A DNA stretch of 64,000 nt from Cirrosporium novae-zelandiae (lineage: Eukaryota): contig JAPETS010000003.1 in NCBI GenBank assembly GCA_026023565.1, forward strand, positions 806,001-870,000, read 5' to 3'. The notes under the pieces were generated by a model. The model did no database searches. It was not told the DNA's origin and saw only the letters and a list, made by a program, of their open reading frames with translations. This document shows positions 1 to 64,000 of the stretch, piece after piece (position 1 is the first letter of the stretch; the number at the start of each line of letters is the position of its first letter). The translations under genes and the position numbers were made by a program.

Positions 1-494
1 AGCTTCTATCGTGTCACCCTGTATATTGTGCAGTTGAGGGTTTTCCTTGTTCCTTTATCCGAAGTCAGAAATAGAGTTATGGAGAACCGTGCGCTAACTC
101 AGGTTGACCACTCTCCTGTATCTAGTGTTTCCTTCAAAGGATTACTGTAGCCTGTGGCACTGGCTCATGCTCCTGTACCAAACAATGGAGAATATCAGTT
201 TATCCATGTCTTGGAGGAGATATTGATTTTCCCAGAGGAAAGTATCCTGGAACTTGATTGATGATCACCACTGACTGGTTTCATCACATCAATCGCTTCC
301 ATTTTTCTTCATATTAGAAGATAAAAAGAGCCACTTATAGGAATCCCTAATGTGGCAGTGTTCGTAAACCCTCTCTAGTTTGACTTGTTGCGTGAGTCAC
401 GGTAGTCCTAGAGGCTATGGGATATAAAATATCTTGAAAGGTCCCCTTCACAATCATCATTCACCCTCTCCCAATATCGATATATTCAAAGACG

Positions 495-1412
495 ATGAAG
501 GCCCGTCCTGCAGTCCATCCTCCTCGCATCCCCATCCCCCCTCTTGATACTACCGTAATCTCCGCCCATGCAAACCCAAGCACAATAGATTCACTCCTCC
601 CCGTGATTCTGGCCTCTTCTACACTTGCAAAACGCCTCTCTACCTACATTGACGACCAAGTCACCCTGAGCGTCACCCCAGAGCTTTACTGGGGAGGGGA
701 TCCAACCCGCCCGCCTTCTTACTATGTCTCCTGTCTAGTCCATGCGACATTGATTGGTCGCGCCTACGCGCTCCTGAATCCAGACAATAGAAATCAATAT
801 GGCATACAAGATGAAGTCGCAGAAAAGCAGCGGTCCGAGCTCTGGAAGGTTATGAGCTTGATATTCATCAAGGCCTTCTGGTCAGGAGCATATCCCGAGG
901 TCGGGTCTCGATATGCAGCCGCAGTCTTTATCCTCACATGTGGGCATGCTTTAGCGTCGACCCCCAACCTCCAGGGAAAAAGCAAAGACTGGTACGTCTG
1001 GTCGGACGAGATTCGAGAACCAGAAAAACTATGGTCCTGGGAAGACCTTAAAAATACGGTCCTCGCAACCAAAAAATTGCCGCAGGATCAGTGGGATGTC
1101 GAGAAGCTGAAGGATAGGTACATCCCTAGGACGCTTCCCGATGGCAAAGTTATCAATGATGTACCGGAATATATTCCAAAGGAAGTTCTGGAGGTCCTGA
1201 GACATGCGAGAGACCATCTGTGGAGCGGTTCTGGGGATCTAAGTAGTGCCGAGGTCGCCCAGTTATGCCTTGGGGATTCATTCAGTCCCGAAGGCCCTCT
1301 GCGGGACTGGACCCAAGGTGAGGACCATAGATACACTCCAAATTACTTTGATTATAATGCGAACAATGGTCCTGAGGGGGGTGGTGAAAGCAGGAACGGT
1401 AAGAAAGGGTAG
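495..1412 (+). CDS. Hypothetical protein, 305 aa, intronless
   Basis: Long ORF with a TATA-like 'tataaaa' ~70 bp upstream and globular composition; no family recognised. Confidence 0.6.
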   Translation: MKARPAVHPPRIPIPPLDTTVISAHANPSTIDSLLPVILASSTLAKRLSTYIDDQVTLSVTPELYWGGDPTRPPSYYVSCLVHATLIGRAYALLNPDNRNQYGIQDEVAEKQRSELWKVMSLIFIKAFWSGAYPEVGSRYAAAVFILTCGHALASTPNLQGKSKDWYVWSDEIREPEKLWSWEDLKNTVLATKKLPQDQWDVEKLKDRYIPRTLPDGKVINDVPEYIPKEVLEVLRHARDHLWSGSGDLSSAEVAQLCLGDSFSPEGPLRDWTQGEDHRYTPNYFDYNANNGPEGGGESRNGKKG

Positions 1413-2090
1413 CGTGATGAGGAGCCGCAGGTCCCCCAATAAAGGAGACTCTCAGTGGCACAGTATCATGTTGGAGACCATAGAGCAAGTACAATAACAC
1501 TCAATCTCAGACTATTCTATTTTACTTAGGTATCAATTGCTGTTAGTATATAGATAGGCAATAGTTTTTTTTAAAAATGTTAAAAACCATGCTCATTGTT
1601 GGCCACCTCGAGCACGAGGCTCTAAAAATATCTTATAAACCTGTCCCAGCTTAGCTCATCAGCCTCCTTAAGCCCTTGAGGTTGACGTGAACACGCAGCC
1701 GCTCGTAGAAGATGGGTTTCTCTAGCAAATCGAATACAACATACCCCTATATCAAATGTAAACTCGTTGATTTTCGAATATCAGTCGGAAATGGACAAAG
1801 AAATATAGGACCATCAAAACAATAATTCCTAGCCTAAAACAAAATCGATAGAATTAATTCATTGAAACATAAAAATATGGAAAACAAAAAAAAGTTCATG
1901 ATTAATTTTTTTTTCTGGTCGTTATGTGCGTGTCTATTTGATCTTGTTGATAGGTAGGTTATTTTGGGCTTGCTTTTTCTTACCTCCAAAAAATAAAAGC
2001 ATCCAACCCGAGAGCTATTTTCATCACTCCCCTTTAATTCTACCATTCGACCCCTTTCACAGCTCGCCTGCCCCATACTCAACTATTCAC

Positions 2091-3939
2091 TCACTCATCC
2101 GTACTTCCCTCTTCTCCTTCATCTCCCTTAGCATCATCATCCTCCTCAAACGTTCCCGCTGGAACCTCATACAGTCTCAAAACAGGCTTATTAGGATCCT
2201 TGACGAGGACGTACTTGCCCTCAGGCATCTTGAGACACATGTCGATGATGGTGCGGACGATACCCCAGCCGTTGTTGAGGTTCAGGTTCATCTGGGCTGC
2301 GAACTCGCGGGGCTTGTAGCCCATAACGCCGAGAATTACATGCTTATCGTTTGCTTTGGGGGAGGCACGGGAGACGAAGCTAGGGGGGATGAAGTTAGTT
2401 GATGGATGAATGAAGTTAAGGGATCAATTAGTCGTTGGACTTACCCAAGTTTCATGACGTCTGCTTTCGCTAGGATACTCTGTGCGGTCCAGCGTGCCAG
2501 TTTGCAGCTGTTGTTTTTCATCTCGGTGGCCACCACTGCACCCCGCTGGCTTGCCAGTTTGGTTCTCCAGTCTAGCGCACCGCCGCTTCCCTGTGCTTTG
2601 TGATCGAACTCATTCAGAGCCTTCAGCGTTAAGAACTGGTCTTCGCCTGAAATGTTGTTCTTCATGACAGCGTCTAGCTCCGTCCGCACGATAAGAGCGA
2701 GCTCGTTCTCATCAGCTTCGAGGGAGAGATCGAACTTGCGGTATTTATAGGCCTTTGAAGCGAGTGGTTCAGTTTCTAGTTGTGGGTTGTAGAAAGGATT
2801 TGGATGCTGTAACTCGAATTTGGCCGAGTCGGACTCGATGACAACCTGGTTGGCAAAGTTGTGATTGATGAAGGTGGCTTCGAGGGCAAGGGCGCCAGGG
2901 TTGTTGATGCTATCTTTGTTGCCCTCGGAGGTTTCTAGGGGTGCGTCGGCCGCGTTTTCGTTGACTGTGACCATGTCGATGGAGGAGCCGTCGCGCTTGT
3001 CGATGTAAACCTTGTTGCCTTGGCGGAGGATAACTAGATCCCATGAGTAGACGGAGCGAGGGGCGCACATTAGCATAGACAAGACGTTGTCAGTGGCAAA
3101 GATAGTAGCCTCATCCTTTTCAGCAAGCTCTTGGATCACAGGATCCATAGAAGTAGTAACGTTGTAAGATGCACGTTCCATAATGTTGAGTTTCCTTTCT
3201 GTGTTCTTTACGGGCGCTTTGTCGTACTGCCGGTCATAGTAATAGAGGAATCCGTAGCCGTCGAGGTCCTCGCCATCACCCGTCTCAAGGTTCAATTTTG
3301 CGAGACGGTTGAAATCAATCTCTTCAAGCATCGTCCAGTCCGGCTTAACCTGAACAGAAGCATCACGATTCCTCTGAGGCTTGTCGTAGTCCCTCCAGCC
3401 AAAACGGCGACCTCCTCTTCCCCGTCCACCACGGTTATCATAGTACCGATCTTGGCCACGCTGTTGTTGGCCAACTCTTTGATATCCTCCGCGACCGCCC
3501 CGTTGTCCTGCCCCACCTCTCTGTCCACGGCCTCGGAAAACAGTACCGCCACCACGGCCAAACCCTCTGGTCTTGGTTGTTCGGGTGTTGTCAACAACTG
3601 AGAAAGTGGATTCGTCCTCGGCCATCTGGACGGAGAAAAGGCTTGAGGCGCCTGCACCATATGCTTGTTGTTCTGTGAATGAGTGTCAGTATATTTCTAA
3701 TTTACCAAACGATCTGCTTGATTACCACGGTATCCTCGATTATACTGTTGACGACCTCTTCCACCATCACGCCCATCCTTTCCTTCTGAAGTCCAATCTG
3801 CCATTCGACCTAGTTTATCGCCCTTGGAATATGGGGCGTAGGGGACGCCATTAAGTGTATGTTCATTAGTGGCAGCAGGACCCCAGGAGTCGTCCGAAGG
3901 GAGAGAAGATACAAGATCCAACAAAGATATAGGTGCCAT
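2091..3939 (-). CDS. EIF3D: Eukaryotic translation initiation factor 3 subunit D (eIF3d), 3 exons (3939-3726, 3672-2445, 2379-2091)
   Basis: [19 protein letters not shown]-terminus, RGG tract, [49 protein letters not shown] introns join the ORFs in frame. Confidence 0.95.
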
Positions 3940-5176
3940 GGTTGGAATCTTGCAGATATGTTGATGGCTTAAATCCGTTGACCTGTCCTCTAGCTTGGTC
4001 GTCGCGATGATGTTTTCCAAAATGGAGTTGAAGTTCGTGGGGTGAAATCTTGGCGTGGATGACTAACATCGGCTTGGCATCATTTGCTTTTCACTTTGCC
4101 CTAACACGCTCTCAACTAACCCAAAGGTATCACCTGCTACAGAGTACCCTACCCTACATTGTACGACAAAGAAGAAAAACAAAAAGGAGACGGCACAGGC
4201 CTCAGATCCCCTCATAACAGGTTCTTTTCATTTCAAAATTTAATCATAGCAAGCTGTTACTCTTTCGATTCCAAGCATACCCATTTCTTTCGATTCCAAT
4301 CCTTCCAGCCCATTGCAAAGCCAATATATACAGATTTTCCCATGTTCCTAGACGATGACGGACATGAAAGAGGGGAGAAGCTCTCATTAATCCATCCATA
4401 CGCACGTGTTCGAGGTTGTAGCTTGGTAGTAAGTTCATCCGATTCATCTTCCTCCCCGCCCTTCAACCCTTGCCCCTATCATATCCCATTTCCTCCACCT
4501 CAAAATAAAGCTCCCCTAAGCACAATACGTCACAGAAGAAACGAATCAATGAAATAAGTAGGGACCGGGTCGGAACTGCATGGTGATTGCCCTAGTACTT
4601 TTTCCCTTTTTTTATCTATGAATAATCTTTTCCCACCCACAAAGCAGGATGCATTCCAAGGCAGGATAGGAAAAATGAGAAAAGGCACAAGGCAATTTGT
4701 GAACCGCAATTTCTGTGGTCAATTTGTTGTAGATTTTTCAATCCGAATTGGTGATATGTGCGAGGGAAGCAATCAGGTCGAAGTCCAAGGCGAGGAGATT
4801 TAAGTGAGGTTTGCTCGTTCATACGGTCTTTGGACCATTTTCTCGCTGGACCGCATTTTTCCCTCCGTATCCATCAAATATACCGCTCTTTCCCCGAAGC
4901 TAATAACAAAAGTCATCCGTAAAACAAGAATGTAATAAAAAGATAAGAACCTTATACCCTGCACCTGGGCGCCTTGCTGCAGAAGAACTGTAGAGAATTG
5001 CCCTGCTCAATCATTCCAGAAAGCCGCCTAATTTGATCATATAAGAAAATAAAGTTCATTATTAAAAGAATGTATACAGTTGGTGTTAGTGATCGTATTT
5101 CGATATAATGTGAAAGTTTGTTGATGATTGCATTTACAATCTCAGATTTAGGAAATATTGTGTTGTTGGTGTCATA

Positions 5177-8100
5177 TCAGCTTTTCTTATCTGACTGCAT
5201 GGATACAGTTCGCTTTGAGAGTGACGATTTCGGTCTAGGAGTCGGTTCGTCGTCCTCCTTCATTTCGATATTTGATGGCGGTCTTGGTGTGGTATCCATA
5301 TCAATATCAGCTAGCTTCTCGCCAAGTTCCTTGCGTAACATTTCAGGGGGAGTCATCTTTGATTTTGCGCTTGTTTCTGGTGGAATTGTTGACGGGGGTG
5401 TTGATAATTCCTTTGACGGATGATCCTCTTCATACCCCGAAATAACACTTCCATGACTATTCGTTCTCATCATTTCGGTGCCAAGTCTTGATGATCCACG
5501 AGATACTTTAACTTGAGGACTACGAGTACGTACTTGGATGTCTCCAAGTTCATCATCTTCGTCGTCCCCAGATTCAGCACATTCATGTCGTTGTTGTTCA
5601 ATAGAGACTCGTTTGGCTTGAATGGACTCTCTGGATCTAGCCCTCCTCGGAGTTTTTGGACCTACAACCGGAGGTGCTGAAGTGGTTTGAAGCAATTTGG
5701 GCATAACTGGCTGAAACATTGGTTTCACTTCCCCTGTTGTTTCGTCAGTGATTCCCAGCACATTGTTGCTCCATTCATCCGCCCCCTGTCTACTAATGAT
5801 GACTGGCACATCCTCCCCTTTAACATTTTCCATTTCACCAAAGAAGCTCGATCCCAAGGAGTCTTCGTGGCTTGATTCATGATATGAGCCTCCCCCTACC
5901 AAGGCTGGGAAGCTTGAAGTAGTAGAGCTAGGACTATCATCCAATCGAAGTGCCTGTTGTCTGAGCGAAGAGTGAGGGATAGGCAATGGTTGAGATGAGG
6001 CAATTGCATTTCCAGCAGCTGATGGTGGCTTCCACATGCAAAGTTGACTGAGAGCATCAGTCAATTTCGTCAAGGTTGGCGGCTTCTCCAATAACATGTC
6101 GAAATGGTGATTTTCAGGAAGTTCTTTCAAATAACCAGTAACAGCTACTAGAGGAGTTTGGGAATTGGCATTCTTTGTGTCTCGGATCATCCTTGCAACA
6201 TCTGCGCCGTTGACTTGTGGAAGTTTGTATTCCATCAAGATAACGTCAAACTGAATATCACTCATTGCGTACCGCATAGCTTCAGATCCATTGGCAGCAG
6301 TGATGGTACGGCATCGTAATTTCTCAAGAAGCCGCTCCATAACCATCCTTGATACGGGGTGATCCTCACAAATTAGGACATCCAGCGGCCGGAAAGCTGG
6401 ACCATCAAGTAAAGTAATTTGGGACATCCGCCGTGAGCTTTGTCTACGTCTTTGTACCCTTAGAAGGGCCTTGGCTCGAGGATCTTCATTGTCGGAAGAT
6501 GATGGAGAAATATCAAAAATCTGACTCCTGCGCTTATAATGACCGGGTACGAACTGTTCCTTTAACTGTTCTCCTTCCTGGGAACTAACAGTCTGTGACC
6601 TCGCGCGCGGAGTTGGGTTACTTGTTTGTCGCTGAGGGACTGGTCCCTTTTCTCCAGGCATCCCCGCCAAACGGCTTGGTTTCATGGGTGATGCTGCATT
6701 TGAGGCAACTTTGAAGCTACCAGCCTGCCTAGGAATATCCATACTCCCAGCCTGTAAGCCGCTACTAGATTGATGCGATAGAGTCGAAGATGCACTGGAT
6801 GTCTTCCTCCGTTCGTGATTGCCCGTGGAGAATGAGACGAGAAGAGGCGAGGAAGGCTGGGACATACGATTTGGAGAAGAATTCGCCTGACTTAAATTAG
6901 ATGGTGAAGCTGGACGGACATGGCCTTTATTGGTAGATAAGGTGCGCTTAAGCGGTCCAGGGAGCATTGGACTAGATTCAAGAGAGGGTGTTGGAGAATT
7001 GGGGCCAGTTGAAGAGGTCGATGGGATGGTCTTTGATTGAGCTAACATAGCTTCTGCTCGTAGCTTCTGGATTACATCTTTGTTGGCCTTTTCAAGAACT
7101 GGGAGGTTTTTATACGTAAAGTTACCAAAATCATCAGCCATGACAGGTTCACTTAACCTCCGACTACGCCCGTCTCGAACATGGGCTGGAATATGAAGTG
7201 GCATGAGCCCTCTTCGCATTGAATTGACATTAACTTGGGTACGGACACGAGAGAGCGCATCATGAGGTCGATCTGGATAATCTGCCCCAGGAGTGATATT
7301 CTGAGGGGACATCTGATCCTCGAGTTCTTCGGCAAACGATTGTAAGGTTGCGCCTCGAGCATCAAAATATTCTGTGTCCTCCGGATTTTCGAGATTTGGT
7401 ACAAATTGAGCTTCATCTTCCCGAAGAGTCTCCCAGTTGATATCGTTAAACCAAGGATGGGAACGAACTTCTTCACCCCCACTAGAGAACTTGTCACCTT
7501 CGTTAGCCCCAAGCCGAGCATGCGGATCAACAGTCATCAATTTATTTATTAGGTCTTTGGCTTCGGGAGAAACCGGACAATCTTCATCCGAAGGCCAGTC
7601 AATGTTTCGATTCAAGATATTCTCAAATACCTGGTCGGGGGTATCGGCATGGAACGGGGGATATCCATAGAGGAATTCAAAAAGAATACAACCAAGCGAC
7701 CACCAATCACTGGTTTCATCCTGGCCATCTCCCTTGATGGTTTCCGGAGCTAGATAATCTGGAGTCCCAACAAAGCGACGTTTGTTATCATCTGGGTCGA
7801 AAAGAGCCATAGGTGGAATCATATTTGGTTGGGTTGGTATGTTAGTGATGCTTATATGACTAGTTGTAGGCTGAAGGGTGTAAGGATCTGGAGAATTGCT
7901 TCCTTCACTGTGACACTCCTCTTCAATAGAAAGTCCTTTTTGAGCCCCAGAGAAACTATTGGATTCTGACATGGAGAGATTGCGGAATAAAGCATGAAGC
8001 TGGTCACTACCACCGCTGTCACTCCGATAATCTGAGGCTTTTCGCGAGTGTTCGCGGGTTATACTATCATCACGGTTTAAATTGAAGTATGATGGTTGTA

Positions 8101-10971
8101 CGAGGGGAGCTGCCATATCCGGCGTAAATAGAGGAGTGGAAGTGGGAGAATGGCCACCCTGGAAATCAAACGAGGCAGATCGAGATGGTGTTTTAGAGGT
8201 CGCACTGGGAAATGGTCCCTGCTTTAATAAGTCTGGTTGGGACTCATTCGGGCTCTTCTGAAGACGTTTCTGACGGCCAACCAATCCCATCCGGGACAAA
8301 CCGAAATCTGTTAATTTTAGATGCCCCTTCTGATCAATAAGAAGATTGTCTGGCTTTAAGTCTCGATGAATAATGCTTTTTCCGTGTAGATTCTCGACCC
8401 CGAGAACGACTTCAGCCAAGTATTTCTTTGCCCAGTCTTCCGGGAGACCACCAAGAACCTTGACCAGAGATGCGCAATCCCCCCCATTAAGATATTCCAT
8501 AACCAAGTATAAATAGTCCTTACTAGCGAATGTCCAATACAGTTTTGCCACAAAGTCACTCTCCCCTTGCCACATCATAATAGCCCTTTCCGCTTTCACA
8601 TTTGTGACTTGATTTTTTGCTACCATATCGGCCTTCTTAAGTACCTTGATAGCAAAATAATCACCAGTAGACTTTTTCTTTGACAAGTATACACTGCCAA
8701 ATGCTCCTTTGCTGATGGGTTTGATAATCTCAAAATCTTTGATGGATGGTGCTAATGGACGAGACTGTGGATGACTCACTGAACCTAAGCGTGGAGATGG
8801 TGGTGGCTTCGCCATATCTGAAGAGGCAGCAGATGATTGTCGGCGATGACGATATGTTATCACAGCAGGAGAAGAGAACTCGGTCGTAGGCAAGAGCGGA
8901 GAGGTTATAGGAGATTGGAACTCGGGGCCACTTGGAACCCGAGGTTTGTTCATTCTCAGAGGAGACCCCGGAGGCGCAGGTCTAATTGGGGACTGCTGCC
9001 GTCCAGGGGAAATGATACCTGTTAGCTTTAGGCTTCGCCGTTTTCGTTCACGATCTCGAGAACTTCCAGTACGGCTGCGACTTAAGCCTCCTAGATTAGG
9101 ATCAGGAGATTCAGTCCGCATAAGATTTGATAATACAGAGGAAGGTGCACTGCTATCACTCGCCGCATCGTCATTTTCCAACGCCTTCTTAGTTAGCAAA
9201 TTACCGCTGACGTGTGATCGTGGGGTTGGACACTCCATTGGGCTACTAGATCGCGTGGAGAGGGCTGCTGATGAAGTCCGGGTTGCTAAACTCTCATGCA
9301 AAGCATGCTCGGACATATTCTTAAGAGCCGAAGCCATTGCAGTGGAGCCTTCAAGGGAGGCCGAGAAGGTGGCGAGTTCATCCCGAGAAAGTGAGCCCTG
9401 TTCCCGATCCTGCTCATGCTCCTGCTCCTGCTCCTGCTCCTGTTCTACTTCTTGTTGAAGATCTTCTTCAGATTCCGTGGAATCGCTGAGCTGGCCAGCA
9501 GCTATGCGAGCCGCCTTTTTCATAGCTTCATCAATACATTCCTGGACAAGAACATCAAATTCCATTCGGATTCTTTCTGAATATTCAAGTATCCTCATAT
9601 GTCGGTCCACAGCATCTACCTTGGCTTTTGAAAGTTGCTCTGTGTCAGAGCACAAAAGAGCAAGACCGGGCTCTTGTTCTAAAGTTGTTGGAGATTGCCA
9701 GTTCATCACCTGGGTCATCTGATTGTCAGATGAGGGTGACAGTGTACGGAAGTCTGGACCAGTTTGCATGCGTGTTTCTTTGATAGCGGGTGTACTGATA
9801 CTCAGAGCAGTATCACAAAGATCAAGCACGAGTTCTGTGATCCGCGGAAGTGGTCTACGAACAGCAAAAGATCGGGCACGGGCATGACCTCCTCTAGCAG
9901 TCGAAGAATCTCGAGATCCTCGGCCTGATGCTGGTGAAGCAGAGCCCGACGAGGAACCGCCTGATGGAGTAGAGGCTGAAGCACCAATTGGTAACCCTTT
10001 ATATTCAGCAACTTGAGTTGCTGTTGCCGTGGATCCTTCAGGAGCGGGGGTTCTACTTCTTCTAGCTTCCAAGGCATCCAAAACCCTAACAATCGCATTT
10101 CGATGATCAGTCAGAGCCTCCTGTGCCAACTGCACTTCCATTTCGGCCTTATGTTCCTGGAGACATAATTCAGTATGCTTTTCAAACCACCATGGCGTAA
10201 TTTGCCGTTCGCAGATGCGACATAGAATTGGTAGGGGTGGGGGATGGTTAGCAGGATCACTTGCTCCTACTTCTGCAAGGGCTGTTAGATAGTTTGCCAG
10301 CATTTCAGCACCGACGCCCAATGATTCGACAAGCACAGGTGGAAGGTCAATAGTGATCTCTCTTGGTTTTGGGGCTGGCCTAACCATCCACATAGTCTAA
10401 TTCTGTATCAGTAGAAGTAATCATCCGAATATTTAGATGTACATACATGGCTTTCCCCTTCAGACGATCGATCGTAGACCATTATGCCTTGGCCTTCTAA
10501 CATTACGTTTCCCTCTTCCGATTCTTCATCTTCACAAGCTTCTTCTTCATTGACTTGTTTAGCCTGTTCAGTAGGATCTGATCTGAGAACGGACTGCGGC
10601 CCCAAACGGACCGAGAAGTGGATAATCTGACTCCGGGAATCGTCCTGCTTCATAGATTCAACAGCATCGGCGAATACTGTCTTGTTGTCCTGAACAATCT
10701 CTGCAACGTTTTTGCCGATAACATTCTCTGCAGGAGTACCGATGACATCTTCCCAAGATGGGCTAACCCATCGGATGGTCCCGTCAAGCTCCAAGTCCAA
10801 AATAAGGTTGAGTGTGTGTTCTGCAGCTTCTTTTAGATCTTCTCGCTCTTCTCGTATATCTTCACTGAGTGTTCGCTGCATCTGCCCCCTCGGTAGGTCG
10901 ACCGCTTCCTGTTTCAAAGCCGTGATGGCCGGCGGAGCGAGAAACGTCTGGTCAACGCCATCTTTCGCCAT
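5177..10971 (-). CDS. RIM15: Rim15/Cek1-family Ser/Thr kinase (PAS + C2HC finger + split AGC kinase + receiver domain); intron 10446-10397
   Basis: PAS-like N-terminus (LDLELDGTIRWVSPSW), CRIC..H...C finger, ISKGAFGSV, HRDLKPDN, DFG, a large insert before FVGTPDYLAPE, and a C-terminal REC domain (VLICEDHPVSR). Confidence 0.93.
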
Positions 10972-13794
10972 TGTGACTGTCCTTGTGGGACAAAGATTGT
11001 CGTGGGCTCTCAGAAGCCAGGGTTGCTCTATTGAGCTTTCCTAGCTATGTCGTAGCTACATTGACGGCAAACCAAGCTCATGGCAGGCGTTTTCGTAACC
11101 AGTGAAGCAAGGAGACAGTTGGGCGGTCGCTGATTGACGCGATATCTCTCCAGGTAGTGGCAGGGAACAAAGAAAGGGCAAACGAGGGTCGCACCTGCGA
11201 GAAAATGAGTGTCAGCTCGGCAGAACCGACCCAGCACTCATCAACAGAATGAAATTGGAAAAGGTTTGGGTGAAGAGAAAAAAATTGTTGTGTCTTGTTA
11301 CCATGAGATTTTCTCGGCGGCGGGGGGGGGGAAGAGTCCTCGGGGGTTTCGTTATGGTTTCTTGAAGTTCGACAAGTTACAACGCGGAGCCCGGGAAACC
11401 GCTCAGCAACCGCCATACAGAATCCCAGCATGAGTCGGCCCCAACTCAAATTAAAAAAAAATACCAGCATCCACCATGCAATAGATAACTACTGCCAGTC
11501 TTGTGAGTTACTATTTTCTAGTCTCTACACCCTACAAATATAGCCATACACACATACCGAGCCATTCGTTGTGTGAGCTACCAAAATGACCAAGAGAAAG
11601 AAAAAAACACCTCGAGCAATTAAAAATCCAAAATTCATATATTAGATAACCTCCAATCGTTAGTTATTGAATCTGCGACAACGGCGTTGCAAAAAGTCAT
11701 CTTCATCATCATCACATCGTCACACTCTCTTGAAGCTTTTAATGCACGTGAGGTTATTCTTTATTTACCATAATACCGAGCGAATCGTCTTGATCGGTCA
11801 ACTCGATAAGAGTAGGAATAATAGAATACTGTACAATAGATTAGACTATACTTTCGAAAGTAGATAAATAAATAAAATACTTTATAGATAAAGCGGTACC
11901 TGATACCTGATACCTGATAGTCTCCCTGATACATATCAAAAACACTGCCAGGGCGCATCCCACCATCTTGAATTCTTATAGGATCAACGTGAATACCCGT
12001 CACGTCTGCCTCCACCTTTCTTCAGCACACCTCCTCAGGCACAAGGCTACAAATAACTACGCAGGCTTGTTTCGATGATGATGTCGCTGGCCGCTCTAGC
12101 CAAGGTGCCCAGTCATACCCAAGGGGCGAACATCATGGAACCGACAACCCATGCACCGACCAGTTGATAGATATCCCATGGTATTACGAACCTACCAGGA
12201 TCTCGATGACCTTTGTTCCCTGACTCGGGATTTCCCCCCCCCCTACTTCAAATGCTGACCAATTCTAAGTAATTGTCCACAATGCAGACAACGCAGACAC
12301 CATCTTTTCTTTTACTCTTCCCTCATAGCTCCCCTCATCATCTCTATTTTAAAAAAGATTGTCATTGTTGATGGGGTCACGCGCGATAAAATGAGGAGGA
12401 GGATTATTTTCCCCTCGCCAGCATTCATGGACCAAAGCGGCTTCCACTATCTGTAGTCATTGACTCATTGTAGATCATCTCTAGCTTTGTTCATCACATA
12501 CTTCAGTGAAAAAATCTGTTCCAAGATTCAAGAATATGTTTGAATAATAATCGTCCAGAATTTTTGATCTGATGATAACTGCCGAAGATGAGTTTCTTCC
12601 CAGTGGAATAGATTCAAACGAAAGGTGCGGATGGTTTCCTAGCTTTCCGGCGCACTATAAGAATAACGACCAGTCAGATTTGTCCCTGTAAATGCCTTTT
12701 TCCTATTATGAGGGGTAGTGGAAAGTATAAGGAACTACCTCATCAGCAGAACATTGCTTTTGTGATTGAACCACTGAATCACTGAACCATTGATGCTGTA
12801 TCCATACAAGGGACCAATAGCTATCTTAACTTTGAGCATCCTGACGGTTTCCTGCATTGTGATGGTTCCAATTCTTCTGGGATCTGACTGGAGTATTATC
12901 ATATCATATGACGACTCTTGCTTCTTGCTCCTTGCTGCATTGCGCTTTTCCTTGTCTCGGCCATGTTTCAATTGAATCCAGCCACCTCCAACGTAGTACA
13001 AGAGGAACAAGCCTCTTTTGAATTTTCTTTCTTTCTTCAACCAAAACAGTCAGTATCACCGTAATCTACGAGAAACGAGCCACTGTATCCCCCTCGAGGG
13101 AAAGCTATGGGATTACTGTAAGACGACATGTTCCATTGATCCGAAATTATGTGTCGCTTGGATCATGGCTGTGCAGATGGCTCATATGGTTCAGATGAAG
13201 AAACCATTGAACAAAAGTCTCATTGTATCATGCACGATTAATGACAGCGAATCTTGATATCTCCATCTCAAGGTCGGCCTCGCTAGGCTTGAAATGATAT
13301 TAGAAAGAAACCACCAAGACTACGCCTAGCCGCGCGTGGTTGCGGCTTGGTCGTATCATGAGATGTTAATTGAGGTCAAGTCTAGGTCCAAGGTTTTGTG
13401 GAGTAAATTGTTAGTTAAATCCTTAACCATCTCCTTACCTGAAGCGGTTGAAAACTGGAGACGCACTACCTTGGTACGGTTTGCTTTCTCTAAAAGAAGA
13501 AAATGGTAGGCATCGAGAAGTCTTGGTACCAAACAAAGGCTCCATGGAAGCTAGAGAAGAATGATCAGAAGACGGTCATGTCTCTTCCATTTAGTTCTTA
13601 TATGAGTTGGCTAAATTCATAGTTGTTCCGTTTCATCGGGAAAACCCCAAAGCCATGAATTAACTATTCTAGTTACTCTACCGCGTACTCGCACAGTGTA
13701 TAATTACTGTCTACTGTGAGGAAACCGTCCTATCCTTTCTGGGTCAATCGTCTTTAGCTTAATATTGGGGGCATCTGGCTATTTGTTATTACAT

Positions 13795-14415
13795 TTAGCC
13801 TGCGACAAAATATGTCTCGTCAGCTTCGCTTCGATCGAAGCATTCAGCATCATCTTCACGCTTTATGCACACATCACGCTTTCCCTCAGAAATCTGCCTT
13901 CTGGGAACGTAAACCATCTTGAAGTTTTCGGTCTGATTTTTTCCAGGCACATAAAAGACAACATAACCATTTTCACCATCCTCACGTTTTAATTTCTCTT
14001 TTCTAGGAAAATATAGAGAAACGTAATTGCTCTTCATTCCTTCTCCTGCCTTGCACTTGTTTTTTCTAATAGGATAGAGGGTAACGAAGTCGCTATCATT
14101 GGTGTTTGCCTCGTCGGGAACAGCGAAACAGGTAGAACTAGTTTCACGGGTGCATTGGGTTCCGGCCTTACGATGAACAAGGAAGCAAGTCGATTCCAAG
14201 GTCTTCCGTCACGCAAGCAGTCCCAGCATCTGATTTTGGATTATCCGGAACATAGAAGGTGACATAATTGATTCCCAAATCTACTGCTTCGCGCTTTGAG
14301 AGAGATCCTGCCCATATTCAGAAAAACTCAAGGCATGCCCAAAGAACTACTTACTCGGATCAACGGAGGCTACTACCAACGCAACAAGAGATGCGAGAAT
14401 AAGTTTAATCAACAT
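13795..14415 (-). pseudogene. Small secreted Cys-containing repeat protein with KR sites; one intron and an apparent +1 frameshift near 14200
   Basis: ATG at 14415 gives MLIKLILASLVALVVASVDP (signal-like), then gtaagt...tag intron, then NYVTFYVPDNPKSDAGTACVTED. The frame then shifts into ORF 13795-14199, which repeats the same motifs. Confidence 0.55.
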
Positions 14416-15603
14416 TGCAATAGTCGTATGAACGTTGAGATCTAACATTAGAAAGAGGGATTAACCAGGAAATCGCTTCTTCTGCAGGCAAGGAATAGTA
14501 CTCTAGCCGAGCTATTGGATATAATGGATTTTCTGTGGGCTGCGCAATATTGTGGTATTTATCTTACCTGGTGGCTGAGAATAGAGCTGTAGCTTAGCAG
14601 TATGAATCCTAAATCCTTTAATGCTTTTAGACTCCCACAAATCAACATATCTTGATGGCTTCGAAAGGAGGGGTTTAACGAATGTGAAGGAAATATGAAT
14701 GAGTGGATTGGTTAGTTGATTGAAGGACCTATTGGAGACTTGAGTGATATCGACGGAATTTTGTTGATCGTCGAAAAGGGTACTCATGTCATAACACCCA
14801 CCTCCAGTGGGTGATGGTGACTCTTATTCCTAAAAGGGTTCATACCCCAAAATTAAGCATTTGTTCAATTAGAGGTCTGTTAGAGGGCCTTGAATGGGCC
14901 TACGTGCTGCACCTGTTCGAGTCAATTCAAGTCAAACAATACAATGTGAGTAAGTGCTCATTTTACTCTAAGAACGCACTAATAAGCCAGGACTCTAGCT
15001 CAATTGCAAGAGGATGAATATCTTAACTTTCATTTTGGTTGAAGCTCTTTTAGAACTGTCACGTTGAAATATGCTTTCAATTGAGTGTTGGTGTTGACCA
15101 TTACTCTCGACTCGCAGATGTTGGATTTTACACGGCAATAAGCGAGAGTGGAGATTAGGCCTTGGCAGGCCTTATTCGTGTACTCTTCAAAGGATACTAT
15201 TATATTGGTGATCGACACATTAAAATATCATATTTATGCTGGACTCCTGTACTACAACTATTTCGCATTGGGCTTAACCGCCCCAGGAAAGAATTTCACC
15301 TTAGCTTAAGGAGCCTTCGCTTTTACTATCAACACTTAGAATAGGAACGATTCAGTTTATCGAGACTAAATTTTAAATCAGGTTCTCCATAGTTGATGTT
15401 GACGACATCATATTGACTTTTATCATGGAACTCTCTATATACATAAATAAAATATATACAGAAGATCGTATAAGTATGCATAAGAGGTCTTCCTCAAGAA
15501 ATGGATATTGTTTGTTTATAAAAGTAGCATGTCTCTAGGACATGTATTCCATTCATTCCCTGGAGTTGGCGAAGATAATACGCAGAAATTAGACGTAGAT
15601 CGC

Positions 15604-16567
15604 TTAAGCAAAGAAACCTATAGCACGTCTAGCTCTAGCAGCAGCGGATGAACTTGCTGTGGCTGCAAGTACCACCGCTTTTGTTGCATTAGCAGTCGTG
15701 CTGCTAGGGTTGGGCCAGAGCGAGGGCCCTGGCATGGTGTAGTTGGTTGGCTATTTCAACGTAACGGGTCAGCCAAGTTCTGAAATATATCAAAGGTACG
15801 GTATATCTATAATTAGGGCCGAAGGCCTGGATGGTCACTTACGGTAGGCCAATAGATATTGATCAAGATACCAGGCTCGTATCCGGTATACAATCCAGGA
15901 ATCGAAACCTTTGGATGTGGTGTTCCACTTCCGGCGTCCTCCTCTTCAACCTCGATTTGCGCACAAGAAATATAATATTGTGCGCCCTCGAACGTGCTCG
16001 CTCCATGCAACGCAATACTTTCAGCTCTCAATAGGTACTGTCCTGCGGGGGTCTTTGCTGGGAGAGTGAACGTGAAGTTCTGGATTTCATTGGTAGCCCA
16101 TTGGAGACCGTCGGAGGTTACCTCCTCCACGCCTAGAGAGTATATTTTGAACCAGTTGTCGGCACTACCGTCGTAGGCGGAAGCATCGCCATTGGTGGCT
16201 TTAGACATGTAGATTTGGACAGGGCCGGGATGGCCAATGCCCGTGTCAAGGGCAAAACCGAGCTGGGAGTATGATGTTAGATAGCCGTCTTAGGGGCTTC
16301 AGAAAAGAAGATGGGTAGGCCTACAGTTGAACCGGCCTTGACTTTGTAGGTACTGGTTACATTTCCGGTAGATAGACCGCCAGAATTGCAACGGAGATCA
16401 GTGGAAGTAACATCTGTGACAGGAGAGTTGGAGTTGTTATTCTTGCGAACGTATTCATACTCGCTCGTGATGTCCCCATCAACGATAAGACGGTTGAAAC
16501 AGTAATGGCCCACTGTCGACGGAACAAGGGAGGCCGCAGCCAGGAGTAGAGAGAGTGAGAACTTCAT
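15604..16567 (-). CDS. AA9 lytic polysaccharide monooxygenase, 3 exons (16567-16325, 16262-15843, 15750-15604)
   Basis: Signal peptide followed by His1 (HYCFNRL), NSPVTDVTSTDLRCN, HPGPVQIYMSK, GQYLLRAESIALH, AQYYISCAQI, YTMPGP. Confidence 0.93.
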
Positions 16568-17823
16568 CTTGCTAGCTATAATCTTGATTATAGTGAGTGT
16601 GAGAGTGGAGATATTTTTTTGTTCTAGAGAGTGAACCACCGGGGCTTGATTGAAAGAATGAATGGAGCTGAGAAAAGAAAGGATCGACCAGCGACTGAGC
16701 GGAGAAAACAACACGATTGAAAATATCAACTTGAGGAGAGATGTCGAGAACAAGAAAACATTTTGTCAAGTAGCATATTCAGCCCCTACTTATATCAGTT
16801 CTTTCCACTGTGGCAATCACCTACCGCCCACTCAGTTTTGTTTCAATATGATGATAGTACAGAAATGTCAAACGGTGGTTCACATAGGGTTATGTCTTGG
16901 CATAGTTCAAGCAGTTTGAAATATAGTGACACTCTATGGCGATTCGCCATTCTGAAGGAATTGTTTTGTTTTTAACATGTTTAGGAGCTGACAGGGTTAT
17001 TTCTCCGTTCGCTTCCGTCTTGAAGATTTATCCTTATTCATACCTGGTGGTTTAAAGGGTTTCTTTTTTCGATGTTGGCTTGAGGTGCCGAGATGGACAA
17101 TGACGTAAGCAGATCTTGGAGGCCAAGGAGCTCATCTCTCTTACACAGTAAATGTCTTGGCTAGGAAAGTAGAACAGGCGGCGAATTTCGGTGAATCTCT
17201 TGTCTAAATTATTCAAGAAAATATGTGATTCTGCAGATTGTTTGATGATATTGAATTGTTTCTAACGAAGAATAGGTGGACAATGCCACCATAACCAAGC
17301 TTTTCCTCGGATCGGACCCAATGTACGGTACAACACCAACTTATTGCTATCCCCATGTTCAAAATGTTACTGTATCTGCATTATCAATCATCTAAATGTC
17401 AGGTACACCGTATATCATATGCGGGGTATGTGATTGCAACGTTGCTAACTTTTTGCTAAATTTCCAAGAGATTCTACAGGGATAGGACATGTCCTCTTCA
17501 AGCTTCCCCGCCGATCTCTTATCATGGGCCCCATAGCATTATCTGACTGCTTTCTCTTAAAAAGGCATTTATCTGTCCATCAACAACGCGGCAAACACCC
17601 GATCTTGATAGCTTCATAACCGCTACTCTTTCCGGTGACATCGTAAGCTATGTTTTGGAACTTGACAATACTACCATTACGCTATGTAATGTTGGAGCTC
17701 CGAGGGCCTTGCCTTTTATCTAAGTTTTCGGATTTCTTGGGAAATAATATATGTTGTGAGCGCTGTCAACGGTCAGCTATGTTCAATTGAAGTTTTGAAC
17801 TTATCCTTCATCAAGGCAGCGCA

Positions 17824-20464
17824 ATGCCTTCCATTTTGAGCACCGTTTGTAACACCATTGCATTGCTTTTCTGTTCCAATGCGCTGGCAGCGCCTATCAT
17901 TAACTCAAGTTTGAGTGTTGGAGTAAGTCGGGTATTTCTTTGTCAGAAATAAATTTGAATCTTTCGCTGTCATATCGTCTACAAGCGTTATATTTATATG
18001 AGACCAATTTTATCTAATGGCGGATCACTCTTCTAAATCTAATGTGATGTCAGAGACTCTAACAAATCGATGGCTATAGTCGGTCCATATCCCGCTCACC
18101 AATTATTTCAATAACCAAGCGTTTGGTTCCTTTCCAGGCGAAGCTGATTTCGACGGTTCCAATCAATCATATCCAGCCAAGGAGCTTACCTTCAATGGAA
18201 CTTTTACGTCCACTCATACCGGAATATCTTACCTCTTCCCAGGATATCAGGGCCTATACGCCAACGACAATATTATTTGCCAAGGCGAAACTATCTCTGT
18301 ACCCACAGATTCGTATTTTAGTGTCCAATTTTTGGTATCGACAGACTTGGGGGATACTATTGTGTCAGGAAACGTAACATTCAATTATAAGGACAATACA
18401 ACGTCGACGGCTGAATTACGCGCACAGCCTTGGTATGCCTTTTTAACGCTCTATAAAGGCGAGATAATTTTACCATTTAGATATACTACGAATAATACCA
18501 ACTTCAATACGACGCATATCCACGAATGGGTCGCTGCACTGGAACCGGGCAAGCAGCTCGAGTCTATCTCCCTACCAGAGACAAGCAACACGACCACTGG
18601 TAGAATTCATGTCTTTTCTATGGCATTGTGGAAGGGTGCAGGCGTGGATGTACAGTATATTCGACCAACTCAAAAATGGAGTGGGAATCAAACCCAAACG
18701 GTAGAAGTTGGTATCAGCAATGCAGGCGAAGATTGGGTGTCTGGAAATGGCATTGAAATTGTGATCGAAGGATCTGGTATCAAGACCGTATCGCCTGGAA
18801 AGATAAAGCGGTTAAGGCCAGGAGATCAAAAACGTGTCAACGTTGAAATAATTGGTAGTGGCAATTTATCAGCTATTGTCAAGATCAAGAAATCTTCAAC
18901 GGTATCTAGCACATTTACCTTCCCCTCAGTACAATTTGGTCTCCAGAATTGGACCAGCGATTTGGATAGCCTGACAAAGCATGAGGCCCCAGATTGGTTC
19001 TCCGATGCAAAGTATGGTATTTTCATACATTGGGGCCCATATGCTGTACCAGGTTGGGGAAATTCAACGCCTACTGAGGTATTCCCTTCTCAAACTATAA
19101 TATTTATATATCTATATAATCTAACCCATATAATAGGTTTATGCTGAATGGTACTGGTGGTATTCACATCACCGAGCAGCGGATTCTGCCAACACCTACG
19201 AGTACGGTCTTTGTACTTTCGGTCCCAACGTGGTATACGACGACTTTTTCCAGAACTTCACTGGCTCAAACTTCTCCGCTAAAGAATGGGTTGATCTCTT
19301 CGCAGATGCTGGAGCCCAATATTTCGTTCTTACAACCAAACATCATGATGGTTTTGCGCTTTTCGACACCGCGAACACAACGAATCGGAACTCCTTGCAT
19401 TACGGTCCGAAACGCGACATCGTTGGTGAACTGTTTGATGCCGCAAAAACATATCAACCACAACTTCATCGGGGAACGTACTTCTCTCTTCCTGAGTGGG
19501 TAAGTGAATACTTTCCCTATCTCCAACATTTACTTCCCTCTCTCTAACTATCTCACTCAAAAAGTACAACCCCGACTTCGGCCCATATGGCTTCGCTCAA
19601 TCCACCGGCAACGCCTCAACTTCCTGGCCCGGAATTCTTGCCGTAAATCCCTACACCAATATTACAGAACCCTATACTGGCCGCATCCCTGTCTCAGATT
19701 TCATCACGGACCTCATGGTCCCTCAAATGAACATTCTAGCCTACAATTACTCTACTGAAATCATGTGGTGCGACTGTGGCGCGGCGAATGGCAGCGCTTC
19801 CTTTGCAGCCGCATGGTATAACGCTGCACGGTCTGAAAATCGAGAAGTTACTATGAACTCGCGCTGCGGGATCCCCGAGGGTAGTGACTTTGACACCCCC
19901 GAATATGCAACCTTCAGCAGCATCAGCCCGCGGAAGTGGGAAAGCAACCAGGGTATGGACCCGAAGAGTTATGGATACAATCGTGCGACCCCCACCAAAA
20001 ATTACATGAACGCATCCACCATCATCACGTCCCTTGTTGACATGGTCAGCAAGAATGGGAATTTCTTGCTCGATGTGGGACCACAGGCCGACGGCACAAT
20101 CCTCGATGTTGAGGCCTCGCATTTGAAGGAAGCGGGGAAGTGGATCAAGGCTCACGGAGAAGCCATCTTCAATACCACGTACTGGTTTATCACACCTGAG
20201 GTGACAACGGCCGCTAACACGAGCGTGAGGTTCACGCAGACGGAGGACGCCTTTTATATTCTCTTTTTGGAACAGCCTGCGGGGACAGAAGTCATTGATG
20301 TTTTGGTTCCAGTGCTGGAGAGCGATACGATTAGTATGATTGGGGCGGGGAACAACACAACTGTAGAGTGGGAGAAGAGCGGAGAGGGTATTTCAGTGAC
20401 ATTTCCGGAAGAGCTCCGGGAGGTTGGGGAGTATTGTTGGGTCCTGAGGGTTGAGTATGCATGA
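17824..20464 (+). CDS. Secreted alpha-L-fucosidase (GH29) with extra N-terminal beta-rich region; several introns
   Basis: PDWFSDAKYGIFIHWGPYAVPGW, GAQYFVLTTKHHDGF, MWCD nucleophile region, KWESNQG, SYGYN, VSKNGNFLLDVGP. Signal-like start MPSILSTVCNTIALLF. Confidence 0.9.
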
Positions 20465-20877
20465 TGAGTGATGACGAGACCACCCATAATGATGTAGGAA
20501 ATACGAATGCGTACAAAGGAATTATCTATTTTATATATATGATGCTGAATCATCATGACTAGAAATATATGCATACTTAGATATATATTATCTGAGTGTA
20601 GACTGCACGTGTCATTATTGACAGAAGTCGGGATCAATTTCGTTAGGGCTAAGGTAGGTAAGGATGGCCTAAGGCTGAAACGACCAAACAACGTCATAAC
20701 ACGATAGCTTCATCTTATCTGGTGGGATAACTCCAGGCACCCAGGCAGACAACAAATCAGAACAAACGCATTGAGAATCATTGAAAATGATATCCAGGAC
20801 CTTCCAAGATATCTTTTAAAGCTTCAGCTTCAATCATCAAGGACATTTCGAAGATTCTAATTATTATTTAGCCCAAT

Positions 20878-22759
20878 ATGTCTCGCAGGTTCATCACCCT
20901 TGCTGTCTTGAGCTCTGCGGCACTTCGCATCAACTCATATATCTTTCTGAGATGGGTATGTACTCTTCTAGATGTTGACTCTGTATGAGATGAATACAGG
21001 CCTAATTGTAATATAGTTTCCAGCACATAATTTCCCACCTGCAATCCTTATATCCTTCATCATCTACCTCGCAAGTCTAATGTACCTCAAACAGAGCAAA
21101 ACCGAGGAACATATTGAAGTGATTGAGATCAAAGACAAAACCAAGAAAGAAGAGATAAAAATAATACATCCATCGGACTCGTCTGAAGATGAGTCTAGTA
21201 GATCGGCAAATGGATTTCCTTCTATGGTGAAAACGTTGATTATGGGGCTTCCAACCAAGAAATATCCTAGTTTAAATATCATAAATATTATGATCAACGC
21301 CCTCCTCCTCATCTTTTCAGCGGACCTCGTCCTCCGAACTCATTTACTCTACCCATGTAACGATCTCATATTTTCAAGGGTTGGTTATATATCTGACACC
21401 ACCGCCAAAATTCTTATCCGTGAACCAAACCCCTCTCAATTGCCAATATACGTCTCCTACCGGGAAGCGGAAGCCCCTGACTCAATCCCATGGACAACTG
21501 CAGATAAAATATACTTCCTAGATAATACTACGGATTACACCTATCCCATAACGCTAATAAATCTCCGACCTGCGACTACTTATATTTACAGCCTCACCGA
21601 TTCTCTTAATGGGACCTTTACGACAGCTCCTCCCCTCTCCCTTTCTAACCCTAAGCTCACCTTTCTATCAACCTCCTGCATGAAACCGCACTTTCCATAC
21701 AACCCTCTCGACCATCCGTTGACCATTCCAGGTCTCACACATCTCTCCAACCTTCTCGAACAAATCTCCCCCTCCTTCATGCTTTTCCTAGGGGACTTCA
21801 TCTACATCGACGTGCCCTTCCGTCTCGGGTCCTCGGTCGCTCTCTATCGCCAACACTACCGCCAAGTCTACGCTTCGCCATCCTCCTCACCTCTCAAAAC
21901 CCTCCCGTGGATCCATGTACTCGACGACCACGAAATTGCCAACGATTGGGATCGCAACACGACACCCCCATACCCCGCAGCAATCGACCCATACACACAC
22001 TACCACGCCTCCATAAACCCACCCACGGTCTCACCAGGCTCAACCTACTTTACCTTCTCCCGCCCGCCCGCCAGCTTCTTCATGATCGACACCCGCACCC
22101 ACCGCACCCCGCCCTCCCCATCAGGAAACACCAGCATGTTAGGCGGCCCCCAACTGACAGCCCTCCTGAACTACCTCCGCACGCCCCCCTCAAACCCGAA
22201 TATCCACTTCAAAATCGTTGTCACCTCTATCCCATTCACCCTAAACTGGCGCTTTAGCGCCCGGGACACCTGGGCCGGCTACCCATCCGAGCGCCAAATA
22301 ATCCTCGACGCCATGTGGGACGCTATCGAAACCCAAGGAATCGCAATCATAATCCTCAGCGGTGACCGCCACGAATTCGCGGCCACTAAATTCGTCCCCC
22401 CAAAAGACAATGGAAACCGCTGGGGCCCTACAATCGCCGCATACGAATTCAGCGTTTCTCCGCTCAATATGTTCTACCTGCCTGTGCGAACCTATTGGGA
22501 AGCTGATGAGAAGCCCCGGGTGCTGATGGCGCCGTTTGGAGATAATGTGAGTGGGACTGGGAGGGACGAGTGTGTCAAGTATATACCGGATGGGAACTCG
22601 AAATTTGGCGCGTTGGAGTTGGAGGGGTTGGAGGGGGCTGGGATGGGGATGTTGAGGTATCGGCTTTTTGTTGATGGGATCGAGAGGTGGGATTATGTTG
22701 TTACGAGTCCGGGAAGGAAGGGGGGGGTGGGGAGGGACCAGGAGGCGGTTTGGGAGTAG
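20878..22759 (+). CDS. Alkaline phosphatase D (PhoD)-family metallophosphatase, membrane-anchored; intron 20956-21016
   Basis: FLGDFIYIDVP, DDHEIANDW, FFMIDTR, DTWAGY, LSGDRHEF motifs. Confidence 0.88.
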
Positions 22760-23370
22760 GATGGTATATATATCGTGAGAGGTTATTGGGAATGAGCTTT
22801 GAGGTTTTGGATGTATGTATCTAGTATGTGTGACTGTGTTATATGGGTGAAGCGTTTTTTGACAAGATTGAATTGTTATGCCTTGACGATAGCTATGAGG
22901 ATGAATATGAAGTAACTCTGATGAACTAAATAGCAATCCTAAAAAAGCAGACCAAGAAACTAGAAATAAACACCCCAAAACTTAAAGAACCAATTTCTTC
23001 CCGTCCCCAACCACATTTCTCAACCTCGCCTTGAACCCTTTTTACTAGACTAGTAGAAAAGAAAAGAAAAGGAAGAAAAAAAGGATAATCCTCTTCCAGA
23101 GAAATCGAATAGAATGTTTCCTTTTTCTAGACCGGACCATGTTATCCCAACTATACCCTCATTTCGAGATTTCAAATTTTGGTTTTTTCTTTGCGGTTGA
23201 CTGTTTCGAGGTGCCTGCCTGCTTGCCTACTTGGGATGGGGTGGGGTGAGGTGAGGCAAATCCTTGACTTGATGGACTGTTCGACTGTCTGTCTCGCTCT
23301 AGGGACGGCTTGCCTATCTGCTGACACTAGACAAAGAAACTGCATCCCCGCCCCGACCCTCATCCCTAAA

Positions 23371-24123
23371 TCAGATCCACGAAATATCATAAATCCCGCC
23401 ATCTCTCTTCCCACCTCTAGCCCACTCGACTCTAAAAACCGGTTTTTTGTTGCTGTTGGAATTTGATATCCCGTCTGATGTTTTCTGTCCTTTTTCTTGT
23501 TCTTCTTCTATTTTTTCGGCCTTGGCTCTCCATTTTGTGTTTATGCTTTCATTTTCGGGGTCCGTGTGGTGGTTGGTGGTGGGGATTTTTGGGTTTGGGT
23601 TTGGTGGTAGGGGGTGGTGTTGGTTATATTTGTCATGATGGTGGCGGCGGAGAGAGGTTTGGGTTGTTTGATGATGATTATGGAAGGGGTCGAGAGCTGT
23701 GGAGGATGAGTGAGAACGGGGCGGGATGAGAGTGGCGGTGGTACCTTGATTGTTGTGGTGTCGGTGTTGTTGATATCTATCTGAAGCTCTCGAGGGGCTA
23801 GTATCTTCATTGTTAGTACGGCTCTGAGTATCATGTGTTTCAACGTTGTTTATCAAAGGAAGACGAGCAAGAAGAGGCTGGAAGCGACTGCTTTCGGAGC
23901 TATCACTGTTAGAGTCGTCATTTAGCCCTTCGGAACCTGCGGGGGTACGGTGGTGCTGCATGTAGATAAAGAAGAGGAAGTAAAGGAAGAATGTCAAGGA
24001 CACAAAGGAGGAGAGGACGATGAGGATCACTGATAGCAGGATAAACATTATTTCTAAGTCCAGCATGTTTACCAAGTGATATATGCCCGAGAAGGATGAT
24101 AAGGGAATCAAAGAAGATTGCAA
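23371..24123 (-). CDS. Hypothetical protein with N-terminal hydrophobic segment and low-complexity His/Thr-rich tail
   Basis: 250-codon ORF with a TM-like stretch followed by disordered sequence; start uncertain. Confidence 0.35.
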   Translation of the reverse strand: MQSSLIPLSSFSGIYHLVNMLDLEIMFILLSVILIVLSSFVSLTFFLYFLFFIYMQHHRTPAGSEGLNDDSNSDSSESSRFQPLLARLPLINNVETHDTQSRTNNEDTSPSRASDRYQQHRHHNNQGTTATLIPPRSHSSSTALDPFHNHHQTTQTSLRRHHHDKYNQHHPLPPNPNPKIPTTNHHTDPENESINTKWRAKAEKIEEEQEKGQKTSDGISNSNSNKKPVFRVEWARGGKRDGGIYDISWI

Positions 24124-25282
24124 TACAGGAGCAACTTTGTGAGTCTTAATTTGTACTGTGTAGTGTTAAGATATTAATGAAGTGAAGCGGATAATGGAGA
24201 AGCATATAGAGAACACAAGGGGATGTCATTGCGTTTTTAAATGCTGTATTAATTGTTTGCATAAAGGAACAGCCACGTCTAGGATTTAATCATCTAAGAT
24301 GTGTTCTTGCAAACGGTAATTTTGTTGGCGTGGGGAAGGATCTCTGGACGTTCGTGATCCGAGTTGAGGCAGTGAGTGTTACAATGTTTGCGCAACTGCC
24401 GATATTGCGGCCTGAGATTGGAGATGAAGAGACATAATGTGAGATGTGTGAGCATAAAGAACAGTATTGTTGCACTTGGAGAGAAGCATGCTAGATTTGG
24501 GGGAGAAAGGCACTGGAAGGCCTTGGGTCAAATATACAAAAGAAAAGAAGAATGACAGATCAAAGAAATTGAGGAACATTGATGGATTGCTAAACCTTTT
24601 GCATATAAATAATGATATATCGGAGATGGAGTAACCCGTATATTAGACTAGGTGATCAACTCCCCACCTGGACTGTCGGTCACGATGGTCAAACGGTTTG
24701 TAGTGGGTTGAAAAGTGATGAATGAATTTACGTTATAGAAGCACATAGAGGGGAATATTGTGGGGGTATTTTTCATCATGTTGGGAAAATATTTCATCCT
24801 GGAATGAGGAGAAATAAAATGTTTCGTTCGGTCCGAAATCGGAAGAGATTGTTTCCGGTGCGCATGCAGTGATATCAGCCACTTAAACACAACCTGTCGT
24901 CCGGTTTATTCCAACCGAATTCCCATCAGATTAGATATCATCATCTCATCTAATCAGATTTCTCTCCTCTTACAGTCCAAAACATACCTCCCCGCTTCCC
25001 ATCTCCAAATTAAATATTCAGCCTTCAGTTCATCTAATAAGGTGATCTGGCAACATTGTCAGTCACTTAGGGGCCCTCACGGCAATTGATAGCCAGCTGC
25101 CTTTTGATGCTGCACAATTGCCGCGAAAAAATCTCTGATCCCGTATGTTTCCGTAATGACTCCCTCATCTCAACGTCGCAAACTTCTGCGAATTGGTCAA
25201 TAATGTTGACCAAGAACTCTCTCAGGGTCATCTACAATTGATTTCATCCGTCTGTATCACTATTTAGACCTTGTCGCAATAG

Positions 25283-26836
25283 ATGGCAGCTTCCCCTGCT
25301 ACGTCAGCTGGCTCACCGCCTGCACTTGCACCAGCCCCAGCAACAATGAGTATGAGGCCTTCAGCTATCACGCCGGTAGCAGCTATCCATAGCGGACCCG
25401 CAACCCCGACATCTGTCACCTCCAGGGAGTGGGTTGTACCTCCGCGCCCCAAACCTGGTCGTAAACCTGCCACTGATACCCCCCCAACCAAACGCAAGGC
25501 ACAGAATCGTGCTGCTCAAAGAGCATTCAGAGAGAGAAGGGCAGCAAAAATCGGAGAATTAGAAGGATGCATTGATGAGATCAAAGAGAAACATGAAAAT
25601 GAAAAATTCGAATTTGAAAGTAAGATCTCAGGCTTGGAGGGACAGGTGAGAAGATTGCATGATGAGATTTCATTCTGGCAACATAGATGTCAGGCTCTGG
25701 GTGGGAATCTAGAAGAAGAGTTCAAATGGAAGGAATTATGGATGAGAGGACAATATCTACCAAAGCCATCTCGACGTTCTGATAGTATGAACGACGTTGT
25801 CTCTTTACCTCCACGCAAGAGTACCCGAAAGAGGCCAGATGACAAATTCCGATCAGAGTCATCAACACCACAGGAATCCATTATTCCCGCCTCTGAAGAA
25901 CCAGCACCATTAGGCTGTGGAAAATGTACCGCAACATCTCGCTGTAAATGTATTGAAGAGGCTTTCAATATTTCTAACCTCACTTCCACCGAAGACGATG
26001 CTTCATCATCCACACCCATCTCTCCACCCAAGCGCCCTCACTCTCCCCAAGATATATTGGCATCCAAGCGCTCTCGTTCCTCTCCTCCAGACGAAGTTAC
26101 AAAACACGAGGACCTCGAGACCGACTTTACTGCTGCTTTCTCCGTCAGTTTGAATCCTCTTCCCCTCAACAAAAATCCAGCGTCAAACAACGCAGGCAAC
26201 AACAGCACGGTGGCAGAATCAATCGAGCCTTGCGGCTTCTGCGAGCCTGGCACAACCATTTGCGTCTGCGCGGAGATGTCAAGGCAAACTCTGCCCGAAC
26301 AAGGACCAACTCGCATGGCACCCGGGTCGCTTTCACAATTCACGCCGCCACCTTCTGATGGTGATGTTATGACTGCTCCATCAAAAACTAGATCTATGAC
26401 TCGCAACCCATGCGCCAATGGACCCGGAACCTGCGCCAAATGCTTAGCAGACCCCAACAGAACATTATTCTGCAAAAGCCTCGCAGCAAGTAGAGCTAGA
26501 TCCGAGGCCTCTCGCTCTAGAAGCACGCCAGCCGCAGTTCTTCCTCCCAAGGCCAACAGTACACCCCGCCTCCCTTCCATAGCCGCAATCACAGCACCTC
26601 AAAACAACAACGAATTGACACTCACATGCACCGATACCTACACCACCCTCTCCCGGCATCCTCATTTCTACGAAGCGAGTGATGACATGGGTGCATGGAT
26701 CCCGAAACTAGCACCTATAGTTACCAAGGATGGCGAAGGACAGAATAAGGTGCAACAGAGACCGATGATGGAAATCGAGGCCGCGAGCGTGATGCAGACA
26801 CTTAGGTACTTTGATCGTCGGTGGGGCAGCCAGTAA
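25283..26836 (+). CDS. hapX: bZIP iron-regulatory transcription factor HapX
   Basis: Hap4-like domain (REWVVPPRPKPGRKP), bZIP KRKAQNRAAQRAFRERR, Cys-rich regions (CGKC...CKC, CGFCEPGTTICVC, CANGPGTCAKC). Confidence 0.95.
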   Translation: MAASPATSAGSPPALAPAPATMSMRPSAITPVAAIHSGPATPTSVTSREWVVPPRPKPGRKPATDTPPTKRKAQNRAAQRAFRERRAAKIGELEGCIDEIKEKHENEKFEFESKISGLEGQVRRLHDEISFWQHRCQALGGNLEEEFKWKELWMRGQYLPKPSRRSDSMNDVVSLPPRKSTRKRPDDKFRSESSTPQESIIPASEEPAPLGCGKCTATSRCKCIEEAFNISNLTSTEDDASSSTPISPPKRPHSPQDILASKRSRSSPPDEVTKHEDLETDFTAAFSVSLNPLPLNKNPASNNAGNNSTVAESIEPCGFCEPGTTICVCAEMSRQTLPEQGPTRMAPGSLSQFTPPPSDGDVMTAPSKTRSMTRNPCANGPGTCAKCLADPNRTLFCKSLAASRARSEASRSRSTPAAVLPPKANSTPRLPSIAAITAPQNNNELTLTCTDTYTTLSRHPHFYEASDDMGAWIPKLAPIVTKDGEGQNKVQQRPMMEIEAASVMQTLRYFDRRWGSQ

Positions 26837-28277
26837 ATGAATAAATGAAAATTCAAGAAGGAAGAAGAATACAAGAAGAGTAGCTGAAAACGGATATGGA
26901 TGGGGGGAGGGATGTAAAGTAACTTTGCGCAACCGCACTACAAGCTACGAGCTACAACTACACGGCGAGATGGTGGTGGTTGGTGAAGATGGAGACCAGG
27001 AATTAAAAAACAGCAGCAGGACTATCTATGATTTTACTTATTTTTATTTCATTTATTCTGTCCGTCTTCTTCGCAGGCGCAGAATGGTATTCCCCCCCCC
27101 GGGTAACGATACGAGCGGCGTCTATAGCGTATATATATTTTTTCTTTTCTTTCCTCATTAACACACACCCTCATCACAAATCCTTCATCCCTAGGAAAGC
27201 GATGATCTGCAATGAAATGAGATATCTAGCCTGCGGAAGTTCCAAAAACCAGGCGTTTTTTTACTTCCCTAGGGACTTAGATTCTATTTATTTTTTACTT
27301 TTTTTAAAGTTTTTTAGGGGTTATTTATGGGTGAGAAGTGGTTAATCTATCTGGTCCTAGAATTGGATGGGAATTGGATGGGATTATGAAGGAAATGGAA
27401 AGGGGGATTGAATTAGGGAATGAATGATAGGATGAGATGAGATAAGATGTGGAGCTTTTTCCCCTTAGATAGGTATGTGTGTGTCTGTGGTAGACAGAAA
27501 AGGAAAGAAGAAAGAAAGAAAGCAAGGGAATAAGAAATTATTTATTTACATCTCTATGCTTCCCATCTATGCACTCACTCACTCTACTCAAGGAAGTAGA
27601 TATAAGTAACATACCTAGGTAGATAAGCAAAAAAAATATTCCGTATAAGGCAACTTTCCTTCCAATATACAAATCCACATCACACACGCACAAAATAGAA
27701 AACAAACATCAAAGAGTCGAAGAGTAGAGAGCCTGTCATATATATAGATACAAGGATATGTAAAAAATATATATATCTTAAAGCTGTATTGTTAAAAAAC
27801 GCCCCCCTCTAGATCTCCAAATCGTAAAAAACAAGCAAGATTGCATGACGAACCTCCTTCCCCATCCCCACCTCGACCGCCATCCGGCCTTCTATCCCCT
27901 TATCCTATCCTACCCCCACCCCCCTAACAGCTATCGAAATCCTAACCCCCCCCCTGCCGTGTTCCCTATTCCACCGTATAATTCCCCACCCGGTTGCATC
28001 CCATCATACTCAAGAGCAATCATCATCCTCACGTGCGTGCCATGTATGCTCTTAGCCAGTTAGTTAATGCAGAATTGAATTCATTGAATCCATTGCATTT
28101 AAAATTCAAAATCTATGAACACTTTCCCCCCGCTCCCCACCATCAGTCCCCTCTTTTGCCTTTTTTCTTCCCCAATCATAGACAGACAGCTTTAAACCTC
28201 AAGTAAGAAAAGAGTCGGGTCGGGTCGAAATCCCAATGCCCGTTTCGGGGCATGTTATGTATGTCCTGGCAGGGTTC

Positions 28278-29965
28278 CTAAAACTCGACATTCATTCCAC
28301 CGCCTGGAGATCCCCCGCCAATGGAATTGGCGCCCCATATGCCGACGATGCCCCACATTCCTACTCTCCACCCCCTATACAGGCCACCCCATCCCTGACC
28401 CTTCCGCCTCGTCCAAGCGGATGCGAGATCCGCAGATCTAGCGTTAGCTCCCCTTGCCTGTGCCCTGGATGGCTTGACCGGTCCTGAAGTCGATTTGATT
28501 TTGATGTCGTGGCTGCCTTCTTCGTAGACGATGTGCCATATAGTTCCGAAAACGCCCTTGTATTCACCGACCTCGACGAGAGTTTCGAGTTCCGCTTGCG
28601 GGGCGGGGGCTTTGCCCGAGTTTAGGTTTGTGAGGCGTTTTTGTCGGGACTGCTGTTTGAGGACGTGGAGTTGGGCGCGTCTGAGGATTGTTTCCAAGGG
28701 TAAGCGGACGAGGAGGTCGAAGACTGAGATGAAGAGAGAGGAGATTGCGTATGCGGTTGGAGTTAGAACGGGGTCGATGTTTAGGTATTGGCGGAGGAGG
28801 AGGGGGGTGAGTGTGGTTGCGAGGGTTGGTAGAGCAGCGTGTAAAATTGTTATTGGTAGAAGTTGGGGGTCTGGAGCTAGAGATGGTTGGGAGCGTAGGA
28901 GTGGGAGAAGTGAACGGGGACGTTGACCCGCAGGTGTGAGAAGAAGACGTGTACGAATTAGATCCATAGGGGAGAGTAGGAGATGCGTTAGTGTTGTCGT
29001 GCTAAGCGTGAGTAGTAAGGTTGGTATCGGAGTTGGCGAGCTGAGGATATTAGTCGTGAAGTTGGGCGAGGCGGGCGTGAGGGTTTGAGGGAGCGGAATT
29101 GGGATGTTCAACATTGTAGAGAGCAGGCCTCGCGTGAATGTTTCGAGTGTCCGCAGTAATACGTTATAGATGAATGTACTGTTTGTTGCCTTCCAAAGGC
29201 CGGACCCACCTTCGTGGTGCCAGAGTTGGGATAGGACAGATAAAATGGATGTTGGATCGCGGAGTTGGAGTTTGTAGATTCGAACTGGTCCTGAAGGTGG
29301 TGGGATGGGAGCGGTAGAGTCATGCCGGGAGATAGGCCGTCGGCGCCTCTTCGAGGAACGAGGAGCTGGGGTGGAGAGTGATTGGTTTAGAGGTGTAGCA
29401 GCAGAGGTGAAATAGGATATCTCAGAGTCAGAATCCTCATCCTCTTCGGCCTAGAAACAATGAAATTAGTATCAAAAGAAAAATATATAATATAAAGTTG
29501 GTATCGGAGGAATGGAAGAGTACGAACATCATCAAATTGCTCATTCGGATATCTGCTGGGCCTCCTCCTCACTTCCTCCTCTATAGGAGGGGGAGGAGGG
29601 ACTCCTTGTAGCAGCGCCGCATCATCGGCTCGAGCAACATTCACCTGTAATATCGTCTTTGCAACCTCCATCGGCTGAGCCAATAGAATACTGGTGTACT
29701 TCCATACCGCGGCATCTAGTAGACTCTTTATTTGCTCGGATGCAGATCCTGGGTCTTCAGATAAGTAGCTGCTGTAATCTAGATCATTAAGTAGATCGCG
29801 GGCACTATCACCTAGTGATTGTGTAGAGGGAATGCTAGCATGACGATGGCTGGGTACAGTGGTGATGGTAGTAGTGGAATTTGATGCGGAGGTTTCGGGC
29901 AAGGCGATAGAGGGAGGAATATAATAAGGTCGGAGAGGATTGGGACCATCTCTATGGGTTGACAT
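28278..29965 (-). CDS. UGO1: Mitochondrial outer-membrane fusion protein Ugo1; intron 29527-29451
   Basis: NPLRPYYIPPS N-terminus, KYTSILLAQPMEVAKTILQV, carrier-like PMDLIRTRL and LPLETILRRAQ, GLYRGWRVGMWG C-terminus. Confidence 0.85.
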
Positions 29966-30110
29966 GGCGGGAAAGAAAAGGTCAAAATAAATTTATCTTT
30001 TAATCATTCAATAAAGATAATTGAATGGACTTTGAAGTATTTTGGTAGATGAAATTGGAGAGAGATGTGTTTTGGTGTTCCTCTTGGCTTTGGTGGTTCT
30101 GGTGGTGTTC

Positions 30111-30170
30111 TCTGTGGCTCTGTGTGGCTCTGTGTGGCTCCGTGTGGCTCCGTGTGGCTCCGTGTGGCTC
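30111..30170. repeat. 10-bp tandem repeat (T/C)GTGTGGCTC, about 6 copies
   Basis: Directly visible in the ugo1/yah1 divergent intergenic region. Confidence 0.85.
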
Positions 30171-30612
30171 TACCGATGTAATCGGGGGGACACGGGGGAC
30201 ACGGGGAGTAGTACTGAGGTAGTCGAGGTAATATCACGTATGATGTGGAGGGAAGATATGTGGGAGAGTGGAGGTTAGTCTGATTACTTGAGTTAGATAA
30301 GCACGTGATAAGGTAATTAGAGTAGATATCCCTCGGCCGACGAAGCTTCCGACCCTTCGGTTCTTACGTCTTGGCCGAAGTAATAATCAATCGCTTTCTC
30401 CGAACCTGCAGCCAAAAAAGTTCAAAAGAAAAAAAAAGTACTTGATCATCCCCCCCCAACGATCAAGGAAACAAAACAAACAAACCAAAAAAAAATTAAA
30501 ACGGGAGATAGACAGAAAGAGAGAGAGAGAGAGAGAGTGTGTGTGTGTGTGTATGTCTGCAAGAAAAAGAAGGGACATATTTTTTTTTGCGTCTGTGAAT
30601 ATATCGGAAAAT

Positions 30613-31357
30613 ATGACTCCGCCCAAGTCATGTCTACTAAATCTTTTGTTGCGTCCATGTTCATTCCCGCTTCCTCCCTGTTCAACAACCCCGGTCAGAA
30701 GCTTTGTCGCCAATCGATTATTGCGTCGAAACTTTTCAAATGGTGGATATGTCTCTAGTTCACTATCATCTTCATCTTCTCAATACTTGCTATCTCCGAA
30801 AAGACCAGCGCAGCAAGTTAGCTCTATAACCATTGCCCGCAATTGCGCAAAAGCCCGTCGAAGATTTTCTACTTCCCCGGTGGCTTACCATGGACATATT
30901 ACACCGCCAAAGCCAGGTGAAGAGTGCGTGTAACCTACAACCTCTGTTGGAAAGAATTGGTAATCGAGGCAAATTCATTGGGTATTTAAAGCTAATATAC
31001 ATCGGCCCAAGTAGGCTTCACATAACCTTTATCGATAAAGAGGGAGAATCCCACACATTCGAAGTCTCGGAAGGAGAAAACCTTCTCGATATTGCCCAAG
31101 CGAACGACCTTGAGATGGAAGGAGCTTGTGGCGGCTCATGTGCTTGTTCCACCTGTCATGTCGTAGTCGAAGATCCAGACATATATGACCGGATTCCCGA
31201 GCCTGATGATGACGAGAATGATATGTTAGATTTGGCTTTTGGGTTGACAGAGACATCGAGGTTGGGCTGTCAGGTCAAGATGACAAAGGAATTGGATGGG
31301 TTGGTGGTGAAGCTGCCTAGCATGACAAGAAATCTGCAGGCCAGCGATTTCAAATGA
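30613..31357 (+). CDS. YAH1: Mitochondrial 2Fe-2S ferredoxin (adrenodoxin/Yah1); intron 30924-31014
   Basis: Arg/Ser-rich transit peptide, EGACGGSCACSTCHV, DMLDLAFGLTETSRLGCQ. Confidence 0.95.
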
Positions 31358-31548
31358 TAGCCCCGGCGAGAAAAAAATATTGGCTAGGCGTTCCCGATCA
31401 AAGGATGGTGATATCGAAAAGTGGTGCGGCGTTCTCACTAGACCAACGACTTCATAATGTTATGTATGATGGAATTTTTGGGAATGGGATTGACTTTTGG
31501 ATAGTCAATTGTATAATGGCTATAATCTGCCAATGCAAATCTTTAATG

Positions 31549-32379
31549 TCAAGCGCCTTCCGTAGTCTTGGACTTTCCCTTTTTGCTTCCTGTCCCATTG
31601 ATGAGATCTAGAAATCCTTCCTTACTCATTTTGTTTATTTCTTCCTCCCTCTTATTCATTCCAACCATGCTTGAAGTCCTCGCTGCTTTGGCAGCCTCCT
31701 CTGCTTTCACTTGAGCAGCTCTGAAGGCATTGAATAACCTTACAACACCCTTTGTTGCAGATTTCCTTAGTTTTCGTTCCAATTCTAAAGTTTCTCCGAC
31801 ACTGATCTCCTGGTTCCCTCCTTTCCCAGCCGCTTCCAATCCAAGAACGTCCTTCACTCTCCCGCGGTCAAGTTCAGTACGCTTTTCGTCACGTAGCTTT
31901 CTTCGAGCCTTAGCTTCTAAACGACTATTTGAAATCTCTTGGTTGGCCTCTGCGGCATCTTTGCTCCGCGCAAGGACTGGATCTGATCGTTTTGACGAGG
32001 ATAGTTTTGACCCGAGGATTTTGGACATGGATGTAGCGAAGGCATCTGGATCATTGCGTTTTTTTTTCTTAGAATGTTGTTCGGAATCGGAGGATGCGGA
32101 GGAATTATTTGTGACTTCAGAAGCAGCATCGGAGACATCTCCATCATTTTCGTCTTCGGGTTGAGATTGAGATTCGGATCTAGAATCTATATCTAATTCG
32201 GGTTCATCGTCGTCATTGGTGTTATTTTCTCCTTCAAAATCTTCGAGGTTCGCCGGCTTGGAGTCTTCATCACTGGAGCTGTGATATGCTAATTGCCTTC
32301 TTGACTTCTTTGATGGTCGGGACTTGCGTCCAGCGACAGAAGAGTCCAATTTTCTTTTCTTGAACTGTGTGGGCGCCAT
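31549..32379 (-). CDS. RRP15: Ribosomal RNA-processing protein Rrp15
   Basis: Acidic N-terminus, AFATSMSKIL, DPVLARSK, ERKLRKSATKGVVRLFNA, MSKEGFLDLI. Confidence 0.85.
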   Translation of the reverse strand: MAPTQFKKRKLDSSVAGRKSRPSKKSRRQLAYHSSSDEDSKPANLEDFEGENNTNDDDEPELDIDSRSESQSQPEDENDGDVSDAASEVTNNSSASSDSEQHSKKKKRNDPDAFATSMSKILGSKLSSSKRSDPVLARSKDAAEANQEISNSRLEAKARRKLRDEKRTELDRGRVKDVLGLEAAGKGGNQEISVGETLELERKLRKSATKGVVRLFNAFRAAQVKAEEAAKAARTSSMVGMNKREEEINKMSKEGFLDLINGTGSKKGKSKTTEGA

Positions 32380-32623
32380 TTTGCAAAATTGTGAAAAGTA
32401 TGATAAAATTGTGAAGATAACCAAGATATTTTGTAGTTGAGATTGAAAAAAGCTCGGTAGATGTGGCTTAAAGCCCGCACTATGACACCCCGCGCCACAG
32501 ACACCAAATATCCAGGAACATCTCCAAACCCCACATAATAATTAACTAATAAACCAGGACCATCAATATAAATAAACTCATCGAACTTTGATATTTAGAA
32601 TTTAATTCCACCGAGCTAGCAAA

Positions 32624-34255
32624 ATGGTCCTTCAAGACCTAGGACGGCGGATCAATGCCGCCGTCTCTGATCTGACCAGATCTCCAAACCTCGACGAAAA
32701 GGTAGGCTCATATCATTTCACCCAGTATTACTGGAATATACTGACCTTACTACTTGATTAGGCGTTTGATAGCATGATCAAGGAAATATGTACCGCTCTC
32801 CTTGAAGCAGATGTTAATGTCCGCCTTGTTGGCAGCCTCCGCCGCTCCATCAAACAATCTGTGAAATTTAATGAGTTGCCCTCTGGAATCAATAAGAAAC
32901 GTATCATTCAAAAAGCCGTCTTCGATGAACTGGTCAAGCTCGTCGATCCCCATGCCGAACCGTTTAAACCAAAAAAAGGCAAATCAAATGTTATAATGTT
33001 CGTTGGTCTTCAGGGTGCAGGTAAAACAACTACATGTACAAAGCTTGCTCGTCATTACCAGACAAGAGGCTTTAAATCTTGTCTTGTATGCGCAGACACG
33101 TTTAGGGCGGGTGCATTTGATCAACTGAAACAAAATGCAACCAAAGCCAAAATCCCCTACTATGGTTCCCTCACCCAAACGGATCCCTCCATTGTCGCCG
33201 CTGAAGGTGTTGCCAAATTTAAGAAAGAGCGCTTTGAAATTATTATTGTTGACACGTCTGGTCGCCATCGCCAAGAAGCGGACCTATTTGCTGAAATGAT
33301 AGCTATTCAACAGGCCGTACAACCAGATACAACAATCATGGTTCTCGATGCAACTATCGGCCAACAGGCCGAGGCGCAAAGCAAGGCCTTTAAAGAAGCT
33401 GCCGACTTTGGTTCGATCATCATCACAAAGACAGATGGTAATGCTTCCGGTGGTGGCGCTATCTCCGCCGTTGCAGCTACACACACCCCTATCGTTTTTA
33501 TAGGAACAGGAGAGCATATGCTCGACCTCGAGCGTTTCGCCCCTAAACCGTTTATCTCCAAGCTCCTGGGTATGGGGGATATGCAAGGTCTCGTCGAGCA
33601 CGTGCAAGCCTTGAAAATGGATAATAAAGATACCATCAAGCACATAGAATCTGGAATATTTACTCTCCGTGACTTGCGGGATCAGCTGCAAAACATCCTT
33701 AAGATGGGCCCGCTATCGAAAATGGCGGCCATGATTCCAGGTTTAAGTAATATGATGACCGGTATGGACGACGAAGACGGCGCTATAAAGCTCCGACGTA
33801 TGATTTATATCTTCGATTCCATGACGGCAAAGGAGCTAGACTCGGACGGCAAAATATTTGTTGAACAACCAACACGCATGACGCGCGTGGCCAAGGGCTC
33901 TGGAACCACTGTTCGAGAAATCGAAGATGTACTATCTCAACAGAAAATGATGGCTGGAATGGCTAAGACGGTTTCCGGCAACAAGAAGAATATGCAGAGA
34001 GCGAAGAATATGATGCAAGGAGGGAACCGGCAACAACAGATGGCAGCTATGCAAAGGAGGATGCAGGCCATGGGTGGAGCGGGCGCTGGAGGAGGTGGAA
34101 TGCCCGATATGGGAAAGTTGATGCAGATGATGGGAGGAGGGGGTGGTGGTGGCGGGATGCCAAACCTAGGAGGAATGGATATGGGAGCTATGATGCAGCA
34201 GATGCAACAAATGCAGGGGATGATGGGTGGAGGACGAGGAGGACGCGGACGGTAG
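32624..34255 (+). CDS. SRP54: Signal recognition particle 54 kDa subunit; intron 32702-32761
   Basis: [11 protein letters not shown] start, [26 protein letters not shown], Met/Gly-rich M domain. Confidence 0.97.
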
Positions 34256-34840
34256 TAATGAAAGTTTGTTGAAGGAACCGGAATTTGAGATGAAGCGACT
34301 ATAAACTGATCGTTGCATAGCTAGGAGTTTATGGCGTTGAAGAAGACCGCTTCTGGGGAGGTTGTTTCCAGACATCGACATATGAATAGGGTACCATTTG
34401 GGAACATGGTATATTTTCCGAGTATGGCGAGCATTTCCGATCTTGTTATTCTGTACTAGGCGAGCTCTGACTTATAACTTTGGTTCAACGAGAATAGGTC
34501 CCAAGACATGGAGAAGTATCCTACAAAATAAAAATGGCATGCAGGCCGATACAACAAAACGAATAGTCTATGAAACTTGATAATAGCCCAAAGGGAAGAT
34601 TTCGTCATATTGTTCATGCACACCATATCTATATCCAGAACTTTGACACACCATTAATTTAAAATGATCCAAAGTAATAGAAACCGATTCATACATACCA
34701 CAATATTATCTTATACACTAATTTATATTGTGATAAATATCCTAATCGTAAGAGTGCTAAGGCCCTTTGACAATCAATTTTTTTGCATATGTTACAACAC
34801 CTGAGGCGTCAAATAGCCGATTCTTAGCAGTACAAGGGCG

Positions 34841-34890
34841 TACAACAACTCAACAAGGAATCAATCCTCTTCTCTCTTCTAGCCTCTTAC
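34841..34890 (+). repeat. 50-bp dispersed repeat, also at 57906-57955
   Basis: tacaacaactcaacaaggaatcaatcctcttctctcttctagcctcttac; 46/50 identical to the second copy, all differences C/T. Confidence 0.9.
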
Positions 34891-35002
34891 CGTGTCAGTA
34901 TATAGTAAGCTGATGCCTTACTCCACCTAATCCTCGGCAGCCTTTCTCCCAAAGTTAACACTCATGGTCCTTATCCTCCAGGACAACATCAGGCTATTGA
35001 CG

Positions 35003-37468
35003 ATGGAGCATCTTCCACTTTAAGATAATGGGTTTAAACTTCTAGTGCCATACTATGGCCTAGAATATGATGGCTTAGACTTTCTTACATATCCGCAACG
35101 CCAGAATTGGATCAAGGAAGCCATACTTTCAGGGAATTGGAACGCAGCCGGGAAGTCTCAGTTTGAAGTGAAGGCTTTTTTGTAGAGTTGGCTGTATTTT
35201 GGTTTGTTGGAGAGCATGTTCGGTATGACTAGCCATTTATTTCTTTTAATATGGAATAGGTAGCTCTGCTATCGATTTGGTGATTAACTTGTGTTATTTA
35301 TAAGGTGATGTCCCCATTCAATTATGGAGCTCTGATTTCCCACTCTACTCTCTTGTAGGCATAAAAGTCTCTGCCACAGATTTCATCCGAGATGAAAACG
35401 GCCACGGATACATTACTACAGCGTTGCTTGAAACATACTAAAACAACTGGGAAAGGTCAACCTGGAAAAAGGGTTCCAACCGCACCGAGATTTTGAGACT
35501 ACATGCTTTAAAGACGAATTCATATATTGAAGAGCGCAGTCGTATTGTGCACCAATTGCTACTCATACGCAACAAAACTACCGCTGCATCAGATCAACCG
35601 TCTTATTTTTTGAATGAGGATTTACTCCTTTCTCTTCAGCTATTAGGTCTGGCCTTGACAGAGAAGAGATGAGATATTTACATGCCCGGTATTAAGTTGT
35701 CAACAGAGGAGGGATATATAAATCACTATTATGACTGGGGCACTAGTGAACGAACGGAGAGGTATATGCTTCATGCAGGATGGTGCCCGAGTGCTATCGC
35801 AAAGGTTCGAAAAGAGTTGGATTGTCTCTTGTATGCCGCTTCGCTTCGGTCGCCCTCAACTGAAAAAGACCATAGCAGATGCACCAAAAGATCTTGCGTA
35901 GCAAACCAGATCAATAAAGAGATTTACCAGATTCGTCATGTCTCTAATAACTGTCAATGTGTATCGTGGAAACCTGATGAAGAAAGGATTCTGGAGATCA
36001 TCAAGGATGGCGGAGTACCTCTCGTCTGTTTTCCAGTCGATTGGCCTGCAGATAGCGAATCTTTAGTGCTTGAAGTCATACGGTACCAACCAGGACAACA
36101 GTATGTGGCTATCAGTCATGTATGGGCAGATGGACTTGGAAACCCATATGAAAATGCTCTTCCGGCTTTTCAAATTTGGAATCTCTGGAGGACCATTTGT
36201 AGTATGTATACAACAGTTTTTGATAATTTTGGAATTAAGTACATGTGGGTTAAGCCCTTCCTCAGGCCGCCGTTTTTATGCCCCGATAAAGTCGTTCCAT
36301 TTTGGATAGACACTCTGTGTGTTCCAGTTATCCCTTCTCTACAAAATTATAGAAGAGAAGCCATCAGACGAATGCGACAAACATACATCCAGGCTGATAA
36401 AGTCCTCATGCTAGATGACGATCTTTCTCATGTCTCTCGAGCTCTTCGAATGTCCAAAGAAGCCCGCCTCGAATTTAGTTTTCGTATGTACCTTTCTGGA
36501 TGGTATTCACGATTGTGGACTCTACAAGAAGGTAAACTCGCACGGGACGCCTGGTTTCGGATCAAGGATGCCACACTTCCCGCCAAGGTTTTATATTCCA
36601 ATTTGGCGCTTGACAAGAATGGATCTATGCATCGCATATGAGAGAATGCATCCAGTGCGCTCTCGACGATGATTGAGAACAGCTGGGTGCCTGACGAAAA
36701 ACTTCCTACCAGCGAGCAGGACATCGGAAAGGTGATTTCCAGCCTAGAGTCTCGCAACACTAGCAATAAAGCAGACCAGATAACCTGCCTCTCCACACTG
36801 CTGGATCTTGATCCCATGCGCTTCATGAACATTACAGACGATGCGCAAAGGATGCGTGAATTCCTCGTATCTCTCCCGTTAATACCACCTGCTATTATCT
36901 TCATGGGAAGCCCTAGGCTCGAATATCAGGGATTTCGCTGGGCACCTTCCTCATTTCTGTGTAGACCAGTCCCAAGCTACAGACTTTCTCAGCTTATTGT
37001 TCTATCTCGCCATCCATATCCTAATCGGCCTGCAGGTTCCATCACTTCCAAAGGCTTAAAAATAATGTTTCCCGGGATTCGCCTGCTTTCGGGTATGACA
37101 GCACTACCTCCAAGTGGAGAATTGATCATAGAAGAGCATCCATCGCCGCAACATATATGGTATGCGAAATTCAACAACGAAACCGAGGAGATGTCTTGGA
37201 ACAATGTCAAAGGCGAAGCAAATGATTCTAGACAGCTGGCGATGATTATTGGGAGCTTCGGACCCAACTATCGTGAACCAATCAATGCTGTATTGGTGAT
37301 ATTGAACTGCGACGTGGAAGGGGGATCAAGAGTGCTACGACTGCAAGTTGATTTGCCAGTTCATCTTGACTGAGTTATCGGATCCAACAGCAGGGGATAT
37401 ATTAAACACCAATGGCGCAAGACTCGCCGGTGAGGATCATCACGACCCAGATGTGGTGTGTTGATTAG
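35003..37468 (+). pseudogene. HET-domain (heterokaryon incompatibility-type) protein pseudogene
   Basis: MEHLPL*...YDGLDFLTYP...FL*SWLYFGLL N-terminus; YVAISHVWADGLGN, FWIDTLCVP, WYSRLWTLQEG HET motifs; QMWCVD* end. In-frame stops at 35021, 35183, 35439 and 36639, and a frameshift near the end. Confidence 0.85.
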
Positions 37469-40430
37469 ATTTATGAGCCACGCCATAGGAGATGCATCTA
37501 GTGCTTGTAGGAAGTTGACTCCGACCCTTTATGGGACGAGATACGTGAACTCTGCCATAAGCAAGATAGATTATCAGAGATAGACGGAAGGTAATATTAT
37601 GAAGCCAAATAATATAAAACAACACAATGGCAAATCAAGGGTCTATTATCCCGCAGTATAACAACCCATACACACACGCATACATATAGAGAGAGAAGAG
37701 AAAATTTCAAGAATGAATAAGATAAAATAATTTCTCACCACTCAACGAAAAACACCACCAAATACCCACCTAACCAAAAAACCCCATCATGATCCAATAT
37801 TTCCAATAATACCAAGCTCTTGGTCTTGGATCCAAGACATTAAAACCCCCACAGATACAGAAAACACTAATAACCAATCCTCAAAGAATCCGAGAAATAA
37901 ACCCCTTAAACATCAACATAAAAAGATGTGGAAACAGATAGAAGTAGCAGGATCAAGGATATATATATATGCATCCATATATCAAACAAGCAAAAACTGC
38001 ATTCTTGTAGCAATTTGAAAAGAAGAGAAAAAAAAATAGGCTTGAAGGAGGTAGTTAATCAACCAATCTATCATCTAGGTGTCTGAGATCACAGTTTCCC
38101 AAAATCACATAACTTTCTATCGCCTGTAATTACGAAACGTTCGAACCCCTTTTTGGGCTAGTTGGTTGGTCTATCTTTATTGTGGCTTGCTAGGATAGTT
38201 GTCACCTCTAAACGAGCTCAAATTGAAAGTAATAATAATGATGATGATGAGATGCTAGAACGGAAAGGGTTCTAATGTTTTATTATGATTTGGTCTTTAT
38301 GGCTGCTGATTGTAAGAATTAAGGGTGGTGGTGGTGGTGGATAATTAATTAAAGACTAATTCTAGATCAATATATTCATATTATCTTATCTTATCTTATC
38401 TACCCCCTCCACTATTTAGCCAGCCTAATCTCCTACATAATTAACAAACCCTCATTTGAGATACCCTCCAATCCAAACCTAAAAGTCCATCCGTTTAGTC
38501 ATTATAGATGATTTTATAAGTGTTAGGTAGCAACAAAAAATGAATTTTGAGGTATAAGGGCCCAAGGGGGGCTGCTGTTGGTTTTCATTTTCGTTAGATT
38601 GGATTTTGCTTTTTCTCAAATGTGCAGTTGTCGCATGCGTCGTGTTTCCTGTTGAGGTTAGATACGTGGGCAGCGGCTATTACTCGAGTGCTGCGATATG
38701 GCCGTTATGCATGCGCATGTGTCCGCCTCCTGTGCATGAATGTGATGATACTGTAACCGAAACCTATAGTCTAATCGTAGGGAATGGTAACTAGGTGATG
38801 AGGAGAGTCCCATACCACCTATGTCCTTCGCGAAGGGCGTAAGGCAAAGCGAAGCAATGAATCAACGACCTGTTAAAATTCGAGAAGGTCTATCTATCTA
38901 CTCAGAGTTGGCTTCTCGCTAAGAAATCGGTGTCCCTAGGCCTCACCATTTGGCGCCCAAGATTAATTGCCCAATTGATTTTTGGTAAAGAGAACAACTC
39001 TGGGTATGTTACACTAGGTTGCTGTCGCTAAGGTCGCCATATTCAATTCCAGAGTAACTATTGTGTGCATAGGCCGTTATATACCTTTGTCAGTTACAAT
39101 AATCCAGGAATTGATAGGTAAGTATAGAGGAGATAAATCCGTGTCTATTAGGATCTAGTATACCAAGCATACGCTGGATTTGATATACCGATGAACATAA
39201 TATATTTAATTTTTACCCGTAATTCAATTGTAAATCCATAGGGAAAAAGTATAACTTCAAGCGAAGGTTTTTTTAATACCCTAACATGCCAAGAATGCTA
39301 AGATATGTATACCATAGACTATGAGTTATTTTCCTATGTACTGTATAGGGAATACACGTATGAATTATTAGTATACGGTATTTGCCCAACGCTATTAACC
39401 TTAGCCATAAGGTATAAATATCAAAAAATTAAAACTCATTCGTAGTAACAACTAATATCATGTACCCTGAAATTGGGTAACGGTTAGAAACTAGTTATCT
39501 AAGAATTTCAACTTTTTGTGGTGAAGGTGGTGGTCCAGGGTTTATACCCTAACAAGGTCAGTCACTCCCAGCTCAAACACCTGGTGCCAAGGGCTAATTT
39601 TTGGTGTCATTCGAACTTTCGGTTGCTAGCCAACTCTAGGAACATGGGCGTTAGTAGAAGTGCTAGATGTTAGAACTAAAAAGGGGGAGTCGTCTTTGAG
39701 GGACACGCCTGAAATTGCTGTTGGCTTGTATGACAGATTGCGGTGTGCTTTGAAATTATTAAAGTTTGGGCAGAGTCAAGCGCCTTTGCTTTCCCTTTTC
39801 ACCTCTGGGCTGTAGGGCGAGCTGGGGCCGACAAGTTAATACTTGACAGGGGGAGGAAGGAAAAAGTTGTGATCTATAGAGTTGTTGGGTGAAGTGGAAG
39901 CCAAGTCAGACGCTTAGAAACTTGAGTCCGCGAGTGATTGGATGATATTGAAAATTGAATCTAGGGTTTAAGAATGAACTATTTCTGCTTCACTGATTCA
40001 TATGTTGGATGTGAATAGTTCAGGGGTAAAAAGAAAGATCTATTGAATAAACAAGCTTTCTGAACATCGTAAAAATCAAGTAACTTGAGACGGATACTAG
40101 CAATCGTGCTAGATTTGTTATAGCTCCACATGTGCCTATATAGTATGGGGCCAGCATATTAGACATAAAAATATATCTCGCACGAACATATTCATGTATG
40201 CATACACCATCCAATCCCGTTTCGCTTTCCTCTGAAGTATGTCTGTAGTCCACGTAGAAGGGCGATAGACCTGGAATTAAATAGACTGTGCATTTCAAGG
40301 AAGCATGAAAAAGCAAAATTAATATAACCAAACATTCAGTTGAAGAAAACTTGCAAGCTGGATAGGAAAAAAGGGACTATCACAAATAATAAGACCTTGT
40401 CCTGATTGCTCTTGCCGGTATTGACAACTT

Positions 40431-42069
40431 TTATACCGAGGATTGGTAGATACGAGAGAAATTAATGAAATTTTCCCTTTCTGCATCCTTAGTGTACTTC
40501 CCTGCATGCTTATTCTTAAGGTGTCTTGCGAAACAACCGCGCCTCGTATATTCCTTCTCTGACTTATTACAACCCGGTACGCCACATTGGAAAAGGCTAC
40601 CTGTTGTATACCGCTCCCACATTGAGCTATCAGTTTCTAGCCTAGCCCGACGATGATCTACAAGCCTTTGAGCACATTCGTGGATGTTTCTTTGAACATC
40701 CGATTTTGCAAGTTCTAGACGTGTCTTCTCCCGTATATAATCCAAAGTACTCTGACCTTGGCCGCGATCATCTTTCCATTCGTCAAGAGAAACAACTCCC
40801 ATTCCATCGCGGACGTTAAATCGACGATAAAATATCTTTGTAATTTGAGTTGTTACGAGTGCTGAGTCATGGCCTTGGTTTGAACTTGTTGTCATTCTCT
40901 TCATGAATTCAGACAGCATCTTTATATTTTGAAAACCTAGAACTCTTTTACGGTGAGAGATCCTGAGCTTGTCGTGATTTCCGGTTCCTATACCAATAAG
41001 GATCTCGATCATGTCATAGCATGGATCTCCGTGTGTGCCGCCAATCATTGCTGCGACATCATTACAGGCCACTGAGCTTGGATTATTGGTGCCAAATCCG
41101 CCGTCCAAGAAAAGCATACCACGGAGCTCTTTGGGTTCGAAATAAAAAGGAGCTGCCGCTGTGGCTGCAGCAGCATCGGCAATTTTTACATCATGCCCTT
41201 CTCCAGCGTTGTAGATCGTATTGTTATCTTCGTAATTTCGTTTCGGGGGTATTTTATATGTCCGAAAGAGATACGGCATAAAATTACCGTCTTTTTCCCG
41301 ACAAGCTATGACAGCTCTGGCTGTGTTAGGTTTCGCGCGGAGTAGGGATATTGAAAATGGCTTACGATTTGCACAAATCCTTGGGTGCCTCCATCCTTGC
41401 AACAGCGCGGAGTTCTTTGTTTGGCGTAGATCTGCGCCTCTGGATAACTTGCTCGACACAGCTTTCGAGTCTTTTTAAGTCATATTTTGCCCTTCCAATT
41501 ATCCAACGCCCGTATACAAACCGTGAGGCACCAAATACTTCTCCACCGAAGTCTTCAAATGCTCCAAGTGTCTCGTCGACAGACATTCGCAGCCGTCCAA
41601 GCATGAGACTAATTAAACTGAGGCAGTCTTGTTAGTTGTAGTTCATATCAGCTAGAAGGACCGGGTTACCCTCCAGTGCTTGTCCCAAAGATATAATCGA
41701 AGTAGTGGCAGGGCAAATATCGATTTAATTCGTTTTCTCTGCCATTTTCTTGGGGCTCTTGAAAAGTCATTACTTCTTGAGGTGTCCGCTCAGGTGTATG
41801 TGAAAAACAATAGCTTGAATTATGGGGAACTTCCTGTACTCGCTCCAATTCCATTACCTTTTCCATAAGGTCTTTGAGTATTAGAAGACTTGAGTAGCCT
41901 TTAATACCTCCCCCATCTAAAGATAAACGTGAACCAGTTTGCATTTAAAGTGTGAGAAATAGGGCTTACCAAAGCTTAAGATGGCTGGCCTCCTCCAAGG
42001 GTTTCGAGATAGAGAGACGTCAGAATCCTGCCATTTCCCAGGCGTACCAGGGGTACTTGGTTCACCCAT
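40431..42069 (-). CDS. Patatin-like phospholipase, copy 1 (~494 aa; exons 42069-41970, 41916-41670, 41617-41366, 41316-40431), C-terminal C2H2-like finger
   Basis: DGGGIKG, FDYIFGTSTGG (GxSxG), FLDGGFGTNNP (catalytic Asp), CGVPGC...RHLKNKH. The spliced length is a multiple of 3 with no internal stop. Confidence 0.9.
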
Positions 42070-43977
42070 GGCCTTAGTGATGATGCTCAATTATCTTGGG
42101 TGTTTAATTTACCGAATAAGCAAGAACGACACAGTGATCCTAGATTTCTATATGGCTATAATACAGCATACTTAATATATCCTTATAGCTATTGGAAGAG
42201 CCCACCCATTGTTGTAAGATCGGAAAGGAGCTGGAAGCAACTCAGCAAGGCTGTAGTTCACATGCATACCCTAAATTCTTGACCATTGAGATTGACAGCG
42301 GAAAAGATCGACATTGTAGACTGGATGTCCGTTTTTGTTCACGACATCAGTATTCTGTGTGGGGCTCCAACTCCTAGGCTGAGCAATATCAAGGCCGCAT
42401 GAACTTGATATCAACCATGTCTTCCCAATCTGCATAGCTCCAAGGCACGCAAGAATTTCTTATAGGCTTGAGAAGCGAAAAATGTTGGGAAGCCCTCGAT
42501 GTATATTTAGGAGCCCAGAAGGAAGAGGCTACCATAGAATACCAGTCTGAATATTTATGTCACTTAAACATCATTGCATTTGAGAGAATACCTCCAAGAG
42601 GCCATAGCCTTAGGCACGTAAGAACTACAGTTGCCCTAAAAAAAGGACTTTAATCATGGTATCAACAGAAAGGAGGAAATGGCGCATAAAAAGTTGGCAT
42701 GGTTTAGCCTGCTAACTATTTAATGTCTCACATGATTGGATCCTCAGGTTATGGTTGTCACACCAATTTACCGTGCTGCTTCGATATTGAATTGAAACTT
42801 ATCCGTCTTTTATTGATTACAACTTGATACGGTCACTAAGACCATATACTAGGGTTCATGCCCTAATCTAGCGTGTGCGCCACACTTGATAGATAGAGGC
42901 CTCTACTCAGGAAGTAAGTCACCATATCCACACCAGTTATATACCCCTAGATTTGTGCTTTAATGAGCCCAAGCCCTAAGTGTTGTAACGCAAATAGTTT
43001 GGTATTAAAATTGGTACCATTAGTTTCCAAATAATAAATTAATAATTAGCTGAATAGTTCGTCAAAATAAGTAGAATAGTTCATAGTCCTACAACCATTT
43101 GATAAGATAGGATAGCGCGGATAATATTACCAAGTATGTAATTATATGATGACGCCATGTCATCCTGAGTGCTTGTAGAACAGGGGGGCTGACACACACT
43201 ACTAATGACCCTTTGAATAAATGACAGCGTGATAAGGCTAGGTGACTACTAGGATATTCGCTAGTGTCAACCCCGACACCTTTACGGTAGCACGTGGGTA
43301 GATAGTTTTAATTTTCGTTGTCACTAGGAATAGCACTGTCCAATTGAATTGATGAAGAAACGAGTTAACAAACAAGGGTCATAACACAAAGGAGGCGATC
43401 GCCGGGCATCGTATCTGTAGAGGGCGGGAGGGATCATTCGCGATGAAGGGTTCTGCAATAGTACAGCGTTACGCAAGCCCTCCTGGACATGAACGACCCC
43501 ACACCTATGGAGAAAATAGGATTCTGGCTTAGCATGCCCTCTACATCGTGCATAGTAGGTTGTCAACTAGATCACACAATAGAACTTAGTTCTATAGATA
43601 AGCATTAGCAAGATTTTATCACTTTTGTAATTTAAGTAGTAGGGTGTGGTGAGCTGAAAATTCTAGGTTAGAATGAATCTGATACAGAAAGCCATACTAT
43701 GCACTAGCATTGTATAATCCATAAACCAGAGAGGGCGTTAAATGACATCGTTTTAGCTGGACTGCCTTGCCCCTCGAGTGATTATTCCGCTGCCTTTGGC
43801 TATTAAACTTCGGGGTAACGGAACTGTTTTCTCTTATCACACGCATGATTGACATAGCGAGCAGGTTTAAAATCCTTGATGTAGACGCCCAAGTATACCA
43901 CCCCAGAATCAGCTTAATCTTTCATCTTTCAATCTAGCAAGCCAAGAAACCAGCCTTCCTAAAGATTAGCATCAACA

Positions 43978-44367
43978 ATGTCGAATAAACCAAGAAGAAG
44001 TTCTCGGGGGAGCATTGTCTTCGATCCGGCACACCAAATAGTGAGAAAAGGCGATTTTGAGGAAGGTATGTGACCTTTGGAGCCTATATCACTGTTATAC
44101 TTACTTACATATGTAGCTGCAAACTACATGAAAGTTGATATTCCAACTAGATGGGGCGACAAGTTCGATATTTACGTCGACCGTTGGTCAGAGGGTGGCC
44201 CAAAGTTCATCATGGCTAGTGATCCAACTGGCATAGGCGGCCAAGATTACCTAGCAACTATCAATCTCCATAATATTCATAAATGGAAACGCGTGACGAA
44301 GCAAGTGACAACGATCGCTGTGATAGGAGAGATACCACGAATCACTAGCCAGAAAGGTTCAACTTGA
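43978..44367 (+). CDS. Small unknown protein, copy 1 (112 aa; exons 43978-44065, 44117-44367)
   Basis: caacaATG context, 51-nt gtatgt...tag intron, and a clear paralog at 50412-50832 with the same intron position and phase. Confidence 0.8.
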
Positions 44368-45429
44368 ATCATCATAGAAATAGCGTAAACAACCTTTTTA
44401 ATTAAGCATTTGAAGCTCGCTAATGCAATGGGGCTAGGGTATTAGCATGACCGCATGCTATGAGTACCACTCTTCCGTTTTCAAGATAATATTAATGTGG
44501 AATCTTATTTGCCCTTGGCTTCAATATATCTCCATAGGTTCATTTATTCGTGTGTAATGTGTAGAAGTAAAGTGATGTTAGCACTACCAGGTGATAGTAA
44601 ATATGTCTAAATAGTTAGTCTGGTTGCTGTGGAAAGAGGACCGAAAACAATGCGGTGTACTGTACAATAGAGATGGCATTAGAAATAATAGGAACTAGGC
44701 TGTAGTAATAGGAGATGAATAAAAAGGCTTTGGCAAAAGTATATTGAAATATTAGCTAGCGTACTTGCAATCATTCTTAGGTAGCAGAATATCCATCTGC
44801 CTTCCGTGTTGACTAGAAGGTTATCGAAAACGTTGAAGTATCCTTCATGAAAAGCTACGGGAAGCTAGGGTAGTCCTTGACGGTGTGGTATATATTTACT
44901 ATTATTAATTACTAGTAGATAACTAGCTAAAAAATAACCTTAATCTATAATATTTTTCTCCATTATGAATTTAGTATCTGAGCACCTTGGGCCCAGTCAT
45001 GTTTACCATATTCTGGTGCCTGGTGTTAAGACGTGATAGAGATCTGGCATCTGCATTTTTACTTTGTCAATCCCTGAAATGTTTGAACAGACCCACATTT
45101 TGACTAGGGTCTAATTTGGCTGTATTTTAACCAATAATTTCCAGTTTCGGTGTCTCTTTTCCCTCCTCTGTGGCCCCCTTCACTGTAAATCATGGAAATA
45201 TGACAGAAATTAATGAAAATGGTATATTTTTCATAGGTTTAATTCTACATCTTTACCCAAAGTAACAATTTAGATAAGATAAAGCCACGTATAGATTAGA
45301 TAAGGAGCATTAGCTATCGTGCCGTCGACATCCCCACCCCATAACATAATACGCATACATTATGGTATGGCTATCGAAACCTAGAAGCCCTACGGCCCTA
45401 CCACTGGAGTCCGAGGGATACAAGGCTAA

Positions 45430-45945
45430 GGCATAACATCCATTAAATGGGGGCTAGCCGTAGTCAAAGCTTTATATGAGAAACCTCAGATATGCACATT
45501 TGTGAATAATATCAGATTGCCATAGCCTCTCTCAAAATGAAAAAAACCTGCTCTCAGAAATTTTATGGATGCTTCAACCCCTTATCTTGGCGCGCTAGAA
45601 TGCATTGTTCGGTCTCTAGGAAATGACCGGAATCAATTGATAGCTGAATTTGGAAAGGCTAAAGGATCTATGAGCATGCGGCTGTTGTTGAATGAGGTAA
45701 GCGCCTGAATTACGAGTCGCATTTCCCTCAGCTGGGCTATACTGATTATCCTACAATCTTTGACTCCGTCCCTTCCCTGCTTTCTATTTGCAACCTAGAG
45801 GATGCCGGAACCAGATGACCATGATGGTGCTGGTGATTCATTTTATTGCTCACACCGCCCTTGGGCTATGACTGACATCAGTCGGATGACCATTCAATGT
45901 ATTTTGACATGCATCTTGGTAGACATGTTGATTTAGTATCTATCG
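45430..45945 (+). pseudogene. Degenerate coding relic with a paralogous relic at ~52400-52655
   Basis: Stop-interrupted frame ...MDASTPYLGALECIVRSLGNDRNQLIAEFGKAKGSMSMRLLLNE|gtaag, then SDDHSMYFDMHLGRHVDLVSI, versus SDDH*MYIDLRFGREIDLVPI at ~52595. Confidence 0.45.
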
Positions 45946-45960
45946 TTGACGGGGTTAAGA

Positions 45961-46634
45961 ATTGACTAGACCAAATAGACAATCTGACGTAGACAGACTA
46001 GACCAACCAGACCGACCAGACCTTGATTGCCCCAAGTCTATCCGGTCTATATAAATACGAATTATATGGTAGGGGGAAGATTTTTGTGGTGTTGAAGTTT
46101 TGGGGGGGAATTTGGGGGATTTAGGGGATGTCGGAGTTCGGAATCTTCGAATTTTGGGTTTAACTTAAAGCCAAAAAGATATAATCTACTCCCCCACGTG
46201 CCCCCATATAGCCCTGAATACCTACCCGTTGTGCCCCTGACTGAGCTTGCAACTGAGGTTTCTACTGAGGCTCTGACTGAGATCCTGACTGAACTTCTGA
46301 CTGAGCTTCTGATTGAGGCTCGCACTGAGCATTCTACTGGGTATTTCATTGAATGTTTTATTGAACATTTGACTAAATTTTTAATTCTAGATATCTAAAA
46401 ACCCAAGTTTGGCCTCGAATTCCTTGCGTATACAATCTTATATTATAATTGGGAAAAGGTTGGGAATTGAAAACAATAAGTAAGGGAATACTATTTGGTG
46501 GGGGGTAAAAGTCAACACCAAAACTTCCGCCAAGACCTTGATTTATATATTATATAATTATCAACTAACCAATTAAACCCCTGTTACGCTATGTGACTGG
46601 ACGGTCTATAAACCGTCTATTTGGTCTAGTCTAT
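45961..46634. mobile_element. Non-autonomous TIR element (MITE-like) with an internal 12-bp tandem repeat
   Basis: attgactagaccaaatagac (45961-45980) matches the reverse complement of 46615-46634 at 19/20. Sub-terminal agacc repeats and an internal actgagcttctg-type array at ~46235-46345. Confidence 0.65.
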
Positions 46635-47096
46635 TGACAACACTAGTAATTAATCCCTAGGTAGTTAATAGTTTTTGTTTTATATCTATGTATTGAGTAT
46701 TGGAGCCTAAGGTGCACTCTCGTTGCGGTTCTTTTGTGTTCGATGTAGTTTTGACCTGATCGAGGTCATCGTTGGTATACTCATTTGGTGATGGAAGTGG
46801 GATGCTATTAATTAGCTTAAGTGTAACGCTGTCGTTAAGAGATTTGATTATGCGGTGCTAATCCCTGAGATAATGACCCACCAAAGGTAAACAGTCATTT
46901 AATGTTGGTTGGTTCATAATTAGCCTAGCTTATGAAAGTATAATGATATTTGGATATAGTTAAGGTTAAATATATGCATATTCCAACATCAGGCCAAGTA
47001 AATAGGAATAGGAGTTTAAGTCAAAAAACATGGAATATTTGAAATTGACTTTTGAAAAAGTGGGAAAATATGCAAGTGCAGTAGAAAAATAACATC

Positions 47097-48619
47097 CTAT
47101 TCCCCATTCCATTCATGCCGGCATTTATCAACGAATTCGTCAAATTCCTTATCATTCCCCATTGTATGATGGTGGGAGACATGTCTTCTGAAAGAAGTGC
47201 GACTGGTATATTCCTTCTCCCATTTAGAGCATCCTGGGATATCGCAATAGAACATCCCGCATCTTGTATAGCGCTCCCACCGTGAACTGTCAACATGTAT
47301 CCTAGCTCGACGAAGACTTACGAGCGCTTCGGCACATTCATCGAGCATAGCTCTAACATCCGTGTTATTGAGTTCAATGATTGTTTGAGTTTCAATATAT
47401 TCTAGGGTGGACGGACTCCCGTTGCGACGCTCATTCCATTGATCTAGGGACACACACCCCATTCCTTGTTGCACGTTAAATCGGTAATAAGGTACGCCAT
47501 GTGAACTTAAAATTTTGCGGGTTCCTTTGTCATCTGAGGATGAAACCATTCTCTTCATGAACGTAGTAAGTTTCCACATATTCAAAATGGGTAGCCAGCT
47601 TTCAGAGGGAGAGTCCTGGACTAAATCGCGTTTCCCTGTTCCAATACTAATGAAGAGTCTGATCTGTCTATAGGGGTGACCGCCAGCTCGGCCGCCTATC
47701 ATGGCTGCAACGTCGTCACAAGCTACCCCGCCTGGGTTGTTATTGCCAAATCCTCCATCTATAAAAAATGTCCCCTGAACCATTTTTGGCGTGAAATAAA
47801 ATGGAGCAGCTGCTGTGGCTGCAGCGGCTTCTGAAATCCTTACATCGTATCCTTCTCCGGGGTTAAGTACTAGTATGGAGTTATTATGGTGTTTGTGTCT
47901 TCGAGGCTGTACGTATGTGCGGAAGAGATAAGGCTTATACTGGCCATCTTTTTGTCGGCAGGCGACTAGAACTCTAAATATGTCAGTCCCCATAATTAAT
48001 CGTGATATTTGAAATAGCTTACGACTTGCATAAATCTCGAGGCGCTTGCATTCTAATAGGGGAATTAAGCTCCCTATCTGACTCCGGAAGGTAATTCTTT
48101 GCGACAGTTTCAACGCATTTTTCAAGTTTCTTTTGGCTATATTTGGCCCGTCCAGTTATGAATTGACCATGTACAATTCGTGGTGTACCAAAAACCTCTC
48201 CGCCTAGCTCCCGGAATTGGATAAGGCATTGATCAACAGACATCCGTAAGCGTCCAAGCATAAGACTGATCAAGCTGGAAGAGCATTGTCAGTGCCATCA
48301 CAAACATAGGGGAGGGGTTGTTTTACCCCCCAGTACTTGTTCCGAAGATATAATCAAAATAATGACAGGGCATATACTGGTTTACATCAACTTCCTGATC
48401 GAAAGGACAATAACTTGAGTTATGAGTATCTCCATAGTTTCCACTTCGTTCTAGGGCATTTATTCTCTCCATAAGACTCCTCAGTATGAGAAGGCTTGAG
48501 TAACCCTTGATCCCACCTCCATCTAAAGACACATCAGCCCGGTTCCACCAACAGATATATGTAAGCAGCTTACCAAAACATAAGACGACTGGTGTTTCCC
48601 AGGGATTTTGCTCTGTCAT
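47097..48619 (-). CDS. Patatin-like phospholipase, copy 2 (~456 aa; exons 48619-48574, 48522-48327, 48274-48023, 47973-47097), C-terminal C2H2-like finger
   Basis: DGGGIKG, FDYIFGTSTGG, FIDGGFGNNNP, CDIPGC...RHVSHHH. The three introns are at the same positions as in copy 1. Confidence 0.9.
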
Positions 48620-50411
48620 AGTATTAGGTGCTCCGTGATATTGGAAATATCATTTTATGAAATAGAGAAAATACTAGTCTGTGATCTAAGGCAATTATAA
48701 CACAGCTTGTATAATATATATGTTCACTACTATCAGCAGAAATATATCCGGTTTCGAGGCTTGTCCTGAGCTGAAGAAATTTGCCATAAGGCTGCAACTC
48801 CGAAGCATTTTCAAATTTTCAACTATCGACATGAATAACAGCTAGGTTCGGGATCTTTTATGCAGCGGTATCTCCTCATCACAGCGGGAATATGGTGGCT
48901 GGGGGTTTTAGCTCCATGATTGAGCAATGGTAAAACTCGTGCTACCCATATTTTAATATGAATATCCCTGAGATGCACCCTTGAATTTATAGGCTTGCAG
49001 TATGGCAGACGCGAGAGGTTTCAATACAACATTTAGATTTGAAGGAGTCCATGCATGAACCATTCGTCCACTCATCCTTATCAGGTATTTTCTTATCTAT
49101 GCCATCAACCTTTCCCGTTCAAGTAGATGAATTGAATAAAGACATAGATTTGGTAGGCGAGTGGCGTAGATATATAGGTAAGTAGCCATAGTAGCGTGAG
49201 TAACGAAGTAATCCAATATATATATGTTCGTTGCTTAGATCCTCCGTAAGCCTAGTTACTACTTGAGTAGTGTAAGGAATCGATAAGACCTACTAGAAAA
49301 CTTTCAAATAATAATTTATTATACGAAGTATACCCTATCTCATAACAGTCCCGCTCCTAGGTCCCCGATGACAGGTAACCACTCAGCCTGCTCTGTAGTC
49401 TTACGCTGAAGAAGAATTTAATGGACAACAACACTCATCCATTTTTTAATTATTCAAGATGGCCCATATTTTGAAAAGAAAGCTGGTCTGCAAGCTAAGG
49501 AAAGTACAACATAAGCAGTAAATTGCTATTGAAGAGTTTCTTTTAGAAGGAAGCTGCAATTATTATCTACTAGACGGGTCACCATTGGCGCACGCTAGCA
49601 GGGTGTTATGTAAGGATTATAATAGGTCAGATAACCATTTTCAGGTAGAGTCAGGCATCAAGCTCTTTGATGAATAGTATTGAGCCTTAAACTCTTATCA
49701 TTGGATCAATCAACCTTTCACCATTACATTGGTGCATGAGCAGTCGTGTGGTACGGATCCTTTGTGTTACCCTAGGCGAGGCAACGAAAATTGCTCAAAA
49801 TGTATTCGAGGATAATTATATGAGCTAGACTAACCCCGCAAGGCTGTAACAAGGCCCTTCCCCATTCTAGGGTTCATTACCGAACAGAACAAGACTTGGT
49901 GTTACCCTCATCTTTTAAGAGTCAGAAACTAATAGCACTTTCAGTTGTACTATTGTGAAAGAGTTGTAGGTTTGAGCATTTAGATAGGGCTGTGGGGGGT
50001 TCTCCGCAGCGCCCCCGCTCTCGCATACCAAGAGTTTTCCGGATAGGGTTAGTCCCCGCATTCGGTGCCCTAGGCAGCCAAAAACATGTAACTCTTTCAT
50101 ACTATGACTTCATTTTCCTAGCAAGACGATGAATAGGAATCATCTGCCATCTGCGCAGTTCCGATATGTTTTGTTCTCCAATAGCTGAAAACCTAATGAA
50201 AAAAATGGCATCCTGACATGAATATTGTGGCGGCCTATTATCCCAGCCGCATACGTTTTCGGAGCTTCGTGTTCCATATTAGCGACGGCCTTATGATTAG
50301 ATCAATACATTCCTCTATCGAGATAGATATAGGAAACTGTTACCCCTTGTCGGTTCCGACCAGTTCGTCATTCTATCTAAATATTTGATATTCTAGCCAC
50401 TTATTCCAACA

Positions 50412-50832
50412 ATGCCCACCACCTCTCAAGAAAACAACGAGGAGCGCATCATATTTGATCTATCACAGCAAACGGTGAAGAAAGACCGTCTTAAACAGGG
50501 TGGGTTACGTTATTGGCATCTTGTCGAAACTATACTCACCTTACATAGACGCAACATACACGCGAGCCGAAATTCCAACACGATGGGGTAACATATTCGA
50601 CGTATATGTTGACCGCTGGTCCGACGAGGGCCCAAAAATTACCATGGCCCGAAGCCCAGGATATCTAAGTGGTCAATATTATCTGGCCACAATAAACCTT
50701 CATGGTCTCGACAAATGGAAACGAATTACTAAGAAAGTGAAGTCTATCGATATTATGGGGGATATCCCAACGATCCCAAAGTCCAACATCGAGGAACAAG
50801 AAGCTCAACCGGCTTATAATAGGCCAACCTAA
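50412..50832 (+). CDS. Small unknown protein, copy 2 (123 aa; exons 50412-50499, 50549-50832)
   Basis: caacaATG context, 49-nt intron, 41/66 identical residues to copy 1 over the core IPTRWG...GDIP. Confidence 0.8.
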
Positions 50833-51127
50833 GATCTTGAGACACTGAATTTTGTTTTGAATTATCAACGGCTATTCTATGTCCGGGGTTAGCTACGTTA
50901 CTTGACATATATATTTGCCTAACTAGATGGGCTGAAGGATTCTGGAAATTGGTATATCTAAACATCTTATTTGTTTCAAACTAGGTTGGCGTTAGAGGGG
51001 TGAATAAATTGATGATTAGGCCCGGAATCTATTTTATATTTTGTAGTAGTTTATGCGTTCTATATGGTGTTAGGATGATAGTAACTTACTCCTGTGTCTG
51101 GAGATATTAGGCATAGCAGGGAAAGCA

Positions 51128-51160
51128 ACAGACCAGACCGCCTATTTGGTCTAGTCTATT
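51128..51160. repeat. Short remnant of the TIR of the 45961-46634 element
   Basis: ctatttggtctagtctatt (51142-51160) equals the right TIR sequence, preceded by agaccagacc. Confidence 0.6.
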
Positions 51161-53700
51161 CCTTTCCCTGGTAATGGTCACCTTGCCTGTAAATAAAACA
51201 ACGACATGGCTATTAAGTTGCAAGATCTAAGCTAATAGAGGGCAGTTTGACTAAGGAGGACAATTTCCATATATTGTTAATGTATACACCTATTTAGGGC
51301 ATTGAGAATATTACTGATAGAATCATAGGCTTAGATTTAAATTCAGTCTAGCGATATTAGGCTTCTATCCCATTCATTGTACTTCGAGACCGCAAGGTTT
51401 ACTTTCATTTAGATTAGATTAGATAAAGGCGTGTAGAGATATTATGAATATCTAAAAAAACTTCGCTTCGCGTCGTTTATTATTTATGCAAGGACAAGGC
51501 TGAGGGGAGAGGTTTAGAGACAAGGTACTCGGGTAGAGCCTACCCCAACAGCAATGTGCCACGGCTACTTATTCTTACAGGTTGCCATACATATCGCCCC
51601 AACATGTACAGTACAGTAGTTTCGTGTAAGGGCCCTCTGAACTTGAGTTGCGTATTCCCATTCTAGAACGGGCTGTAGGTGTACTTGGTCAATCCATGAT
51701 TTGTTCAAGGGAAGCCAGTTTCTGACATAGGTCTTAGCTGACTTTCCTTGAATAAATCGAGGATGGACGTAGTGCAAGTAATAGCCCAAGCCGTCCCAGC
51801 GCTTATGAATGTGATGGCAGTATTGATAAAAAAATCCTGATATCAGCGTGACCAATCACTAGCGCTCTTGGGAATCGAACCATAAACCTGTAATGTATGG
51901 CATCCGACATTACTGTATTATATAGGTCGTACGAATAACTTTGGTTGGTGGCATACGGACAAACTGTGGCCACCGAGTTATTACACGGCGGCGGAGAAAG
52001 CGGGAACAAAGCAATCTCATCCTACTTAATTCTCCACGCAGTAAACTGGTCCGAGACATACCCCCCATTTTTCATACGGATTAATATATGCTTAATTTCA
52101 TAAGTGGTTGCATGTCCTTACTCGTTATTTAATCCACACGTGACATTGATATTATTCAAATGAGTAACAAATTAAGGTCACGGTGTATTTCCACCACTAA
52201 ATGTAGGCGCTAGATTTCTATCATATCATATCAGCCAGCCTCAAGTAAAGGTAGGTACTCCGACGTTGTGTTCATAATTAAAAGAAATATCAGAGATTAC
52301 ATTTTGATTTTTTGAGCAGCTATTTTGAGCAGCTCCGCCGCTACTTTAATAGTACTTAAATATAATATAGAATCTCACTCTCTCTATCTTGATGTTGTAT
52401 TACACTGCTCGGTCTCTTTCTAGGGGTTGGAATTGATGACGGCTGAGTCTGGGAAGCCTAGGGATCTATGAGTTTATTGGTGAGTAAGGTAAGTACTTAA
52501 ATTATATTATGAGAGACATCTTTCAGCTAGGTTTTATTGCTTATCCCGTAGCCTTCCTCGTTTTCGAGCCATGTAGCCTCTGGGATGCCTGAGTCGGATG
52601 ATCATTAAATGTACATTGACCTGCGGTTTGGCCGAGAAATTGATTTGGTACCTATTTTTGAGCTAATCCGAATCTTGGCTGTCTTGTTGGACGACTGCTT
52701 GTCGTTGCTTTCACGACGAGAATGAACCGTGGAGGGCCTTTAGCAACGTAATACTTACAGGGATATTGTCTTACTACATCGGCCAGACTTGACCAGTTTG
52801 AAGCAAAGAACACGTAGTTGAGCACCGGTTTAAAACGGTGGGGATTTCTAGGCAATGAAACATCTTCTCTCTTTTCGATGAGAGAGGAAAGGCCAAAAAG
52901 AAATCCACAAACTGAGCCCGGCAATATTTCTGAACCATAACAAATATGGCTCACCAATCCCCCAAATCACGGATCATTGGTTCCGGTGGGGAGTGTTGTA
53001 AAGCTAGATGTGCAAGCTAAAAGAAGTTCATCGAGCTTTTAGAGGTATATACATATCTACCGTACAATGTTGTCGGAGAGTATCCTAATTCCATCCCAGC
53101 ATTACCGATCGGAGAAACGAAATAGCCCTATACATCTTGATCAACACGCCGAAGACGGATGAAATGCTCTTACAAATTTGATTCATCTATCGCCATCAAA
53201 TCATTGACTACGTATAGGTAGACGTGGGTAATCCACAAATCTGGACGGAAGCTCCTGAGCTTTGAGACGAACGAGATGGTCAAGAAAAACTAAAAATGGT
53301 AACGAAAGAAATTTGTCTTTGTGTCGTCAGACTCTGTCCCTTCAAATATTCCAGTTTTGTTGTTGTTGATGAGGGGATGCACAGTTCAGTTGTCGGAGAG
53401 TCAGGAGGTTGAGAATTGCGGTCCGCCCCTGCCTTTATCTCTAGCCCTAATGTTCTTTAATTGTAAAACAAGTGGATTCAGTTCATGTCAGTATGTAGCA
53501 GACACTTACCTTAGTTCTTCTAGATGTATCTTCTTGCAACTGCATCGAAGAACGTTCATAAATCTCGCGCACAAAGCCTGTAGCGCACGATCATTTCTTT
53601 TGTATAAAACACTTATAATCCGTAGCTGTAAGTCTTCGCTCTCAAACTTACCATTTCTTCGTTCACAGGATAGATAGATACTGTACATGTACAACCAACC

Positions 53701-55020
53701 ATGGACAACCCCATTACCAACGTCTTCAGCATCTCGCGAGGGTGGACTCCTGCAGAGCTTTTGCTGCTTCTCTGCGTCATTCTCGAAATATTCATCCTAA
53801 CCGCCGTGGGCGCAACAGTTTTCCTTCTCAAAACCCTATCCCTTTCCCGAAAAAAGAACACCAGCGGCCAAGAAAACAAGATTGATTTCATCAAATTTCC
53901 GTCTGATATCGCATCTGACTACGATAACGGGCGTCGGGCAGACTGCCGGAGCGAAAACATATCCCCGATGTATAAAGATGGATTGCTCTACCCGGAGGGT
54001 TTGATATCGGGAACCCAACGTCGTAGAACCACACCAGAGCTTTGGGAGCAGATTCAAGGAATTGCAAGCGATGGCACTATAATTAGCCAATCTTCGGGGG
54101 TGATGAAGGAAGGAGACGACGAGAATTCAACAGCAGAGGAGAGTGTCCAGAATAGGGGAAGGTGCTTAAAAAGGTTGTACGAGCTCGAACAGCATGAGAA
54201 GGTCATCGAACGATTTAATTTTGAAGTTCCTAATCAACCACCACCTCAAAATTCGCTGTTAGCATGGAGGAGCTCGATCCCAACACCACCGCTTCCAGGA
54301 ATTCGTTCCTCGCAAGTTGAACCGGTAGTAGATGGGCTCCATCGCAAAGGTAGAACTGAAAGTGAAGGATCAGACTCAGCATTGACTGATACTACCTATG
54401 TCACGGGCAGCGAACCAGTTATAGAGAAGAATAAGGATATACCCAACTCCGTGGAGCTCATAGCAGGGCCAGATAAGAACTGCGAGGCTGTTAGTATTGC
54501 AGCAGAAGCAGCACCAATCCTTAGCGGACTAAGAAAGTGTTTTCGAGATGAAGGGAGGAGCAACCCGGAATTTTACAACTCGGGGGGAGGGGTCCTAAGC
54601 AAAATACCCCTGCCGTCTGGTGTTAGAAAGAAGCCTTGTTCACTGAATTTAACTACAACGAGACCTATGGCTGTAAACACACTACACGAGCTTCCCACAT
54701 CATTCTCTGCGCCCCTTCCAAATAGCTTATCTGAGAGGCCAAGACGAAATGCCTTCTGGGATAGGGAAAATCCGCTTAATATCACAGGCAGCCTTCTTGA
54801 ACATATCTTGACACCAATGGATTCGTCGACAAAGGTCGTAGCCGCTTTGGGCGAATTGGAAGAGCAGATTAAGCGGCTCGGCCATGAGCTTGATTTGTGG
54901 ATTGAAGATCTTTGGGTGTTGAGGGATCAAACAACAGAGAGAAATAGTGGGTGTGCAAAAAGACAGCTGTCAGAGATAAAGAGGGTTTCGGGTTCAGGCC
55001 CGACGACAATGTTCCCTTAG
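53701..55020 (+). CDS. Hypothetical protein, 439 aa, N-terminal TM helix, mostly disordered, C-terminal coiled-coil-like segment
   Basis: Long uninterrupted ORF; no family recognised. Confidence 0.55.
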   Translation: MDNPITNVFSISRGWTPAELLLLLCVILEIFILTAVGATVFLLKTLSLSRKKNTSGQENKIDFIKFPSDIASDYDNGRRADCRSENISPMYKDGLLYPEGLISGTQRRRTTPELWEQIQGIASDGTIISQSSGVMKEGDDENSTAEESVQNRGRCLKRLYELEQHEKVIERFNFEVPNQPPPQNSLLAWRSSIPTPPLPGIRSSQVEPVVDGLHRKGRTESEGSDSALTDTTYVTGSEPVIEKNKDIPNSVELIAGPDKNCEAVSIAAEAAPILSGLRKCFRDEGRSNPEFYNSGGGVLSKIPLPSGVRKKPCSLNLTTTRPMAVNTLHELPTSFSAPLPNSLSERPRRNAFWDRENPLNITGSLLEHILTPMDSSTKVVAALGELEEQIKRLGHELDLWIEDLWVLRDQTTERNSGCAKRQLSEIKRVSGSGPTTMFP

Positions 55021-55439
55021 AGTTGATCGTGGGTTTGCGATTTTTGATCAGTAATGAATAGAGAGAAAACACAAGTATAGACTTTAACAATACGTGCGGA
55101 ATATTTTTACTGGTTTTCCTCACTGAACCTAGATATCTTCTCAACTTCGAAGGGTTTGATGAATAAACGTAAGAATACAGACCAAAGCGATACACTGTTA
55201 ATGTACGGACTTCTCACTCCGGTAAGGGGAGTTAGGCGGCTATAAGGGGGTAACAGCTGGTATTATACCACGAAGGTTCTTATCACAATAGCAGAAAGTT
55301 TTGTGTTGGAGACTTTGGCGCCTACCTAGGGCAACTGCTCAAACTTCAACCTATCACATACTTACCACTCTTTTCAACTAACCTTCGGTAACCTCACAAT
55401 TCAACCACCTCTTTAACGACCGACTCAATATCTTAACTT

Positions 55440-56060
55440 ATGTGCTCGAAGTTAGAGAAAATGTCTCCAAGGCAGAAGCAGATGACTACTGATGCCATCA
55501 CCACTCAAGAGGTTTACCATAACCTGAAGCCAGTCACCAAGATTTCAATCCATCTTCTCGGATTGCTCCTTGGCTTACTCATTCTCTCATCGTTCCTGGA
55601 GCCTCGTTGCGCATTTCTGCTTGGAGTATCCGTCGTATCCACCCTCGTGCTCGCCTTGTTTCTAGGTGGATATGTGCAAATATCAACCACTGGTTCATCT
55701 GAATTGGTACCTGCTCCCACGTTCAAGTCTGCAGACGCACTAGAGCCAAATGGTGATGCACTTTCCAACATATCCGACTCGTTGTTAATCGATAGATATC
55801 TTGGGCAAGCGATACTGCAGTATTCTCCTATAGGCAGAGCTATCAAACACAGCTTGGGGTTGTCAGGCCTGGCTCGGGACCTTGAAATGGAGGGAAAGCG
55901 GGCCACTGGCTCGGTCTTCGATGATGATGACTACGAACGTCCCCAAGCAGTGGACGAGTCCTCCGATAAAACCGTCTCGTCCCAAGATCATTCGAACCCT
56001 CATATGCCCTCTCTTTCCCCACGCCCTAAGATTAGCAAGCCTGTTGATTCCCCTCTTTGA
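55440..56060 (+). CDS. Hypothetical membrane protein, ~200 aa, two TM-like segments
   Basis: ORF with two hydrophobic stretches; 3' structure uncertain. Confidence 0.45.
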   Translation: MCSKLEKMSPRQKQMTTDAITTQEVYHNLKPVTKISIHLLGLLLGLLILSSFLEPRCAFLLGVSVVSTLVLALFLGGYVQISTTGSSELVPAPTFKSADALEPNGDALSNISDSLLIDRYLGQAILQYSPIGRAIKHSLGLSGLARDLEMEGKRATGSVFDDDDYERPQAVDESSDKTVSSQDHSNPHMPSLSPRPKISKPVDSPL

Positions 56061-56724
56061 AGGAATCTTCCTCGATTATGTAGGGATAATAAGAACCTTT
56101 CAATTTTAGCTAAGGTACAGATGCTAACTCGTGTCAGTCATGCCAAGTGCCAATAATCGAAAGTGATATGTAGTCCCTGCTGCGGACATCCTGAAAGGAA
56201 TGCTACAAGAGGACGTATGGTCAAATTATGAACACAGGAAACAAGATGAGATAACAAGGCAGTCAGTTTAGATTACGAGTTCTCGATAGGGAGTGCTAGA
56301 ATAACAGCACTGCTGAAGAGAAAACAATCTACCCTGTAACCTACCTATCTATAGACCTCTATATCTAGGAATGAAACTATCAGAATTCTTCTTCAAAGTG
56401 AAGGCCTTTATTATTTAACATACCTATCTTCATCGGCAAGTAGTGTTTCGTTTTGAAGTCCTTTCTTTGTAGACCCTTGCTTTTTTCCAAAACGATTTAA
56501 ATAAGGCAGTCTAACATCAATACCTTATTTCAGCACTGAGTGGGTTTATCTCGATATCTTTTCGCCGGCAATTGTACCTATGAAAAGATAGAGGGTAAAG
56601 TTATCGTGAAGGGAAGATATATTGAAGCAAAAGAGTAGGATATATCTAGAGATAAAATTTGTCACGCTCAAAGTTACAGCTACATCATGTGACCGAGCAA
56701 TTAGCCTATGCGCTCGCTTGCCTA

Positions 56725-56996
56725 GCACCCTGGTCCCAAAAAATAAAGAGGACTCATAAATTCCTTCCTCTAAGCTAGCCTACGTGCCTACCCAGCACTA
56801 CGCCCACCCTCCAAAAAAAAGATCCTAGGGAGGCCTTCAGACAAAATCAATTTTTAATTTCAATAACAATTCAATTTGAAGGCCTCCCCAAAATCCTAGA
56901 ATACATAAAAATTGATTTTGTTTAAAGACCTCCCCAAGAAAAATAATAATTAAAAAAAAAGGAATCTGAGTGCCGTTTATTTTGGGACCCGCGTGC
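56725..56996. mobile_element. Foldback/MITE-like element with nested inverted repeats
   Basis: Outer IR gcaccctggtcccaaaaaataaag..attcc / ggaat..tttattttgggacccgcgtgc; inner IR 56825-56854 / 56907-56938. Confidence 0.55.
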
Positions 56997-57904
56997 CGGT
57001 GTAATTATCGATCCCTTAAAACGAACGCCCTCACTCAAAACTGCCACCATAGTCTACATTGTTAGGGTTATAAACCGGTCACGTGTCACCCACTATTTAG
57101 CCAGTGATTCCCACAGATAGAATCCACAAGTTTGTCGCATCTATCTGCTCCAATAGTCCCTTCAATAAAGAAAATGAATGCCATAGGAAGAAGAAGGATA
57201 TATCAATTGGGCTGTCTTTATTAAAGCAAGTACTTAATACACTGGCTGCATCATTAGCCAAATCCAGTGCTTCCCTATCACATCAGCTCATCAACTCCTT
57301 GCCTAGTCGACATGATAATCGGAGTCAGTCTGATCCTTAGTGCCTTGATCTTCCTAAGAGTCTGGCTCTGGGGTCATTCTTTTTTAAAAATCAACTCTTT
57401 CCCTTTTCCACAGTCCAAGGTGCATTATTTCCGCACCACTGGATCATGCCAGGAGATGTTATCTCAGCAGACTCTTGCTGCTCGCGCAGCTCCAAATAAA
57501 CGACTTGTAAAAGTTTTTAATATCGATAATGCATTCACGACAACGGATGCTACATATAAGCGATAGTTTGTTGAAGAGGTCCATAAAATTTTGAAGACAA
57601 ATAATACTGAATAGAAGAAATGGGCGGCGACAGCAGCTGAAACGTTTGAACTTACATTGGAGGAGTCACCAAAGTTCCTGTTTAAGAATAATACGAGGAT
57701 TAGTATGGTACACTTTGTACAAGGGGTTGTCTTCTCGACAGTCTTGTCCAAATTCTTTCTATTGCCGCAGAACACGAGATATCCAATTTGCGCTATCGAT
57801 TCTATAAGTTCGTGGTGGGCTGCTGATATGATTAATCCTTTGTGGATCGAGTCAAAGGTTGGCAAAATCAAATGGGGAAATTTTTCTTACATCGATTGTT
57901 GACC

Positions 57905-59430
57905 ATACAACAACTCAATAAGGAATCAATCCTCTTTTCTCCTCTAGCCTCCTACTTGTTTCTGCACCGATATTTCCCCGCCTATGCTTTGTACATATAT
58001 TTTGCACAACAAGAGTTCTATTTTTTGGTGAGGCCCTATACAAAAATTGGGGTGCATGCTTCGGTCCGCGATTCTATCTAGAGAAAAATTTTTATACACT
58101 GGTTTGTCTTGTTTGTTCGCGCACGGGTCCCCTTGCGGGGTATACCTACAGCTGTTTGGGCATCACGTGACTTAGCGCCACAATTCTGTCTATAAAAGCA
58201 GCAACTTCTGCCTAGTCAGTATTTAGAAATTACATCAACTTTCCCCACTTTTTCCCACCTCATAGTAACCAACCACTTCTACAACAACTTGTTTATTAAA
58301 AACTATTATCTTTCTTTCACATCTTACTATCATAATTTTAATCAAAGCTTACTTCACATCCTTCCTTTCTATCCCATTATCATAATCTTAATCATGTCTG
58401 ATAAATCTCCCGAAAATTCTGTCGAAACTGCTTCTAAGCCTTCTTCAAAACCTCTGGTGTTTTCACCTGCCTTTAGGGGAAGCCATACGTTCTCGGTTGA
58501 AAATCGACTGGCAACACTTCGAGAAGCGCTTGGCCAAGACAAATGGGTACACCAACGCCCAAATATCTCTAAAGCGATAGAGATGTATGAAAACGGCGAG
58601 CTACCACTGCCAAATTGGCAGAAAATTTGGTTCGCAAATGGTAGGGTTATTGATGGCCTACCGGATACGGCACCCGAAGGTGTCTATTTCTGGGTTGAGG
58701 TTTGTTTTTTTTTTTTTTTTTTATATAATACTAATTTAATATTTAGGGCGTCGGATGTCAGTTTCCGCAAATCTCTGCAACTCCTCCAGTAAGTCTGTTT
58801 GATAGTACTAATTACCGTGAATCTTTAGTGACTAAATAAATTCAGTAGGAGATACAGGGGCAATTCGCCCAGTCATCCAGATGTGCAATATATCCCGGTA
58901 CTAGTATGCATGTAGTAAGTTTTTAATTTTTTTTTGAAAATGAGCTTAATAAGATTTTCGCAAGACTCTGCCTGGCACCACTGTTTGGAGGAAGCCCCGA
59001 TATCATATCTAACATTCTAATCGCCAATGATACGGGATGAAATACACAAGTAGTGTTCGAGACGGATTTGGCAGCGGTGGGGATTTTTCCTATGTATAGC
59101 GGCTGGATGCTACCTTTCGAGATTGATACAGCTAATGGATCTGTATGGCGTGATCGAATTCTAGTAGAGATACAAATAGTGACAGCGACTGGGGATACTC
59201 TTACACCGTGGTTTTTCGAAGAGTGTGCTGTTATACCAACAGTTCCAGGTACTGTTCAGGGGCGTTTGTCAGGATTTAAAATGCGTAACTACCTTTATTT
59301 TGCAACTGCACCTGGAAATGGTTCTTTGTATGTTTCTCAAAAAAAGAACGGAATCGTTAGCCAACTACTACCTGTTTTATAAGATTTAGGTAGTTGCAAA
59401 TAGTCATCAAGTGAGAATAGACGAAATTAA
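57905..59430. mobile_element. 1.5-kb insertion flanked by TTGACC direct repeats, no transposase visible
   Basis: TTGACC at 57899-57904 and 59431-59436. P450 homology stops and resumes at these points in the same reading frame. Confidence 0.7.
58394..59382 (+). pseudogene. Intron-containing cargo gene with a C-terminal retropepsin-like aspartic protease fold; in-frame TGA just after DTG
   Basis: NILIANDTG*NTQVVFETDL...IDTANGSV...RLSG resembles the DTG, flap and (L)G motifs of retropepsins. Upstream exons have GT-AG introns; the middle exon structure is uncertain. Confidence 0.55.
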
Positions 59431-60859
59431 TTGACCCTTTCATTCACCAATCACTTCCTCCCATCTCCATAACAATGCTATCCCAAATACGTTCAAAAGC
59501 TCTCTGAACCAGATTCCACCCGCATACGAAACACTATGGCGAATTGTCCTGCGGCTTGTGATCGAAGTCCTCTACCACAACCATGCGCACACAGACTTAT
59601 GGCGCAAGACACTTGTAGCATTTGCTCAAGCTCCAACACTCACTCACCTCGAATCTCATAGCCTTGTTCCCGGAATGACCGTCCGTGCTATCGTCAGCGA
59701 AGATCTGCGTCTATATCCCCCAACGCGACGAATCTACCGCCAGCCGCAACCGTTACATAGTACTACTGATGCGGAAAAAAAGCCATTGATGCTGGCCGCA
59801 GATATCGAGCACCTTCACCGCGACCCAGAAATATGGGGACCCGATGCGTTGACATTCAACCCTGAACGATAGCTTAGAGATGCCGGCGATCTAGACGAGG
59901 CGAGGAAAAGGCAGAGAGATTTCAAGGCATTTATGCTGTTTGGGCACGGGTCGTTTGCTTGTCCAGCGAGGCAGGAGGTCGGCCCTATGATGATTGGGAT
60001 TCTGGTAGCGGTGCTGGTGGAGAAGCTATGGGAGAAGGGGATTACAATCGAGGCGCTTGATCATGCGAGTTCGGTCGTTGGAAGGGAACCACTAAGCCTG
60101 GAGAGGGATAGCTACAGGGGACTTTATATTCAGATACCTTAGTCGGGGGGCTTTTTACAAAGTTAGAGGTTAATCCTAAGGCTTAGGGTTTCGAAAGGGA
60201 TTTCCTAGAGTGTAATTGTAGAATAATTCAGAGCTGCTTTTTATCATCGATATCAATGAACACGGCTATTTTCACACTAACCCTGATTAATTTCCTTACA
60301 AGATAAAATGAACAGAGCTTCGAATTTTTGAGGCCAGACGATAATTTTTGAAGAGCCTTCTTAACCCATTAGCATTATGTGGAGTATTTTAATTGTAAGG
60401 GCTCACTGACATTTATGCCGTGGGTGATCGTTTTCCTGCTCATTGCATATTGACTTGGGTGGACGTGTAGGCTGGTCAGGATGAATGTGCTATTTTTTGA
60501 ATATGCATCATGTTATATGGCTACATGCGACAGGATTTCAGTTTTCCGAGCATCCTCGTACTTTGGCTTCACCCGATTGCGTGAGTTCAGGGTGGCGACT
60601 CTCACCGGCTAGAACGGTAAGAAAATGGCCAAACCGTCATAGATATTCGTCCGGTATGTTATACCGGACGAAAAGATCAGAAAGAATGCGGTCTTATATA
60701 AAAGCATCACCCTCACATTGACGGCATCATATGATATAGAACTCTCCTGCTCTCCTGCACCTTGTCGTTAGGCAAATGTTAGAATATTTTAAATCCTCGT
60801 CTCTCATTTCTTAGCAATGAAGTGGTGATGGGAATCAATTGTAAAAGATATAGAATCAA

Positions 60860-61695
60860 TTATTTCCTTTTCTGGTGCTTTCCCTTTTTACTCGAATTTA
60901 AATCGCGTCCCTTGGCCTCACCCGAACGAAGTGCAGCCCGCCGTCTTAGATACTGTTGTACAATGTTCTGGACACTTCCCATATCGTGCTCCGGTTTCCT
61001 GTTCAGAGAGCATTAGATCAATCCAAAATCATCCACAGAGTAAATAAAGGTTTAAAGGAATGCGGAAGGGTTCATACCTCATATAATATAACCTCGCCCT
61101 TCTTGCCCTTTTCTCTCTCTTCTGCGCCACTTCGATCCCCACGACATTGGGGCTGTAGATCTTAACCCACATCTCGACACCAACCCTCGTTAATTGATTG
61201 CGCAAAAGGATCGCGGTATCCGCTCCTCGTCGTCTAATGTTCAAGCATACACCGGCAAATGGATCGCCGGACCGAAAGGAAACCAATAGTACATCCCCGA
61301 CTTTTGCACCTTCTTTGTTCATCCTATTAAATAGTCTAGTACGGATGCCGGTTGGGTCGAGGAGAGCGATCTCGAAATCATTGACCTGTTTCACCGGGTC
61401 TTTGCATACCTTGCGAGTGGATGGGGGGGGCGAGTAGACCTTGAGTGGTTTTTTGGCTGTATTATTTGTCCATCAGCACGCTAATTCCTCAAGAATATTT
61501 ATATATAGGACTGAACCCGCCAAAAGGCATACCAGTAAAAGGTGCTCCCATCAATTGCGGAGGATCAGAAACTCTTCGTGCGCCAGCATTCTGCAGCGAC
61601 GCGAATTCCCTGACATTCAACTTCTGTTGCCTCAAGTGCCTCAATGTTGCCTTCCAGCAGCCTAAAGGCCGCATTGTCCGATTCAATGATGCCAT
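60860..61695 (-). CDS. IMG1: Mitochondrial ribosomal protein bL19m (Img1), 3 exons (61695-61533, 61456-61078, 60998-60860)
   Basis: VGDVLLV, FAGVCLNIRRRG, ILLRNQLTRVGVEMWVKIYSP, RARRARLYYMR L19 signature; transit peptide. Confidence 0.9.
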
Positions 61696-61928
61696 GAGTG
61701 GAGTATTGAAAGACTGTTCAATATTGAAAATAAAGCTGCACTTTCTAGCTTTAGGGTGTCGGAAAGAAGCAGCTCGACAGGGATCATCGGAGACGGAGGC
61801 TGTCTGTGAACCTCATTTTCTTGCATTCAACCTCATCAATTTACCTAAACACCTCTGAAGCAATAGCAATTAAAATCTCTCCTCTCAACACTAAATCCAA
61901 TTGGAAGGGGAGGCAGTGGATATTGGAA

Positions 61929-63152
61929 ATGGCGAAACCGGTTACAGCCGCTGCGCCGCTCTGTCGCAGTTGTGCGAAACAATTGTTGAAGGCACCATCT
62001 ATTCGGCGAACTTTTGCTACAACAGCCAGACAGCAAAAGAATGGTATGTATATATATCCTCTATAACGCAGTATCTAACAATCCATTTATTAACCATGAA
62101 TCCTTATTTCTCTAGGCGCTGTCCCCACATTCACACCCACCTCCTCCGTCGAGCTTGATTCCATCCTCTCCTCCTATCGTTCTAAGGTCTTCCTCCCCGC
62201 TCATCTGAACACGGCCCATCGCGACCTAATCTATAAGACCAAAAACAGCTCGGCTATAACCACTGAACCTATGATTATCACCGTTGCCCATGAGGACTTC
62301 CAACTTGAGCCTCTCAATAAGCTTAACGAACCTAGCTCCCGGAAGGCCCTAAAAAAGATATTACCTCTGATGAAAGATCCCATGGATTGGAGGAACTTGT
62401 CAAGTTTGCTGGCGGGCTTGAAGACTGCGAGCCGATACCCAAAAAAGGGACAGCTGGTTCAGATGGCACGGAAGGCGAATGAAGCTGGCATGCAAAACAT
62501 AATCCTCAATTGTGCTAGGCAGGTGACAAAGACTGGTTTCCGACTAAAAGACAGGGAACTCGTGTGGGAAGTAATATTTGGCGCACATCTTAAGGGCCAG
62601 CAATCTGGATGGGATGAAGAGGGCACCAAGAAAGCACTCACTGAGGCAGAGCAGGTGCTATATCTACTCGAAGAAGAAAAACATTGTGGCGGGAGTGTGT
62701 TCAGTGACAGGGATCCGAGGATACAGCCAGAGATTGTTGGTCTAGCACTTGAACTCGCAGCTGCGCGCGCTACTAAGCATGCAAATGGCGAAGACGCAGA
62801 TGATAAAGTGGAAAACTACGCTGCTAAGCTTATGACCTTGTGGCGGAACCCACTACTCCAATTATCCAAAGATAAATATATCGCGAATAGAAACTTGACT
62901 ATGTGGGCACCAGTGTGGAACGGAATGAGGATGTCAATCAACATCCTCGACAAGAAACTTTCTGGGGCTCAGGGCAAACACCAAAAGGTTACCCCAGGCC
63001 TTGGGAAGCTGGAAGACTGGCTGAAATTAATGATCCAAAGGGCTAGTAAAGAGGTGGAACCCCTCTTATTAGAGTCGAGAAAGGTTGTTCTCGAGACAGC
63101 GGCAGGGAAGCCAAGGAGGGGCCTCGAGATTTATGATGCATTATTGAAATAG
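61929..63152 (+). CDS. Probable conserved fungal mitochondrial protein of unknown function; intron 62044-62115
   Basis: Transit-peptide-like first exon (LCRSCAKQLLKAPSIRRTFATTAR) spliced in frame to a long helical ORF; divergent from the L19 gene. Confidence 0.7.
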
Positions 63153-63492
63153 AGCAGGGTTGAGCGTGCATTGCGAAAGTCTGTGTGAATCATGGTTGAA
63201 TGTGCATGTACAGTGTCCTGGAAGATTCAGGCTGAAATCCGGCCCAATTGTCTAGACGCACTATTACCATCAAATGCACATCCTGGGCTGGTGGAGCCAG
63301 CTCTCTGCGATCTGATAACACGCCTCGGCCCTCTTTGCTGCCAGCTTCTATTACCGCGTGTATCTCCTTACGTGAATAGGTACCTATATAAATACCATGA
63401 ACGCCAATGAAATCTAAAAGTCTTTTCGGAATCATTACTCTTCGTTCCATACTATCGCTGAAATGCAAAAGGAAAGACTACTTTTTTCGCCA

Positions 63493-64000
63493 TTAAATCT
63501 CTGACAATCCATTATCGTTTCCGAGCGTCCCCAGAATCCCAAGGTTAACCTCTCTGTCAATAACTGCCGGTCCTTGAACGATTACCTGATTGTATTGTTA
63601 GTACAACATTCAGTCAACGCAAGAAAACATCAGCTTACCTCTCCCTTCGGATCTTCCTCGTCCGTGGTTTTATATTCACCCTTATCCTTAAGTAGAATCT
63701 CAACGCTGCTTAAAGGTGCTCCAAAGTATCCCTTTGACCCCGTTGGCTGACGACGATAGTCAAAGCAATGTGTTTGGGCTATAGCACCAGCAACTTTGCC
63801 GGAAGTGAGAGCATATATAATTCGAGTATCTAGAGCAGCTCTGAGGTTGGATAGAGCGTCGGGGTTTAGCGAGGGCTCTAATTCAGTGGATGATCGTTTA
63901 GATATGAGAAGCAGCCGTAGTTTATTAACGGCCTTTGCTACGGCTGCATCTGTCGCAACTAAAGTGGCCAAGACGCTTGAACTAGGCATATATCCAGCAT
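63493..64000 (-). CDS. 3' end of an AMP-binding / acyl-CoA-synthetase-like protein (truncated by the window edge)
   Basis: RIIYALTSGKVAGAIAQT..DYR, GYFGAPLSSVEILLKD, intron at ~63638, last exon VIVQGPAV...stop at 63493. Confidence 0.6.

Follow-up and report, generated by a model that had tools for sequence, protein, structure and literature searches.

From bacterial CBASS to fungal NLRs, regulated cell death is repeatedly carried out by patatin lipases. Lipases with a GxSxG motif are also known to be restrained by small proteins, as in ATGL with G0S2 or HILPDA and in the bacterial T6SS Tle-Tli pairs, where binding of a roughly 100-aa protein blocks the enzyme; the bacterial Tle and Tli genes are adjacent, while the animal regulators are unlinked to the lipase gene. 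In Neurospora crassa, PLP-1 and SEC-9 are encoded by adjoining genes and the patatin activity executes death upon recognition of the partner, with counterparts in Podospora, Cryphonectria (vic2), and Botrytis (Bcvic1/2), according to the available text of these reports (bioRxiv 10.1101/2022.04.03.486892, PMC12881547). A stand-alone patatin-like het gene, hetC of Aspergillus fumigatus, has been validated via alternate-allele expression; it acts allelically, and according to the accessible portion of that article the authors observed no polymorphic partner linked to it (PMC11138114). Stand-alone patatin genes (PLPs), along with NLR/HET genes, belong to the conserved cargo of fungal Starship elements. 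PLPs are described in Starships and degraded Starship-like regions, where they co-occur with DUF3723, FRE, and NLR/HET genes, as far as the excerpted source goes (PMC9156397). The earlier note on the DNA analyzed here had named both patatin death effectors in fungal NLRs and CBASS and incompatibility systems encoded by adjacent genes, and both are in print, at least in the parts of the sources at hand (bioRxiv 10.1101/2022.04.03.486892, PMC12881547, PMC11138114). Our literature searches found no work joining fungal patatin, NLR, and CBASS; the search on patatin, CapV, and fungi returned nothing on fungal patatins, judging from titles and abstract openings, and the search on patatin-like gene pairs and cell death in Ascomycota returned only plant gene family work.

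The locus described here resembles PLP-1/SEC-9, as that system is presented in the available accounts, in that a patatin gene adjoins the gene of a partner, putative in our case. PLP-1, however, is a three-part NLR (patatin, NB-ARC, TPR), whereas the lipases found here, of 494 and 456 aa, possess the patatin domain only, and the SEC-9 partner is a SNARE protein, whereas the small proteins here match no Pfam family. Like these lipases, hetC is a patatin without NLR parts in the available text of its description, a likeness of architecture alone (PMC11138114); hetC differs in its allelic action and in that no linked polymorphic partner was seen. Our locus comes from a single MAG.

Two head-to-head gene pairs and their products

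The window, meaning the whole stretch of 64,000 nt that was analyzed (GCA_026023565.1 JAPETS010000003.1:806001-870000), derives from a fungal MAG publicly named Cirrosporium novae-zelandiae and contains two head-to-head pairs, patatin A/small A and patatin B/small B. The earlier note had placed two copies of this arrangement, a leftward patatin gene and a rightward small gene some 1.8-1.9 kb apart, at 42069/43978 and 48619/50412, and these coordinates were borne out. Patatin A lies on the minus strand at 40431..42069 (exons 42069-41970, 41916-41670, 41617-41366, and 41316-40431; 494 aa), and its spliced model is identical, letter for letter, to the public protein P0006. It is separated by divergent spacer A (42070..43977, measured at 1908 nt), a presumed shared promoter region, from small gene A on the plus strand at 43978..44367 (exon 1 43978-44065, intron 44066-44116, exon 2 44117-44367; 112 aa), the spliced model of which is exactly the public protein P0002. 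In the second pair, patatin B occupies the minus strand at 47097..48619 (paralogy-guided exons 48619-48574, 48522-48327, 48274-48023, and 47973-47097; 456 aa), divergent spacer B spans 48620..50411 (1792 nt), and small gene B lies on the plus strand at 50412..50832 (exon 1 50412-50499, intron 50500-50548, exon 2 50549-50832; 123 aa), its spliced model being an exact match to the public protein P0001.

All four genes splice into intact frames, as had been claimed, that of patatin B by applying the splice sites of patatin A, which yields canonical sites and no internal stops. The paralogs share intron positions, also as claimed, and their phases are equal as well: three introns per patatin gene (53/51, 52/52, and 49/49 nt in A/B) and one per small gene (51/49 nt), all of them GT-AG, with the expected first exon of 88 nt in both small genes. 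A tblastn search of the window detected no extra copies or relics of the patatin or the small gene. The public model of patatin B, P0007, retains intron 1 and takes a donor 51 nt upstream, with the loss of GTSTGG; the stretch coding for GTSTGG is conserved at 81% over 62 nt between the copies, which ranks it with the most conserved DNA of the unit. Judged from the gene sequence, P0007 probably mis-splices away the catalytic serine.

Patatins are defined by a Gly-rich oxyanion motif G-G-x-[KR]-G, a nucleophile motif G-x-S-x-G, and a catalytic Asp in D-G-[GA]. Both lipases carry all three (GGGxKG, GxSxG, DGG), with DGGGIKG at 34, GTSTG at 111, and DGGF at 271 in patatin A, and the same motifs at 16, 76, and 237 in the paralogy-guided model of patatin B. 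With the catalytic motifs intact, both are predicted to be competent lipid hydrolases. Patatin (PF01734) is the sole Pfam family in the two proteins, a stand-alone architecture, scoring 78.2 bits in P0006 and 50.0 bits in P0007 against a gathering cut-off of 27.7; Pfam searches found no NB-ARC or NACHT domain and no TPR, ANK, or WD repeats. Each tail bears a C-x4-C-x15-H-x4-H motif, at 444 in patatin A and 408 in patatin B. The last 75 and the last 175 residues matched no Pfam family (best E 0.13), and assignment of the tails to a zinc-finger family was rejected on this result, leaving a C2H2-like motif only. In an atlas comparison the lipase resembles common patatin proteins of the Ascomycota, which measure about 575 aa (feature score 0.97; TM 0.81 over residues 15-492; clusters of 50-119 members). 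A word-seeded homolog search with the lipase passed 2 of 2340 candidates at E <= 1e-5, both from this genome, and AlphaFold2 with a two-sequence alignment gave an unusable model of patatin A (pLDDT 34.5).

Among defence lipases, models of CapV, the cGAMP-activated lipase of bacterial CBASS, score best for these patatins, yet below the family cut-off. PADLOC PDLC00758 (CBASS phospholipase effector) matched patatin A with an E of 1.2e-32 over model positions 8-292 of 331, CapV 8zr9 was the best PDB sequence match of the lipase (E 4.4e-12), and the two share the same Ser-Asp dyad motifs. This similarity is what would favor a CBASS-like pair, in which the lipase, as a homolog of CapV, would be activated by a nucleotide and the small protein would produce or transmit the signal. 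We consider that explanation close to refuted, as NCBIfam CBASS_lipase (NF041079) scored only 92.1 and 58.4 bits under a curated equivalog cut-off of 200, the small protein matches neither a nucleotidyltransferase nor any other family and has no PADLOC hits, and Pfam scans of ORF pieces (overlapping sets of 38, 13, and 49) turned up no CD-NTase or cyclase gene, which also sets the locus apart from that of CapV. Also unlike CapV, the lipases belong to a eukaryotic host with introns and carry an extra C-terminal tail, with the C2H2-like motif, of about 130 aa past the CapV-type profile match (which ends at residue 396 of 494).

The small proteins are basic and soluble and lack hydrophobic segments. 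They matched no family in PADLOC, NCBIfam, or PHROGs and none in Pfam, where the best match (DUF7258, E 0.12) is noise; the best E in a PDB profile search was 0.43 and the best score by atlas features 0.77. HMMER and word-seeded searches covering 1.84 billion representatives and 5.8 billion clusters identified only two relatives beyond this genome, P0003 and P0005, on short metagenome contigs of 1492 and 959 bp. In tblastn each of them matches both small A and small B (E 1e-9 to 6e-6), and the similarity of P0005 spans the exon 1/exon 2 junction, with the exon-1 motif I-x-[FY]-D-x3-Q in common, which argues that the small gene is real. On the strength of these sequence comparisons, the small proteins are a nearly unique family without a match to any known one. 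The genomic context of P0003 and P0005 was sought in two metagenome scans (85 pattern matches each, 0 confirmed) and in bacterial and archaeal genomes (69 matches, 0 confirmed). A third HMMER match, P0004, is a 1346-aa repeat protein aligned over 16 profile positions only and was judged spurious. Derivation of the small protein from a fragment of the lipase gene was ruled out (hhalign probability 0.1%). Structural models of the small protein were unusable, both from AlphaFold2 with a three-sequence alignment (mean pLDDT 35.8) and in the atlas (pLDDT 0.33).

A single ancient tandem duplication

The earlier note had described the copies as substantially diverged, with 41 of 66 residues identical in the small-protein core. 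The divergence is evident, and in the present alignments small A and B are identical at 44 of 75 core residues (59% over 75 aa) and at 52 of 112 overall. Patatin A and B share 242 of 452 residues, and BLASTP between the paralogs (E 2e-34 for the small proteins, 2e-86 for the patatins) is far past chance. The copies are collinear, with offsets of 6660 for the patatin genes, 6434 for the small genes, and 6712 for a conserved block downstream of each small gene, and the duplicated unit measures 5.5 kb or more, its copies lying 6.4-6.7 kb apart. The downstream blocks, at 45880..45949 behind small A and 52592..52661 behind small B, are identical at 53 of 70 nt (E 7e-9), and weaker similarity is present some 250 nt upstream of the first block, at roughly 45600-45700. 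No reading frame is open in both copies of the block. An RNA gene was considered for this block and rejected, with 0 Rfam matches, no tRNA, and fold z-scores of -0.84 to +0.53.

Between the paired-gene copies, coding DNA alone still aligns, at 61-66%. Spacers A and B share nine 10-mers, where shuffled sequences share a mean of 4.7 and a maximum of 14; they have no 12-mers and no motifs in common, and no ORF conserved between them was found. Synonymous differences are saturated in both genes (pS 0.73-0.755), third-position identity between copies is 0.42-0.44, dN is nearly equal at 0.388 and 0.368, and pN/pS is 0.39 for the small gene and 0.41 for the patatin gene. Collinear blocks and equal amino-acid divergence point to one event for both genes; the saturated pS, low third-position identity, and unalignable spacers indicate its great age; and a pN/pS near 0.4, intact frames, and identical intron positions and phases indicate constraint on all four genes. 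The locus is thus the product of a single ancient tandem segmental duplication, and all four genes have been kept under purifying selection. Adjacency and orientation are preserved within each pair, while the DNA in between has lost detectable similarity. RIP was considered as a cause of the divergence and rejected, since third-position transitions and transversions (36:29 and 148:103) show no transition excess and the composite RIP index within the island described below is 1.09-1.29.

A possible functional partnership, or chance adjacency

The two genes are adjacent and were inherited together, in two co-duplicated and retained head-to-head pairs. The earlier note had proposed that the small protein may be a dedicated activator, inhibitor or antidote of its cognate lipase, with each copy a specificity variant. 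Duplicates are mostly lost well before synonymous saturation, and it is generally expected that both members would far more readily be kept in both copies past that point if one depends on the other. That both genes were retained and have stayed adjacent therefore makes a functional module the leading reading, one we hold tentatively and at somewhat less than even confidence, counting as partnership any relation in which the small protein is an inhibitor, an activator, or a guarded target. The inhibitor or antidote version of it is, taken alone, unlikely. Under a partnership, the pair would be expressed as a module from the common spacer. The patatin would act as the effector, a membrane-lipid hydrolase like the cell-death executors of fungal NLRs and bacterial CBASS, and the small protein would be its cognate binding partner, most likely restraining the lipase or being monitored by it. 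The modules, having diverged in parallel (dN 0.37 and 0.39), may now constitute two pairs between which cross-reaction need not occur.

The same layout suggests, more doubtfully, a hitherto undescribed fungal two-protein module for cell death or allorecognition, in which a non-NLR, CapV-like lipase would be controlled by a dedicated small protein of a new family, the two having been kept linked through an ancient duplication as two specificity variants that do not cross-react. Such a module would be the fungal equivalent of lipase-immunity or lipase-inhibitor pairs, and we rate this version as unlikely. The likeness to ATGL-G0S2/HILPDA and Tle-Tli is one of concept only, and no sequence relation is expected; Tli proteins are exported, whereas the small proteins here have no hydrophobic segment. 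A true partnership would provide a simple two-protein system in which to study how stand-alone fungal patatins are silenced and then triggered, and a new protein family would thereby gain a function.

Nearly as likely as a partnership, and also held at less than even confidence, is that a single segmental duplication copied two unrelated neighbours, each of which then persisted for reasons of its own. The case for partnership is built on a single duplication, and any segmental duplication of two neighbours looks alike at birth. The spacers have nothing in common, and at 1.8-1.9 kb they are longer than is usual for a promoter shared by two fungal genes. In addition, the gene-poor character of the surrounding island, at about 37-59 kb, suggests that few breakpoints would be expected to part neighbours. 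Set against independent retention are the expected rarity of both duplicates persisting past saturation, the orientation and spacing kept in both pairs, and the equal divergence of the two genes. The lipase family is common in Ascomycota and the small family has two detectable relatives, so that most lipase relatives would lack a recognisable small partner, which speaks for unrelated neighbours. This argument from rarity is weakened by the lipase itself having no hits outside this genome at E <= 1e-5, as a 110-aa partner diverging equally would be invisible. The A. fumigatus patatin het gene likewise favors unrelated neighbours, in that the accessible text has it acting with no linked partner (PMC11138114). 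Should the two genes prove unrelated, what would be left is ordinary: a tandem duplication of old date within a fungal class that has been little sampled, together with one orphan gene family and one probably mis-spliced public model, that of patatin B.

The surrounding island

The neighbouring HET and P450 genes had been called pseudogenised in the earlier note, which is plausible for both: the HET ORF (35673-37373) carries a single in-frame stop at 36639-36641, and the P450 is represented by one fragment alone (59435-59872), below threshold at 18.9 bits against a cut-off of 22.8. The island has a GC content of 0.39-0.43, compared to 0.44-0.52 elsewhere, and of the 49 flanking ORFs with 60 aa or more, none has any Pfam family.

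These features raise the prospect of a degraded Starship-like element at about 37-59 kb with the small gene as cargo, which would fit either a partnership or unrelated neighbours. The island holds two PLPs and adjoins the HET ORF with its stop, its GC is lowered, its flanking ORFs are devoid of Pfam families, and, in the available text, gene sets of this kind co-occur in Starships and degraded regions, with stand-alone patatin genes in accessory regions beside HET/NLR genes as they are here (PMC9156397). Such an origin is nonetheless improbable, as a DUF3435 captain, DUF3723, and ferric reductase are absent among the scanned ORFs of the window, the ends of which an element may exceed, and no long terminal or direct repeats lie at the bounds of the island. 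With neither a captain nor another Starship marker in the window, the resemblance to Starship PLP cargo is one of architecture and context alone, and the age of the duplication is well beyond that of typical active elements.

Two divergent gene pairs and their gene models

A comparison of gene models with public proteins shows that the window contains two copies of a head-to-head arrangement of a patatin-like phospholipase gene and a small gene, as the earlier note had described. The first copy consists of patatin A (42069 to 40431, minus strand; 494 aa) and small gene A (43978-44367, plus strand; 112 aa), spaced 1908 nt apart, and the second of patatin B (48619 to 47097, minus strand; 456 aa) and small gene B (50412-50832, plus strand; 123 aa), spaced 1792 nt apart. 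The spliced models of patatin A, small gene A and small gene B are identical to the public proteins P0006, P0002 and P0001, respectively, and patatin B forms an intact frame when the splice positions of patatin A are applied, so that all four genes possess intact spliced frames. The paralogs share introns of identical position and phase (53/51, 52/52 and 49/49 nt in patatins A/B; 51/49 nt in small genes A/B), and the first exon of both small genes is 88 nt. The gene structures proposed from the sequence alone are thus borne out.

In the public model of patatin B (P0007), intron 1 is kept in frame, and a donor lying 51 nt upstream of patatin A's is chosen. This splicing drops 17 codons ending in GTSTGG, and patatin B would consequently look catalytically dead. 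With the splice positions of patatin A, all of its introns are canonical GT-AG introns and every catalytic motif is present. The stretch left out of P0007 ranks with the best conserved DNA anywhere in the unit (81% over 62 nt); for this reason it was taken as coding, and patatin B as catalytically intact. P0007 is, as judged from sequence, probably mis-spliced, and the active-site serine is predicted to be intact.

Properties of the lipases and small proteins

Patatin is the sole Pfam family of both lipases (78.2 and 50.0 bits, cut-off 27.7). Both contain the motifs DGGGIKG, GTSTG and DGGF; a hydrophobic segment and a signal-like N-terminus are absent from both. Among defense proteins and solved proteins their top scores are to CBASS phospholipases: the two lipases match PADLOC PDLC00758 (E 1.2e-32 and 3.4e-21), and the best PDB match is CapV, the patatin phospholipase of bacterial CBASS (8zr9, E 4.4e-12), with iPLA2-beta at 4.8e-4 and potato patatin at 2.6e-3. 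Since these best scores go to CBASS phospholipases, yet those to NCBIfam CBASS_lipase (92.1 and 58.4 bits) fall far under its cut-off of 200, we regard the lipases as CapV-like in sequence but outside the CapV equivalog. It is extremely improbable that lipase and small protein constitute a CBASS-like signaling pair; no cyclase-type gene was seen near the pairs among the ORFs scanned in the window.

In the protein atlas, patatin A falls among Ascomycota clusters whose members are stand-alone "PNPLA/FabD-like" proteins of 541-575 aa (feature score 0.97; TM 0.81 over residues 15-492). This match is a lead and not an alignment, and suggests that the whole lipase architecture, including the C-terminal region, is common in Ascomycota. 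The tails of both lipases conserve a C-x4-C-x15-H-x4-H motif (residue 444 in patatin A, window 40434-40520; residue 408 in patatin B, window 47100-47230) that resembles a C2H2 zinc finger and is not matched by any Pfam zinc-finger model. A word-seeded search with the last exon returned just the two proteins of this genome from 2340 candidates at E <= 1e-5, a strict threshold that hides weaker matches, indicating that the lipases lie far from other fungal patatins in sequence. Both lipases add to a kind of protein that is already known.

Both small proteins are hydrophilic and basic (pI 9.7 and 7.9), contain no cysteine and lack any hydrophobic segment, and they are probably soluble and intracellular. 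They have no family in Pfam, PADLOC, NCBIfam or PHROGs, no match in the PDB and no convincing match in the protein atlas, and direct comparison found no relation to the lipase. When 1.84 billion representatives of all lengths were searched with a profile in HMMER, no fused (Rosetta-stone) form was detected and three matches reached E <= 1e-3, namely the paralog, P0003 (98 aa, E 1.2e-4) and one repeat protein; the last, with 16 positions matched, was judged spurious. A word-seeded profile search, in which four of 91 candidates passed and three of these were the query sequences themselves, added P0005 (152 aa, E 1.3e-16). The contigs that encode these two outside relatives are metagenomic and measure 1492 and 959 bp; each relative matches both window small genes by tblastn. 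P0005 shares the exon-1 motif and spans the exon junction, which supports the small-gene splice model. The small-protein family is real, and is tiny in current data. AlphaFold models of the small protein and of patatin A were too low in confidence for use (pLDDT 35.8 and 34.5, respectively).

Duplication, constraint and possible partnership

Alignable DNA between the two sets of pair genes comprises the coding DNA, at 61-66% identity, and one further collinear block beyond the genes, where 45880-45949 matches 52592-52661 (53/70 nt identical, E 7e-9). The copies of this block are offset by 6712 nt, those of the patatins by 6660 nt and those of the small genes by 6434 nt; weaker similarity is found ~250 nt upstream of the block (about 45600-45700 and 52400-52495). 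Survival of a collinear block outside the genes indicates that the duplicated unit was at least 5.5 kb. In the blocks, no reading frame is open in both copies, nothing matches Rfam or a tRNA, and no fold is stable; they may represent either leftover exons of a third gene or a regulatory element. K-mer sharing between the divergent spacers does not exceed that of shuffled controls and no ORF is conserved between them; no further copy or relic of patatin or small gene is present elsewhere in the window.

Synonymous differences are saturated in the two gene families (pS 0.755 and 0.731) and nonsynonymous differences are about 0.3 (pN 0.291 and 0.303), giving pN/pS of about 0.4, with dN of 0.37 for the small gene and 0.39 for the patatin. 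The pairs stem from a single old duplication, and all four genes are under constraint. RIP was rejected as the source of divergence, as transitions do not dominate the differences and RIP indices lie below the usual thresholds; age accounts for the divergence instead.

Duplicates are mostly lost well before synonymous saturation. Here both members of both copies have been kept, adjacent, divergent, similarly spaced and with equal amino-acid divergence, an outcome much likelier under mutual dependence. Adjacent partner genes also recur in fungal incompatibility systems, for example the patatin NLR PLP-1 with SEC-9, in agreement with what the earlier note says of such systems. We infer a link between patatin and small protein from this pattern, and consider a functional partnership possible, at somewhat less than an even chance. 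It is about equally probable that the genes are unrelated neighbors that were duplicated together. There was only one duplication event, spacers A and B have nothing in common, the lipase architecture appears common while the small family is nearly unique, and in A. fumigatus the stand-alone patatin het gene hetC is reported to function without a linked partner. The argument from rarity loses force, since outside this genome the lipase too can scarcely be recognized by sequence, and a 110-aa partner diverging at the lipase rate would go undetected.

Should the pairing be functional, it would vary anew a known theme of linked effector and partner genes in fungal cell death, differing from PLP-1/SEC-9, where a patatin NLR lies beside its partner gene, in the absence of NLR parts and in a partner of a new family. 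Like hetC, the lipases are stand-alone. A keyword search of open-access text found no published description of such a patatin/small-protein pair. The observation itself stands firm, and both the small family and the apparently mis-spliced public model are noteworthy; the interest for cell death or partnership is what we infer from a single duplication.

Genomic setting and neighboring sequence features

The window DNA is fungal nuclear, and PMC6712537 places the genus Cirrosporium in Xylobotryomycetes, an isolated class-level lineage. The genes surrounding both pairs are ordinary, including eIF3, a kinase/response-regulator protein, AA9, fucosidase, PhoD, SRP54 and Rrp15, among others. Both pairs lie inside a gene-poor island (window about 37400-59400) with a GC of 0.39-0.43 vs 0.44-0.52 elsewhere and a somewhat higher TpA/ApT ratio (0.82-1.02 vs 0.57-0.89), in which all 49 ORFs of 60 aa or longer, the four pair genes excluded, lack a Pfam family. 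Old accessory DNA or mobile DNA is a possible origin of this island. Stand-alone patatin-like phospholipase genes are conserved cargo of Starships according to PMC9156397, but no marker among the ORFs scanned in the window supports such a reading, and a remnant of a Starship-type mobile element is unlikely.

The earlier claim that neighboring HET and P450 genes are pseudogenized is plausible for both. The HET-domain ORF (35673-37373, plus strand) has recognizable HET motifs and a single in-frame stop at 36639-36641, and is either a pseudogene or holds an unrecognized intron. The sole P450 trace is a fragment at 59435-59872 (plus strand) that scores 18.9 bits, under the Pfam cut-off of 22.8, and is compatible with a decayed gene; the ORFs beside it have no family.

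Directly past the second unit is an open frame of 448 aa (53674-55020, plus strand) whose single hydrophobic segment lies close to the start, the remainder being low-complexity and without a Pfam family. A repeat of 35-39 nt with the core CTATTTGGTCTAGTC occurs three times downstream of genes, in both orientations (45952-45986, 46612-46650 and 51134-51175; about 80% alike), and may be the remnant of a small repeat element. Between the two units, a degenerate tandem repeat spans 46236-46339 with a 12/24/48-nt period and 71-78% matches.

Follow-up and report, generated by a model that had tools for sequence, protein, structure and literature searches.

About 1.5 kb of foreign DNA carrying a retropepsin-like gene splits a fungal P450 pseudogene and is plausibly the relic of a small mobilised unit

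The split P450 pseudogene and the edges of the inserted DNA

The stretch of DNA that we analysed (the window, 64 kb) carries on its plus strand a short fungal cytochrome P450 gene into which approximately 1.5 kb of foreign, gene-carrying DNA is inserted. The 5' half of the P450 (57312-57904, delimited by translation and by a profile of 120 homologues) and its 3' half (59437-60142, closed by the stop TAG at 60140-60142) cover profile positions 22-194 and 224-424, respectively. The 3' half matched PF00067 in Pfam (E = 3.2e-07), had 234 longer relatives at E ≤ 0.001, and kept the haem-binding sequence FGHGSFACPA. The frame is not intact: translation gave stops in the 5' half at TAG 57564-57566 and TAG 57612-57614, where the P450 homologues show Q/E and W, and at TGA 57900-57902, and in the 3' half at TAG 59870-59872, which falls on the W of the PERW motif; PERW (minus its W) and the haem-binding motif are still recognisable. 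Given these four in-frame stops, one of which replaces the W of PERW, the split P450 is a pseudogene. By eye, three of the four stops are changes of the CpA-to-TpA type relative to the homologues; repeat-induced point mutation (RIP) was considered as a strong explanation for the stops and dropped, the RIP indices of the P450 being normal.

The inserted DNA lies between two plus-strand copies of the 6-bp sequence TTGACC, at 57899-57904 (left, containing the TGA of the P450 frame) and 59431-59436 (right), the only occurrences within 56001-61000 of a word that is otherwise ordinary, with 19 plus-strand copies across the window. A preliminary description of this DNA had the P450 halting at 57904 and resuming after 59436, with TTGACC as a flanking direct repeat. 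The split and both repeats are there, but recognisable P450 homology is last seen near 57865 and returns only from near 59492, and the residues adjoining the two TTGACC copies carry no P450 signal (131 of 200 and 118 of 200 shuffles reached the observed score). Its further statement, that removal of the 1526-bp segment and one repeat rejoins the halves in frame, proved correct: with these 1532 bp taken out both halves share one frame, and the rejoined P450 aligns in one piece over positions 25-424 of the 120-homologue profile. The joint at a single TTGACC reads ATCGATTG-TTGACC-CTTTCATT, that is, ...GATTG-TTGACC-CTTTC..., with the TGA inside TTGACC in frame, and the resulting linker is 43 aa long. 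Both motifs that flank the linker are present in 104 of the 120 homologues, where it measures 33-76 aa in 103 and 8 aa in one (median 40), and it is solely this agreement in length that, on the sequence, would place the joint exactly at TTGACC. Beyond TTGACC itself, similarity around the repeats was not above chance for any longer imperfect duplication, and inspection by eye of the target and of the joined ends showed no inverted arms around TTGACC.

The inserted segment as bounded by the repeats (57905-59430, plus strand, 1526 bp) begins ATACAAC and ends AATTAA, the right end at 59430 being GAAATTAA; it may run to 59490 instead. Its TpA/ApT ratio is 0.97-1.02, compared with 0.65-0.67 in the P450 halves and 0.78 in the window. 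Its first 50 bp (segment a, 57906-57955, plus strand) start one base after the left TTGACC and recur once elsewhere in the window, at 34841-34890 on the same strand, with an SRP54 gene on one side and a HET-domain gene on the other; TTGACC does not precede that second copy. The two copies are identical at 46 of 50 positions, all four differences being transitions, their longest common exact run is 17 bases, and they form the only short repeat in a self-comparison of the 64-kb window. Sequencing depth in the bin of segment a shows an excess that fits one additional copy in run X1, the only sequencing run found with the insert and possibly the source of the window. The left edge of the insert is real and sharp.

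The right edge is ambiguous, at 59430 or 59490, because of a second repeated segment. Segment c (59388-59490, plus strand, 103 bp) spans the right TTGACC and stops where P450 homology resumes, and its one other copy, at positions 120-229 of a 21214-bp contig, likewise crosses the right TTGACC; that copy has 8 other letters and 7 gap letters, confined to 59424-59454, with 36 bp exact on either side. A dinucleotide log-likelihood ratio, computed to decide whether 59437-59490 came from the insert or from the P450, was +1.37 for order 1 and -0.59 for order 2 and had no power, the calibration distributions overlapping. A third segment of about 80 bp (segment b, 58063-58143, plus strand, coordinates approximate and taken from depth only, with the excess in bins 58010-58231) has one more genomic copy by the same depth evidence; one other contig carries it with a one-base deletion at 58127. 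At 80% likeness or above, extra copies in run X1 were confined to segments a, b and c, and the interior of the insert is single-copy. A match to the right end at 38512-38530, considered as making the HET gene a second unit, was rejected (score 33; top random scores 40-46).

The inserted gene and its family

The insert contains one gene, for a retropepsin-like protein, at 58394-59382 on the plus strand, with four exons (58394-58699, 58747-58788, 58849-58914 and 58954-59382), three introns and a TAA stop at 59380-59382. It is preceded by 489 bp of insert, in which TATAAAAG lies at 58192-58199. The spliced frame is open apart from a single TGA at 59038-59040 (X38 of the translation P0003), which stands in place of the Ser of a D-T-G-S motif; because the Ser of this conserved motif is replaced, the inserted gene is probably a dead copy. 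Residues 7-150 of P0003 align with residues 122-265 of an intact homologue, P0126. The public model of the locus, P0124, has the same first three exons, skips the TGA, and splices the insert exons onto the 3' half of the P450. We flag this model, protease gene plus P450 3' half, as a chimera of two unrelated families; a protein search of low sensitivity with its residues 1-230 matched only P0124 itself. An Rfam scan gave no match in the insert, a tRNA scan found 0 genes, the only tandem repeats were intron poly-T, and none of the sequencing runs listed was an RNA run containing the locus.

The family to which the gene belongs is unnamed and widespread in Ascomycota, and had no Pfam match at E ≤ 0.1. 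Its members combine an N-terminal helical domain with a C-terminal retropepsin-fold domain, and D150, T151, G152 and S153 are nearly invariant across 87 aligned members. Fold and dimer predictions were made on the intact P0126 rather than on the dead copy of the window. The AlphaFold2 model of P0126 had a pLDDT of 81.6, and Foldseek returned 101 PDB matches at E ≤ 0.001 for its C-terminal domain, headed by the proteases of HIV-1, XMRV, FIV and RSV with a probability of 1.00 and a TM score of about 0.6 on the target. The family is thus predicted to have a C-terminal domain with the retropepsin (peptidase A2) fold, in which the D-T-G-S motif is present. The homodimer prediction scored 0.76, with 0.00 for the best control; the mark it passed was reached by 21 of 30 solved one-chain pairs and by 0 of 23 solved single chains, and among eukaryotic proteins by 17 of 29 pairs and 0 of 30 single chains. 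The runs agreed in at least 86% of contacts with a partner pLDDT of at least 91, and the predicted interface includes residues 148-154, the region of D-T-G-S, together with both chain ends. This pass may reflect likeness to solved retropepsin dimers.

None of the relatives lay in viral contigs (25 pattern matches, all from non-relatives), and no gag, reverse transcriptase or integrase was found in 89 ORFs flanking family loci. There was no paralogue from the same organism among the 120 relatives listed, and two named genomes each held identical family proteins under two accessions. Lipomyces, Trichophyton, Blastomyces and Emmonsiellopsis are among the genera with several family members. None of the papers listed on fungal retropepsin-like transposable elements appeared relevant; in PMC8454179, the single mention of a retropepsin-like protein concerns an ordinary retrotransposon.

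Relatives that form units

Loci of the family in metagenome contigs were found with a smaller family alignment, the broader one being too diverse for the scan. In these contigs relatives form units of 1.2-1.5 kb, in dispersed, tandem or inverted arrangement. In a first family (L002, L004, L010, L016 and L029) three left and five right ends have sharp boundaries without differences among them, next to unrelated flanking sequence, and both termini carry TGTAAAG(T); L016 consists of two head-to-tail units, 81% alike, with one TGTAAAGT in common, and L029 is a copy with an internal deletion. A second family has at least six copies in one sample, among them an inverted pair whose members differ by 102 transitions and 29 transversions, and its ends are ragged, not fixed. 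In a third pair (L006 and L012) a clear flanking repeat was not seen. Fixed ends are therefore found in one of the three families only, and most long loci hold a single family copy among ordinary genes. The non-coding ends of the window's insert showed no likeness to 40 metagenome loci.

The units contain the retropepsin-like gene and nothing else, and their ends are unrelated from one unit family to another. The preliminary description had taken the inserted gene for mere cargo; since the same gene family fills every unit while the ends are unrelated, the gene is unlikely to be arbitrary cargo. The idea of a mobilised miniature element has support in part: the relatives' sharply bounded units with 7-8 bp terminal repeats support it, whereas the single-copy interior of the window's insert does not.

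How the insert may have arrived

Tests for the usual element classes bore out the preliminary description, which had the insert without terminal inverted repeats (TIRs), long terminal repeats (LTRs) or poly(A) and its intron-containing gene as no retrocopy. The left end compared with the reverse complement of the right scored 14 (shuffle mean 15.2), and left against right end scored 13 (shuffle mean 16.2), so neither TIRs nor LTRs were found in the insert, which does not fit a TIR DNA transposon or MITE and whose ends, ATACAA...AATTAA, lack the features of an LTR retrotransposon or a solo LTR. There is no poly(A) or A-run at its 3' end. A retrocopy or LINE-mediated insertion was rejected on the three introns, the long upstream sequence with its TATAAAAG and the missing A-run, and a Helitron was rejected because the ends do not fit 5'-TC and 3'-CTRR. 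Neither a tyrosine recombinase or DDE transposase nor a reverse transcriptase was found in the insert, among 27 window ORFs or among 89 ORFs beside relatives. Longer copies of the insert, which the preliminary description wanted checked for a recombinase or transposase, were not found.

The insert is plausibly the relic of a small mobilised unit, by a mechanism that is unproven. Our leading reading, held tentatively and with somewhat less than even confidence, is that it is a dead gene-sized unit that arrived by conservative recombination at TTGACC with an enzyme from elsewhere. The unit would have consisted of a promoter, a four-exon gene for an aspartic protease, predicted to be retropepsin-like and homodimeric, and a short tail, and would have inserted into a short P450, within its variable linker. 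The P450 gene was probably dead already, since an in-frame TGA lies inside TTGACC itself. The most likely route would be conservative recombination of TTGACC in the target with an identical short sequence of the unit, which would leave one TTGACC at each end, as proposed for Cryptons; that the window copy took this route, with TTGACC as the crossover, and what enzyme served it, we infer. Consistent with this reading are the sharp left edge, the restored frame, the normal 43-aa linker, the distinct dinucleotide make-up, the unit-like behaviour of relatives, and the Crypton-like short terminal repeats without TIRs. Against it stand the single-copy interior, the lack of a same-organism paralogue, of an enzyme gene and of inverted arms in the sequence covered, the copy at 34841 without TTGACC, insert ends unlike those of the metagenome units, the ragged ends of the second family, and L006 and L012 with no clear flanking repeat; the copy of segment c across the right TTGACC also fits an end at 59490 and a right TTGACC that is fortuitous.

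The strongest alternative, unlikely in our judgement and still to be taken seriously, is a one-off capture of a gene-sized fragment by end-joining at a chromosome break, with no mobility at all. The insert would then start at 57905/57906 and stop at 59490, the P450 linker would have lost about 54 bp, and the right TTGACC would be a chance match or microhomology. Capture is consistent with the copy of segment c, which is continuous over the right TTGACC and ends about 2-12 bp from the resumed P450 homology, and would place segments a, b and c all within the insert, a at one end of it and c at the other. The linker residues without P450 signal, the single-copy insert and the enzyme that was not found agree with it too, and the 107-bp tail that it gives after the stop would suit a complete gene better than one of 47 bp. 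On the other hand, a perfect in-frame 6-mer lies a single base away from a left edge that was defined independently, and restores a normal linker; we estimate the chance of a 6-mer match at a place compatible in frame and length at about 0.01-0.03. Capture would leave a 25-aa linker, whereas 103 of the 104 homologues with both motifs have a longer one. The shorter join lowers the profile score from 354.2 to 346.2 bits, and random capture leaves unexplained why relatives in other fungi have fixed ends.

We regard as doubtful the broader proposal that the retropepsin-like gene with 100-500 bp on each side constitutes an undescribed small selfish or mobile unit of Ascomycota, of which the window would hold a dead copy in a P450. 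In this proposal the unit would have a dimeric aspartic protease as its only gene, terminal direct repeats of 6-8 bp, fixed ends, and copies both tandem and dispersed. It is improbable that the units are autonomous selfish elements of a new kind, in which the retropepsin-like gene itself drives spread, by mobility or through a drive or addiction effect. One gene family does occur in all units despite their unrelated ends, the units hold no other gene, multi-copy, tandem, inverted and internally deleted forms exist, and the 89 flanking ORFs include no other mobility gene. Yet most long loci are single copies amid ordinary genes, fixed ends belong to just one of three families, and the relatives could be a fast-duplicating host gene family; we also know of no way in which a protease could cut and join DNA.

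It is very unlikely that there was no insertion and that the protease gene lies within a long P450 intron or reached its place by another rearrangement. P0124 does splice insert exons to the P450 3' half, but that model, as noted, is a chimera that skips the TGA and joins two unrelated families. By eye, the edges offer no usable GT...AG pair, GTTGAC being a poor donor, and the rejoined sequence offers a single candidate intron, of 70 nt, that would break the frame; no further intron is needed for the P450 profile to align. An artefact of a metagenome-assembled genome, the recorded source of the public protein of the locus, is scarcely credible, given P450 halves that agree in orientation and frame on the two sides of the insert, two separately built Logan contigs of run X1 (from the same reads) that cross both junctions with 0 differences, and copies of segment a whose longest exact match, 17 bases, is too short to mislead an assembler.

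Small gene-carrying insertions without a transposase, TIRs or LTRs are usually dismissed as noise. If the units do move, either they would give fungi their first described non-autonomous Crypton-like elements or the kind of element would itself be new, and they would provide a biological context for a family without a function; if the insert was merely captured during break repair, it amounts to an ordinary relic inside a dead gene.

Comparison with known systems

Filler DNA at double-strand breaks usually has microhomology at the junction, and a perfect flanking duplication is not the normal outcome of fragment capture. The insert resembles such filler in being single-copy, gene-sized and without transposon hallmarks; capture does not, however, give fixed ends in many copies, as seen in relatives. 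Pack-MULEs have long TIRs and duplications of 9-11 bp, and Helitron captures have 5'-TC...CTRR-3' ends and insert at A^T. Like both, the insert is small and carries a host-like gene with introns, but it begins ATACAAC, ends AATTAA and has no TIR.

With the retropepsins of HIV, RSV, XMRV and FIV and their cellular relatives of the Ddi1 type, the family shares the predicted fold, D-T-G-S and a predicted homodimer. It differs in having a helical domain at the N-terminus and a stand-alone gene of cellular type that contains introns.

Animals are known to have non-autonomous Cryptons, and in oomycetes a peptidase (C48) occurs in some Cryptons. Starships, tens to hundreds of kb long, start with a DUF3435 'captain' recombinase in the parts of the accounts available (PMC10104507; PMC13465315). 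An ascomycete host, a carried gene and short flanking direct repeats are common to Starships and the insert, but at 1.5 kb, with one gene and no DUF3435 domain, the insert does not sustain the Starship parallel drawn in the preliminary description. Its other parallel, short direct repeats without TIRs in Cryptons, is described anatomy (PMC3212892): in the available parts of PMC3212892 and PMC13465315, Cryptons, whose hosts include fungi, have no TIRs and no LTRs, their terminal direct repeats of 4-6 bp are taken as recombination substrates rather than true target duplications, and some families have fixed terminal words. The TTGACC-flanked insert, its right end being ambiguous, and the TGTAAAG(T) units resemble Cryptons in having short direct repeats and no TIR or LTR. 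The insert is far smaller, has no tyrosine recombinase, and has a retropepsin-like protease as its only gene; in run X1 it is not multi-copy with the same ends, whereas the related metagenome family is.

The disrupted P450 gene and the edges of its insert

A short cytochrome P450 gene on the forward strand (57312-60142) is broken by an unrelated segment about 1.5 kb long, bordered by TTGACC direct repeats at 57899-57904 and 59431-59436 (+) that have no further copy within 56001-61000. A profile built from 120 longer homologues covered the left half with its positions 22-194 and the right half with 224-424; with 1532 bp deleted, it spanned positions 25-424 as a single alignment. The split P450, the TTGACC pair and the in-frame rejoining reported in the preliminary description are all real, with the exact right joint ambiguous.

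The P450 is a pseudogene, given its four in-frame stops: TAG at 57564 and at 57612, where homologues have Q/E and W, respectively, TGA at 57900, and TAG at 59870, which stands in place of the W of the PERW motif. The TGA falls within the left TTGACC copy, and because the two copies are identical and both contain it, this stop was probably already in the target before insertion.

Recognisable P450 homology ends near 57865 and restarts near 59492 in the profile alignment, and the linker between these points is unconserved across the family. The observed profile score was matched by 131 of 200 shuffles of the residues flanking the left TTGACC and by 118 of 200 for the right, so that linker length alone supports the TTGACC joint. 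This length was measured in the 104 of 120 homologues with both flanking motifs locatable, being 33-76 aa in 103 and 8 aa in one (median 40); joined via TTGACC, the window P450 has a linker of 43 aa. TTGACC is a common word (the window's + strand has 19), and for a 6-mer matching by chance where both frame and linker length fit we estimate a probability of about 0.01-0.03.

The left edge of the insert is real. A segment beginning one base past the left TTGACC (57906-57955) recurs at 34841-34890 with 46 of 50 positions identical, all four differences being transitions. This pair is the sole short repeat in the whole-window self-comparison, the three remaining rows being an old duplication of a patatin-like gene (40522-44337 and 47182-50769, 64-66% identity, a patatin-like phospholipase gene in each copy). 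At 34841-34890 the repeat is flanked by an SRP54 gene and a HET-domain gene, and no TTGACC precedes it.

Copy number was taken from the contigs of X1, the sole public sequencing run containing the stretch, which may itself be the window's source; its records 6 and 7 span both junctions with zero differences. The depth table shows one additional copy each of the ~50-bp left segment, an ~80-bp piece near 58063-58143 and the 103 bp at 59388-59490, and the interior is single-copy at a likeness of at least 80%. The second copy of 59388-59490 sits on a 21-kb contig with 36 bp exact at either side, its differences (five transitions and 7 extra bases) confined to 59424-59454. It is continuous through the right TTGACC and stops where P450 homology restarts, and the right edge permits two readings. 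The copy is possibly a later duplicate of the junction; possibly, too, the insert ends at 59490, the right TTGACC being a chance match and ~54 bp of linker having been lost. A join at 59490 gives a linker of 25 aa and a profile score of 346.2 bits vs 354.2 for the TTGACC join; a composition test to separate the two was without power.

The carried gene and its retropepsin-like family

The carried gene (+) begins with an ATG at 58394 and comprises exons at 58394-58699, 58747-58788, 58849-58914 and 58954-59382, with TATAAAAG upstream at 58192-58199. Its one in-frame TGA (59038-59040) takes the place of Ser in D-T-G-S, a motif nearly invariant across the family. The public gene model, P0124, has the same first three exons, and because its splicing skips the TGA, takes in part of the last exon and continues into the P450 3' half (58394-60142), it is a chimeric model of protease gene and P450 3' half.

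For the C-terminal part of the carried protein, cluster representatives include 263 relatives (E<=0.001). Those named are all "hypothetical" proteins from Ascomycota, and genomes of Lipomyces and of some Onygenales carry several members each; none has a Pfam match, and the viral contigs contained no relative. In the AlphaFold2 model of P0126, an intact homologue (pLDDT 81.6), a helical hairpin at the N terminus is followed by a disordered linker and then a barrel at the C terminus, and with Foldseek this barrel matched the HIV-1, XMRV, FIV and RSV proteases (probability 1.00, TM ~0.6 on target). The C-terminal domain is also predicted to form a homodimer through the DTGS loop, the two chain termini and the conserved sequence LYFATAPGN, scoring 0.76 (best control 0.00) with at least 86% contact agreement between runs and a partner pLDDT of at least 91. 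Among proteins with solved structures, 21 of 30 same-chain pairs and none of 23 single chains reached the mark used (for eukaryotes, 17 of 29 vs 0 of 30), and the pass may reflect resemblance to solved retropepsin dimers.

Related units in metagenome contigs and their neighbours

A scan of metagenome contigs for relatives gave 40 loci, none of which matches the insert's non-coding ends. In family B (L002, L004, L010, L016, L029) the visible ends, three left and five right, are all sharp and identical, with unrelated flanks; the unit of ~1.29 kb begins TGTAAAGTTGC... and terminates ...GTGCTGTAAAG(T). L016 holds two head-to-tail units, 81% alike, with one TGTAAAGT common to both, and L029 (1822-1898) has lost its interior (~460 bp less than L010) with the outer parts kept. 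An internal deletion that keeps the outer parts is also seen in L034 (at about 619; ~428 bp less than L013). Family C (L005, L008 with two inverted copies, L009, L011 and L014, from one sample) comprises at least 6 copies at 80-97% identity with ragged ends and transition-rich decay, the inverted pair differing by 102 transitions vs 29 transversions. Some copies carry a minisatellite of ~15-bp units (AAGGAAATGACGCCC-like), variable in copy number, in the 5' coding part (L008:2400-2700, L014:1000-1250). A further pair, L006 and L012, has ~1.2-1.3 kb in common and no clear flanking repeat.

The neighbour scan covered 89 of the 176 ORFs of at least 150 aa in these loci, excluding the relatives and ORFs overlapping a chosen longer one. 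The neighbours are ordinary (COPA, Sec23, RIO1, transporters and others), with no transposase, integrase, reverse transcriptase or recombinase at E<=1e-4, and the 27 scanned window ORFs include no mobile-element family. A HET-domain gene directly adjoins the relative in L011 (1581-3515), another lies beside a 108-bp relic of a relative's 3' end (L039:10144-12276, the same locus as L040:3908-5863), and the second copy of the insert's left segment is just upstream of a third (window 34841-37373). These fungi have many HET genes, so this adjacency may be chance.

Two other features lie upstream of the P450. A repeat of ~90-100 bp (57060-57160), ~150 bp before the P450 start, has many genomic copies (summed contig depth ~3200-6600 vs ~352 for single-copy sequence; several contigs align with 7-17 differences) and no further copy inside the window by self-comparison. 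A palindromic stretch of ~120 bp (56809-56939) is hairpin- or MITE-like; its only Rfam matches are to plant and animal miRNA models below threshold, chance matches to a hairpin.

Origin of the insert

The locus is a relic, one dead gene within another. We tentatively favor reading the insert as a dead, integrated copy of a Crypton-like unit, which would have been moved by an enzyme encoded elsewhere. Against this stand the single copy in this genome, the enzyme not found, the second copy spanning the junction and the ragged ends of family C. The main rival, that a gene-sized fragment was captured once at a break, seems to us rather unlikely. The boldest reading makes the protease gene unit a selfish element of a new kind in its own right; it is suggested by one gene family filling every unit despite unrelated ends, and we regard it as improbable. 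The protease gene units, as a family, are the lead worth pursuing, rather than the locus itself.

The mobile-element interpretation in the preliminary description is partly supported in its anatomy and unsupported in enzyme and copy number. The insert, like Cryptons, lacks TIRs and LTRs and has short direct repeats at both ends; the 4-6 bp terminal repeats of Cryptons are regarded as recombination substrates that element and target have in common (PMC3212892, PMC13465315). The fixed terminal word of family B is likewise Crypton-like, as are tandem units with one repeat in common.
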